Shown: one piece after another, positions 1-64,000 of the stretch
Position numbering within the stretch: the first letter of the stretch is position 1
Layout: each line of letters begins with the position of its first letter
From: Plasmodiophora brassicae
Lineage: Eukaryota
DNA: 64,000 nt
NCBI GenBank assembly: GCA_036867785.1
Contig: CP145413.1
Span: 248,001 to 312,000 of the forward strand
Reading direction: 5' to 3'
The notes under the pieces: generated by a model
The model's database searches: none
What the model saw: only the letters and a program-made list of their open reading frames with translations
Told to the model about the DNA's origin: nothing
Program-made: the position numbers and the translations under genes

Positions 1-123
1 ATGATCGAGGTCCAGCAGGCCGCCATGGCCCATGACTTCATCGAGATCCATCCCAAGCTGTGCCCAGCTGCACTGCATCACGAACGCGAGCAGAGCAACC
101 GTCACCAGCACCCACCGAGCCAT
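1..123 (-). CDS. 5' end of a putative secreted protein (runs off window start)
   Basis: ATG at 123 on the minus strand reads MARWVLVTVALLAFVMQCSWAQLGMDLDEVMGHGGLLDLDH without a stop to the window edge. It has a signal-peptide pattern. Not in the ORF track. Confidence 0.55.
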   Translation of the reverse strand, partial: MARWVLVTVALLAFVMQCSWAQLGMDLDEVMGHGGLLDLDH

Positions 124-511
124 CGTCGCCAGCGGCCCGCGACGAGGTTCACGAATGGACGGAATCGATCTCTGTCAGGTTGATTTTCACCAGCGGTGAC
201 TCACCCGCCGTGACTCAGGCCAGCGAAGTTGGTGGCACCCTTCGTACTGTTGTCTCCTGGAGAACAGCCACGCGTGGGTGGATCCGCAGCACATCGATTC
301 CACCGCACATAGAAGATGAGCGCTGTATGGTCTGGAACCTCGGACAAGAGCGCGCTGGGCATACGCTTCTGCAATGTTCTGGAATCACGGGGAGCAAACA
401 GGTGAAAGTGTATTCTGGATACAGCTAGACTATCCACAGGGCCGACCGGGGGTTGCCCGCTTTATCGACGTCATTCACGAAAAGGTTATGCGTTCAGTGG
501 AGGTGCTCTCG

Positions 512-1285
512 ATGTTATCATACCGTGTTTGGGCGGTTGCCGTTGCGCTCAGCGCTGCTGGCGCATATGGGGCGATTGATCTCCCGGCGCCTGGGCCTCA
601 GGCTGTGAAGGGATCGGTGACGGTGACCGGACACTGGCGTTGCGCCTGGAAGACGGATGCTGCCAACAATCTGATCGAACTCGAGGTGACCTTACTTGAG
701 CCGGGTGAACGCGGCTGGGTCGCTGTCGGCCTGACGAAGACCAGCCCGACGTCCGGGCACCTTATGACCGACAGCCTGATCGGCTGGGTTGACGACGCCG
801 GCGCCGCGCACGTATACGACCAGTTCTCCAAAGCCTATGCGCAACCTGACCTGGACGTGAACGTCGGCGGGCAGGACAACGTGGCGCTGGTCAGCGGGCA
901 GGTAAACGCGGACAAGACAACGACGATCATCATGCGTCGTCGTCTGGTCACCGGCGACACTGCCACCGACATCGATATCGTGAACGGCACGACCACCAAT
1001 ATGCTGTGGGCGCACGGCATCGATGTTCCCGTTGTTAACCAAGGGCCACCGCTGACCCTCTCCTACGGAAAACACGAGGACGACGATCAAGGCATCTTCC
1101 AGGTCAACCTATTCGCCGCAGGCGACACCACGCTAACCCCGGGGCAGACGGGCGATGACGGTAAGGACGGCGCTGGCGGTCCGGACAACACGCCTGGCGC
1201 CATGAAGAGCAACGCCTTCGCGTCACCATCTACAATCGCCACCACCGTCGCCGTTGCTCTCGTCGGGACCGTCGCTGTGCTGTAA
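512..1285 (+). CDS. DOMON-domain protein with signal peptide and probable GPI anchor
   Basis: Hydrophobic N-terminus (VWAVAVALSAAGAYG). DOMON motifs GWVAVG, MTDSLIGWVD, RRLVTGD..D, MLWAHG. Gly/Asp/Pro linker, then a terminal hydrophobic tail (IATTVAVALVGTVAVL). Alternative ATG at 488. Confidence 0.8.
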   Translation: MLSYRVWAVAVALSAAGAYGAIDLPAPGPQAVKGSVTVTGHWRCAWKTDAANNLIELEVTLLEPGERGWVAVGLTKTSPTSGHLMTDSLIGWVDDAGAAHVYDQFSKAYAQPDLDVNVGGQDNVALVSGQVNADKTTTIIMRRRLVTGDTATDIDIVNGTTTNMLWAHGIDVPVVNQGPPLTLSYGKHEDDDQGIFQVNLFAAGDTTLTPGQTGDDGKDGAGGPDNTPGAMKSNAFASPSTIATTVAVALVGTVAVL

Positions 1286-1623
1286 GCACGAACGTTACTG
1301 CTCCATCTCCGCAGCCTAAATACCTGCACGTACGGGCGCCGGCGTTCCATATTCCGTGTGTGCAAACCCAGTCAGTGTAGGTTAGTCGGCGTCGTGCCGG
1401 CGCAGGCCGTGCTGTGCTACCCAGGCGCACGTTTTGGCCGCCCGCCGTGCCAATTCCGTCCTGCGCTGGGCCGTTATTTTGGGCCATGGGCCCGTTGTTC
1501 CCGGCCGCGCTGGTCTAAATCAGTGCACGCGGGCGACCGGAGGAGCTGCCCGCATCGCAGTCGCACCCTGCAGTTCGTCAGACGGGGCTGCCCCGGCAGG
1601 TCATGCGACGGACGTGACGGGGT

Positions 1624-3130
1624 ATGCGGGACAGGATGACCGTGGAGGTGGCCACCATGCTGGGCGGGGCAGGCGGGGACACGGCGGGCGCCCCTGACGA
1701 CGACCGCCATGCGCATTGCGTCGAGGCGGCCATGGAGTTGCTGCGCAGCGAGAAGTCGTTCATCAGCAAGATGCGGATGCTGGACGGCGAGTTCGATCGG
1801 CGACTCAGAGGCCAGTATGCCATCCGGTCGGACGAATTCCCGGAATGGGATGCCACCGTCGACGGTCTGTTCTCGCACGCTGCGCGGTTCGAGAAGGTCC
1901 ATGGGAGGCTGTATAGGACCCTGAAGGACGCCACGCGGCGGTCGGCGATGATCGTCGAGTGCGGGAAGACGTTTCGGGAATTCATCGGCGAAGCAACCCC
2001 GCTGTACGCCGAGTACGCGACAATGTACGCGCAGATGTCGCATTGCCTATGGCGACATCGGAAAGACTTCCCGAGATTTCATGAATTCATTCTGGTTGGC
2101 GAAGCGTGTGCGAAGGAATCGATCGCATCGCTTCGGATATCGCCGATCCAGAGGGTGCCCAGGTACAAACTGCTGCTGAACGAACTGGTGCGCGATCTGG
2201 AACCCGGTTCGATACAACTGGCATCGGTGAAGGAGGCCATCGAGAAGGTGCAATGGCTGGCGAACCAGATTGACGGTGGAATTATGGATGGGTCCCGTCT
2301 GTTGAACCTGGCCACTTTGCAGGATGAGTTCTTCGATGGCCAGGTCAACCTCATATCCCCCGATCGCGAACTTATCAAAACCGGTGAGATGACCAAGGTG
2401 AAACACTGTCGGTAACCGTGAGGCACGGGTTGACTTGCCGTTCGTTCTAGCTCTTTAGCAACCAGTCGCGACATGTGTCCCGAGGCAAACGTCGAAGGTT
2501 TGTCCTGCTTACCGATTGTCTTATATACGCGAAGGTCGACGGTATACACAAGATCAAGCACATCCTGCCCCTTTATCAGATGAAGGTTGTTGATGTGCCT
2601 GACGGCAACGAGGCGAGCGCGTTTCAGCTTGTATCCCCTGTGAAGGTATGTCCTGCTTGGAAACCTTTGCGACGTGTGTTCCTTACAACCATATGCTATC
2701 GCAGACCATAACGTTAGCTGCAGACACGCCTGAGAATAAGGAGGAATGGATGGATGCTATTCAGTCTGCTGTTGACGCTATCGGTGCAACCAGCCCTGGC
2801 GTGGAGCTTCAGGTATTGGTTTCTCATTGATACGAGACGGCTGGTTTAATCTGGTATGCACAGGACTTCGAGTCGAGCTTGCTTCAACCGCCTGCTGTCA
2901 GAAGCGAAAGGTCCAGATCGCTGACGTTCTCCAGGAAGAAGTCTGCGTCGGTAACGCGGCGTCCGTCCTTCCAGTTCTCCGATTCTGCAGCGTACCGAAA
3001 CCCATCCCTTCAAAGTTGCTTCGGCACATTCTCAGAAGAAATGCTATCGTCCCTCGCATCATCGATCAGCGATGCTACCGAGGAGACCTCGAGGCTTTCG
3101 TCCTCCATGTCCACGGATGAACCTCATTAA
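1624..3130 (+). CDS. RhoGEF (DH-PH) protein, multi-exon
   Basis: DH motifs ELLRSEKSFI and ISPIQRVPRYKLLLNEL. PH motifs RELIKTGEMTK, RRFVLLTDCLIYAK and KEEWMDAIQSAV. GT-AG introns at about 2398-2450, 2646-2704 and 2813-2863. Confidence 0.85.
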
Positions 3131-3394
3131 GGTGCACTTGTATTTAAACCATTCGCAGGTCCCTTTGAGGCGACTCATTCGTGCGTGTCGCCTAAACTCG
3201 GTCAGGGACGAGCAGTCGTTTCCCTACGATGCCCGAACAGGGCAGCGTATCTGCTTCACAGGTGCCGTTGCAATCCCTTGGAGGCGCGTCACCCGACCTT
3301 GTGTCATTCGCTGTAACGAGCGCGTCGAGTACAGTAGTACAGGCGCAGCCCCGTTGCACGACTTCACGACAGCCGTGTGGTGTTTCGCTCGCGA

Positions 3395-6300
3395 ATGCCC
3401 TCCCGCTGTACGCTGAGTGGCCTACGTCGCGAGGGCGCAGAGGACCGTTTGTTCACTGTCCTGTGCAATTACCTGTCGCTGGGCCAGTTCCAGCTGGCCG
3501 TCTCCGTCGTCGATGAACTGTTCCCCGTCGCCCCTGCGAGGATCGTTCGTCTGTTGAGATCGCTGGCGTTGCTACCGGCCCCGCCTCACTGGTCCGTCGT
3601 TTCCCTATCCGCCCACCGACACCCATGTCACCCTTCGCTCATAGTGCCAGTAGGCTGTCATCTGCCGCCGTTCCAAACGCGGCGAAGCTCGCCTTCCTGG
3701 TCCGGAACCAATGGGTTCGGCTGTGGTCATCGCATCGGGCGGACTGGGCGTTCCCCTGCGTCTGCGAATTGCGCCTGCATGGTACGCGCCTGCGATCCGG
3801 CTGCACAGACGTGCATCTGACCCCCGGGTAACGATCCACAGTGTCCGACGCGTCGCCGTTCCTGCGAGGTTTGGACCTGGCGTCGAGCCTGCCAGCCCCC
3901 GAACTGACGCATCGCACAGACCTGCCGGTCGGGTCGGTCCGGTTCCGCCTATGGTGTAGCGAGTCGAGCACCGGCGCGCTGGACCTGGATCCTGGGCAAC
4001 GAGCGTCCATCTCCTGCGTTATGTTCGCCGACAGCGTCGTCAGCATCGACGCGATCAGCACGCGACACGGGGCCGTCATCGGGGGCGCGCGCATCCCTAT
4101 GGCCGAGTTCGCCAACCACGACAAGGACGGGTGCCTGCACATCGTGCTCGCCCTGGCCGCAGGCCCGCCGTCAACGATCGACGTCGGGTTCCAGGTCAAG
4201 CAACGAGGGAGGCTACCTGCCGAGCTGGGTGGATTCGACGTTCGCCAGTTCAACAGGATCGAATCGCAGTACATTATGCAGGAACTTCTCGGTGTGGTAC
4301 CGGCGGCACGCCCGTCGTCCTTCGGGTGCTGACGCCCAGTGCTGAAGGTGACGCATCGGCCGTCGACGAATGGGAGCGGAGTGCCTCGGGCGAGATCACG
4401 CGAGCGTTGTTCGCGACGGACCCGCTCCTGACGATGCAGATGCTCGCCCTGACGCCCCGTCCCAAGGTCTGGACTCAAAAGGCCTGTGTAGCGCAATGGA
4501 GCGGTGCACCCCAATCGTTGCTCATGTGTGCACCCTGCAGGTCATCATCAACCGCCTGCTGGCCTGCGACTTCCAGTCCGCCTGTCGCTGCCTGGCCCAT
4601 TACGTTGCTGGTCACGACGACTGGCTCGACCTTCTCGAGCTGGTGCTCATGTACGCGTACGATCACCCAGTGTTCGTGCGCCTTCCATGGGTGCCCATCG
4701 CAGGAGCGCTTACCCCTTGTCAGGTGGGCCTCTATGCGAAGCACGTTGTTCAAGGAGGCTGGCGTCGCTGCCGATGGATGCACGAGTCGGGAGGCAGGGC
4801 GGTCCCGGCAGTGTCGGCAGGTTCTAGCCATGGCCGTCCTGGGCATCGTACCAGACAAGGGTACCGTATCGAGCATCATGTCGCACGTCGACGACTTTGT
4901 CCGACAATGGGACCCGCTTGTCGACGGCCGCCTTCCGAATTGCTTTCTCGAGTACTCCGCGTCCTGCAACGTACGATCAGGATCAGCCACCGGGGAACCT
5001 GAGTGCTCTAACGGCGCCCGAACGCAGGCATCGTACAGGCAGGCGCAGACCCGGTTCTGGACCGAGTACCGGACCATCGTTCGGGTGCACCGCCTACCCG
5101 CTCTGGAATACCCGGTGCAATGCGCCTTGCATTACATTCGAAACCGCGAGGTACGTGCGCGTTTCAGGACGGGGTGTCCGCCTCGTCGGAGGTCGTACTC
5201 TGACGCACGACTGGCACCAGTGGAACATGGCCCGACTCGCGATTCTGCCGTTCCCGAACTTGCATTCCCAGGTGGTGCTGGCCGCGTTAGACGACCATGG
5301 CGGGACGGGCGGCGGGTTCGAGTTCAACCGGTGCCTGTTCGAGGAGATGTGGCGGCATCGCCCGTCGGACACGCTGGCGTGGGCGCATCACCCGAGCGAT
5401 CGGCGCTGCACCATGGTCCAGTTCTACATCGACCTGGTTGGCACGGCCGTCTCGGATCCGATCGAGCAGGCCAGCGTGCTGTCCGATCTCGTTCGATCAC
5501 GGGACGTCGACCTGTTGACACATTTAGGACGCGTCCTGACCAGCGTCCCGCATCGAGACGGCCGCTCTGGCCAGATTGCTCGCTTCCGAGAGACGCACAG
5601 CAGGACCAGGGTTTGGTGTTGAGCACACGCGTCGTTGACAGTCGGGGGTTCACCGTTGGCAACAGGGGGACGACTTCGACCATGGGGCGCATACGCTGCT
5701 GGCGTGCTCGGCGCTGGACGCGTTTCACGACCAGGTCACCGCTGGCGAACGCGATTTCCCCATGAGTCTCTCGGCGACGATCAGCGCGATCGCTGACTAT
5801 ATCGCCCAGATGGACATGGTTCGTCGTGTGCACCTTGTCGTCGCTGTTGTTGCCGTGATCTGAACGGGGGCGCGTGCAGGCACAGTACAAAGTGGACCTC
5901 GTCCGGTCGATGTTCGTCCTTCTCTTCTGTGTCCGCCCCGATCAGCCCGGCGACAAATCGGGCCGCGTCCGCTTCTGCCTGACGTTGGCGCATTTCACCC
6001 GCCTTCTACAAGCCCTCCAACGTCAGATCCAGGCGGTCCAGGACAAAGGCGTGCCCAACGACGAAGTGCAGGTACGCCTAAGGGCATTCGAATCGGTTCC
6101 GCAATGAGCTCATGCCGCTGGGCAGAAGGCAATCGGCGACCTGGACGACGTCATCGTCGACTGCCTGCGACGAAGCGATGCCGTGCGACAGCTGGACGGG
6201 ATCCAGGCGACTCTCCACGACGTGTCAGCGCCTATCGACGCGATCCGCATCCGGTTCGTCGAACGCGGACAGGTCGCCCCCTCCCGACTGGACACGATCG

Positions 6301-8759
6301 TCGTGAAGGCCACCCGTTGTGACCGCGTCCCACAGGTGGAGACGGGCCGTCGAGCGTTGCGATTCTACGACGACGCCGGACGCAGCGTCTTCGATGCCAC
6401 GACACTGTCCGGCCGATCGATCGCATGGCGGGGTCGTCGCTGACGCTGACGACAACGACGTCGAACAGATGGGATGACCTGCTCCACTCCGTCCAGGGCG
6501 CCGATACCGACTCGGTCGTCTCCCTCCTGACGGGTGCCGATATGACCTGTACGAAACGCGTTCGACAACCTCAGGGCCACCGTCGTCTGACGATGCGTTC
6601 GTCCAGCCTGGGAACGGTTCCAGCACGCGATCGACCTCGTCCTGGTCCACAGCGACGTCCGTCCCGCCCTGATGCCTATCGTCCAGTCATCGCTTCAGGC
6701 GTGCCCTGACTTTGTACGTCGTCTCGTCGGCACGTTTGCTACGTGTCGTACTGACGACGTTCCCCCACAGGATCGGGAACAGGCGATGTTGGCGGAACAG
6801 GCCCTGGCGTTAGCGACCGCCGACTCCCCTAGCGCGGATGCTGTGGAACAGTACCACACACACACACACACCTGGATGGTGCCTGTTCACGATCTTCTTA
6901 CCCGGCTCGCTGCAGGGATACCGGAACGGCGGTCTGTGCCGACGGCGCCCTGCTGGAGGCGATCAGGGAGGCGGCGAAGGGCGACGCGTGCTGCGGGCTC
7001 CTGCTCACCATGCAGTACGCGATCCGCTCGGCGACGACGTTGGCCGACCTGGACCGGGCGATTCGGGAATGCGACGGCTACGTGGCTCGATGTGCCGGCG
7101 ATGCTGAATGGGTCCACTCGCGGCTGCTGCGCGTTCGAGCCTGGGCCAGCATCAACCAGGTCGTGTGCCTCCCCCGGGCGCATCGTAGCGCCGCCCGGAA
7201 CCCTGACAGCGACGTTAGGCGTCGGCGACGATCAACAGGCCGACGTTGCATCACCTGTGCGACAACCTGTGGGTGGCAGATCCCGCCCAGGACGACGATC
7301 TTGTGGTCACGGTACGTCGTTGGCAGGCGGCGACGAGCGAACGCGGCATGCTGACCCGAAACACTGACAGATGCTCAGCGAACGGGTCGGTCAGGCGCCG
7401 TGCCAAGAGCGCATCGCACGCGACGCGCTACAGGCCATCGGCGAACTCGTGCACGACGCCAACGGGGATCGCGTCCGGGAATTTCGCGACCACGTCCTTC
7501 AGGTGCTGCTGGAGAACCGCCCCGAAGGCCAGTCGCTCGACGACCTGTACGCCGACCTGATGATGTTCACGTCGCCGAGTCACTGCGCCCGCATCACGCT
7601 GGACGTCATCACACTGTTCCGGTGGGAACGCGCGTCCTGGGAACCGCTTGGACTCGTCTGTGGAATGGTGACGACGTTGCCGGCAGGGATGCCGATCGCG
7701 CGCGTCGCCTGGTCAGGCACAACGTCGGGAACCTGCAGAACGGCGCCGGCAATGGGGGACGCGAAGCCCGGGCGCAGCTGGCCAGGTTCGAGCGCTTGTC
7801 CGCGTTCCTCGACGTGTACGTGGCCACGCCGGCTGAGATGATGGACTGGGTCGACTATCTGCATCGCTGCGATGCTGACTTTGCTGGAGCCCTGGCCCAG
7901 GCGTGCAACAATGCTCAATCGATGCGGCTGGGTTGGTGTTCGCGATCCCGAATGCCGGTCAGAGAGGGGGGTGGCTGATGCGCGTTCGATTAGCGAGCGG
8001 GTTGGTCGCGTTGTTCGAGAAGGGCGTGTTCGAGGTGCCCGGCGACTTCAACTACGCCAAGTTCGCCCTGCAACGGCAGACGATCTCGATTGCGATGTGC
8101 TTCCAGGAGAACTCGACCGTCCAGGAGCGGATGGTCGGGTGCGATCGTCTCGCGGCCGTCGATCTCGATTCGCTTGCCGCCATTCGGTAAGCGACACGGT
8201 CGGGCGTTAGCTTTAACCGAGCCATTGACAGTATATCGGGCCCCTAGTCCCCTACTGTTACGCCTGGTGCAAACCCCAGATCACCATGCAATCGTGGCAA
8301 CGCTAATGGCTAGGCGAATCCCAGTCGAGGTCTATGTGATAGTAGTCGTTAATGTGAGCGCTGCGCTGATGGCTCCTCTGGCAGGGTGAACCATGCGATG
8401 ACGGTTTGGCCGACACGACTTCCGATTGCCCGATATCGTTGTACGAGCGAATACTGGCCAGGCCCTCGTCCAGCGTGCAGCAAGATGATGCACTGCTGAA
8501 CGCAGTGGAGAGATGGACGTCTGACCACGAGTGGCAGTTGAAGGCTGGCATTGACTTCGTGGTGGCGTGCTATTCAAAATGTCGCGACAGGAAACGGGTA
8601 TGACATCGTGGTCGCTGCCCCCAGCTGTGTCGTGCTAATCACCGTTTGGAACGGCGGCAGGCGACACGGCATCGCGACCGGCTCATCGCAAGGCTGCCGG
8701 CAACGTCCCCATACGAACGCGGCATCGTCGCCTACATGCAGGCGATGCCAATCCATTAG
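3395..8759 (+). CDS. Large multi-exon helical protein; N-terminus resembles ZFYVE26/spastizin-like proteins
   Basis: Chain of coding-like exons joined by many short GT-AG introns. N-terminal LFTVLCNYLSLGQFQLA...RIVRLLRSL resembles, from memory, the ZFYVE26-family N-terminus. Last exon ends AYMQAMPIH-TAG. The exon structure is approximate and the region might be more than one gene. Confidence 0.4.
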
Positions 8760-8801
8760 GCCTGCGCACGCCCAGTTAGTAATCTAATGAAGAGTATCTG
8801 T

Positions 8802-9544
8802 TCAGTACATGCTTGAAATATGGTTCGACAGACCGCGAGGCTTTTCCAGCCTGTCCTTGTTCTTCGTGATCTGCGTCCGCGAATCAGCAAGGGGCAAATC
8901 GGCAACAGATATGTCCCTACCATGTCGAACAGGACGGCGTAGTTGTTTCGCAGGTCCAGGCAGCAATGGCGCAGCAAGAGGTGTTTCTTCTCGTCGAGCT
9001 CGGCGATGCCACGATGGTAATCATCTACATTCGGGTACTTGTTCAGCTTCGTGATGAGCTTGCCGCGCGTCGCGTAATATTTCGTAAAGGTGTCCAGGAA
9101 CCCGAGGCCGCTGTTCTTTCCGGCTTCAAGCATGCCGGCAATTTCCTCCTGAATCGACACGCCAAAGTTGTTCCCATCCTGGATGCTGGGGATGTTCAAC
9201 TGCACCCACAGCTTCAAAACGTCCAGGTACTGGATCAGCTCCAGGATCTCGACTTTCAAGACTTCCAGCAGCTGCGTCACGCCCCGGTTCGCCAGGGCGC
9301 CGTTCTTCACCACCTCAAGCGCATCATGCGACGACGTCTTCGAGTTTTTGTACAACTCGGTCAGGCGGATCACCTTCCTGGGCATGATCTTCTCAATGAC
9401 GTGCTCGGCCTGCTCCGAGATCGACGCCTTCAGCGCGGACAGCTCCAGCGGCTTGCCGTCCTCGCCAATCTGGACGGCGCCGATCGACGCGGCCGCAATC
9501 GACGCGGCCGATTCCGCCATGTGCGCAGCGTCGCCTGACGACAT
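8802..9544 (-). CDS. PSME3: Proteasome activator PA28/REG (11S) subunit
   Basis: Family signature LKLWVQLNIPSIQDGNNFGVSIQEE, plus KYYATRGKL and DLRNNYAVLFDM. One intron near 8872-8920 gives a C-terminus ending ISSMY. Confidence 0.88.
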
Positions 9545-9895
9545 CGCTCCTGACGAATCCGCTGGGCACCACCGGCGGGCGACTGACTGGCGACTCCGTC
9601 ACGGACTTCGGCGTTTCGGCCCGCCGCTCGACCGCCCGGCGCCCACCCACCCGAAGGCCGCTGCCCCCCGCCTCCCACTTCTGCGGCGCTGCCGCTCGGA
9701 GCGGTGTTCGCGTCGTCCCCCGCCCGTTCGATACAGTCCCCGGGCCCGGCCGCCCGGTCATTGCGCAGATTTGTAAGCGATCGTACGGTCGCGCGGTACC
9801 GTCCTCGGCGCCGCAATGGTAAAGGAAATCGCCGATCGCACCGCCAGATACAAGTGTGCCAGTAGTGATCGATCCTGTACGTGGCATTCGCGAAC

Positions 9896-11019
9896 ATGAG
9901 CGCCGACGGTGACGTGATCACGCCGACGTGGTCGTGGGGCATGGTGGCGCTGAGTTTCCTGGTGTCGGTGATTGGGTCGACCACGGCGATCTCGTTGAAC
10001 GACCTTCGCAGGCAGTCGCTGGAGCAGGGTCGGTCCCGGGCGCTGCTTGCTGGCGTCTCGTTCTGCATCGGCGGGATTGCGATCTTCACGATGCACTTCG
10101 TGGGCATGGGAGGCATCATCCTCGCGTCCCCCGTCACTGGCCAGGCGTTGCCCATCACGTACGACGTCGCGCTAACGCTCCTGTCGATGCTGTGCGGAAT
10201 GGCCAGCGTCTGGCTCGGCCTGTACATCGTGTCGAAGGATCCCTACTGGGCCGAGGTCGTCCGGGAGAAGCGGGTCGCCCTGATGATCGAGCACACCAAG
10301 CAACTCAGCCTGGAGGAGGCCAGCAACGTCTGGAAGGTCCGCGCCACTGTCCTATTCAACAGCCCCTGGCGCATCCTGGCGGGCGGCACCTGCATCGGTA
10401 CGTTCAGGAGCGAGCCGTCGAGCGGCGCGCCGCTGACAGTACATCGTCATGGTACAGCCGTTGGCGTCTGCTCCATGCACTACTGCGGTATGGCGGCCAT
10501 GCGGTTCGACGCGACGATGACCGTTCGACCCGGCATCGTCGTCCTGTCGTTCATCATCGCCCTGATCGCCGCCTGCACCGGCTCCTGGCTGATCTTCCGC
10601 GTCCTGACGTTCAACCCACAGCTGGCGCTCCGCACGTTATGCTCGTTCGTCATCGGTCCGTCCTGTGCCCCTGCAACGGCCCACCCGTCCCTGAGCGCTC
10701 CATAGCAATCGCGGTGTGTGGGATGCACTACACGGGAATGTATGGCGTCGAGTACAGGTACTCGCCGAACCTCGAGTCGTCTGGCGCCCAGTTCGGGGCC
10801 ACGTTCCCGCAGTCGGTCAGCGTCATTGCGTTCGTGGTCTGCTTCTCGGTGGACGCCTGGATTCGCGACCAGCTCCTGGCCCAGATCCGTTCGTTGTCGC
10901 CGCCCACGAAGACGGCGCTCGCGTCGGGTGCAACGAGTCCCGGGGCCGTGAAACTGGAGGCCAGGCCCATGTACGCGGCGCCTTCGTCGAACGTCGCGGC
11001 CCACATCCCTGAAATCTGA
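9896..11019 (+). CDS. Stand-alone MHYT-domain membrane sensor, copy 1
   Basis: VALSFLVSVIGS, then three motifs MHFVGM, MHYCGM and MHYTGM among hydrophobic helices. Introns 10398-10457 and 10656-10705 restore the frame. Confidence 0.88.
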
Positions 11020-11350
11020 GCCCCATGCGGCCCTACACGCCCAACGCTGAACCTAAGGAGACCCCGCCGCACGCCTGACTGCTGTAATAAAGAGAGTGGC
11101 AGCAACGACGACAGGTACAGGTACGCGCGCCCGGTTGGGCTACCTAGCCTCCACTGGCAGCGTAACGACGTCTGTGACGACACTGATCGAAGGTCGGAGA
11201 CGTCCTCCGAAGGCGTACTAGTCGACGATGTGTAGGCAGTAGTAGATCGCGGTGTCTTTGATCCTGCTGGGCATCGGTTTCATCTCAGGCGGATTCCCGA
11301 ACAAGCAATCTCTGCCCAGGGACAGGGGCGATCGGTCATAGGCGCCGAGG

Positions 11351-12472
11351 ATGGTCCATGAAGGCGACGTGATTGTACCAAGGTGGTCGTGGGAGATGGT
11401 GTCGCTTAGCTTCCTGGTGTCCCTGATCGGTGCGACGACCGCGATCGCGCTGAACGACCTACGGCGGAAGTCGACGACGACGGGTCGGTCCCGGGCGCTG
11501 CTCGCCGCTGTATCGTTCTGCATCGGCGGGATCGCCGTCTTCATGATGCACTTTGTCGGCATGGGCGGCATCATCCTCATATCGCCAGACACCGGCCTGC
11601 CCATGCCCATCACGTACGACGTCCTGCTGACGCTCCTGTCGATCTTGGTGGCGGTCGCCGGCGCCTGGCTCGGCCTGTTCATTGTATCGAAGGACCCGTT
11701 CTGGGCCGAGGTCGTCCGGGAGAAGCGCGTCGCCCTGATGATCGAACACACGAAGTACCTGACCATGACGGACGCCAGCAATGTTCATAAAGTGAGGGCC
11801 ACTGTCCTATTCAACAGCCCCTGGCGAATCCTGGCGGGTGGCCTCTGCATCGGTCCGTCACCGGCATACACGTGCACCACCTGATGCCCACTGAACCGGT
11901 CCCTATAGCCATTGGCGTCTGCTCCATGCATTACTGTGGCATGTGCGCCATGCGACTGAACGCGACCATGACCGTCCGCCCCGGCATCGTCGTCCTGTCC
12001 TTCGTCATCGCCCTGGTCGCCGCCTGCGCCGGCTCCTGGCTCATCTTCCGCGTCCTGACGTTCAACTCGACGTTGCTCGTGCGCACGTCGTGCTCGTTCG
12101 TCATAGGTCGGTCGGTTCCCTGTGCGCCACACGACGTCGTTGTAATCGGTTGGTCTAGCGCTGGCTGTCTGCGGGATGCATTACACGGGCATGTATGGCG
12201 TCGAGTACCGGTACACGTCGTACCGGGTGTCGACGGGGCCCGAGTTCGGCACGACGTTGCCGCAGACGGTCAGCGTCCTCGCGTTCCTGCTCTGCTTCGG
12301 GTTCGACGCCTGGGTTCGCGATCAGCTTCTCTCGCAGATCGCGTTGTTCTCAGCGTCGACAAAGACGGCCCCGTTGACGGCCATGGACGCAGGGCCCACG
12401 AAACTGGAGGCCAGAGCCCACCACGTCGACGTCACGCCGCCCAGCACCATCAGTGATGCCGACAGGGCCTGA
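11351..12472 (+). CDS. Stand-alone MHYT-domain membrane sensor, copy 2
   Basis: Same three MHYT motifs. Introns 11853-11908 and 12107-12158 lie at positions homologous to copy 1. Confidence 0.88.
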
Positions 12473-12573
12473 GCACCCATCCGATACGTCGATACTAAAA
12501 GGGCGGCTCGCTGCCTATTTGCTATGCGTCGTGGGATCGAACGGTACGAGGCACATCTGGGCCAGCAGGCAGG

Positions 12574-13755
12574 ATGAGCCTGGATGGCACCCCGATTGAG
12601 CCGACCTGGTCGTGGAAGATGGTCGCCTTGAGCTACCTGATATCGGTGGCGGGTGCCACCACTGCCATCTCGCTGAACGACCTGCGCCGCCGAACCACCG
12701 ACCCGAGGCGGGCCCGCGCGCTGATCGCAGCCGTCTCGTTCTGCTTCGGCGGCATCTCCATCTTCATGATGCATTTGTAAGATGGGGCGGCGGCCGCACG
12801 TCGACCCGCAGGGACGCTGACGATGCGGCTCAGCGTCGGGATGGGCGGCGTGGTTCTCGTCTCGCCCGTCACGGGTGACGCGATGCCGATCACGTTCGAT
12901 TTGCAGCTGACAGTCCTGTCCATGGCGGTCGGCATGGTCAGCGTTTGGCTCGGCCTGACGTTCGTGTCGAAAGACCCGTACTGGGTCGAGGTCGTCCGCG
13001 AGAAGCGCGTCGCGTTGATGATCGAACACACGAAGAGGATGACCATGAAGGAGGCCGGCGAGGTGTGGCGCGTGCGCCTGACGGTACTGCTCAATCGTCC
13101 CGAACGCATCTTGGCAGGCGGGACATGCATTGGTAGGCCTCGACGTACGTGCATGATTGGGCTCGCGGTTACTCAGGGGCCAGCGCTAGCGATCGGCGTC
13201 TGCTCCATGCATTACTGTGGCTTGTACGCCATGCGGGTCAACGCGACGATGACGTTCATACCTGGAATCGTGGTCCTATCGTTCGTCATCGCTGTCGTGG
13301 CGGCGTGCGCTGGTTCCTGGCTCATCTTCCGGGTCCTGACCTTCCAGCCCACCTTGTTCATTCGAACACTGTGCGCGGTCGTCATCGGTGGGTCTACGGG
13401 TTGCAACTGAACCGACCCGGTCTGAGAGAATACGTACACAGGGATCGCGGTCTGTGGAATGCACTACACAGGAATGTATGGCGTCACGTTCCAGTACTCG
13501 TCAGCGGTCCCAGTGACGGGCCCGGTGCTCGCCGCGACCTTCCCGCAGGACATCAGCCACATCGCCCTGATCCTCTGCTTCATCTTCGACGCCTGGGTCC
13601 GCAACGAGCTCCTCCTGCAGATCGAGGCGCATGCCAGCGACCGCTACCGAAGCCGCGATACGCCACTGACGGGCGACCGGCGCTCCGGGACGCCCAACAA
13701 CGCCCCCGTCAAGATCAACCAGACCGTCCCCATCAATAGCCCGACGGACAACTGA
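12574..13755 (+). CDS. Stand-alone MHYT-domain membrane sensor, copy 3
   Basis: Same three MHYT motifs. Introns 12777-12833 (unique to this copy), about 13133-13189 and 13388-13441. Confidence 0.87.
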
Positions 13756-13975
13756 CACACACACAGCAGGCAAACCGCGAAACCACTTTGTCTGAAGACG
13801 CCGTTGTCGTTCCTATCGACTGTAACGTGTGGTGTCGTCCGTCTCGCGACATGCGAACTGCGTGACAGGTCGCGTGGCGACGCGCGCGACAAGTTCGATA
13901 CGAATCGGGTCGCTGCTGTAACGCCCGCGGGATCCGGTTACCGGTCAGAGCTGCACACCGCTGGACCCATTGTTG

Positions 13976-16633
13976 ATGTCGTCGGTGGTCGATGACGTCG
14001 AGAGGCTGGCGGAATCGCGGTCGGTGCCGGAGCTGGTCGACCTGATCGAGCGGGATGGCGCGGCGCTGGCGGTGGAGATGTGGGCGTCGCCTGCGGCGAT
14101 CGACAGGGTGCGGTCGGCGCTAGGGCCGTTGCTGGCGAGCGACAGCCCCGTTCGGAGACGGGTGCTCGCGGCATGTGCCGCTCTGGATGACTGCATCGAC
14201 AGGAGACGGATCACGTGCGTCCCATGTGATCTGTTAATCGACCCGATTACGTGCGCGACCGCAAGCTTTGCGTTGTTCGAGCGTTTGCCGCCGGCAACGT
14301 AATGATATAGGTCGAGACGGCGGATGGGACGGATTGAACTGACACAATTGTCGTAGAACTGTGCAAGGAGCGGCTGATTGTCTCCAGGCACTTCGCGCCA
14401 TGTACGGCCTGCCATATTCTCAGTTATTCGCCAATGTGATCAGCAGTCAGCTGCGAGCCGTGCTGCAAAGGAAGAACGACTTCATGGCACAGGCCACGTA
14501 TCTTCTTCATCGTCTGCCGCTTGTGTTTGCGCATCTCGAGCGCAACCGCGGCCACACGTTTCATGGGCATGCGGAGCTGAACGACATTGAGTCTGGTTTG
14601 TGTGCACTGAAAGCGTTTCCGGGGATGACGCGGTCCCCATTGAACCCTTCGACGACGTGGTTCGATGTCTTGCTCGACGCCTTCGCACAATCGGGGCTGA
14701 TCGACAGCGACCGCGTTCGCTCATCAATGCGCCTACCTCCCTGCTCCATACCTCGCGACACGGTGTCATTACCACCTCTGGTCGCACATGGGGATGCCAT
14801 TGTCTGCTCAAGTGCCGAAGAATTTTCTGCCGTTGTTGATAGTATCGCCAACACCCCTGGATCAGACTTAACAACGGATTTGATTCCCGAACTGATCGAT
14901 CTGGCTTTCGGCCGTCCCGAATTCGTTCGTCGGTTGCAGTCTCGCGTCGTGGACCTGCTTCCCCGTATTATATCTCCTTCTTTCAGTCTTCGTCCGCAGA
15001 CACTATGTGCTGTACTCACTCGACTTTCAACAGAGGCAGCCGTTGGTATCGTTTCGTGCCATGGCAAGCTTCCTGTTCTTCTGTCTGCTTTGCTGGATCA
15101 AGTCAAGTACTGTATGAGAGCAAACTTGGTCGACCGACTCGAGAGCTATAGCCACGTGATTGACATTGCTTCTCGAGCGCAGCTGATTCTTCTGTATTGC
15201 ATGCGGGACTCTGCCGAACCGGCTGGGTCAGGTGGTTCCCAAGACGAGATTAAGCACTTCTGCGCGAACGCAACGTCGAGCAAGCCACCGGAGGGCGAGC
15301 AGTTTGAAACGATTAAGAATGTCGGGGTCGCGTTGGTCCATGTGCGTTCACGTTGACGCGTCTGTCGTTGCAGACATTGTGGCTAACCTGTCGTAGGTCA
15401 CCTCGCATAACACTCCCGAAATCACGTCTTGGGGCGACGCCTTGCGTCTAGCTGCTGCTGCGTACCCGATTGACCAAGTTGTTCTCGCTGTCCGGCATGT
15501 TATTCTGCCCAACATGTACTCCAAGATGGTAGAACAGGACAAATACATCAAGGTAATTAATCGCCGTGGTACTGTCGTTGGGTGCAGCCGGTTCATGACT
15601 GACTGGTGCTATATAGTTCCTTCGAGTGCTGCTGATATCGTTCCCGATATTGCTGACTCCTGTCCAGTCGTACTTTCTCTCCGCGCTTCGTGACGATATC
15701 CAACACCAAAGGCCCGTCACGCCACATCTTTCCGTTTGGCTGTGTATTATGTCTTGCGCTCAGCGCTTGAATATGCCCATTGTTGTCAACATGTACCGAG
15801 ACAGCGTGGCTAGGGCTCTGGTCGGAATCGTCAACCTGGACCAGGAATTTGCCAATTCGCTTGGAAGTGGGTTTCTGATATCTTTGGTTCGCACAGCCGA
15901 TTTCCGAGCGCATCTTGTCAAGCATACCCGATACTTGCTAAAGTCGCATACGACAACAATGTCCTCCCTATGGAAAGACCTAAGCGCCCATACCGTCCTG
16001 TTCCGATGTTGCCTGGAGAAGCTTGGTCCAACGGCGTTCACTGAGACAGTCGTTCATGCGCTATTCGCCAAGCAGCCTGATCAGCAGGCGGAATCGTCAC
16101 CTGGTCCCGCCCACGACATGCAGGCTGAGAAATCGGCTAGGGAGCTATGCGCCGCGATTATCGCCGTATCTGGAGGCGTGGCACATGTTCACGAGATGCA
16201 ACTCTCCCCGACAGATTGCAAGTTGGACATGTTGGTCTGCGCGCTATGCTTAATTCTGGCTCACGCGTCGCCGCTGGACTACGACCGCATGTGGGATGTT
16301 CTTATTGAAGATCTGACTGGGTCCAAGTTCGATCCCAGTTCCCTAAGTATGCACGCCGCTCTGGCTTTGACCAACTGCGAACCTGCGCTGGAACAGTGGC
16401 GATCTCGACCCGGGTCGTTGGACCGCCTAAGTGCAACTCTGACATCCAACGACCGGCGCGATCTCTTGCTCCCTTTCCTCGACGCTTCCAACCCCGACCA
16501 TCAGTCCGTTGCCCGCTCGATCGTATCGGAAACTTGTAAACGACGGTCAGCAACGTCCCAGACCGGGAACTACTCGCTGGATTTCCACGAGCTCGTTGAC
16601 TCGTTCCGCTCAATCCTAGATTCGCGGGAATAA
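13976..16633 (+). CDS. Large helical hypothetical protein (weak resemblance to NELF-B/COBRA1)
   Basis: Long same-strand ORFs (13970-14302, 14361-15356, 15626-16633) that can be joined by GT-AG introns. Leu-rich helical composition. The family guess is weak. Confidence 0.5.
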
Positions 16634-17568
16634 ACAATGCCATTAGCTTCATATGTGGAGTCACTTATCCATTCCGCGCCGATAATTACACGCAGTAGGT
16701 ATCACTCGAACAGCAACCCGCCAACGGGGTAGTACGGTATGTCGGTACCAGCCACTGAGTGACGAGCAAAATGGCCATTCTTCGACGAGGTGCGCCCTGG
16801 GAGAACCGCTCTGCGTCAGAACGTTGACATATGGGTCAAGTGCTATGGGACCCCAACAATCTTGAGGGGGACACTCTAGCTCTACCTTCGGCGAAAGGTG
16901 GAACTTGGTGAAAAGCCGTTTCGCCACTTTGCAGAGAACATCTTTTCGCCATCATGAATATAGCCCATCAAGTCGTCCCGCGCCCAGCGTGTTCACGCAG
17001 TACAGTAGGCGAGCCAGAGTTGTCTTGACCGTTGAGATTACGATACATGTTGTATGTCATTACCCTCTTCTTTGATCCGGAGGGTAATGGACAGTGCCAT
17101 GTCGATCGCTGCCGCCATCGCTCTCAGGTCATCGCGACGTCGATGCACTGGAAGTTGCCTACCTCGTTCCAGGATGGTGCCACGGCCCATCTTCGGTCGT
17201 CCTCGTCCGCCTCTTCATCGCTTTTAATAGCAATCAAAGCAGCGTGCCCGGCGCCTTTTTCGGACTTCCGGCGTGGAATTGTAGCCATGCCGTTGTTATC
17301 GTCGGAAACGGTCCCAGCAGCGCGGTTGATAGCGGGCAATTTATCTCAGTTCGCTTCTTGCCGGCCTTAACCTTGAACAGAACGCACGATCGGGCTTGGC
17401 TGTAGTACTGTATTGTAATCCGTGAATGAAGACGCCTGACCATCAGCTGTTATCAACACTCATGATCATGGTCGGTGTTCTTCGTTTTGCAGACGGCGGC
17501 CCGTCGTCCGGGTTTTTGTTGGGTGCCCGTCGGGTCGATCATCGCCATTACCATCAGGCTGCATCGTG

Positions 17569-20500
17569 ATGTTGAAGCCGCTTGTGATTGGCACTGATCA
17601 CAACGCGTCCAGCAGTGAGGATGGCGACGAGGACGACGTGGCCGCAGACGGTACTGCGACCGCGGGACCGGAGAGACTCCTGCAGTATTTCATCTCCGTT
17701 GGCATCGGCGATTCGTTCACGTCATTGGCGTCCGTTTGCGACCTGGGTGAGCCTGCGCGGTCAGCGAGGGGTTAATCTCTAGACATAATGGTACGGTTTC
17801 AGATTCCATGCGGCCCATTACGAGTCTGTGCGTATGTGGCAACGGCCAGCCATTTAATTCGTTCGAACTCGTCAAATGCACGGTCAGAGGCCAATCTGCT
17901 TCACTTCGATCCGGGTTCTTTGGCGCGCCTGTATGGCTGGGGTACAGTCGGGATCCCAGCCTTGGGGAACCTCTGACCGAGATTGTCATCCTTCGTGAAG
18001 ATATCTGCCCACCAGGTTGGTAATCGCTCCAACCGACCTTAGTGTCGTGCTTGCTGACGCTTTTAACAGGGTTTACCAAACTGGACTATCAGTTCAGTCT
18101 CACGAAGACATTTGGACGGGGACCGAACTCCTACATATTCTACGAGCGGGACCCAATCAAGGTCCCTCTTGTGGACGTGCTCCTTGTCGCTGAGGTTGGC
18201 ATTAGCCGGGTGGTTTCCCGTATGCCAAATGTAACCGAATGCGTATGCAGTCAGATGGGGAGTCACCACCTCCTGACTTCTGGAGAGTTCAAAATGATGC
18301 CCAGACTGGAATCAAACTTGGGAATGGGCTGGAACTTTATTACAAGAAAGGGCCCGCGACGCCGTTAGATCAGGTCTACAAACCATGCGTCATTGACAGG
18401 TATGTGACGCCAGGCTGAGGATGGCATTTCATGGATCTCAGTGGTCGTTTCAGATACCCCCGCAAAGACGACCCGTTCTCTCCACTTCCGGTCGCTGTGG
18501 CACAGGTTTGCATGAAATGTCTCTTTTGTTTGGTTCTGCGCTCAGCCCCGCCACAGTTCTGTCAGCCAAACGGGACGACTCTGATGCGCACCGCCCCACT
18601 CCCTACTACCCATGACTTCGTTCTAACCAACGCCATGGGTCGCAAGATGTACGGTTCTGCTCTTACATGCTACGAGCCACTGTCTACTTCAGTGTGGCAG
18701 CGGTCGCTGGAGTCGATTCTGGAGAGGTTTCCCAGGGTTGGAAGGCCTGTGAGAACCGCACTGCTCGGAAGGCTAAATGCGAGCTCGTAGATGACATCGA
18801 CGACAGTGGCTCCCGAAGATCACAGTAACGTGATTCGGACGCTTCCTCCCAAGTCGGTGACTGCGGATTGTCAGTCACCTGAGCACCGGACGCGCCTCTT
18901 GTCTCTCAGCTTTGAATCGAAACCTATATACTCAAGCCGGACCCTTTGTCTTCTATCATATTATCCGTTTTTCGACAACTTCAACGCGATCCTCTCTGAG
19001 CTGTATCGGATCAGCGTATCCCCGCTGCAACGTACGCTTACCTTGACGCTGCCGTTTCAGGTGTTCTGACGCACGCTATGGATAGTCCCTATTGAAACAC
19101 ATCTATGCAATTTGTTTGAAATTCCTTTGCCGCTAACCCCTCGACTGGCGTCTGAAATTCAGATTGGTTCTAAACTCGTGTCGTTCAATGTCCCGAACTG
19201 TGATGAGGACTTTCCCTTAACTAATGTTCGTGCCGACCGCTGTATTCAAATGCCTTACGCTGACAACTTCCGTAGTGGTCCTTTGAAATGTCCTTTCGCT
19301 GTCTCTCAGTGGACGCCGTTCTTACAATCTTGAACGCGCTGATTCTTGAACGCAAGGTCATTCTTCTGTCAAGCCACGCGCGACTTCTTACCCCTGTGGC
19401 TCAAACGTTGCTCTCGCTTATGTTTCCTCTCGAGTGGCAATACTCGTACGTTCCCGTGCTACCTCGCGTGGTGTCTGTTATTCTCGATGCTCCCATGCCC
19501 GTCTTCGTCGGCATACAAAAGGCCTACGCCGACCCGCGGTTCGTCTATTATGTTACAGCGAGATCCAGTGAATTGACAATATTGTGCCCAGGTTATATGA
19601 CCGTCCAGATGTTGTCGTTGTCAACTTGGATTTGGGAACGGTTTTCGTACATCCTCTGAACCCACTCGTGCCGTTCCCTCCTATACAGCAGGCCGTGCTG
19701 AAGGGCGAACTTGAGAAATTTGGGCACACGGACGCTTTGCACAAGTTCACAGCAGATGAGCTTGCCAATGTGGATCTCACGTTCCCCGTCCCGATCGGCG
19801 GAGGGCAGCGTGGCTCCTTTTCAATGTCTCATAGGAGGTTCGAACCTAGAGCAGTTCGTGCGGCATTCGTGCACTTCTTTGCTGCAGTGTTCGGCACGTT
19901 TCGTAACCATCTTCTGTTTCCCGAAGTCCCAAGCAACATCCAGCTCGACGAACTGTTCGACAAATCTGCCTTCTTGGCTGAGAAACCGAAGGGGCCTTCC
20001 CGGGCGTTCTCCAAGGCACTGCTTGATACCCAATGCTTTACACGATTCATCGAAGAGCGCACGTTTCCGAGTGATCGTGACTCTGAGCTGAAGTTCTTCG
20101 ACCACTGCTGCGACTACCACAGGTCCGTCGAAGCAAGAGTCGATAAGAACGAAAGCCTGGCTGGCCTTGTGCAAAGCCTTCTGCAATATCCAACAGTTAA
20201 GGCCGCGTACCGAGTTCCGCCTCCTCCTCCGCCAGCAGGTATGCCGTGTTGCGGCTCCTTAACCGCAAATGCAGACTGATTGTCTCACCTCTGCACAGAA
20301 ACGTGGAAAGCGCCCCCCGCATCGTACACCTGCTTTCCGATCATGGATCCCGCTCTTCTATACGAGCCCCGACCCATTGCGGTTGAATACATGTGCAACT
20401 GGAAGAGTGCCGACCAGGACATGCTCAGAACTGAATTCCAAGAGGTCGGGACGTTGCAATCGCCATCGATGATCGAGCCTGACTTGGTGGTGCGCATTGT

Positions 20501-22237
20501 TTGTTATACAGGCATTCTTTTTATCACGACCCACAACGCCTGCACTATTCCAGCACCGCGCATCGCTTGAGAAGCTGACGAAGACATTCGAGTCCAATGA
20601 GGAGTGGGCAAGGCATCTACTGATGCTGGTTTACAGCTCGTGGTTCTTGCTTGAGGCCCACCTGTGCGACTGGAACCCCAACGTGACTAGCAGCGTCGTT
20701 GACGGCGCGTTTCGCGTTCTGAATCAAGCGCGCAGGTAATCATCACCTTGCCACGAATCCATGTTTCGTAACTGTTGCCTAGTCTAAACCTATCTCCTGA
20801 CGAAACAACGTACCGCTCAGTGTTGAAGCTCTGTGCCAAATTCAGCCAGGCGGAATCGGCCCGTACGATTCTTCAGCTCATGAAGGATTCCGGCATACAA
20901 CCTTCACAAGTCACATACGCCCTGTTCACGTCTGCTGTGACTGAGGCTCCGATATCGCCCCAAACCCGTCTCTCTGTTGATGATTTTCACAGCAAGATCG
21001 GTCCCGGCGGCGGTAACCGTAAAGACCAACCACTGCCACCACGATCATCGTCGGTTGACATGCGCCCGAGATCAAAGAAGCAGGTTGACGATGTCATCAT
21101 CTGGAAAGACGTGCGCATGTCCACAAAGTCCACGTGTCCCGGTTGCAATTCACGGGTACGCACTGCATGTCATTCGTATTCACGGTTGTGTGTCAACGTG
21201 TTTCAGCTCTGTGACAGCGAGATCATGTCCGGCTGGACGGATGATCCGACCTCGCAAACAACGCGCTGCATAGTTTGCAGAACGACGTCGTTCACCCCGA
21301 CCCTTTCCATAGTCCTCACATTTGTCAAAAAGGAGCCACAAACAGGTACTCGTGGTCACGTCCTGCCTATTGCGGCCAGCAGTACTCATCGACTGAGTAG
21401 AATCGATTTCGTTCCCCTACGTGTCTCCTCTCGTCCTACGGAACATGCTGGATTCGATTATCGCAGCGCAGCCGAAGGATGTGACCACGATTCAGAAGTT
21501 CAGGAAGTCCCACAGCACGGTCTTCTACAATCTGTTATGGTAAGTGCCTGCGGGATCACGACCCGAATCGTGTCAGTAACGCGCATACAATGGCAGGTAC
21601 TTCTTCCATGAAAAGCTACCGTTAAACAACCTTGTTGGTGTTGAAGCCGTAGACGTCAAGCCGCTGTACCCAAACCGTCGGCGCGAGTCTCTCTTCACAC
21701 AGCAAGAGAGAGACCCGGAACACAATGAGCGTTTCGGTGATCGCAACCGAAACGTCATGAACGCCTTGACACGATACATTCGAAGAGGAGACATCCTCAA
21801 TGCCATGCGGTTGTTCTTGCTGCACCGAATACGGGAATCCAACATTGGAGGCAGCGGTGTTCTCGACAAGTCCACCGTGTACGGTTTCCGTCCCCGTCCA
21901 TTAGTGCCCCTCGCTAACGTCTCGGATGCCGCTACCTAGGTGGTCTCACAGCATGTTCCGTGAGATGGATGCTCTAGGAGCGCAGTGGTTCTTTCCATCA
22001 CGAGAAGAATGGATACGAGCTTATACGGAGGCTCTCGGCAGTGTGCCTCGTCATATGGTCAGCTACATGCTGCCCATGGATAACGCACCGTCAACAGTTG
22101 TGTCCGTGTTCGATGACGTCTTCAAGCACATCGAATCTGGCGATAGCCCTGTTGCAGAAGCCGCGTCCGTCGACCATGCTAGTTCCGTGGAAGCTGGGAC
22201 GATCAGCGAGGAGAAGGGGTCCGATTCAGCGCTGTAG
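17569..22237 (+). CDS. DENND4-like Rab GEF (MABP-uDENN-cDENN-dDENN-PPR)
   Basis: MABP-like PLTEIVILREDICPPG. uDENN RYPRKD..PLP..VAQFCQP and MYGSALTCYE. cDENN LILERKVILLS..LLSLMFPLEWQYSYVPVLP..LDAPMPVFVGI. dDENN LDTQCFTRFIEER. PPR PDETTYRSVLKLC. C-terminal CPGC..IMSGW..RCIVC. Confidence 0.88.
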
Positions 22238-22371
22238 TTAATATGCTATGTAATATATTCCTGTAGGCATAGATCTACGGATACTGTTAATCACGCGACC
22301 CAGTTCACAACCGGAAATACGTTGCGATTTATTGGCGGGGTGACGTCTGCGAAGGCACGCTGGATAGTGCC

Positions 22372-24391
22372 TCAAGGTGTCACAGATGACGCGAAGCGGC
22401 GCTTTGACTCAGCAGACATGTCGCTAACGATAACGCTGTCCTTCGACGCAGTCGAGCGCTTGTTGATGTCAACGTAATCGCGACGATCGGCACCAAGGTA
22501 GACTTGACGAGGACGAATGATCCGGTTTTCCGGGTCGGCAAGGAATTCCACCCAATGCGCAAGCCACCCGGCCGTCCGGGGAATTGCAAACAGGACAGGG
22601 AACATATCGGTCGGGAAGCCCATCGCCTTGTAGATCAGCCCAGAGTAGAAGTCCACATTCGGGTATAGCTTGCGCTTGATAAAGTACGGGTCTGCCAATG
22701 CGATCTTCTCGAGCGCGACAGCGACTTCGATCAGAGGCTCACGTCCCAGAATTTGGAAGACTTCCTCCGCAACCTGTCGAATGATACGAGCTCGCGGATC
22801 ATAGTTTTTGCTACGAGCCACCGGTAAGTCTTCAGCCATGATCCAGAGCAACGCCAGTACGTACTAGACTCTGTGGCCGAATCCCATCAGCAGCACCTTA
22901 CGCGCTTTGACATTCGCAATGAACTGTGGAATGTTGTCAACGCTTCCGATAGATTCTAGCATGCGAAGGACAGCTTCGTTTGCCCCTGTTCCCAAGTGCA
23001 GTCAGCATCATAAGATGACCAGCCGGGTAGCTATCACCAACCTCCATGCTTGGGCCCGTCTGTGTCATGGATTAGCCGCTTAGATCCACATCAAAAGCAA
23101 CCGCTTACAAAGAGCTCCCGCAGCACCAGCAACGCATGTGTAAACATCGACACCACCAGACGCCAAATGGCGCATCGCAGCCGTCGAGCAATTCAGCTCG
23201 TGGTCGGCGTGAAGGATAAACAGGATGTCGAGCGCACGTGCTAAACGAGGATGGGGAGCGTAGTTCGGGTTGCTCAACTGGTCGAGCATGAACATGAAGT
23301 TCTCGGTGTAAGAAAGTGGCTTGTGGGATGGCCAGACATACGGCCTGTAAAGACAAACCCGATGGCGCGTCAACTACAGGGAAGAAGCAAACGGTAATCA
23401 CTACCGTACCGTCCGATGCGGTGGCGATACGCAAACGCCGCGATCGTAGGCATCGTTCCAAGGATGCGGTGAATCTGCTTGTTACGAAGCTTCGCAGAAT
23501 TGTACACATCTTGCCCAGACAGGGCTGGGTTGGCCTATACGGTCTGATGTCACCATTGGTGCACGAAACGCAACAATGGTCGATACCTCAGGGTGCAGCG
23601 TCGACATGGCACTGACCTAGCATACAGCGTTAGTACAGGCTGCCGGGATGTATACGAGGCGTACCGTGGAGATGAGCATCCCCATAGGATGAGAATTGTA
23701 ACGGAACGACTTCATCATAGCGGCCAGGTCGTCGTGAATAAACGTGTGGCGCATGATACGATTCGACCAGTAGTCGAGCTGATCTTTGGTGGGTAACGAC
23801 CCGTATATCAACCTGACAATACAGATCAGGACGCGCTACGACGAACGAGCAGATCTATGTGCATACAGGAACGCCACCTCAAGGAAGGTGGACTTTTCGG
23901 CCAACTGCTCAATGGGATAACCCCGGTACGTCAGAATACCTTTGTCACCTGGAGCACATGCAACAGTAATCAGAGCCCAGTTTGTGCGGGTATTCCTAGG
24001 TCACCTATTACCATCGATGAAGCAAACTCGAGACGTTGCCGACGACGTGTTCAAATATCCTGGGTCGTAGGATCTGTACGTACGGGAAGGTCAGTGCCCA
24101 CCTGGAGGAATTGGGACATCTGACTACCGAAGGCCAGGCTCGTTCGGGATTCCCTTAATCTTTCCAAGGTCCTCGGCCTTGATGGTATTCTCATAGATTG
24201 GCAGCTGGTACTTCTTCCCGGTACGATTGTCCGTAACGGTCAACGAGTTCTTCCTGGCAGCACACACGCAGGTCATCGTCACAGCTCGATCCCGGGGCAC
24301 ACGCAGCGCGATATCCATACGGGTCGACCCCTTCGGCGCTGGCCGCGCTGCCGTCCAGGTGCCCGACCAGGCGCTCGACGCGACGGCTCAT
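22372..24391 (-). CDS. Citrate synthase, peroxisomal/glyoxysomal type
   Basis: [39 protein letters not shown] and [15 protein letters not shown]-terminal RVERLVGHL fits the PTS2 consensus. About 10 short introns. Confidence 0.93.
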
Positions 24392-24921
24392 CGGCACCCC
24401 GTCGCCAACCCCCAACGAAAACAAATTTGATGCCGCCGCGTCTCAAGCCACGGGTCGCACCCTGACCCACCACGGCCACCGGGTCCGGGAGACGTTACGC
24501 GCGACGCGACTCGCCGAAACTTGGGCCGTTTTTTCGCAAAATTGGCCTGGCAAAGTGCTCGACCGGGAACAGGGAAGACGTCTGAACGGCTGAAACTTCA
24601 CCCAAAATGTTGCCACGGAGATGTTCACGCTGCGGTAAGCTGCTGACGGGACGGCAGAGTTGACGTCATGGACGAGAGGAGTCGCAACCGGAGCCGAAAC
24701 CAGCGATGAATGTTATGCCGTTGTCTCAGCGCCCAGTCGAGTAATAATATGATGTGTAACAGTGGCGGAAGCTGAAATACGCATGCTATCTTTCTGGGCT
24801 TTACTACGCCCCGGGCGTGCGATTACCGCGCCCCACGGGGTTGCACGCAAACCTTGCTGTGCGCGAGTGGGAGGGCCCCCGACGGCGAATCCCGATCGTG
24901 GTTCGTGCCGTGTGGTTTCGG

Positions 24922-25419
24922 ATGTCTGAAGAAGGCGCCCAAGTGAAGAAGGCGCCCAAGTGAAGAAGGCGCCCAAGCGTCAGGCTTACTGTGCTTCGTC
25001 TGTGAACGCTTGTTGTGAGTCGCATCTCGCTTAACAAATATGCCAAGACGCATGCCGAGCATCGTGTCGTTTGCCCGTTCGATGGTTGCAGCAGAACGTA
25101 TGCGACTTCGGCATCTCTTGGCAATCACGTCCGCGACAAGCATCATTGGGATATGGGGTCGCTGAACACTTCTAAATCGAATTTCCGATGCGACCATTGC
25201 GATGCGATGTACCCCAGAAGATCTTCGTTAATGGTCCATCTCCGACGCGTCTTATTCGCCTGTCGTATCTCCTCCGTGTTTCCGACATACTGGAAGATCC
25301 ACTCACGCGACGTATCGGCCGTCGCGTACACGTTCCAGACGGTTGACGAATTTCCGCCTCGTTGCCACCATAGCATGCCAGGTTTATTACATCGCTATCC
25401 GGCGCGGAACTCCGCTTAG
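24922..25419 (+). pseudogene. Disrupted C2H2 zinc-finger gene
   Basis: One intact finger (CPFDGC..LGNHVRDKH) and one degenerate finger (CDHC..LMVHLRRVL). An upstream finger CFVC..SLNKYAKTH is split by a frameshift. The ATG at 24922 hits TGA inside the 17-bp repeat. Confidence 0.55.
24927..24977. repeat. 17-bp tandem repeat x3 (TGAAGAAGGCGCCCAAG)
   Basis: Three perfect copies at 24927, 24944 and 24961. Confidence 0.95.
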
Positions 25420-25877
25420 CAGTGCTTAACGACCCCATATCATGATGATGCTTGTCGCGGACGTGGTTGCCAAGTGATGCCGAAGTCGTATAAATCCTTC
25501 TGCAACCATCGAACGGGCAGACGACACGATGCCCGGCATGCGTCTTGGGATGCTTGTTAAGTGAGCTGCGACTCGCAAACAGGCGTTCACAGACGCTGAC
25601 GCTTGGTCGAAGAGGCGATCGAGGTGGCGTGTCTTCTCGTATCGGCTAACCAATCGGTCGGCTTTTTCAATATATCTGGGCGATCCGGGGAAGCCCAGGA
25701 GGAAATATGCGTTAATGCTAACCGACGCGTGTTCCGTGTCAATGGCGGCACAAAGTCCTTCATACAAGACCGGAGACATCCAATGCGATGAGTACGGCGC
25801 GCGCCGTTCAATTTCCCTTAAGAACCCCAATCAGATGCCAGAGACTCGTGTATTAGACTGCGCTGGGGAAGAGGGCC

Positions 25878-28153
25878 TTAGCTATTGGCAAGATAGCGCA
25901 GGAGCATGTTCTTGGTGGACGAGTTGAAGCTGGGGTGGATGTTCGCCGATTTCGAGCGGCGGCTGTCTTTCAGCTGATCGCGAACTTTGCTGCCCAGCTG
26001 TTTGCCGAGTTCTACGCCCCACTGGTCGAAGCTGTTGACGTCCCAGATGAAGCCCTGGACGGCGGTGCGGTGCTCGTAGATGGCTAGCAGTTGCCCGGTC
26101 GTGTACGCCGTCAGTTCAGGAAGGAGCAGACTAATCAGATGCGGTCACGCTACGACTGATACACGTGCACAGCATAGGTCGAATACCTTGATGATGGGCG
26201 GTTGCCAGGGAAGTATTTGTGAGGCATTAACGCAACAGGAACGTTTTCTTGCTGCAGACCACGACTCAACAGATAGAAGATGGAATGAATAACCAAATCG
26301 TACCTGCAGCTGCTCGTCCTGTTTTCCAATAGCCAGGGCGTCAGGCTGGCTGAAGAACGCAGCCATGAGCTCATCATGGTTCGGCACAGCGTCCCCAGGT
26401 AGGTCGACCGGGTGCTGAGAGCGGACGAACCCAATGAAGTCTGCCGGGATGACCTGCCCCTGGTGGAGAAGTTGATAGAATGAATGCTGGCCGTTTGTTC
26501 CCTGATAACGGTATGAACGCAGGTCTGGTACGCGGAAGGACCGCAAACCTACAGGTTCTCCGAAATCCACCTCGCCGGTCGCGAACGATAAGACAGAACC
26601 ATCGACAGTCACACGCTTACCATTGCTTTCCATGTCAACTTGCTGGATATGGGCAACGAATCGGCATAGGGCCTCACTGCGATTCGGTTAAACATCAAAC
26701 AATGAAGTGGAGAACCTGTCCGAGGAGAATCACCTATATGGCAAAAGCGCTCGAACAGGATACTTCAAGAAGCTCGAATTCCAGATGCCAAGTAGACCTG
26801 TTCGCCACACTCAGTGGACTGGCAAATGGAATATGCAGTCTCTTCACCTAGAATAATGGGAATGTTACGCTGAGCAGGCGCTTTCAGGAAATGTTGATCG
26901 ACGCTCCTAGCGCCATCAAGGAATGACTGCACGATATCGAAACCGTAGTGCAGGGACAGAGGAAGTAGCCCAACAGCACTGGTCACGGAATAACGTCCGC
27001 CAACCCAGTCCCAGAATGCAAATACATTGTCTTGCTGGATGCCAAACTCCCGACAGGCTTCAGTAACGCGTCAGTGCAGTTGAAGGGCCATATGACCACG
27101 TGCGTACCCTTGATGTTGGTGCTGACGGCAACGATGTGCTTGGCAATAGCGGCCTCCCCCAGCGCCTTTCCCAATATAACATTAGAGCCACGAGTAGTAA
27201 AGGAACCTGTACGTACGCACGTCGACAATCCATTTCCGAAGGGTGCGAGCGTTCAGCATCGTTTCAACAGTGGTGAACGTCTTTGAAATGATAATGACCA
27301 TAGTTGTTGCAGGGTTGAGACCCTCAGTGGCGCGAGCGACGGCTACAGGATCAACGTTTGCCAAAACTGGATACACAGCGATATCAGTCATGTTTCAATC
27401 CCATGCAGCGCGTTTGCTAAACATTACATACAGCGCAGACGGCGGCCTTTCGCGGCTTGCTTCGCAACGCGTTCGTGACGAAGAGCTTCGTATACAAATT
27501 CGGCACCAAGGTACGATCCACCAATGCCAACAGATATGACATCGGTAATCGCCTTGCCCGTGTGCCCCAGAGCAGCGGACGAGCGGACCTAGACGGATGT
27601 GTGTCTTAATTATCCCACCAGTGTCTCGATGCGTCACTCGGATACCTTGTGCGAAAATTCCTTGATCTGGTTGCGAACGGCGATTACCTCCGGCACGACG
27701 TTCTTTCCATCGTTCGCATAGAAATCGCACGGCGCCGCACGAAGAGCTATGTGGAGCACTGGACCAAGAAAATTGACCATCAATGCCTCGAGACTTGCCA
27801 CCACAAGGTACCTGCTCGATCCTCCGTCTTGTTGATATGCTTTCCTTCCGCCATTGCCTGGATCTTCCCGGCAAGATCTTGCTGAGTAGCAAGTTCTAGA
27901 CGTCCAGGTATGAACCTAACAGAATTGCCCATGGAACCATTCGCGAGGCCGAACCGTGCAGCAGCAGCATGGTCTTGGGGGTGACGCGCTGGCGAGAGTA
28001 ATCCAGCAAGATATCCTCAAACTCGACCGCCAAGTGGTCATTGCGCGCCTCGGACTGCAGCAGGTCCTTCAGATGCGTCCCCTGGATCTCGCTGGCAGCA
28101 TGGTCCTCCAGCGCCTTCCAGCCCGGCGTCCCGCTCACCCCCGGGGCCTTCAT
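25878..28153 (-). CDS. GPI: Glucose-6-phosphate isomerase
   Basis: [62 protein letters not shown] and [12 protein letters not shown]. Many short introns. Confidence 0.95.
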
Positions 28154-28368
28154 AGCGCACAGCCTCGATCACCAACCAGACCACAAAAATATTCGCCGCC
28201 GTCGATCCGGTTGATGATGGCAGAGACCTCCGAGTCAGACCTCGCACCGTCGCCGGCGACGGCACCAGGCACGGGAACCGTCCAGAATATTTTAGGATAT
28301 GAATCCAGGTCGATCTTTCCAGTAGCTACAGGCCGAATACAGGCCCGATGGCGGGGCCGCTGTACCTA

Positions 28369-29459
28369 ATGGAGGTCCGAAGTGCTTCTGGCACTGGCGG
28401 GGGTTCTCGCAGAGGACGCGCTGAGGAACGTTGATTCGGCAGGTGGTCTGTATGCCCGTTGCATACGGGGACGACCCCTACGCGGGCCTTCGTTGCTGGA
28501 GTGAATCGGACGCGGCGTTCGTCGCGCATCTGGAGGTGCAGGGCAGTGTGTTCGCTGTAGTGCACGATGCCGACAACGCGGTTATCAGTGTTGAACTCGC
28601 CGACCTGTGCGACATGCGTACCACGATAAATCGTCCATACACGATGGATGAGGAGATCGGCCTGGCGACTGCATCCGCCATCGTCAGGCACGCCCTGCAA
28701 CGTCGACTGAGCACGTCAGCTCAGGTGACACTGCCCAAGAACGACGACGAACACGCCAAACTCGTCGCGCATGTGACCCCAGCGACTTCGTTGAAGGCCA
28801 GCGACCTGCGTGACGCTCTCGATGTGGTCGCGCCGACATACATCCCCGAACCGAGTCTCGTGCGTCGCCCGTTCTACTTCCTGCGGCACGGCCAGACCGA
28901 TTACAACGAGGAGGGCCGCCTACAGGGGCACATCGAGTCCAAGTTGACGGATCTGGGCATCGCACAAGCGAAGCAGGCCGCTACACGCCTGGTTGAACTT
29001 GCTCCCGGGTTAGTCTGGCTGGCGTCGAGCACGTTGAAACGCGCCTGGCGTACGGCGGAGATCGTGCACGACGCGTACCGGTTCCGGTCGGTGACGTTCG
29101 AGGACGGGCTGCGGGAGCAGAAGCTCGGGCGTCTCGAGGGGCGCCTTCGCAGCGAGATCAGCAAACAGGACTACGATATCCTGAAAGGGTTCACGACAGC
29201 AACGCAGCAGCATGTGGAAGACGCCGGGTCGGCGGAATCGTTCCCCCGGTTCCGGAACCGGATCCGGTACACGCTGAACAAGATCCTGGAGGCTGGACGC
29301 GGCCAGCCCGGCCTGGTCGTATCGCACGGCGGTGTCTTCCGCACCCTGCTTCGCCTCGCCAACCAGGACCGAATCGTCGAGTCGGACAACTGCGCCATCT
29401 GGCGATTCGACCCACCGTCTGACCCTGCAATGCCATGGACCGTCCAGCGGGTGCCCTAA
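28369..29459 (+). CDS. Histidine phosphatase (phosphoglycerate-mutase family) with N-terminal extension
   Basis: FYFLRHGQTDYN..LQG, SSTLKRAWRTA, LREQKLGRLEG and LVVSHGGV. Likely micro-exon ATGGAG at 28369 spliced to 28443. Confidence 0.85.
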
Positions 29460-29780
29460 GAAATATAATGACGAATGCCCGCTGCGAAGTGCTGAGACTC
29501 GACCACATCCTGTGCTGTACGAAGAGGTGCCGGTCGTCGAGTTGCTCATGTCTGTCCCGGGGGTGTTCGCTAACTTTGGGAAACGCCTGTCGAAGACCCC
29601 GTTTGCGCTGGGCCCGTCGTTAACCGATGTCCTGGCGTCCTTACGGCTGGGCGCTAGTCTGGAGTCGACGTCGATCCGTGCAATGCCTTTCCACAAGACG
29701 CAACAGGGCCGCGTGTGTTCCGTACAGGGCCAGATGGTTGAACAGCAGTGGCTGAGAGCGTCCAGGGTTGTTGTTGGCGC

Positions 29781-30278
29781 GCACTGATCGCCTTTGGAAA
29801 TCCACGGATGGAGCAATCTTGATCCCGATCCATGTTGACTGCCGAAGTCTACGCTTGCGCATCCTCATCATTGGACACAGTGGAAGTGCAGGTCATCGTG
29901 CTTCGGAAGTGACGAAACAGACTATTATGTCACGTTGCTGAGGCGTTATCTCAGTTGGTACCGCCGACGCCGAAACGGACGCGCACCAAAGGTACCGGAT
30001 CCAGACGGGAGCATCGACGCAGCAACTTGGTATGATGGCAATGAACGCCATTAATGCATGATTTTGCGTTGCATATGTGACTTCAGTATAAGTCGCTCTT
30101 CCTAGCGTCGGTACATTACGTGGACGTGACATAATAGTCTGTTTCGTCACTTCCGAAGCACGATGACCTGCACTTCCACTGTGTCCAATGATGAGGATGC
30201 GCAAGCGTAGACTTCGGCAGTCAACATGGATCGGGATCAAGATTGCTCCATCCGTGGATTTCCAAAGGCGATCAGTGC
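29781..30278. repeat. Perfect 155-bp inverted repeat (29781-29935 / 30124-30278) with 188-bp spacer
   Basis: The arms are reverse complements when read directly. The ORF track shows the same peptide (RMRKRRLRQSTWIGIKIAPSVDFQRRSV) on both strands. Confidence 0.92.
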
Positions 30279-30360
30279 CATCGAAGAATATACCGTCCTC
30301 GATCTTCTCCTCTCGAGTCAGTAGCCTCTGCGCATCTTGCGGTTTGTACTGGACATGCAC
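30124..30360 (-). mobile_element. Ty3/gypsy-like LTR-retrotransposon integrase remnant (Zn-binding region)
   Basis: GAILIP..SLRLRILIIGHSGSAGHRASEVTKQTI resembles the His-His half of the integrase H2C2 domain. It is truncated before the CxxC. Confidence 0.6.
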
Positions 30361-30554
30361 ATATCGTGGAATTGTTGCTGAACACCCCTATGATTGGCGT
30401 TAGTGCAAGCGATGGGTAGCCTGCAATATGGGCAGCTGGCTGAGTCTACCAGACACATGGCCACTGTCGCGGCATCTGGCGTTATAGTCAGTGAATGCCT
30501 TTGTGCACAGATTAGGGCATGTGGCCCACACTACTACGTCAGCACTTACTTAGT

Positions 30555-31072
30555 TTATTCAATGACAGGCCCGGATCCGGATGCTGTATGTTCCCAAAGA
30601 GAGTGCGATGGCACGTTGTGGTCCGGTGATTTCAGAATGTCCAGGATAAGCTGGGGAGGGTCCAGACCGAAGTCTTTCGCCCGCTGCCAGCGCTGTTGCC
30701 GTGTCAACCCGATACACGGGCCGTACTTCGGGTCCATATCGAACTGCCTTAGCGCGATCTCGGCGTCACTGGCGGACTCCCACCCATGCTGGACGGCGCG
30801 ATCTGTCACCTCGGGTCACAGCACGGTCGACGATACACAATCGCACAACCAGTACCTGGCACTGGAACCTGCAGTGGCGGCGCCTGGACCACGTCGCGCT
30901 GCACGCGCTGCTTCGTGGCCCGTCGCCCGCTGCGCACCTTACGCTGCCTGCCTGCATTGTCCAACGTGGACATGATCAGCAAGCTTCGCCCAGTGTGACT
31001 GGATCCCGCACTGCGCAAGTCGAGGGGCTCCGACGGGCAGCGTTCAGATCCGCTCCGGCTGAGTGTCCTCAT
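30555..31072 (-). CDS. POLD4: DNA polymerase delta subunit 4
   Basis: Signature LRQFDMDPKYGPCIGLTRQQRWQRAKDFGLDPP. The start is uncertain (31072 or about 30973) and one intron is needed. Confidence 0.85.
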
Positions 31073-31261
31073 TTGTCGGACCTGCGGTTGGCCCTACTAA
31101 ACTGATCAGCGTCTCCCGCCTGACCTGAGACACCGGTGTTGTTGCTCAACGCAGGTTTGCAGAGGCGGTGCCGGATAAATCGGACCGTCCATCCGCCTTC
31201 CAGGACGTTGGCGACGCGCTACTGTAACCTCGTCATTCGTATGGAGACACAGTCGGCGATT

Positions 31262-32072
31262 TCAAACGTTCATTGAGGGCCACAATGCGGAATCCGTAGG
31301 CGAGGCGTCGAGAAGAACGAGGCCGATGTAGACGGACGATCCGACGAAGAACAGGCCCACTAGCGCCCACAGTAGTCCCCATGCTTTGGCCCTGTAACAA
31401 TCCAAATGTCCGATGAGCGATTGCATTGAACGAGGTAGCCACGAGACAAACGAACGGGAGGCACGGGTACAACGATGAGCATGTGGACGCATCCGACTGT
31501 GCCACCGTGCGTCGAATCGTATCGTCGTAGATGTCGTAGATCGAGAACACACAGAGGAACACGCCAAGGAACAGGTTCAGAAGTGGGACGATCCGCAGGA
31601 TATGGAGAAACGCCAAGGCAAGCGATCCTCCTAGGATCACGATGAATAGCAGGCTGAGGAAGCGCATGATCCCGTTGCGGGCCTTGGCCAGTGCAACGAG
31701 AAGCCCGACCAAGAACAGGCAGGATGCAACGTACGACGCAGTCAGATTTGTGCAACTGAGGACAGCGGCGGCTCCCCAGAAGGCGCCGCCAATGTACCCG
31801 GCCGGGGTAATCAGGCTACGCCACCCACCTCGGTACTTGGTGACACCACCTTCGTCCAACCCGATCTCCATACCGCTGACCTTGCCGCAGGTCATCCAGC
31901 AGGCGATCGCATGGCACATTTCGTGAACGAGGACCGCCAGCAGTTTAAACGGGCGCATGATCGTGAACCGCCATAGGACCAGATCGACTACAGAAAACGC
32001 GGCAATTCCGCCCAGGAACAGCCATTGCGATTCCTGGCAACAGCCAGTCAGGGCCCAGTTTGGAGATCCCAT
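31262..32072 (-). CDS. Peptidase M50B-like membrane metalloprotease
   Basis: PFKLLAVLVHEMCHA (HExxH), EGGVT..GG...PAGYIG and IYDIYDD..SDAS. Several TM segments. One intron near the 3' end. Confidence 0.85.
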
Positions 32073-32870
32073 GCCAGTAACGGCAAAGTGTGTGTGTGTG
32101 AGGGTGGGGGAGGGCGGGTTCGGTCCCGTTCCGGACCAAGGTGGAGGGTGACTCACGCCTATTCTGAATGGGACAGGACGACCAGAGATATCGATTGGGA
32201 CTGGAACCGCCACATTGTAGCGAGCTGACGAGCCAGTCATAGGCGATGCGGCCCGTTGTCATCGTTACATCCAGCCACGATTATGCAGAAACTGTTTAAA
32301 ATGCAACTGGACGAACGACTCTAACGCAACATGTATACGGTAGTCTAAACGAAGTGGCCATGAGTACATATCCCAATCCGGGCGATGGGCGCCTTCATCT
32401 CAGAACCACGATGTTCCGTCGGGCGACTAAGAAAGACGGATAATGAAGTCCTGAAAATCGTGTTATGGACCTGATAATGCGCATTCTGATCTAGAACTGT
32501 CTGTCAGGTTTGCCTAGAACCATCAATACAGAGATTATCAAGGCAAGTTCTACGCCAGAGTGCCCATCATGAAACACGATTTCTAGGGCCTTGTTTGCCG
32601 CGTCCTTTGGTCATCCGATAGGAGAAGGCGCCCAGTAGAAATTCAACGCGGTGCGATGGTACTAACCTCGACCTCGATGCGCTTCACGCAGCTACATACT
32701 CAGTAGCCTCCGCTAGTTAGTATTTTGAGGCGCGAATGCATTTCAACTTCGATGTTGCGAAGAGAGCGCTTGACGGTTATGTGCCCAGTCCACACCTGTA
32801 GGTGTACGTATGTCTTGGGCTGGATTCAAAGTTCACATGACGACAGCTGCATCACGCAGTCCGTGGCAGC

Positions 32871-34091
32871 ATGGAGCGCGTCTGCTGCGTCTGCTGTGGC
32901 ACTGAACCGCCGTATGTCTGCCCACGATGTGACCAGCCGTACTGCTCGGTCAAGTGTTACAAGGCGCACGGGACGACGTGTACGGAATCGTTCTTCAAGG
33001 AGCAGGTTGTTCAGGAGATGTCCATCTCCAAGCCACGTCATACGGTGGAGTTGCGAGAGGCACTGCAGCGGAATCAAGACGCATTGGAGGAGGATCAAGA
33101 CCTTGCGGACTGGGAGCAGAACTGTGAACGACTGGAGCAGCTGGCTTTGACGGGAGAGCTTGATCAAACGCACCTTACCGATGACCAGGAACGACAGTTC
33201 CAGCAATGTAAGACGTTTGTGAAAGTGTTTTTTTAGTCAACGCTTACCGTCCATTTGTGTTTCAGACATTGAGAGAGTCGCACGTGGCGAAGTGGAACTG
33301 TCACTATGGAGGCCCTGGTGGATCTCAGAACACGCAGCGGATCCCTGGGTTATCCTGGAGGATTTCTCGCAATGGTCTAAACTGTCTACTCGACGAGGTA
33401 TCCACACTACCGTCCGTTCTGGAAATGAACTTACCATGGTTACGCTGTAGTTGTTTTCGATGCCACCGAGCAACAGGGCGCATCTGAACCCGTGCTGTCC
33501 GTTCCATCGTTCTCGTCTGTGGCTCGGCCAGGTGTCAGTGCATCCGCGTTCCGATTTGACATGTGCGACATCATTCTGGCTGTAGCCTTCGCCCTTCGCC
33601 ATTTCGACGGCGACCTGTCCTGCGATCCAGCTGCGTCTCTGCAGATGATCGTCTCTTTGTCTTCGTTGCTCTCTGAGCAGACATCGCGTCACTATACAGT
33701 CTCCGAGATCGTGTCACGGTTCATGGAAAGGGCTGTACAGGTGTCTGTCGTCCCTGTCTGTCTGGTTGCCGTCTACGACGCGCTTGCAATCGTTAACGTT
33801 CGCATGTGCGTCCGACTGATGGGTGAATTTCTGGGTCTGTTCCCGATTCTACCGCCAGACAAATCGCGTCGCGTATCGTCGGAACGAGAACGTATTCGCC
33901 GCAAGGCGATCTTTTTCGCCGCTGCCGTGCAGGACATGTCCACAAGTGACCTCGATGACGTTAGCGCCGCTCTTGAGGAGCAGTGGCGGTCTCGCTGTCA
34001 GGACGTTATGGACAACGTCACCGTCGACGACGAAAGGAGACGTGTTGTCACTTCGCAAATGTCGCCGTTCAACATATCATCGCAACAATAG
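32871..34091 (+). CDS. Zinc finger HIT-domain protein (ZNHIT2-like)
   Basis: CCVC..YVCPRCDQPYCSVKCYKAH..CTESFFKEQV, plus downstream ILAVAFALRHFDGD. One intron at about 33208-33265. Confidence 0.8.
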
Positions 34092-34264
34092 CACCTAAAC
34101 ATCATGATTTAAGCGTCACCCCTTCTTCACGTTTGGGTTGGGTCCTGATTTTGGTGGATCCAACAACTGTGGTGTATCAAGGCAATGCGATGATCGGTCT
34201 CCAACGCCGATTAGTTTCATCACTATATGTATCGTGGACAATATCAAGGTTCGGGCAATCAGCC

Positions 34265-34613
34265 CTATAACGACGACTTAGCCTGCCAGGCCTGCAAGAG
34301 GGCGTGTAAGTTCACTGGTGACGAAGACACGCGTGCCATACAGCATAATTAGGTTCGTAGATGAACGACGACGAGTCAAAGAACATGATATCGATCAAGA
34401 GCACCATGAAAATGAAGATTGCAATCGTCGACCACCCGATCCAGAACGACATGTCCCTGCACAACAACCCACGGGCTGTATAACTCCTCACGTTCCACCG
34501 ACGAACCGACCATCGTACGAGATTCGCGCCGATATGGCCAGTACGGCAACGCCGATCAGCAGCAGCAGGAGCAGTCGACGGCGATAATTGAACCACGACG
34601 CCATCGTTGCCAT
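34265..34613 (-). CDS. Small (~87 aa) three-exon membrane protein
   Basis: GT-AG introns 34457-34491 and 34292-34341 join MATMASWFNYRRRLLLLLLIGVAVLAISA... to DMSFWIGWSTIAIFIFMVLLIDIMFFDSSSFIYEPNYA-AWQAKSSL in frame. Confidence 0.55.
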
Positions 34614-34788
34614 CGGGGCCCACGACAAATAATCGCAACTTTGCCGTGCACAAACGAACTCCGTCCCCTCCACCCAGTCCGCGTCTCGCCCCGGCAATCT
34701 TTGGTCGTTCCGACCAGCGCGAAGGTACTGACGGCCAGCATTAAGGGCGCTGAGCAAGGCTCGGATAATTGCTAACGAGCTGTTCATT

Positions 34789-35964
34789 CTATTTGCGTGA
34801 AGTCCTACGACGAGCGTCGACAAGGTCCCGTAGTCTACGAATCTCACTCTGTGGAAGAGACGCACTGCTGCCAGCATCAGTGGGCGGTAATGCTGCAGGG
34901 GCAGGAGGATCTTGTTCATCGTCGGAGTCATAGTTGCTTACTAGGCGGCGACACGAGGACGGGTCATGGACAACGCCGGTCTTCTTGAGGTATTCATAGT
35001 AGGGGTTGAGGTTATCGTCTGCCAGGAGGAACCGAAACTTGGGATTGTGATCCTGGGGCACCGATATCAGAATCATGCGGCGCTTCAGGGCATACAGCAA
35101 GGACCTGCCGGATTTTCAGCAAGACTTCAGCCTGCGGTACATTGGTCCTCGCGAACTTCGCAGTCTTCTCAATGAGGGAATGAACCTCGAGGCTTTCGGG
35201 CTGGCCATCGATAATGAATACGTAGGATGCCTACAGTGCCGCGATACGTACAAGTGTCGTGATATGACTCGGGACGATGAACGACGGGCGAAAGCGTTCC
35301 GAGTTGGTCGCTGGATGTTCCTCCCTGATGCACACGTGTTGCACAGGCGGTCTGCACTGTGCAAGTGTACGTTCTGACACAGTCTGCCTCCGCTTGAATG
35401 CTCGCATCGCATCATCGAAACCTTGGTTGACTTCTTGCCTAGCACCTGCAACGTAGGTTCAGAATCGAGGCAGCGGGTTACCAACCCAGGGTCTGCACAC
35501 GTTTGTGGATAAGCAAGTCGATGTATCTTTCGGTTTGCAGTTGATCGATGTCCGCCTCTGTCATGACAATATCCCCAGGACCGTCCTGCACATAGATGCT
35601 TTCCTCTTCGGAATCGGCAGGAACCCTCGGCCGGTCAGCTTTGAAACGGTCAGTGGCGACCAGGACGGACGTATCCAGTAGATGTCTGGCATCATATCTA
35701 TCCGCCAGCTCCTCGTCATTGCCTGCTTGACGTTCAGTGTTTGCCGACCGTGTAACGATAACGCAGGCGACCTGAAACCGGTAACAAATACCGTTCGCTC
35801 ATCACCAGCTTGAACGAATCAGCGTCATCCGTCGGGGGCACCAATCGCACCGGCCGGCCGACGACACAGAACCCATCACGAACCTGCTCGTCAGCGACCA
35901 CGACGTCAACGTCGTCGTCGCTGGCATGGCCTTCTGCACCAACTCGCCGGATGCCGCTGGCCAT
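34789..35964 (-). CDS. SWAP-like splicing factor (DRY_EERY + SURP domains)
   Basis: DRYDARHLLD and LQTERY motifs near the N-terminus. SURP-like NPKFRFL..NLNPYYEYLK in the last exon. Exon structure is approximate. Confidence 0.65.
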
Positions 35965-37708
35965 CAGACGCCATGCGCCACGCAGTGCTCAACAGCGACA
36001 GTCTGGGCATCCGAAATGGAGCGCACGCGACCGGCCGGCTTACTGCTGTCAACAGAAGGTCCCGATGATGTGTACAGTTCCGCTTTTGGCTGGACTTTAC
36101 TTTCGACGTACAGTCTTAGCCTCTCGGCTACCCGTTCCAGCTCGCGATTCGTTTGAGCCGACTTGGATCGCTGTCGGTGCCGAGCAGATTCCACATACGA
36201 AGACGTCACGTCGCTAAACGATATGGCGGTTATCGAGCGTAGCGTCTGTTTGTCGGATTCGAAGTCGTCGTTGCACGACACGGAATCGTCGCAGGTGGGC
36301 CAGGGTTCCAAACACGTAACCACCTGGGCATTGACGGTATCCCGTCGGATCAGCAACGCTCTCTCGATGGCGACGTCCGCTAACGTGTCCGTCAACAGGT
36401 CTTTGAAATAACTGAACACCATGCTATGTTGTCCTGGCCATTTGACAGGTTACCCATCAATTTGGCAGCAACATCGTGGTAAGCATACCAGCTATCCAGT
36501 CCCCATGAGGGATCGCTCTCCTGAGGGGGGCACTCTCAGGACGAACAGCGACTTCGTACAATGCCAAGCAGAGTAAGGTGGGCCTAGACATGGCGTTCGA
36601 CATGAAGCGCATGGCAGAGAGCATCAAGCCCAGCCAGGTATCGACAGGGTGGATTTCGATGCCGATCGTAACGTGCAGCGATATCGTGTCAGTTGTCCCG
36701 GTGCTGGCCTCGTGAACGACACCTGCCGGAATGTACAGCACGTCACCAGGTGACAGAGTCAGGTCCAGAGCGCGTTCCTTCGTCAAACTGGACGAAGATG
36801 GCTTCACAATCATCTCCGGAAATGGTAGACGGACGCTGGGGAAGTCGGGGTACAAACGCCAATGTTTCATGCCTTCAAGCTGGATCACGATCACTAACGA
36901 AAATCGACAATTTAGCTATCAGTCGGACCCCATCAGACTGTCATACGACCTTCCATCCAATCCTGGTGTGCCTCGAACCCTTGGGCCAGCTTTGGCGTCA
37001 GGTACAGGTTGGCGTTTATCGGGAACAACGCGATCGTACGGCCCACGAGTTCACAAATAGACGCGATGGGGCGCCATCGTCGATGAGCCCGGTTCACAAT
37101 CAGCGTAAATCCTGACCATAAGACCATACGTTAACGCAATTCAAATGAGGATGCGTATGCTGAGACGAAAACCGACCGCCCAACGAGAATGCCTTGTAGA
37201 TGGATGTGAAATCGGGTACAGGAATCGGAAGCATTGTTGACCAGTACTCGCCGTCTTTCAGTCGCGTACGACGGCTCATCAGGAAATCCACGCCGCTGAC
37301 CATGTCGGTATCCACGCCGGCCAGCACATCGCTGCCAGATTCATCACCTGCGTGGCAGATTGCTCCTGATGAAACATCTTCAGGCCTCAGCGCCACACTG
37401 ACGTTGAGGAACGCCTCCATTTCCGATGTCTGAAGCAAGGTCGTTTCCCAATGGGATCCATCAGATCTCTACGGGACACGCGTTTAGACTTAGGTGGGGC
37501 GCACCGGTAGAGAACGCGGAATACACACTTTGACGTACACAGACGACTGGAAACTTGAACCGACAACATCATCGTCAAGCAAGCGGAAACGTCGACCGTC
37601 GGCCGGGACAGGATCAAGCAGATAGCACTGGGCCGTCTGGCACGTGTAGGGCGACAGTGATGCCACGGAGACGCAGCTGGACAACAACAGGACGCCTGCA
37701 AGGGCCAT
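35964..37708 (-). CDS. JmjC/cupin-4 2-oxoglutarate oxygenase (NO66/MINA53/RoxA-like) with N-terminal signal-peptide-like sequence
   Basis: NANLYLTP..QGFEAHQD, VIQLEGMKHWRLY, LSPGDVLYIPAGVVHEA and SLHVTIG give an HxD..H triad. N-terminus is MALAGVLLLSSCVSVAS. Confidence 0.78.
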
Positions 37709-38295
37709 CCGCGAACGCAGGCTCGGCGTCGACGTTCGCCTCGCGCACATGACCTGCCGAGTGGCCGGCGCGATGACCGCCCGTCGCCCGAGTTGTGAGG
37801 TGCACGCAACACGTCCGGGACCCGAGCCGTGTCTGGAATTTGGATTCTGGAAGCATTATTTTGTTGCCCCAGTGGGTACGTCGGTCCAGGTGTGACGCCG
37901 CCCACGGCACCCGCCTACTGCGCCCAGTCCCTGACCGCGTAGCCCGCGCCGCGTCGCGTCGTGGAGAAAGGGCCAGAACGAGCACGCACCTCAAGTGGAG
38001 TCAATAGGGGCCCGAGGCAGGCGCCCCAGTCTAGACAAGGTCCGGGCGAAAGGGTCGTCAGGCCAGGAGGCCAGAGCCGCAGACGGTCATTCCAGATCGT
38101 GGCTGTCCAGCATTGACATCACGTTTCGTGTTCGGTTTGAATACACAGGCCACCCCAAGTCAGTCACCCAGGGTTCGGTCATCACACAGGCCGAGGAGAC
38201 CCATTTGCAGTCCCGACTGGTGACGTTGTGTCGCGGAGTCAGGAACGTGGTCGGGGCCCGGCGCCTGTCGGGGGTGGTCGACGTGCGGGGCGCTG

Positions 38296-39274
38296 ATGGG
38301 GCAGTCAATGCAGAAGCCGATGGACGCCCAGGCCGGCGCCGTTCATTTCGTGCTGAAGACGCCGCTGGCGTTCCAACAGGGCAGCCCGGCCGGTATCAGA
38401 CGCGCGGTCTTCGCCACCGGTTGCTTCTGGGGGACTGAGAAAGGGCACGATCATGCCGGCGCTCCTAATTGTTGCTATACGGTAACGCTGACGTTGGGGA
38501 CAGGTTTTGGAGACTGCCTCGTGGTATTTATTCGACGGCGGTTGGGTACTGTGGCGGCCCTGCCTCCGGTGGTAAACCGGCGTACAACGCCGTCTGTTCA
38601 GGGGCGACTGGCCATGCTGAGGCCGTCCAGGTCCTGTACGACCCTTCCAAGATATCGTACTCGGATCTACTGAGGTTCGTCTAGGCCGACAGCTGTCAAA
38701 CCTATTCGGGCTTATTAACGGACGTTGTTTAGGCTGTTCTGGGAAAGTCACGGTATGCCGAACGACAGCGATACGACGGCTGTGCCTGATCCAATGCGCT
38801 GTAGATCCGACGCAAGGCAACTGTCAAGGGAACGATCGCGGGACGCAGTACCGGTCCGGGATATATTACTCCGATGAAGATCAGAAGACGCTAGCGACCG
38901 CGAGCAAGGACGCGTACCAGGAGGCTCTGCGGGTCGCCAAGAAGGGCAGAGGCCAGTCCGTTACGACAGAGATTGCACCTTTGCAGGAATTCTTTCTTGC
39001 AGAAGATTACCATCAGTACGTAGACACTGCGGCGTGCCTATCCATCCCGTGACTGACAGTATCCAATAGACAGTATCTGGCTCGACCTGGCAACCGTCAG
39101 TACTGCTCGGCAGAACCCCAGGCGGTATCCTTGCCGCCATATGAGAAATGGGCACCGTCTGGTCTGAGCGCCGATCATGCTCCTAAACTGCCCGAATCGT
39201 ACTGGGCCAAGCACGCGCCGAAGCCTGGCTGCGTACTTCACTGCCCGAACGAACCCATTCAGTGGTCTGATTGA
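38296..39274 (+). CDS. msrA: Peptide methionine sulfoxide reductase A
   Basis: [39 protein letters not shown] and AEDYHQQY. Four introns, the first apparently GC-AG. Confidence 0.93.
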
Positions 39275-39406
39275 TCCCGTGGACCACTGTGTGCTCGGTC
39301 AATGCTGCAAAGCTTCGAACGTAATTGCTAAAATACGGCGAGTTCAGATGCATGACCTCCATATTTACCTTAGCGTTGTTTCATACTCTGTTGTATCCTG
39401 CCAGCT

Positions 39407-40176
39407 CTAAGCGGCGCACCAGGAGCCGGCCATCACCTGGCCCGCCGCATCACAAGGACGCCTGCTCCAGCCCTGTCCTGGGCCGTCACCTGCGCGTATA
39501 CACCTTCTCTGGATGACCGTTCGTAGTGGAACTGGGCTGCTCTCACCACCCAGGAAAGAATATCCTGCATGCGTCCTTGTTCGGGGTTCGCTCTCGTACC
39601 AGAGCACGATGGCATTGCCTCCCAAGCCTAGCAGCATGGACGATGTCGGGCCCTGGCTGGCCGCCGTGAATGCCCTCTGGACGAGGACGGCACCAACAAG
39701 GGCTTAGGCAGGCACGCAGCGCGTTTCGAACGCAATCCCCAGTCTCTCCGAAATCTGGTCGTCAGAAGATCGGCCTTGTTCCGCCCCGAGCACAACAGGA
39801 AGACGCCTGAGCGTGAAGAACCATCTAAAACAAGTTGCTCCTACGTTTCAGCTTAGTAGACTCATACGATGGAGTGCCAGATATCGGAGGGCAAAAGACA
39901 CTTCGAATTTATATTCTGGTCGGGCGTTGGAGCGTCGTCGATGACCCCCATTACCAGGCCAAGACGGGCGGAACTGATACCGATCGAAATGCCGGACTCG
40001 TTACGTTTGGCATGACTCTCCAGTGTGGGACCTGAGAACAATACATGTCTGCTTAACACGTCAACTACCTTGTCTTGAGACGGAGACGACGATGTGTCTG
40101 GATCGTCCATCAGTCCACTGCGGCAGATGACCTGTTCGTCTAACAGCTGATCGCCATCTTTCCGCATGAAGGCCAC
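39407..40176 (-). CDS. Possible spliced hypothetical protein
   Basis: Short minus-strand ORFs with intron-like GTGAGT...CTGA..TAG segments. No recognisable domain; boundaries uncertain. Confidence 0.25.
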
Positions 40177-40467
40177 TGTTCAACACCGTTCCTATCCATC
40201 GTGCACTGTTCCTCACCCGAAACGACCACCAGATGTAGGTCGCTGTCGGTAAGCAGGACTATTAAACCGGCCCGATCGAGCGACACTCGGGTCTGGATGT
40301 CGATCCGGCCGACCCGTGCAGAACCCTGGGCATGCTATAATTAACTCGACGCCGCAGCCCGTCCGCATCTGGCCTCACACTCACAAACTGGAACGCCGCC
40401 TCGATCGGTCGGAATTAGCGCTGTGCCGACAGCGTTCGCTGACGTCGGCAGGCAGCCACGCCTGTTC

Positions 40468-41370
40468 ATGGGGTTCCCACTGGATTCGTTTACCGAACGG
40501 GTGCCGCCGCCCCTGATCTGTCGCCTCTGCGACTGCGTCTTCCAGGACCCGGTCGGATTGCCCTGCGGGCACATGTTCTGCAGGTCGTGCCTGAACAAAT
40601 CCCTGCTCGAATCGACGTCACCCACCTGCCCGGTATGCAACGCCTTCGTCGACCGGTCGCAGTGCGTCAAGGTCAACGAACTCGTTCTGGACCTGCTGGG
40701 CGACCTGAAGACGGCCTGTTCGAAATGTTTGTGGCGAGGCACGCTGCACTCCTATGCAGAGCACGTCGCCAAAGGATGCGCTTCAGAACGATGCGCATAC
40801 CATCGGTTCGGGTGCGAAATCGTCGGGACCCGCATTGACATCGACCAGCATGAGCAGAACCATGCGGCCGACCACCTCAAGCTCGTCATGGCGACGGTGG
40901 ACGCGATCCAAACGCAGCTGAAGCCAGACGCCGATTTCTGCACGAATGGTGTTCGGAGCAGCCTGACCTGGACGGTCGGCAAGTTCGTCGAACTTGAACC
41001 AAACGTGACGCACCTGGGGCGCGCCTTCACGGTCGGCCACATGCCGTTCCAGCCTGCCATCTTCAAGCAGACCGTTGGCGAACGCTCCGGCATGCTGCGC
41101 CTGATGGTGCGCATGCTGCCTGGCGACCACATCGAATGGCTGTCTCACGTCACACGCACGATCGCCATGTGCGTCCGCGTGCATCGCATCCAGGCCAGCG
41201 GGTCGCTGACGCTCCGGCGCCAGCTCCCCTTGGCGCACTTCATACGCGACTACGAGATCGGGCAAGTCCCGCTGGGCACCCTCCTGGACGACGGCTTCCT
41301 CAGCCCGTCCGGCGCCCTACGACTCCGCATCCAGGTCGACACCGGCATCGACGTCTTCGACATGATGTAA
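40468..41370 (+). CDS. TRAF-like E3 ligase (RING + TRAF zinc finger + MATH-like)
   Basis: C3HC4 RING CRLC..PCGHMFCRSC..CPVC, then C..C..H..C and CAYHRFGC..H..H. C-terminal TWTVGKF...GFLSPSGALRLRIQV resembles a MATH domain. Intronless. Confidence 0.82.
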   Translation: MGFPLDSFTERVPPPLICRLCDCVFQDPVGLPCGHMFCRSCLNKSLLESTSPTCPVCNAFVDRSQCVKVNELVLDLLGDLKTACSKCLWRGTLHSYAEHVAKGCASERCAYHRFGCEIVGTRIDIDQHEQNHAADHLKLVMATVDAIQTQLKPDADFCTNGVRSSLTWTVGKFVELEPNVTHLGRAFTVGHMPFQPAIFKQTVGERSGMLRLMVRMLPGDHIEWLSHVTRTIAMCVRVHRIQASGSLTLRRQLPLAHFIRDYEIGQVPLGTLLDDGFLSPSGALRLRIQVDTGIDVFDMM

Positions 41371-41863
41371 ACCCCGAATATATAATAACCTGTCCCTGGG
41401 CAATGGGCGTACTACCTACACATACGCGCATTCCCGGCCGTCCGACACCGCGGTCGGCGCCAGCGTCGTTACGTTACAGGACGGACACGCTCCGACGCGT
41501 CCGTCGGCGTGCGGCCCCGGAGCCGGCAGTGCAGCTCCGATGCCGAGTCGAACTGGAGCGAAAATCGGGGGGAGGGGCGCAGTACTGGCGCTCGCGCCGG
41601 ACCCACGTTTCATTCGGCGCCTGCTGCGTACGTTATGACTGGAAGCAGATCCCAGCGAGCGGAGGGGAGGGTCGCGTCCCCGTCCATTCGATTCGCGTCG
41701 TCGTCGCTGGATGCGGCTGGTGCCTGGTTCGGTATCGGCGGTGTCGTTCAGCGGGTAGCGGCGTGCGCCGCCGTTGTCGGGTGTCACGCGGGATATTTTT
41801 TGGGGGGCGCAGGGGCGATCACTATCGTACCGGTTGGACGCGCGACGCGGGTCGTGTGTGCGC

Positions 41864-43866
41864 ATGACGACTGCGGACGGGGACGGGAGCGGTGGCGCCG
41901 GCGCCAACGGGACGATGGCAGCCGGTCCCATACGGGTCTGCGTGCTGTCGTCGTCGTACGAGGGGTCCAAGGCCGCCACCAAGGCCTGGGACGATTTCCT
42001 GTGCACCCCGGCGAATGTCCTGAAGGGCGATAGCCACTACGTGTTCAACAATGTGCAGATTCTCAAGGCCGGCGCCTACCAGCAGGTCTGCCGCCCGCGT
42101 CCACCCGTTGCCCGCACCTGACGGTCCAATGGTCAGGTGCGTGCCCTGGTCAATTCCAAGAAGTACGACGTGTTCTTCAATTTGTGCGACGGCGCCAAAG
42201 ACGAAGACCGGGCCGGGATCTCGGTGGTGCAAGCGCTTGAGGAATTCGGCGTCGCGTTCACCGGGTCCGACTCCCGTCACTACGAACCCAGCAAGCTGGA
42301 GATGAAGATGCTGGCGTTCTATGCGGGCATCAAGGTGCCCCCGTTCGCACACGTCACCGCCGCCGATAACGTCGTTGAGGTCTGCTCCGGGCTTCGCTTC
42401 CCGTTGATCGTCAAGCACGTCAGCGGGTACGGGAGCGTCGGCATGCGCAAGGAATCCAAATGCCATAACTTCGATGAGCTTCACAAGGAGGCCAAACGGT
42501 TAGCGGGCCGCGCGTCGATACGCAATGCATGTCTAGGATCTGACGGGACCGTTCCGCTGCTAGCTTTATCGATATGTTCGGCGAGGTGCTTGTCGAGGAG
42601 TTCATAGAAGGCGTCGAAATAAACGTGCTTGCGTTTGAGGATCTGGATGGCGACCCCACTCGGGTGTTGCACCCCATTCAGGTTTGACTTCGTGTCCATA
42701 CGATGGGGGGTACCAAACTAACCGTCTTGCAATGGTCGCAGGTCGTCTTTCCAGATGGGGAAACGTTCAAGCACTTTGACTTGAAATGGATCGGCATGCT
42801 GAACCATCAGACGGCGCGGTCCGTTGCAGACCCAGTCCTTGCCAAGAAATGCGAAGAGATCGGCTTGGCAGCTTTCGAACACATCCTGGGAGGGGTCGGG
42901 TGCGTTCCGGTAGCGCTTGGTTGTGTGCGGCATCGGTCATGAGGCTCTATACGTGGTTTAGTTACGGGCGTTCTGACCTGCGCGTCTGTTCCCGAACTGG
43001 CGAGGTTTACCTGCTGGAAATCAACCCGAACTGCGGCTTGTTCTATCCCAACAAAGACGGGACCGCCGACGTCATCATGGAACTCGACCCGTTTGGCGCT
43101 GACAATGTCGCCCGGCATCTGATCCAGGCGGCTATCAATCGCAACAACCGTCGAATCGCGCGTGTACGCCCGGGGATCCGACCGAGGGACCGTGAATCGT
43201 TCGATCTGAGATGGTTGCTCAGTTGCCGCCGGTCACGGTCGTGTTCCACCCTGACAAGGGATACCATGTCCAAGCAAGTCGTCACATCAAGGCGGGAGAG
43301 CTGGTATTTCCGGATGAAGCTACGCCTTTTACGATCGTCACGAAGCAGTACGTTGCGGCGAACTGGAACCCGGCGAACAAGCTGGCCTTTGCACAATACG
43401 CCTGGCCGATCTCGAACGAGGTATGACTGTGCTGATTCACGACCTGGCATGCTCGTGCTTGTTTGGCTCTAAACGCTCGTGCAGGTGTACTCGACGTGGA
43501 ATTCGGACCCGAAGCAGTGGCGCCCGATCAATCATTCATGTGACCCGAAGTGCGTCTGCTTTGTTCCCGGTTGGCACATGCACTGCTGATACGTCTTGCA
43601 GCCTATGGTTCGGCAAGAATCACTCGTTGAACGTGTACGCCCGAGTCGACATTGCGGAAGGGGACCAGTTAACGATGGATTACGCGACGTTCTGTTCCGG
43701 CCCCCTGATGCACCCGTTCGACTGCATGTGCAAGAGCGCGAAGTGTCGCGTTCGCATCACTCACCTCGACTACGTCAATTTGCAATCTATTCGCGATACG
43801 TTCGGTACCCGAGTCACCGACTTCATCTACAACGAATTCATGAACGCGTCATCGTCGTCGTCGTGA
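41864..43866 (+). CDS. ATP-grasp (D-Ala-D-Ala-ligase-like) domain fused to a SET/post-SET domain
   Basis: YDVFFNLCDG, AFTGS, FPLIVKH..GSVG, VLVEEFIEG, GYGRSDLR and YLLEINPNCG. Then KGYHVQA..IKAGELV, INHSCDP, QLTMDY and FDCMCKSAKCR. Short GT-AG introns join the two halves in one frame. Confidence 0.82.
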
Positions 43867-44202
43867 CGCATGCCCGCCCCGCATCATTTGTATGCCAAAT
43901 GCACAATGTCTTATTGTATAAACGATAGATTAAACAGCCTCAGTGTCCTTTGCCGCTAAGTGCTGTCCTATGCCGGGATCCCATGCGTCCGAATTCGCAG
44001 ATGGGGCACAACGTTGACTTTCGGCGTTCGTACAAGCACCAACGGCGATGGCCCTACCGTTGATTGCTCGACACCTTACCACAACGATGGGCTCTGATCC
44101 TACTGAGTGTCCCAAACCACAGAGTCCAGCACCACATGTTTATTGCATTGGCTGAACGGTAACGGACACTAGGTATCGTACCAATGAGATCCCAGCGAAA
44201 CG

Positions 44203-45021
44203 TCAACCCTGCGTTGTGTTCAGAACAAATGCGGCTCCCGCCCGGGTCAGCGTATCGTTCGTGATGCGAGTCGCGTTATCCCGGTGGTGCCAGTTCGTGT
44301 TGTTCCAGCTGGCGGTGCCGTTAGAATCCGATTCGCTAGTGTTGCCGGTCGCGTTGTCTGAGTAGTGCCAGTCCGTGTTGTTCCAGCTGGCGGTGCCGTA
44401 AGACTCCCATTCGCTCGTGTTGCCGGTCGCGTTGTCGGAGTAGTGCCAGTTCGTGTTGTTCCAGCTGGCGGTGCCGTAAGACTCCCAATCGCTCGTGTTG
44501 CCGGTCGCGTTGTTGGAGTAGTGCCAGTCCGTGTTGTTCCAGCTGGCGGTGCCGTAAGACTCCCAATCGCTAGTGTTGCCGGTCGCGTTGTCGGAGTAGT
44601 GCCAGTCCGTGTTGTTCCAGCTGGCGGTGCCGTAAGACTCCCAATCGCTCGTGTTGCCGGTCGCGTTGTCGGAGTAGTGCCAGTCCGTGTTGTTCCAGCT
44701 GGCGGTGCCGTAAGACTCCCAATCGCTAGTGTTGCCGGTCGCGTTGTCGGAGTAGTGCCAGTTCGAGTCGTTGACGTCGGTCTGGTTAGACTGCGTTTCG
44801 TTGATCCAGGCCCCGTGATCTGGCAGCCATTGCATCGTCTTGTTGTCGTGCGTCGTCGTGTTGACCACAAGGCCGTGCGTTTCGCTGTTGTGCGTCATGT
44901 TGCTGGACGTCGCCGTGTTATTCACGAGGTCATGCTTTAAGCTGTCAGACCGCACATGGCCAACGGTGACACCAATGAGCAAGGCGATGGATAGGAGAAC
45001 ATTCTTGCGTGTGAACGGCAT
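44203..45021 (-). CDS. Secreted Asn/Thr/Trp-rich tandem-repeat glycoprotein
   Basis: Signal peptide (VLLSIALLIGVTVG). Six 26-aa repeats WHYSDNATGNTSDWESYGTASWNNTD. Many N-x-S/T sequons. Confidence 0.8.
   Translation of the reverse strand: MPFTRKNVLLSIALLIGVTVGHVRSDSLKHDLVNNTATSSNMTHNSETHGLVVNTTTHDNKTMQWLPDHGAWINETQSNQTDVNDSNWHYSDNATGNTSDWESYGTASWNNTDWHYSDNATGNTSDWESYGTASWNNTDWHYSDNATGNTSDWESYGTASWNNTDWHYSNNATGNTSDWESYGTASWNNTNWHYSDNATGNTSEWESYGTASWNNTDWHYSDNATGNTSESDSNGTASWNNTNWHHRDNATRITNDTLTRAGAAFVLNTTQG
44272..44762. repeat. 78-bp coding minisatellite, ~6.3 units
   Basis: GTGCCAGT..GT recurs at 44287, 44365, 44443, 44521, 44599, 44677 and 44755. Confidence 0.92.
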
Positions 45022-45632
45022 TCTGGAGCGACGGCCACCTTGTTATATGCAGAGCCTTCCTTGTTCGGATCCAGGCGAATAATAGCACTGTGACCGTAAG
45101 GACGATGCGATTCGTCCAATGCGTTCAGCGCAGATTTGGCGGGATCAATCCGGCCAGATCCAGATCCGCGCTATCAGACGCCGCGATTCTTCGAGTGCGG
45201 TCGATGACTGACCCGATTAATCAGCCTACGTAGAACCCGCGCTAAACAGGCTATGCAGATGAAATGCGAATGACTCCGACTACTGTTCCGCAGGCCCTCC
45301 TTGTCCGTTCTGCAGACGGACCGACGTCTCTTGGCGCTCGAATCGCTGTTCGCTACTTGCGCGCCTGTTGGTGATGCCCTATAATAATAATATAGAACGG
45401 CGCTTCGTTCTATATTTATATTGATCCGTCGCAAGTTACGACGGCCGAACAACAATCGGGCGTCGGATTTCTGCGCCACGCTGAGCCCCTGCCATTATTG
45501 ATCGATTGCTGAAATGACATTGGTCGCAGATGCACACCGCGACCTTGGAGAACAGCCGATTCCCATTCTATAGACAGAATGGAAGGGCCCATCAGGCCAT
45601 CACAGCTTGCAAATGTTTACAGAATAGTCAAG

Positions 45633-46969
45633 TCATAACTTCTGTAGCGCTCTGACACGATCCAGAACTTCAAGCAGAAGGGTCTCTGCTCCACTCCAGT
45701 CTGGGCGCATGGGATTTAGACGCCACTCAACCAGCAGGCGGAGACAGCGAGAGCCACCTTTGAATCGCAGGCTTGCCAATGCCTGACTAGTCTTCTTCTC
45801 GGCTTCGCCGATCAACGCGAAATAAGCTTTCTGGGATTCTGCAAGAACCATTCGTCACTGGACCTCGCCGCCGTCCCAGAGATTGTTGCATACCAATCGA
45901 CTGCGAGCCTATCGATGAGGCAGCTGTCTGACGCTGCGTTTGGGAGTAGGAAGGCGGTGGACGATGAGCCGCTACGGGCTCGGGCTGACCAGAAAGAGCA
46001 GGTTGTACATGTGCCGGTTTGGAGGGTTGGTCGTCATCATCGAAATCGAACCTGTGAAACAGTCGGTCTCGAAGTAATAGATAAAAGAGTGAAGCTACGC
46101 GTACGACCGAGACGCCGCCGGGGGCGCAGATCTCGCAGGCGGGGACATCTCTACAACTTTGGCGTCACTGACGTCTTCTGGTTCCGCGTTATACGGACCA
46201 GGCGTCGGCTTAACGCCATTCTGTCATCACACCAGGTAAGCCCGCGTTGACGTACAGCCCAGTCCCACAGGCCAGACCTTCAGTGCTTTAGCGATGTCCG
46301 CAGCCTTCCACTTCGCATATCTACAGCCGCATCCATAGTCAGACGATAGGTGTGCACCCCCAGAGCACGGCGCCCAGACCTGATTCGCTCCTCGACCTCC
46401 GGGTCAAGTGGACCAAAGTACTGAAGCGTCTGTACGCGCCAGCAAACATTGAGGAGGACGACCAAAGGGACAGGCGACCTGTCAGTTACAGATACCTCGA
46501 AGATCACAGACGATGCTTGGAAGCCAAAGACAGTGTTCTTGTTGGCGTTGCCAGCTCTGTCGGCCTTGTCCGCGTAATCGAACACTTGCGCAGCAAACGC
46601 CTCAATCGTCTGCTTATCGCGTTCGGCATCCAGGGTCAGCGTCGCTTTCGTCTTCTCGAGGGCATCAAACTGGCATGACCACATTCATTCAGACACAAAG
46701 CGGATGCTGGATGACGTACAACACACATACCATTGAGTTGATGTAGGCCGTTGCAGCCGCATCCCGCTGGTCTTTGGGGAGCTTCAGCGCCATCGTCAGC
46801 GCGAACATTCTTGCTGCGACGACACAGGGTAAGATATCGGCCACACCCTGCCCGCCGACGGCCAGTCACCGTAGTAGGCCACCACCGGCTGTTTCGATTT
46901 GTCCAGCTGCACGGCCTGCACCAGGAACCGTTTCACCGACTTGAGCGACTCGGGGACGGCGGTCGCCAT
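45633..46969 (-). CDS. VTA1: Vta1/LIP5 (ESCRT, Vps4 co-factor)
   Basis: N-terminal MIT region PESLKSVKRFL..PVVAYY, VFDYADKADRAG and RYAKWKAADIAKALK. C-terminal VSL-like AEKKTSQALASLRFKD. Confidence 0.85.
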
Positions 46970-47434
46970 CACCGCTCAGGAGACACCACCACCGGTCCCC
47001 GGACTGCGCCGCCTGACCTCGCGGCGATCGTTCACCAAAACGTGCTATTACGGGCACAGGCGCGTCTACAGTCTACGCACCGCGGCACTGTAGCTGCAAC
47101 TTGCAAACTGTAGCTCGGCGCTCGTGGTGTAGTTCGTTGGACAGTGGTAGAACGCGCACTTTGCTGCGAAATCTTCCGTTGACCTGTGCCCACTCAGTCC
47201 GCAACAGGGTACAGACTCTGTACTAAACGCTGTTGCGCGGCAACTCTGTTGCTGAAGAGCACTGAAGGTCGGCAGACGTGCGTGGCGGTTTCAGGTCATC
47301 TCGCAAGACGCGCGACAAAGGAACGTCCTCCTGCAAGCCATACTGCGCACTTTCGCGATTCTAAAATTAGGCATGACGGATCGTGACCGCCGATCACCGG
47401 GCGTGGCGGGCGTCGCCGGTGACCAGATTCGAAA

Positions 47435-48289
47435 ATGCAAACCGTTACAAGCATGTCGCAACCTGCCCAAGTTGTACTCCGACGGCGTCGGGACGGGTGT
47501 CGCCGTGCCGTGTTCGTGCAGGAGGGATGCCCGCCCGGCCAAGTGTCCAGCATGCCATCATCGTTCGCGTATTTGGTAAGTCGATGCTGTAACCGCAAAG
47601 TCGCACGGCTCATCGTGGCACTGTTGTAGACCACGCCCGTCGAGTTCGATGCGGCTATAGATTCCCTGAACTGTGTGGCCGGGCGTTCGATCCTGGGCGG
47701 CAAGAAGACCAGGTGGGTCTTTTTCCTGTTCGCGTTGTTGTTTACCGGGTATATGATCTGGGCCATCACCGAGTTCAAGTCAACGAAGAACGAGTTCAAC
47801 TCGTTCGCAGAAGCCCTTATCTTCCTGATCCTTATGCCCGTTATGGTCGTCGTGTTGGTTGTCGTCGTGGTTGCCGCTGGGACGATCATCACCGCATGCA
47901 CTGTCACTGGAATCTGTTCGGCGAATAAGAGAAATCAGGTATTGCTTCTTGTTGTAATCTACCGGCGACTCTAATACGATTGGTGTTTAGCGCCTGCGTA
48001 ATACCGAACTCGTGATTTCCAATCTCAACGCCCAGTTCGCTGGTCGCCTCACGTGGCAGGTGCGTTTCACTCGAGGTAGTGAGATGAACACTCCACGGCG
48101 CTGATACTGTTCCTATGCTAGATTCGCAAGGATATGGGAGGGCACAGAGTCGTTGTCATAACCGCGGCCCAAGGCCCTGCGGAAACCATGGCACCACCGC
48201 AGTACGAAGCTGTCCAGGTCTATGACGAGTCGCTACCTACCAGCGATGAGTTTGCAACCGTGAAACCGGGCGCTGCCACAATCCAATAG
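47435..48289 (+). CDS. Two-TM membrane protein with C-terminal PPxY motif (weakly Erf4/golgin-A7-like)
   Basis: Three GT-AG introns join ..AYL-TTPVEFDAAIDSLN.., two hydrophobic helices, ISNLNAQF and MAPPQYEAV, ending TIQ-TAG. Confidence 0.55.
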
Positions 48290-48728
48290 ACAATCCGCTT
48301 AATGTAAGCACCTATTATAACGGGACGTAAGCGTCCATCCCTGCAGTGAGACAATTTCAGTCGATGCTATTGAGGCTGCCGAAATGACGGTTTCGAGGCA
48401 CCTGTGACAAGCGAATGGGAACTGGCTTTCCAGACGACAGGTTCACTTAAGCGTCGGGACGTCGTCATCCACAAGCGCCTTGACAATGTCTTCGACAATG
48501 ACGTCGAAGTGTATAAAGCTCGCGTCCTAGGGGGCGCCCCAGCACCCACGATCCCATAACAATAGCTGCAACAGCTCGGCAGGGGTACCGGCGATCACAA
48601 ACTTCGTTGCCATCCCTTCCGATTAAAGGTCGAGGCGCAGGGACGAATTCGCCAGACGCCATCCACGAATGCGACGAAAGAAAACGTTTACTTCAGACAG
48701 TGCAGGCGTAGCAAACGGTTGGAGCGGC

Positions 48729-51700
48729 TCACAACTTGGCGCCGCTGGTGCCCGACTCGACACGGTCCGGGTTGGTCTTGGGCGCGTGATGCGAGTTGTG
48801 GCTCTTCTGGGTGGTGGTCCCGTCCCGCGTCCGGACGCCGCTGTACGTGCCGGGCTGGTTGCCCTTGCTGGTCCGGACGACGTTCTCCTCGGGCAGGAAC
48901 TTGACGACGTAGAACTTGTAGCCGAACAGGATCGCCCAGGTGGAGAACATGGCCAGGGCCAGGGCGAAGCAGGTCACGAAGAGCATGGCGCTGGGGTTGT
49001 CGGCGATCAGCCCGCTGAGCACCAGGAAGATCAGGCACTGCGTCGAGATGGCGTACGCCATGAACGACAGCGCCTTGGCCTCGTTGAACACGGACGGCAC
49101 CGTGCGCACCTTGACGGCCAGCAGCATGCTGACGGCGATCAGCAGGCCCTTGTAGACGACGCTGGTCGTGTACAGGTACCCGGAGGCGGGCGACACGCCC
49201 GAGCACGTGTGGTACTGGCGGCCGGCGCTGACGACGACCTGCGCGCGCAGCGGGTCGACCAGCAGCCAGACCAGGTTGATGAGCATGTCGACGGCGAACA
49301 TGCCGGCCAGGACGACCGTCAGCTGCCAGTTGGTGACGCGGGCCACCGTCTTGCCCTCGACGTAGATGAAGATGTACAGGATGCGCCCGGTCTTGACGAT
49401 GATCGACCCGACCAGCAGGACGAAGGCGACGGACAGGAGGAAGGGGCGCGCGGCGCAGAACCCCGGCAGGAGCGACAGGTCCATCTCGAACAGGGCGGAC
49501 AGGAACAGGAGCAGGAAGCCGCACAGGATGCCGACCAGCATGATGGACTGGAAGAAGACGGACCCGGCCTTGACGATGGGCTGCTCGCGCCACCGGTACA
49601 CGAGGAGGGCCGACCCGAGGCAGACGACGGTGCCCAGCAGCGACACGGCCATGCTGACGCCGACCGAGGCCAGGCTGGCGTCGGTGAACAGCGCCGACAG
49701 CGTCGTGCGCGTGCCGAGCGTGACGGCCAGGTTCTGCGTGCCCGACGCCATCACCGCCCACCCGTTCAGGCAGGACACGATCTCGTAGCTGACGGCGTCG
49801 ACCAGCTGGTACCCGGGCGAGGCGCCGATCGACGCCAGCGACGGCGACCGGTACGCGATCGTCAGGTTGCGGTTGGCCACGAGGATCTCGGCCGTCCCGT
49901 TCAGCGACGCCGCCCCGACCAGCTGGATCGCGTCGATGCCGTGCTCGCCCTTGCTCTTCAGCGCGTTCACCGTCAGGCGCAGCGACCGCGTCGCGAAGTT
50001 CGTCGGGCAGACGGGCGGCTGCCACGTGCGCATGGCGGTCAGGCCGGCGGGCAGGACGGCGCCCGCCCAGATCGTCGCCCAGGTGCCGTCCGGGCGCTGC
50101 GCCTCGATCTGCTGGACGGCGCCGCCGCCCGTGCTCTCGTAGACGTTGACGCCGGTCGCGTACACGGCGTTGGCGAACGCCACGACGATCGTGGCGACGA
50201 CGGGCCCGTTCGGCGACCAGGCGTTCGCCGACGGGCCGCCGACGCGGACGTTGGCAGCGCCGACGACGGCGCTGGCCGGGTGCCCGTCCGCCGACGACGA
50301 CGCGCCGACGACGTGGTCGACCCACTGCGGCGCGATGCCGATCGGCGCGTACTGGTACTGGCCGACGTCGTCGTCGGCGACGCTGACGCCGTCGTCGCCG
50401 ACCTGGTGCAGCGTCCCGTACTGGGGCATGGAGCGGATCAGGACGCGGGCGTCGCCCGGCCCCACCCCGTTGACGAGCAGCGGCCCGAACTCGATGTAGG
50501 AGACGGCGCCGCCGACGAGCGCGGCGCCGTCGCCGATCGTGTAGGACGCGCGACACAGCGTCGTGGACAGGGGCAGGCGCGCGTCCTGCAACGACAGCGT
50601 CTGGTTGCAGGGGGCGCAGGCGGTCGCCCCCGGGCGCGCCGTGTACGTGCGGCCGGGCGCGCACGGGTCGCACCCGACCGCACCGGTCCCCGACTGGAAC
50701 GTGTTCACCGGGCACGCCAGGCACGACGTGGCGAACGACGGCAACGGCGCGTACGTCCCTGCCGGGCAGGGCACGCAGCGGCGCGCCGCCTGGTCCAGGT
50801 GCGTGCCCTCGGTGCACATGACGTTGACGCGGACGCTGAGCGGCGACGACGCCGCCCACGCGTCGCTGACCACGTAGGCGATCGTCGTGAACGGCATGCC
50901 GCCGTCGCCGTCGTTCGTCAGGACCTGGAGGCGGGCGCTGGGCAGCGTCACGGGCGCCGACGTGATCGTGTGCCACGACGACCCGTTCGGGTTCCAGTAC
51001 TGGACGACGCCGTGGTCGGGCACGCCCGTCACCGTGTAGGCGATCGGGTCGCCGTCCGGGTCGGACCCGTTCAGGACGACGCCGACCGTCTGCCCGGTCG
51101 AGCCCGTCGCGTCAAACACGAACCCGCCGATCGGCGCCGACGACACGACCTGGTCGGGGCGCGTCGCCGGGTTCTCGTTGCCCAGGAAGCAGTGTGTGCC
51201 GCCGTAGCAGGTGTGCGTCAGGTAGGCGGGCGAGTCGGCCGACTTGGCCGACGGGATGCAGGCCGAGGCGTCCAGCGCGGGCATCGCTACCGAGGCGTAC
51301 AACGGGAAGTCGGGCTGGCAGTAGAACCGGGGCTCGCACGGGACGCACCCGCCGGCGACCAGGTCGTTGCCGCGCCGGGTGCCGTCGCGGACGACGCCGC
51401 CCGCGTTGTCGTCGAACGTCCAGTAGGCGAACAGGTCGGGTTCGTCGCCGCCCAGCTGCTGCCACATGCGCTGGCGGATCTCGGCGCCCGACAGCGACCG
51501 GTTCCACAGGCGCAGGTCGTCGTACACGCCCTTGTTGAAGACCTCGCTCCAGAACGTCCAGGTGCCGACCGTGACGTGGTTGTACCCGCCCGGGGCGGAC
51601 GCGCTCTGGAACCCGTCGTGCGCCCGCGTCATGTTGGCCAGCTGGCGCCCGTTCACGTAGATGGCGGCCTGCGTCCCCTGGACGTGGTCGGCCACGAACG

Positions 51701-53249
51701 CGTAATGCGCCCACCCGCCGTAGAACGGCGTTGCCGGCGTCGCCAGGTTGTCGCTGCCAATGTTCCAGTTGATGTTGTGGTTCCCGTCCGGCATCTGGAC
51801 GTGCCAGCGGCCCCAGCGGCGCCCGGCGCCGAACTCGGACGCCCACGCCTGGTCCATCTCGCCGTTGCCGTTCAGGCTGAAGAAGGCCGTGTCGCCGGCG
51901 CACGACGCGTCCAGGTAGGCCCAGAACTCGACCGTGATCGCCGACAGGCCGTTGGACGGCGAGACGCGCGGCCAGGCCAGCGACGGCGCGATAAAGTACT
52001 GCTGGACGCCGTCGAGCGACGCGGCGTTCCCCGCCGACCCTGCCACCGGCCGCGTGTTCAGGCGCGCGTTCAGGACGATCGTGGCGTGCTGCGCCAGGAC
52101 GAAGCCGCCGGGCGCCCGCACCGACAGGTCGACGTCGATCGAGGCGACCGGGGCGCCCGTCTTGCCCAGCACCTGCGCGAACGTCAACGACAGGGCGGAC
52201 GACACCGCCTGGATGACGGTGCCGGGCGTCGTCACCGGCACGCCGTTGATCGTGACCGTGCCGACGCCGGCCGGCAGGTTCACCCTGGTGACCGTCAGCG
52301 TGGCGTTGCGCCCGACGACGCTGGCGGTGCGGTTCCGGGCGACCAGCAGCGCGATCGTGACCGGGTCGGCACGCGACGACGTCGTGTCCTGGCGCGCCTC
52401 GACGATCAGCGACGACGACGTCGTGTTGGTCGGGAACGGGGCCGTCGACGGGACGCGCGCCGGCGAACGAACGAGCAGGCCGCCACCGACGGAGACGCTG
52501 GTCGGCCCGGCCGCCATGCCATGGTTGATGGGCGGGCCCTGCGCCTCGTCGAACGTCAGGTACAGGATCAGGTGGTTGGCGATGTCGTCGGCGCTGGGCG
52601 GCGTCCACATCATGGCGGCGATGTCGGCCGGGTCGGTGATGGCGCGCTTGTAGATGCGGATGTCGTCCAGGTCGCCCTGCAGCGTCTGGTGGTTGGAGCT
52701 GCCCGCCGTCGTGTCGAACTGGCCGACGTTCAGCGTCGTGCCGAACGGCAGCGACGCGTACGACGTCGCGTAGTCGCATCGTCGCTGCAGGACGCCGTCG
52801 ATGAAGTAGTACTGGAGGTTGGGCGTGCGCACGAACGCCAGATGGTGCCAGGTGCCGTCGGCCAGGTTCCGCCCAGTGACGTAGTCGAACGAGCACTGGC
52901 TGGCGAAGTCGAGGCTCTCGACACCCTGGACCTTGAAGAAGCCAACCCGGTCCAGTTGCAGCAGGGGGCCGTCGTGCAGAGCGAACCCGGCTATGGTCAT
53001 CTCGGTGGACGTCAGAGCCGGGATATTAATCCAGGCGGCCAGCGTCATGCTCTGCGACGCGAACGGGTTCGCGCCGTTGCCGGCCGCGCACAGCATCGTG
53101 ATCTGCAGGAACGTGCGACGCGCTGGGTCGGCGCTGAACCGCATCGCGCTCCCGCTCGCCGGTATGTACGACTCGGACAAGGCCGCCGTCGCCTGACGGG
53201 CAAACACGAGGATCGCCATGGCCGTAACTGCTGTCGACAACGCCGCCAT
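48729..53249 (-). CDS. Class C (7tm_3, GABA-B-like) GPCR with LamG/pentraxin, cadherin-like and Cys-rich ectodomain, copy A
   Basis: 1506-aa intronless ORF with signal peptide. Two LamG-like domains (WHHLAF..GDLDDIRIY; WAHYAF..GVYDDLRLWN). GSDPDGDPIAY cadherin-like unit. CxPCPAGTY repeats. 7TM with IVKAGS, IIVKTGRI, KVRTVPSVFNEAK. Confidence 0.88.
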   Translation of the reverse strand: MAALSTAVTAMAILVFARQATAALSESYIPASGSAMRFSADPARRTFLQITMLCAAGNGANPFASQSMTLAAWINIPALTSTEMTIAGFALHDGPLLQLDRVGFFKVQGVESLDFASQCSFDYVTGRNLADGTWHHLAFVRTPNLQYYFIDGVLQRRCDYATSYASLPFGTTLNVGQFDTTAGSSNHQTLQGDLDDIRIYKRAITDPADIAAMMWTPPSADDIANHLILYLTFDEAQGPPINHGMAAGPTSVSVGGGLLVRSPARVPSTAPFPTNTTSSSLIVEARQDTTSSRADPVTIALLVARNRTASVVGRNATLTVTRVNLPAGVGTVTINGVPVTTPGTVIQAVSSALSLTFAQVLGKTGAPVASIDVDLSVRAPGGFVLAQHATIVLNARLNTRPVAGSAGNAASLDGVQQYFIAPSLAWPRVSPSNGLSAITVEFWAYLDASCAGDTAFFSLNGNGEMDQAWASEFGAGRRWGRWHVQMPDGNHNINWNIGSDNLATPATPFYGGWAHYAFVADHVQGTQAAIYVNGRQLANMTRAHDGFQSASAPGGYNHVTVGTWTFWSEVFNKGVYDDLRLWNRSLSGAEIRQRMWQQLGGDEPDLFAYWTFDDNAGGVVRDGTRRGNDLVAGGCVPCEPRFYCQPDFPLYASVAMPALDASACIPSAKSADSPAYLTHTCYGGTHCFLGNENPATRPDQVVSSAPIGGFVFDATGSTGQTVGVVLNGSDPDGDPIAYTVTGVPDHGVVQYWNPNGSSWHTITSAPVTLPSARLQVLTNDGDGGMPFTTIAYVVSDAWAASSPLSVRVNVMCTEGTHLDQAARRCVPCPAGTYAPLPSFATSCLACPVNTFQSGTGAVGCDPCAPGRTYTARPGATACAPCNQTLSLQDARLPLSTTLCRASYTIGDGAALVGGAVSYIEFGPLLVNGVGPGDARVLIRSMPQYGTLHQVGDDGVSVADDDVGQYQYAPIGIAPQWVDHVVGASSSADGHPASAVVGAANVRVGGPSANAWSPNGPVVATIVVAFANAVYATGVNVYESTGGGAVQQIEAQRPDGTWATIWAGAVLPAGLTAMRTWQPPVCPTNFATRSLRLTVNALKSKGEHGIDAIQLVGAASLNGTAEILVANRNLTIAYRSPSLASIGASPGYQLVDAVSYEIVSCLNGWAVMASGTQNLAVTLGTRTTLSALFTDASLASVGVSMAVSLLGTVVCLGSALLVYRWREQPIVKAGSVFFQSIMLVGILCGFLLLFLSALFEMDLSLLPGFCAARPFLLSVAFVLLVGSIIVKTGRILYIFIYVEGKTVARVTNWQLTVVLAGMFAVDMLINLVWLLVDPLRAQVVVSAGRQYHTCSGVSPASGYLYTTSVVYKGLLIAVSMLLAVKVRTVPSVFNEAKALSFMAYAISTQCLIFLVLSGLIADNPSAMLFVTCFALALAMFSTWAILFGYKFYVVKFLPEENVVRTSKGNQPGTYSGVRTRDGTTTQKSHNSHHAPKTNPDRVESGTSGAKL

Positions 53250-54354
53250 CTTGGCGTCCGACGCTTGAACTTGACGAGTGGCGCTTCGTGGGTCGGACCG
53301 GAACGGTTCCCTGGACGCTACTGTGACCGTCTGTAGGTGATGTGCTTTACTTCACCGCATGCGGGGCCGGTGTGGTCTCCCTGTGGCCTGACACCGGCAG
53401 CTGCGGCAGCGTGGTGGCGGCATCACGCCAGCGCGTGCGGCGTCGTACACGGCACGCGGAATGCGGCAGCGGGGGCCCTGCGACCCAGCCATGCAGACTG
53501 CCGCTCCCAATGTCCACCTGCTCTCTCCGGCCTGATGCATGACTGGACGTCTTAGGTCTACTTTGGCTGGGCTCGTCAAATGCGATTCGTGCGCCCGTCA
53601 AGCAATCTTATATCCCAGTGCCAAGGGTCGAGCCAGCACAGACATGGCCTTTGCGGCCAAATGTCGAGGTTGACTTCTGCGCAGGTCGATCTCTCGGCTT
53701 CGCCTTGCAGTATTTGTCTGCAGTGCCTTGGCTATGGCAGCGCAGATAATGACGGTACACCTTCGGAACTCGAAAAGTGCACACTTTAACATGCCTCCAT
53801 TCGGAAGACTGTGCCATATAGAATGAAAAGACGCAACACATGTATCAGTGAATACTATACGCCGAGTCGCAACTTCGTCGTGGACCTGTTTTGGTATCGT
53901 CGGGAGGGCTTGTAGTTGTCTAATCCACAATAGTTAATAGGGAGTCCGAGAATATGTGTACTCAGGTGTTTTGTTGACACGCACACTCTCGGACGGCAAT
54001 GCCACATCCATCAGTGTGAGATGTCCGCGTTCAGAACTCCCATCCGGCGACAGGCTCCGCCATCCACCTATCCGCACTGGTAGACAGTGGAGCTAGCCAC
54101 AACTTCATCGACCACGATATCGCCACGGTTTCCGCCTCACAGGGGGATAGGGCTGTGGATCGTTGCTTTTGTGACTGCCCGACGCGTCCACCGCGCCCAC
54201 CACCTGCGCCCGCTCAGCCGGGAAACGTGCGCTTTGGATCGCAGCGTCGAGCGCCGATGGCTGGCATGGGCGTACAGCCATGCCAAGGGCGGGATGTAGA
54301 GACGATACAAGTTTGTCGGCTAGGAGTTTACCGCCCAGAGTGAAGTCGCCGTTT

Positions 54355-54438
54355 GACGATGCGAGGGCTTGGCGTGTATACGCCAAGCCCTCGCATCGTC
54401 TAACCTAAACGACACTTACTGGCCAGTAAGTGTCGTTT
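54355..54438. repeat. Twin perfect hairpins: 21-bp stem with 4-nt loop (54355-54400) and 32-bp palindrome (54407-54438)
   Basis: GACGATGCGAGGGCTTGGCGT-gtat-ACGCCAAGCCCTCGCATCGTC and AAACGACACTTACTGG|CCAGTAAGTGTCGTTT. Confidence 0.95.
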
Positions 54439-55260
54439 TATAGGATTTTCTCTTAGGGGATCAGCTGAGCAGGTGGAAAGGCGAGGGGGCGCCCACAGGA
54501 GGTTGATGTAGTCAGGAGTGTAAGCAGATCAACCAAGGAACGGAAAGTCTAGCTACATACCTTTGAGGAATTGCGGAGCCCTCAGACTTGCCCCGGAGTC
54601 GCCAATCTGCGAGATCTAGGACAAAGGTGATAGGCCGGCGCTGCCAGGTCGGGGGAAGTTGGCGTTCTGCAAGCTGATCCTAGGGTCGTCGCATCCGAGA
54701 CCGAGGCGCCTGCGAGAAACATACCTGGTGGGTAGGTCTTCATGGGAAAGTGTGGTTTAGGAGCAAACGCCTTACTTGCACCTGCTCTTGATGCAGCTGG
54801 TCACGCCTGTAAGGTCGATTATCATCATCATGTTTATGTCTGCCGCATAATTAGTAACAGGGTGATTCCAAGGTATTTGACCTCTGGCGTGATCACTATT
54901 TGAACTGGTTCGCCTTGACGCAGTCATTCGGACTGTATTGGTTGAATAGGACAGTTTCGTCCCAGTTGATCTTGCTGAGACCATCGTACTTGTTTATTGG
55001 AATCCCCAGTTGCCAATATGGCGATGTCGCCGACAAAGATGTTGTTGGAGATTCCTTCGACCGGCTAAACCGTTGGACCCGATATCGTCGGTGTCAGACG
55101 CGGCCCATCACTGTAAGGCGCCATTTCAGGTTACGCACCCACGTCTGTCAAAGGTTTCAAATACCTACCCAGGCGGTCACAGACTTACGGTTTACCTCAA
55201 CAGGGGCAGAGTCCACGCCCATAAAGCGCCACTCGTCAAGTTCAAGCGTCGGACGCCAAG

Positions 55261-58200
55261 ATGGCGGCGTTGTCGACAGCAGTGACCGTCATGGCGATCC
55301 TCGTGTTTGCCCGTCAGGCGACGGCGGCCTTGTCCGAGTCGTACATACCGGCGAGCGGGAACGCGATGCGGTTCAGCGCCGACCCAGCGCGTCGCACGTT
55401 CCTGCAGACCACGATGCTGTGCGCGGCCGGCAACGGCGCGAACCCGTTCGCGTCGCAGAGCATGACGCTGGCCGCCTGGATTAATATCCCGGCTCTGACG
55501 TCCACCGAGATGACCATAGCCGGGTTCGCTCTGCACGACGGCCCCCTGCTGCAACTGGATCGGGTCGGCTTCTTCAAGGTCCAGGGTGTCGAGAGCCTCG
55601 ACTTCGCCAGCCAGTGCTCGTTCGACTACGTCACTGGGCGGAACCTGGCCGACGGCACCTGGCACCATCTGGCGTTCGTGCGCACGCCCAACCTCCAGTA
55701 CTACTTCATCGACGGCGTCCTGCAGCGACGATGCGACTACGCGACGTCGTACGCGTCGCTGCCGTTCGGCACGACGCTGAACGTCGGCCAGTTCGACACG
55801 ACGGCGGGCAGCTCCAACCACCAGACGCTGCAGGGCGACCTGGACGACATCCGCATCTACAAGCGCGCCATCACCGACCCGGCCGACATCGCCGCCATGA
55901 TGTGGACGCCGCCCAGCGCCGACGACATCGCCAACCACCTGATCCTGTACCTGACGTTCGACGAGGCGCAGGGCCCGCCCATCAACCATGGCATGGCGGC
56001 CGGGCCGACCAGCGTCTCCGTCGGTGGCGGCCTGCTCGTTCGTTCGCCGGCGCGCGTCCCGTCGACGGCCCCGTTCCCGACCAACACGACGTCGTCGTCG
56101 CTGATCGTCGAGGCGCGCCAGGACACGACGTCGTCGCGTGCCGACCCGGTCACGATCGCGCTGCTGGTCGCCCGGAACCGCACCGCCAGCGTCGTCGGGC
56201 GCAACGCCACGCTGACGGTCACCAGGGTGAACCTGCCGGCCGGCGTCGGCACGGTCACGATCAACGGCGTGCCGGTGACGACGCCCGGCACCGTCATCCA
56301 GGCGGTGTCGTCCGCCCTGTCGTTGACGTTCGCGCAGGTGCTGGGCAAGACGGGCGCCCCGGTCGCCTCGATCGACGTCGACCTGTCGGTGCGGGCGCCC
56401 GGCGGCTTCGTCCTGGCGCAGCACGCCACGATCGTCCTGAACGCGCGCCTGAACACGCGGCCGGTGGCAGGGTCGGCGGGGAACGCCGCGTCGCTCGACG
56501 GCGTCCAGCAGTACTTTATCGCGCCGTCGCTGGCCTGGCCGCGCGTCTCGCCGTCCAACGGCCTGTCGGCGATCACGGTCGAGTTCTGGGCCTACCTGGA
56601 CGCGTCGTGCGCCGGCGACACGGCCTTCTTCAGCCTGAACGGCAACGGCGAGATGGACCAGGCGTGGGCGTCCGAGTTCGGCGCCGGGCGCCGCTGGGGC
56701 CGCTGGCACGTCCAGATGCCGGACGGGAACCACAACATCAACTGGAACATTGGCAGCGACAACCTGGCGACGCCGGCAACGCCGTTCTACGGCGGGTGGG
56801 CGCATTACGCGTTCGTGGCCGACCACGTCCAGGGGACGCAGGCCGCCATCTACGTGAACGGGCGCCAGCTGGCCAACATGACGCGGGCGCACGACGGGTT
56901 CCAGAGCGCGTCCGCCCCGGGCGGGTACAACCACGTCACGGTCGGCACCTGGACGTTCTGGAGCGAGGTCTTCAACAAGGGCGTGTACGACGACCTGCGC
57001 CTGTGGAACCGGTCGCTGTCGGGCGCCGAGATCCGCCAGCGCATGTGGCAGCAGCTGGGCGGCGACGAACCCGACCTGTTCGCCTACTGGACGTTCGACG
57101 ACAACGCGGGCGGCGTCGTCCGCGACGGCACCCGGCGCGGCAACGACCTGGTCGCCGGCGGGTGCGTCCCGTGCGAGCCCCGGTTCTACTGCCAGCCCGA
57201 CTTCCCGTTGTACGCCTCGGTAGCGATGCCCGCGCTGGACGCCTCGGCCTGCATCCCGTCGGCCAAGTCGGCCGACTCGCCCGCCTACCTGACGCACACC
57301 TGCTACGGCGGCACACACTGCTTCCTGGGCAACGAGAACCCGGCGACGCGCCCCGACCAGGTCGTGTCGTCGGCGCCGATCGGCGGGTTCGTGTTTGACG
57401 CGACGGGCTCGACCGGGCAGACGGTCGGCGTCGTCCTGAACGGGTCCGACCCGGACGGCGACCCGATCGCCTACACGGTGACGGGCGTGCCCGACCACGG
57501 CGTCGTCCAGTACTGGAACCCGAACGGGTCGTCGTGGCACACGATCACGTCGGCGCCCGTGACGCTGCCCAGCGCCCGCCTCCAGGTCCTGACGAACGAC
57601 GGCGACGGCGGCATGCCGTTCACGACGATCGCCTACGTGGTCAGCGACGCGTGGGCGGCGTCGTCGCCGCTCAGCGTCCGCGTCAACGTCATGTGCACCG
57701 AGGGCACGCACCTGGACCAGGCGGCGCGCCGCTGCGTGCCCTGCCCGGCAGGGACGTACGCGCCGTTGCCGTCGTTCGCCACGTCGTGCCTGGCGTGCCC
57801 GGTGAACACGTTCCAGTCGGGGACCGGTGCGGTCGGGTGCGACCCGTGCGCGCCCGGCCGCACGTACACGGCGCGCCCGGGGGCGACCGCCTGCGCCCCC
57901 TGCAACCAGACGCTGTCGTTGCAGGACGCGCGCCTGCCCCTGTCCACGACGCTGTGTCGCGCGTCCTACACGATCGGCGACGGCGCCGCGCTCGTCGGCG
58001 GCGCCGTCTCCTACATCGAGTTCGGGCCGCTGCTCGTCAACGGGGTGGGGCCGGGCGACGCCCGCGTCCTGATCCGCTCCATGCCCCAGTACGGGACGCT
58101 GCACCAGGTCGGCGACGACGGCGTCAGCGTCGCCGACGACGACGTCGGCCAGTACCAGTACGCGCCGATCGGCATCGCGCCGCAGTGGGTCGACCACGTC

Positions 58201-59781
58201 GTCGGCGCGTCGTCGTCGGCGGACGGGCACCCGGCCAGCGCCGTCGTCGGCGCTGCCAACGTCCGCGTCGGCGGCCCGTCGGCGAACGCCTGGTCGCCGA
58301 ACGGGCCCGTCGTCGCCACGATCGTCGTGGCGTTCGCCAACGCCGTGTACGCGACCGGCGTCAACGTCTACGAGAGCACGGGCGGCGGCGCCGTCCAGCA
58401 GATCGAGGCGCAGCGCCCGGACGGCACCTGGGCGACGATCTGGGCGGGCGCCGTCCTGCCCGCCGGCCTGACCGCCATGCGCACGTGGCAGCCGCCCGTC
58501 TGCCCGACGAACTTCGCGACGCGGTCGCTGCGCCTGACGGTGAACGCGCTGAAGAGCAAGGGCGAGCACGGCATCGACGCGATCCAGCTGGTCGGGGCGG
58601 CGTCGCTGAACGGGACGGCCGAGATCCTCGTGGCCAACCGCAACCTGACGATCGCGTACCGGTCGCCGTCGCTGGCGTCGATCGGCGCCTCGCCCGGGTA
58701 CCAGCTGGTCGACGCCGTCAGCTACGAGATCGTGTCCTGCCTGAACGGGTGGGCGGTGATGGCGTCGGGCACGCAGAACCTGGCCGTCACGCTCGGCACG
58801 CGCACGACGCTGTCGGCGCTGTTCACCGACGCCAGCCTGGCCTCGGTCGGCGTCAGCATGGCCGTGTCGCTGCTGGGCACCGTCGTCTGCCTCGGGTCGG
58901 CCCTCCTCGTGTACCGGTGGCGCGAGCAGCCCATCGTCAAGGCCGGGTCCGTCTTCTTCCAGTCCATCATGCTGGTCGGCATCCTGTGCGGCTTCCTGCT
59001 CCTGTTCCTGTCCGCCCTGTTCGAGATGGACCTGTCGCTCCTGCCGGGGTTCTGCGCCGCGCGCCCCTTCCTCCTGTCCGTCGCCTTCGTCCTGCTGGTC
59101 GGGTCGATCATCGTCAAGACCGGGCGCATCCTGTACATCTTCATCTACGTCGAGGGCAAGACGGTGGCCCGCGTCACCAACTGGCAGCTGACGGTCGTCC
59201 TGGCCGGCATGTTCGCCGTCGACATGCTCATCAACCTGGTCTGGCTGCTGGTCGACCCGCTGCGCGCGCAGGTCGTCGTCAGCGCCGGCCGCCAGTACCA
59301 CACGTGCTCGGGCGTGTCGCCCGCCTCCGGGTACCTGTACACGACCAGCGTCGTCTACAAGGGCCTGCTGATCGCCGTCAGCATGCTGCTGGCCGTCAAG
59401 GTGCGCACGGTGCCGTCCGTGTTCAACGAGGCCAAGGCGCTGTCGTTCATGGCGTACGCCATCTCGACGCAGTGCCTGATCTTCCTGGTGCTCAGCGGGC
59501 TGATCGCCGACAACCCCAGCGCCATGCTCTTCGTGACCTGCTTCGCCCTGGCCCTGGCCATGTTCTCCACCTGGGCGATCCTGTTCGGCTACAAGTTCTA
59601 CGTCGTCAAGTTCCTGCCCGAGGAGAACGTCGTCCGGACCAGCAAGGGCAACCAGCCCGGCACGTACAGCGGCGTCCGGACGCGGGACGGGACCACCACC
59701 CAGAAGAGCCACAACTCGCATCACGCGCCCAAGACCAACCCGGACCGTGTCGAGTCGGGCACCAGCGGCGCCAAGTTGTGA
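55261..59781 (+). CDS. Class C GPCR with LamG/pentraxin ectodomain, copy B
   Basis: Same 1506-aa protein as copy A except three N-terminal substitutions (TAM/TVM, GSA/GNA, QIT/QTT). Confidence 0.88.
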   Translation: MAALSTAVTVMAILVFARQATAALSESYIPASGNAMRFSADPARRTFLQTTMLCAAGNGANPFASQSMTLAAWINIPALTSTEMTIAGFALHDGPLLQLDRVGFFKVQGVESLDFASQCSFDYVTGRNLADGTWHHLAFVRTPNLQYYFIDGVLQRRCDYATSYASLPFGTTLNVGQFDTTAGSSNHQTLQGDLDDIRIYKRAITDPADIAAMMWTPPSADDIANHLILYLTFDEAQGPPINHGMAAGPTSVSVGGGLLVRSPARVPSTAPFPTNTTSSSLIVEARQDTTSSRADPVTIALLVARNRTASVVGRNATLTVTRVNLPAGVGTVTINGVPVTTPGTVIQAVSSALSLTFAQVLGKTGAPVASIDVDLSVRAPGGFVLAQHATIVLNARLNTRPVAGSAGNAASLDGVQQYFIAPSLAWPRVSPSNGLSAITVEFWAYLDASCAGDTAFFSLNGNGEMDQAWASEFGAGRRWGRWHVQMPDGNHNINWNIGSDNLATPATPFYGGWAHYAFVADHVQGTQAAIYVNGRQLANMTRAHDGFQSASAPGGYNHVTVGTWTFWSEVFNKGVYDDLRLWNRSLSGAEIRQRMWQQLGGDEPDLFAYWTFDDNAGGVVRDGTRRGNDLVAGGCVPCEPRFYCQPDFPLYASVAMPALDASACIPSAKSADSPAYLTHTCYGGTHCFLGNENPATRPDQVVSSAPIGGFVFDATGSTGQTVGVVLNGSDPDGDPIAYTVTGVPDHGVVQYWNPNGSSWHTITSAPVTLPSARLQVLTNDGDGGMPFTTIAYVVSDAWAASSPLSVRVNVMCTEGTHLDQAARRCVPCPAGTYAPLPSFATSCLACPVNTFQSGTGAVGCDPCAPGRTYTARPGATACAPCNQTLSLQDARLPLSTTLCRASYTIGDGAALVGGAVSYIEFGPLLVNGVGPGDARVLIRSMPQYGTLHQVGDDGVSVADDDVGQYQYAPIGIAPQWVDHVVGASSSADGHPASAVVGAANVRVGGPSANAWSPNGPVVATIVVAFANAVYATGVNVYESTGGGAVQQIEAQRPDGTWATIWAGAVLPAGLTAMRTWQPPVCPTNFATRSLRLTVNALKSKGEHGIDAIQLVGAASLNGTAEILVANRNLTIAYRSPSLASIGASPGYQLVDAVSYEIVSCLNGWAVMASGTQNLAVTLGTRTTLSALFTDASLASVGVSMAVSLLGTVVCLGSALLVYRWREQPIVKAGSVFFQSIMLVGILCGFLLLFLSALFEMDLSLLPGFCAARPFLLSVAFVLLVGSIIVKTGRILYIFIYVEGKTVARVTNWQLTVVLAGMFAVDMLINLVWLLVDPLRAQVVVSAGRQYHTCSGVSPASGYLYTTSVVYKGLLIAVSMLLAVKVRTVPSVFNEAKALSFMAYAISTQCLIFLVLSGLIADNPSAMLFVTCFALALAMFSTWAILFGYKFYVVKFLPEENVVRTSKGNQPGTYSGVRTRDGTTTQKSHNSHHAPKTNPDRVESGTSGAKL

Positions 59782-60518
59782 GCCGCTGGAAACGTCCGCC
59801 ATCGGGTCACCTTCATTCGCCCGTGGTTTGAATAAAGGTCTTGACGGTTACACAACGGCTAACGTCCTTTCCCTGCTCTCCGCGTATCGTCGTGTGACGG
59901 TCGGGTCTCCCTGGCAGTATCGATTTCGATATTTGCATGAGCTTGCGGTACCCGGAGGCGGTCCTCCGGCTCCAGTTGTTCCTGGACTGCCTGGAAGGAT
60001 TGGGCCCAAGGTACGTTGTCGTTCAGCGGTGAGGGTGATACTGATACAGTCCACTGGCAACCGCTGTATACAACAGGTCGTATGCCGTCGTTCTCGGTGC
60101 CCGGCACATACCTGGGCCTTGTTAACCTGCGCCACACATCACCGCGCCCTGCCCTCCCGCCTGCCTTCCACATTTGTGATGGGTCTCTTTGCCGCCCGAC
60201 CGAGGACGTGTTCTGGCAGTGCCGCCCCGCACCGGAACGCCGCTGCTTCCCCAGTGCGCGCCGCCCAAGCCACGCGCGCGGGTCAGTGCAGCTCTGACCC
60301 CGTGTCGACGCGCCACCCGTCAGCCGCCGGCGCCACGGGGTGACGAGGCGCGCGCGGGGTTCTCCTTTCGGGGCGTCGTCCGTACGCGGCGCTCGCCGAT
60401 CTGCGGGGAGGAAGTTCTGGAAATAGACACGCCCCGTGGCGGACCAGCGCGTCTGCCCTGGATCACTGTCCAGGGCCTTTGAGCTGCCCGGCCCGGTGTA
60501 TCGCGTGCCTTCCCCGAC

Positions 60519-63007
60519 ATGCTGGGCGCGCCGGCCCCGGGCGACAACATCCACGAACAGTTCCACCGGTTGCTGCTGTCCGAGCGAACCTTCGTCCAGG
60601 ACGTCACCGCCTTCTACCGGCGCGTTGTCCGCCGTCTGACCATGGAGGCGGACTACGACAGGCGGGTCGCGTCGTCGACGGATCCGGCGTCGTCGTCTGA
60701 CGCGGCCCGCGTTCGCGTGCCGAGCGCCGCCGTGGCGCACCGGCACCATGTTCGCCGGTGCTTCGACAACGTCGCCCGCCTCGTGTTCGTGCACGACGCG
60801 TTCCTCGACGACCTCGAACGCACGCTGTCCAGGATCGGCCATGGGCACAACCTCGCCGACGCCCTCATCGACTGCTTCGCCGCGAACCTGCCCGGCCTGA
60901 CGTTCCACGCCGAGTACGCTGCCGACCTGCCCATCGCCATCGGCGTCCTGTCCTGGAGGGCATCGCGCGATTCCCCTTTGCAACGTTTCATTGGTGACGC
61001 CAGCCCTGACGGCCGACCTGAGTACCTGTTCGAGCAACTTCGGCTGCCGCTGGCGCGCGTCCCCCAGTACCTGCAGGTCATGCTCGTCGTGCGCGACCTG
61101 AAACCGAAACGGGTCGCCTTCGTCGACGTCATCGTCCAGGCGCTGACAACAACATTGGCGGCGGTCATCGACCCGGCACCGTTCCCGGCCGCCGCCGCCA
61201 ACGAAATCATGGAGGTCGAGGACCAGCTCAAGGACCCGATCGACCTCGTCCGTCCGGGACGAACGCTCGGTACGCGGCGGTCGCGTTGCAAGGACGCTTC
61301 GCTGAACGTGGGCTTGCTGCAGTTCGATCTGGAATCGTGCACCACAGACGACGATCGTGCGTCCGGCCCGGGCGGACGACGATCCTGCACATGTGCAACG
61401 ACGTCATGCTCGTGGCGACCCGTCGCCGGTTCAAGCAGCGCCTCGTGGATGTGTTCGCGCTCGCCGACCTGAACGCGTTCGACGTGTCCGACGACAAGAA
61501 CGGCGTGCACCAGATCGTCCTGCGAAGTCGCACGTCGGATCAGACAATGTCGATCCGCATGGCGAACGCGGATCTGAAGAACGGCTGGCTGATTGACATC
61601 TGGGCGGCCAGCAGTGCCGCTGCGACCATGTGCCAGCGGTCGTCCCTGTCGTCGTCGGGGATGCCGTGCAAGACGCCAGTGCCCGGCGAACTCATGCAGA
61701 GGATCCGGTCGCTGTCGGCCCAGGACAATCGAGGTAGGCGGCAACTGTGTTGCGGCGGTAAAGGCCAACGCGCTGAACGTGGCCATTAGAAGGGCACGGC
61801 GGCGACGCCGAGTCAAGTGATGACGGCGACGACGATGACGACGGTCGCGTCCCGGCCGTCGTCGTCACGGTCGACTCCGTTCTGGCGTCGCTGCGGCATG
61901 ATCAGTTGGCGTTCTGCCTAACGATGTCGCACCTGGCGACGTCGTGGAAGACGGTGGCGAAAAGCAATCGATCAGGGCGTCAGCTGCTCGGCGAGGCGTG
62001 CACTGCCCTGCACTCGCTGGCCAGGGCGCACATCCACCTCCTGTCGATGCTGAACCGATTGCCGACGCTGACCGCCGCCGAGATCGTTTCGTCCATCTGT
62101 GATGCCGTCCCTGAGATTCGGGCGCTGACGCTTCAGCTCATGCGTCAGGAGCCCGCCATGCGCCGCGCGTTCGGTACGTTTGTCGTCGGGGGCCCCGTCC
62201 CGCACGGCTTGACGGGCTGACCGTGCCCCTGCAGATACGGTCGAGCTCCAGGTGGCGATCGACGCGTTCGAGATGGATCCCAAGTCGCAGCAGTTCCCGT
62301 TGTCGGCGTTCCTGGGCGCCCCTCGTTGCCGTCTGTCGTATTACGTGGCCGTCTGCCAGCAGTTGGAGGATGTCCTGGCATATGACGGCGACGAACGGGA
62401 ACGCGCCGCCGTCGGGAACGCTAGGGAGGCGTTGAACGACGTCGTCAGCGAGATCCGGTTCGCCGTATGGCAGAACGAGCAGCGCGTCGTTCTGGAGGAG
62501 GTACACCTGGATCGTGCCTCAGCAGCGCTGGTGTCTGACACAAGGCATTGCTAGTGCCAGGCACAGTTCAAGCGGTACCGGAGGCCACCTTTATTAATGG
62601 GCGGCGGTCTGGCGACCCGATGCCTGCTGCTGACGGGCACGATCGGCGTCATGAAGTCTTCGATCACGCTGTGCACGTTCATGCTGTTCTCCGACTACCT
62701 GCTGTGGAGCCGGCCGCGGCGAGACGCCAGCCTGGCCCTGGAACGGTGCGTTCGCCTGGAACGGGTCCAGGTGTCCTCCGACGACACGATCCAGTCGTCG
62801 TCATCCGCGTCGCGCCTCCTGCTCGTCCTGCACGTCCCCGAACGGGTCACACTGTGCTTCACCAGCGCTCAGCAACGATGCGCATGGTTCAGCGCCCTGG
62901 TCGATGCCATCCTGTCGAGGAAAGCGGCGCTATTGCAGGACTCGCCGCCTTCGAGCACCAGACCGACTCCCCATGTTGCGACCTACCTTATGCTTGTAGA
63001 CCAATGA
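60519..63007 (+). CDS. Divergent RhoGEF-like protein with tandem DH-PH modules
   Basis: First DH: LLLSERTFVQD, LRLPLARVPQY. First PH: ILHMCNDVMLV..KNGWLIDI. Second degenerate DH: LSAFLGAPRCRLSYY. Second PH: FMLFSDYLLW..RCAWFSAL. Joined by short introns. Confidence 0.65.
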
Positions 63008-63224
63008 AGCCACTACTATTATATTGGGCGATCCCCGACCGTCAGGTCCAGTGTGCCTTGACGGACAGACCGACATTCTGACCTGTAGGGCCATCGTGGA
63101 CCGCAACCATGCACTGGAAACCTGCTTCTGGTGTTTGGCCCGTATCATATCTTGGTAGGCGTCATCATGCTGCCGGAGGCGTCCGCCGAGCGCGTATCCA
63201 TTGCCGGCCGAGTGCTGAGCGGAA

Positions 63225-64000
63225 TCAGGCTGTGGACGTTGTCTGCGTTTCGACGCTTCTGGTGACGGTGAATGCCTCCCGTCCAGGGCGCGGTCTGACG
63301 GCGGGCGCGCGCCCTGGCTTGCGGCGCCATCCGCGTAGGTAGATGAAGGCAATCGAGTTCATCGCACCTCCCATGTTCACCGTGATCACCACGAGTAAGT
63401 CAACGTACGGGTTTCGCGTGCCCCCAGGAATAGCCAGAGACAGCACAACTAGGCACAGACGATCGCGACGTCAGTTGCCCTGTGCATTCGGCGGCGAGGG
63501 CGGGGCGACTCGGCCCTCACCTGAAAACCACTGGGCCAGGTACAAGGCAGCGAAGAGGTTGACGCGGTTTGCGCCTTTGACGACCTTGCGATCTTGGACG
63601 GACACGTGGCTCGGTTCATCCGCCGCCATGGACGCGGGCGCCCGGCCAGGAGGGTGGGCAACGTTCCTGTGGGCCACCGAGAACTTGCGGATGTGGAGGT
63701 GCACGGTGGTGGCAAAGTACGCCGTCAGCCCGAAGCACACGATGGCGGGCAGGTCCACGTAAACCAGCTGCACGACGACGTAGTTCGGGTGGGCCGCGTT
63801 CAGATAGATCCAGTAGCCGGACGGGCCGAACACGTCGAGCGGGACGCCAGCCCCGATCATGGGGGCGTTGACCGCGATAATCGCCAGCAGGAGGTAAACG
63901 TCGCAGCGACCAAGCGCCACCTTCTTCTCGTGTATCATCTGCAGGTACAGGGTCGCAGTGGTCATGACAACAACAACAGCTTGGGCGGCAATGAAGATCT
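63225..64000 (-). CDS. cAMP-receptor/Git3-like 7TM GPCR, 3' part (5' end outside window)
   Basis: Successive TM helices, extracellular FGPSGYW motif, and last helix GGAMNSIAFIY. One intron at about 63451-63520. Confidence 0.6.

Follow-up and report, generated by a model that had tools for sequence, protein, structure and literature searches.

Two receptor genes of Plasmodiophora brassicae lie in the arms of an 11-kb palindrome, and the locus raises the question of how these arms came to be identical over most of their length and divergent near the center. We addressed this question in a window of 64,000 nt (contig CP145413.1 of assembly GCA_036867785.1, positions 248,001 to 312,000 of the forward strand), within which all positions given here are numbered. 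An inverted-repeat search identified arms of 4578 nt each (48715-53292 and 55218-59795) with 1925 nt between them, and base-by-base comparison revealed 12 mismatches, of which 7 were internal, 3 marked the outer tip (48718, 48721 and 48722) and 2 the inner tip (53287 and 53288). After the tips were trimmed, the inverted arms were 4564 nt long with 7 mismatches (99.85% identity), exactly the extent given in the preliminary description of the locus. The features of the palindrome are as follows.

48723..53286, minus strand: left palindrome arm, 4564 nt, GC 0.70; reverse complement of 55224-59787 with 7 mismatches
55224..59787, plus strand: right palindrome arm, 4564 nt, from the repeat search and base-by-base comparison
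48729..53249, minus strand: left receptor gene P0002, 1506 codons in a single ORF, with the same domain content as P0001
55261..59781, plus strand: right receptor gene P0001, 1506 codons in a single ORF, from ORF, Pfam and PDB searches and fold comparison
52944..53226, minus strand: left-arm segment with 7 of 7 arm differences (CDS nt 24-306); AT-ending codons 15/102
55284..55566, plus strand: right-arm segment with 7 of 7 arm differences; AT-ending codons 14/102
53287..55223, no strand: unique spacer, 1937 nt, GC 0.55, with both 5' flanking regions, from blastn and composition

The genes are divergent, in the head-to-head orientation originally proposed, and the arms begin 37 nt before the ATG and stop 6 nt past the stop codon, so that the duplicated unit is indeed close to the coding sequence. 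An in-frame N-terminal extension was ruled out, as no ATG, GTG or TTG occurred upstream within the open frame. The differences had been placed in the first ~310 nt of the coding sequence, as 3 amino acids plus some silent sites; we found 3 and 4, respectively, all in the first 306 nt. The internal mismatches (left-arm positions 52944, 52950, 53101, 53149, 53221, 53223 and 53226) comprise silent differences at CDS nt 24, 27, 300 and 306 and amino-acid differences at nt 29 (V/A), 101 (N/S) and 149 (T/I), where P0002 has A10, S34 and I50; pS and pN of the variable left-arm segment were 0.050 and 0.013. All 7 differences fell within the inner 343 nt of the arms (2.0% divergence) and none in the outer 4221 nt. 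The probability that 7 randomly placed differences would all lie in the inner 343 nt is 1.4e-8, and that of finding none in 4221 nt at the inner rate of 2.0% is ~4e-38. Along the arms, the mismatches are thus clustered, and the even spread that would have spoken against the original proposal was not seen. Such a contrast between inner and outer divergence points either to homogenization of the outer part or to unusual mutational events in the inner one.

A pattern of this kind might also be produced during assembly, if a single gene was doubled or if short reads mapping to both of two more diverged copies made them uniform when the consensus was polished; the latter would leave copy-specific variants only where unique sequence is no further away than roughly one insert length. 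The surviving differences are indeed confined to the 343 nt adjoining the unique spacer, a distance similar to a short-read insert size. Besides, the receptor occurred on a single contig in the protein database, where its paralog and a control gene were each on 2 contigs, and no shorter database fragments matched receptor residues 1-500. However, polishing anchored in unique sequence should have spared variants along the outer edge as well, where ~7 would be expected in the outer 343 nt at 2% and 0 were seen. The unique 1.9-kb spacer, the different outer flank genes and the 7 copy-specific variants are unlike a fold-back read chimera, and an 11-kb structure is within ordinary long-read reach. 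We consider an artefact improbable. Intact copies, distinct unique flanks and 7 copy-specific variants argue for two real loci, and an 11-kb palindrome in a plasmodiophorid nuclear chromosome thus appears to be real, as judged from the assembled sequence alone.

Outside the arms, homology ends abruptly. The innermost 60 nt of the arms are mismatch-free and similarity is lost within a few bases at either arm end. Comparison of the outer flanks by blastn (word size 7, 2 kb per side) revealed no homology, and at the outer junctions the TGAA..TAAA match found by local alignment was not significant (54 of 300 shuffles reached its score). By blastn with the same word size, the spacer had no homology either internally or to the arms. 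It contains the following features.

53321..53339, minus strand: left-copy upstream motif ACCTACAGACGGTCACAG, 72 nt before the ATG, from local alignment
55163..55182, plus strand: right-copy upstream motif ACCTACCCAGGCGGTCACAG, 79 nt before the ATG, from local alignment
54020..54340, plus strand: putative retrotransposon aspartic protease relic with LVDSGASHNFID, from sub-threshold Pfam matches and feature search
54351..54438, no strand: two adjacent perfect hairpins with 21-bp and 14-bp stems (self-complementary matches 54351-54404 and 54407-54438)

The alignment score of the upstream motif was reached by 0 of 300 shuffles in a 60-nt test and 6 of 300 in a 200-nt test, and its core CAGRCGGTCACAG had exact matches in the window at the two upstream sites only. 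The suggestion that each copy has a different proximal promoter is therefore only partly borne out: the upstream regions, which would contain the putative promoters, could not be aligned overall, but both copies have the same 37 nt directly in front of the start codon and, further upstream, a collinear motif of 18-20 nt. Survival of this motif in otherwise unalignable sequence would be expected if the duplication was once wider and its unconverted part decayed. The hairpins, located 100-170 nt away from the geometric center, were predicted to fold as DNA with -45.9 kcal/mol (z -12.7, 0 of 200 shuffles equally stable); they matched no known RNA family, and searches of the whole window with Rfam (gathering thresholds) and ARAGORN gave nothing. 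As for the protease relic, which is probable but tentative, Pfam matches were below threshold (RVP_2, E 0.085; Asp_protease_2, E 0.11), an Atlas feature search gave 0.91 to retropepsin clusters with 18 of 30 matches in that family set, and LVDSGASHNFID is a motif that we take to be typical of retrotransposon aspartic proteases. Pfam searches of 36 spacer ORF pieces (9 + 27) gave sub-threshold matches only.

It had further been proposed that arm-to-arm recombination could invert the spacer and thereby exchange promoters and N-termini, and such an inversion might serve as a switch that re-pairs promoters and N-termini with gene bodies for regulation or variation. Long, perfectly identical inverted arms would suit this process. 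In addition, rare inversions accompany conversion at the human Y palindrome P6, according to the accessible part of one report (PMC3723533), and 110 inversions among isolates are mentioned in the accessible part of a pangenome preprint (10.64898/2026.10.14.759018). However, a crossover in the identical 4221 nt inverts the spacer together with both promoters and both variable N-termini, so that each promoter keeps its own N-terminus and is joined to a gene body that matches the previous one. By geometry, the copies trade nothing but their 3' flanks, and neither a new protein nor a new pairing of promoter and gene results. A scan of 124 ORFs of at least 130 aa outside the arms and of the 36 spacer ORF pieces detected no recombinase domain. 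The swap as proposed does not follow from this geometry, and a regulatory role of inversion is very doubtful.

The close fit of the arms to the coding sequence raised another candidate origin, the reinsertion of a processed receptor mRNA nearby in inverted orientation. A unit of CDS plus 37 nt on the 5' side and 6 nt on the 3' side, with no intron, is what such an event might leave, as is a single ORF of 4.5 kb when the remaining genes of the window appear as short exon pieces, and the probable protease relic in the spacer would also be consistent with it. Nevertheless, neither copy had a poly(A) tract or 3' UTR past the stop, homology ending 6-14 nt beyond it, and target-site duplication was not evident at the arm ends. 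Moreover, the receptor gene is intron-free in both copies, so that intron loss marks neither as the copy. We find this origin very unlikely.

What the arms encode is itself unusual. The layout of P0001 comprises a signal-peptide-like N-terminus, two Laminin_G_3 domains, a cadherin-like domain, two Ephrin_rec_like repeats, a discoidin/CBM32-like beta-sandwich and a 7tm_3 domain. In Pfam, 7tm_3 (PF00003) was detected at residues 1198-1445 with E 3e-34 (119.2 bits vs a cut-off of 33.5), Laminin_G_3 with E 3.6e-30 and Ephrin_rec_like with E 3.7e-10. A PDB sequence search, in which only residues 1192-1490 were covered, gave GABA-B2 as the best match (E 4e-16), followed by mGluRs. For residues 880-1200, an AlphaFold model (pLDDT 81.9) was used in Foldseek, which found PAPP-A (E 4e-8) and CBM32/discoidin folds with target TM of 0.55-0.71. 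No Venus-flytrap (ANF_receptor) or similar domain was found by Pfam in the whole receptor at E up to 0.01 or in sub-regions 1-280, 281-680 and 881-1200 at E up to 1. These matches identify the product as a predicted class C-type (GABA-B/mGluR-type) 7TM protein with a lectin-like ectodomain. Its closest named relative is a Plasmodiophora brassicae protein (74% identity), a paralog, P0003, is 75% identical to the palindrome copy, and a representative-sequence search was carried out with residues 307-1506 as the query.

A further indication of how the arms evolved came from base composition. GC content was 0.70 in the arm, 0.55 in the spacer, 0.56 in the left flank and 0.65 in the right flank. 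GC3 of the receptor genes was 0.974/0.973 vs 0.54-0.87 in 16 other Pfam-confirmed coding pieces of the window, in which no stop-to-stop ORF of at least 180 aa elsewhere had GC3 above 0.87. Low values in housekeeping genes (citrate synthase, 0.63; PGI, 0.54) make expression-linked codon bias an unlikely cause. We found that AT-ending codons were concentrated at the inner end of the arms: 14-15 of 102 (right/left, 14%) in codons 1-102, compared with 25 among the other 1404 codons (Fisher P 6e-8 for the right copy and 1e-8 for the left). Thirteen of the 14-15 are common to both copies. Beyond codon 102 they thin out, and codons 999-1486, 488 consecutive codons, all end in G or C; the last 27 codons, which adjoin the outer edge, include 2 AT-ending ones. 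Full-length antisense ORFs (1555 and 1536 aa) were considered as genes and rejected: they are richest in GC at the first codon position (0.96), which mirrors the third-position GC of the sense frame. Counting against a conversion-driven rise in GC, a second perfect inverted repeat of the window, with arms of 155 nt, had no GC excess (0.50 vs 0.52).

Amino-acid composition, which provides independent evidence from non-synonymous sites, followed the same boundary. Compared with P0003, the palindrome copy had a GC-richer residue at 181 sites and a GC-poorer one at 87 (P 1e-8). When the protein was divided after residue 102, the GC-richer and GC-poorer counts were 13 and 15 for residues 1-102 but 168 and 72 for the remainder (Fisher P 0.018); in other words, the bias was absent in the first segment and 2-3-fold further on. 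Polarization with an outgroup gave 31 changes up and 11 down in GC for the palindrome lineage and 7 up and 26 down for the P0003 lineage, which thus shifted towards AT to about the same degree. This result varies with the composition and the choice of outgroups; when more of them were included, the signal in the palindrome lineage was weaker (35/24 and 42/25), so the support for GC drive from polarization is weak. In addition, the extreme GC3 may be older than the duplication or characteristic of the whole family, as GARP fractions of the relatives P0029 (0.319) and P0031 (0.363) are as high as or higher than that of P0001 (0.319), and lower GC3 at gene 5' ends may have unrelated reasons.

These observations bear on two remaining explanations. 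One is that the inverted duplication is very recent and arose by a replication-based or fold-back template switch, high GC3 being an older property of the gene with no relation to the palindrome; the 7 differences would then be an error-prone mutation cluster at the inner junction or the result of later exchange with a diverged allele. Break-induced and template-switch replication is mutagenic near junctions. The sharp arm ends and the absence of mismatches in the innermost 60 nt and the outer 4221 nt agree with this explanation, as does the GC-rich amino-acid composition of receptor relatives. Two more small inverted duplications are present in the window (one of 155 nt with 100% identity, the other of 163 nt with 87%), suggesting that such events recur here. 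On the other hand, the 13 AT-ending 5' codons common to both copies indicate that the low-GC3 segment does not consist of new mutations, 2% is high for a junction scar, and the collinear upstream motif beyond the arm suggests older and wider homology. The coincidence of the boundaries in arm divergence, GC3 and amino-acid bias would also be left unexplained. We regard a recent template switch as unlikely, but as deserving serious consideration.

The other explanation, and the one we think probable by a small measure, is that the inverted duplication is older and that its arms have been homogenized by recurrent, GC-biased gene conversion. The duplication would not be brand new, as there is 2% divergence in the innermost 343 nt and hardly any similarity is left between the flanks beyond the arms. 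Recurrent intrachromosomal conversion between the arms would keep the outer 4.2 kb identical, and its GC bias would push third positions to 97-100% G/C and amino acids towards those with GC-rich codons; both effects would fade at the inner edge, where conversion would be rarer. The outcome would be two receptor genes whose 5' flanks are largely different but whose proteins are the same except for 3 residues near the N-terminus. Dosage could be increased or the copies regulated separately, and either copy could act as a repair template for the other. The locus has high-identity inverted arms around a unique spacer, non-uniform divergence and raised arm GC, all of which are features of known converting palindromes. 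Against conversion, the outer 343 nt show no arm difference, though an edge effect would be expected at both ends, and one long conversion tract would explain the outer identity with no recurrence; the GC3 data favor repeated conversion. Of the two origins first suggested, arm-to-arm conversion or a very recent duplication, the two-tier divergence and GC3 thus favor the former, and one uniform recent duplication does not fit.

A bolder version of the conversion explanation, which we offer as a conjecture that could well fail, is that this is a Y-chromosome-style mini-palindrome in a largely clonal protist (clonality is taken from a preprint abstract), in which a receptor proof-reads its twin by conversion so persistent and GC-biased that it produced the 488 G/C-ending codons and dragged the amino acids along. 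If so, the arm would carry a readable map of conversion intensity, from none in the first 100 codons to saturation further out. More generally, conversion here would be a case of compact, gene-sized concerted evolution by a GC-biased process outside animals, and the boundary between converted and unconverted parts inside one coding region would allow synonymous change, non-synonymous change and arm divergence to be compared. If the bolder version is right, GC3 profiles alone could serve to detect gene pairs maintained by conversion, and to estimate their age, in genomes that lack population data. The pattern suggests a process that is known elsewhere and may not yet have been described in Plasmodiophora brassicae: the accessible parts of the T2T paper, the PacBio e3 paper and the pangenome preprint make no mention of a nuclear palindrome or gene conversion, and in that of the PacBio e3 paper 'palindromic' is used for mitochondrial repeats only.

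Several practical points follow. The locus is likely to be collapsed or mis-called by short-read assembly and read mapping, and annotation should treat the extreme GC3 and full-length antisense ORFs as compositional by-products. For clubroot research, the analysis flags a duplicated class C-type receptor of unusual architecture whose ectodomain is lectin-like. A literature search for Plasmodiophora brassicae GPCR with metabotropic glutamate found no reports; according to the accessible part of a review, a GPCR-pathway inhibitor lessened clubroot symptoms (PMC9180986).

Similarities to known systems exist at the level of both protein and locus. Like class C GPCRs (GABA-B, metabotropic glutamate and calcium-sensing receptors), the protein has a 7tm_3 domain above the Pfam cut-off, but two LamG-like domains, a cadherin-like domain, ephrin-receptor-like repeats and a discoidin/CBM32-like domain replace the Venus-flytrap ectodomain. 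At the locus level, PfRh2a and PfRh2b of Plasmodium falciparum are head-to-head invasion-ligand genes with long identical stretches credited to conversion and a short diverged end. They resemble the present pair in being two large surface-protein genes, inverted head to head, in a parasite; however, they belong to a different protein family and their identical part is 5' and diverged part 3', the reverse of the palindrome receptors. Palindromes and gene conversion have reportedly also been discussed for the genome of the parthenogenetic springtail Folsomia candida, which has little outcrossing. Another parallel is with primate sex-chromosome palindromes (human Y P1-P8 and those of the X), for which the accessible parts of two reports describe GC-biased arm-to-arm conversion, multi-kilobase tracts and GC-enriched arms (PMC3723533, PMC8981503). 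The locus shares with them arm identity above 99.8%, a unique spacer, genes in the arms, arm GC above that of the flanks and homogenized stretches of several kilobases. Whereas arms in primates range from tens of kilobases to megabases, those of the present palindrome measure 4.6 kb and each is little more than one CDS, the host is a protist plant parasite in which we infer conversion rather than observe it, and the synonymous GC effect is far stronger, with GC3 of 0.97 and its unbroken run of G/C-ending codons.

The repeat search reported one large inverted repeat in the window (48715-53292 / 55218-59795), and base-by-base comparison of its 4578-nt copies revealed 12 mismatches, 5 of them at the extreme tips. 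Tip trimming left two arms of 4564 nt each (48723-53286 and 55224-59787), which were 99.85% identical and separated by a 1937-nt spacer. These arms, starting 37 nt before the ATG and ending 6 nt past the stop, reproduced exactly those of the preliminary description. Each arm carried one of two head-to-head receptor genes, and the spacer contained one further candidate:

48729-53249, minus strand, left receptor ORF, 1506 codons
55261-59781, plus strand, right receptor ORF, 1506 codons
54020-54340, plus strand, tentative aspartic-protease relic of retrotransposon origin (sub-threshold in Pfam, E 0.085 and 0.11; Atlas 0.91 to retropepsin clusters)

We found that all 7 mismatches remaining after trimming were located in the inner 343 nt of the arms, on the spacer side where the genes begin, and that the outer 4221 nt had none. 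If 7 differences were placed at random, the probability of this arrangement would be 1.4e-8; given the inner divergence of 2.0%, that of no difference in 4221 nt is ~4e-38. Four differences were silent (CDS nt 24, 27, 300 and 306) and three were replacements (V10A, N34S and T50I), with pS of 0.050 and pN of 0.013 between the receptor copies. The earlier claim of 3 amino-acid changes plus some silent sites in the first ~310 nt was thus borne out (nt 24-306), and the arm alignment proposed as a check showed clustered rather than evenly spread mismatches. Variants surviving polishing near unique sequence could produce such a pattern at the inner edge, but this artefact fails at the outer edge, where ~7 differences were expected and 0 observed. 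The CDS-sized, intron-free unit would agree with a retrocopy origin of the second gene copy, but a poly(A) tract was absent after both stops. Most probably, the palindrome is real and was correctly described at the outset, and it adds one more case to a known class of structures.

The encoded protein contained a 7tm_3 domain (Pfam E 3e-34, residues 1198-1445), whose nearest solved structures were GABA-B2 (E 4e-16) and metabotropic glutamate receptors, as well as two Laminin_G_3 domains, two Ephrin_rec_like domains and a weak cadherin-like piece. No Venus-flytrap domain was matched in Pfam or among solved structures. Residues 880-1200 had no Pfam match and were predicted to fold into beta-sandwiches (mean pLDDT 81.9) similar to PAPP-A (E 4e-8) and to galactose-binding modules of the discoidin/CBM32 type. 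Because of this lectin/adhesion-type ectodomain and the missing Venus-flytrap, the receptor is class C-type but non-canonical as a class C GPCR. At E up to 1e-30 it had 68 representative relatives, of which the nearest were 73%, 44%, 34% and 31% identical, and the only named close relative was P0003 from P. brassicae (~74% identity). A control gene, the peptidase M50B-like ORF at 31233-32240 (minus strand), matched its own cluster at 100% and next a diatom protein at 48%. Since it lacked the separate P. brassicae match expected had the window come from a sister species, we infer that P0003 is a paralogue of the receptor. In the protein database, the receptor cluster was represented by 1 contig only, the paralogue and the control gene by 2 contigs each, and a search for receptor fragments there found none. 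Other assemblies may lack the palindrome locus or have it collapsed, or it may be confined to a single isolate.

Receptor GC3 was 0.974 and 0.973 for the two copies, compared with 0.54 to 0.87 for 16 Pfam-confirmed coding pieces of the window, and no other window ORF of at least 180 aa exceeded 0.87. GC content was 0.70 in the arms, 0.55 in the spacer and 0.56 and 0.65 in the flanks, the excess ending at the arm ends. Full-length antisense ORFs were also present opposite the receptor genes (48669-53336, plus strand, 1555 aa; 55192-59802, minus strand, 1536 aa); since their GC was concentrated at codon position 1 (0.96), they are a by-product of the near-100% GC3 of the sense strand, and could mislead gene finders. 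Codons ending in A or T made up 14-15 of the 102 codons in exactly the segment where the arms still differ (codons 1-102), ~5% of codons 103-306 and ~2% of codons 307-1020; there were none in codons 999-1486 and 2 in the last 27, beside the outer edge. This trend held without codons 1-102 (Spearman P 0.001). Also, compared with P0003, residues of the palindrome copy were GC-richer at 181 sites and GC-poorer at 87 (P 1e-8), including V/I 30:9, A/S 19:4, A/T 16:3 and L/I 10:1. The ratio was 13:15 in residues 1-102, then 40:20, 65:22 and 63:30 (residues 1-102 versus remainder, Fisher P 0.018).

Three features thus changed together near codon 102 (divergence between the arms, GC at synonymous sites and GC bias in amino acids), the pattern expected from long-running GC-biased conversion that rarely reaches the inner edge. 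On sequence evidence, it is somewhat probable that such arm-to-arm gene conversion has kept the outer 4.2 kb identical over a long time. However, the arms showed no divergence at their outer edge, and either a single long conversion tract or a recent duplication would likewise leave them identical. Replication-based duplication is mutagenic near junctions, and a recent inverted duplication of this type, with a mutation cluster beside the junction, would explain the sharp arm ends; however, it leaves unexplained both the low-GC3 5' segment common to the two copies (13 shared AT-ending codons) and the shift of amino-acid bias at the same boundary. With regard to the direction of change, outgroup polarisation gave an AT-ward drift of P0003 (7 up / 26 down) as strong as the GC-ward drift of the palindrome copy (31/11), and the latter signal was weaker with more outgroups (35/24 and 42/25). 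Besides, the GARP content of two receptor relatives matched or exceeded that of the receptor, and some of the GC-richness may thus belong to the family as a whole.

Outside the arms, flanking sequence could be aligned only at a collinear motif, ACCTA(CC)CAGRCGGTCACAG, which preceded the receptor ATGs by 72 and 79 nt. Its score was reached by 0 of 300 shuffles in a 60-nt test and 6 of 300 in a 200-nt test, and exact matches to its core occurred at these two sites only in the window. Its presence suggests a formerly longer duplicated unit, the unconverted part of which has since decayed; a promoter element common to both genes is also possible. The spacer had no match to Rfam or tRNA models. Two adjacent perfect hairpins (54351-54438; 21-bp and 14-bp stems, 4-nt loops; z -12.7), found nowhere else in the window, lay near but not at the palindrome centre (54255). 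The spacer ORF translates into a sequence (…AIHLSALVDSGASHNFIDHDIA…) resembling the active-site region of aspartic proteases from retrotransposons, and is tentatively read as a probable relic of one. It had been proposed that crossover between the arms could flip the spacer and swap promoters and N-termini. This invertible switch fails on geometry: a crossover within the identical stretch turns the spacer round together with the promoters and variable N-termini of both genes, and only the 3' flanks change places.

Ordinary eukaryotic genes of the window were represented by exon-sized pieces (citrate synthase, PGI, PA28 and RhoGEF). The right-hand neighbour of the palindrome was an ORF at 60483-61469 (plus strand, GC3 0.83) whose RhoGEF match stayed below the cut-off (E 1.2e-5; 26.0 bits versus 27.6); another RhoGEF was located at 1618-2412. 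A gene with MHYT repeats (9869-13736), a domain that Pfam lists as an N-terminal repeat of bacterial signalling proteins, had three tandem copies with periods of about 1.45 and 1.28 kb and 61-84% identity; GC3 of the four MHYT coding pieces was 0.87, 0.84, 0.79 and 0.66, the first two being the highest outside the receptor. About nine head-to-tail 78-nt (26-codon) units occupied 44176-44877 inside a 272-codon minus-strand ORF without Pfam match. A second perfect inverted repeat (29781-29935 / 30124-30278; 155-nt arms, 100% complementary, 188-nt spacer) was found in an apparently non-coding stretch past a histidine-phosphatase gene and could be a fold-back element or young inverted duplication. 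It had no GC excess (arms 0.50, spacer 0.52), a caveat for linking GC to conversion. In a third inverted duplication (25013-25175 / 25416-25578; 163 nt, 87%), the arms converged on a 240-nt spacer and encoded, one on each strand, an identical peptide of C2H2 zinc-finger type (…HRVVCPFDGC…SASLGNHVRDKHH…). Three cases in 64 kb suggest that inverted duplication recurs in this genome.

In the passages searched in P. brassicae genome papers, neither a nuclear palindrome nor gene conversion was described. The closest known system is the primate Y/X palindrome, in which conversion between the arms is GC-biased, tracts extend over several kilobases, the arms are enriched in GC and inversions occur rarely (PMC3723533, PMC8981503). 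The P. brassicae palindrome has the structural and compositional features of these palindromes, with conversion here deduced from sequence, and its added interest lies in an unusually clean gradient of GC3 and amino-acid composition that goes with the homogenised arm portion.
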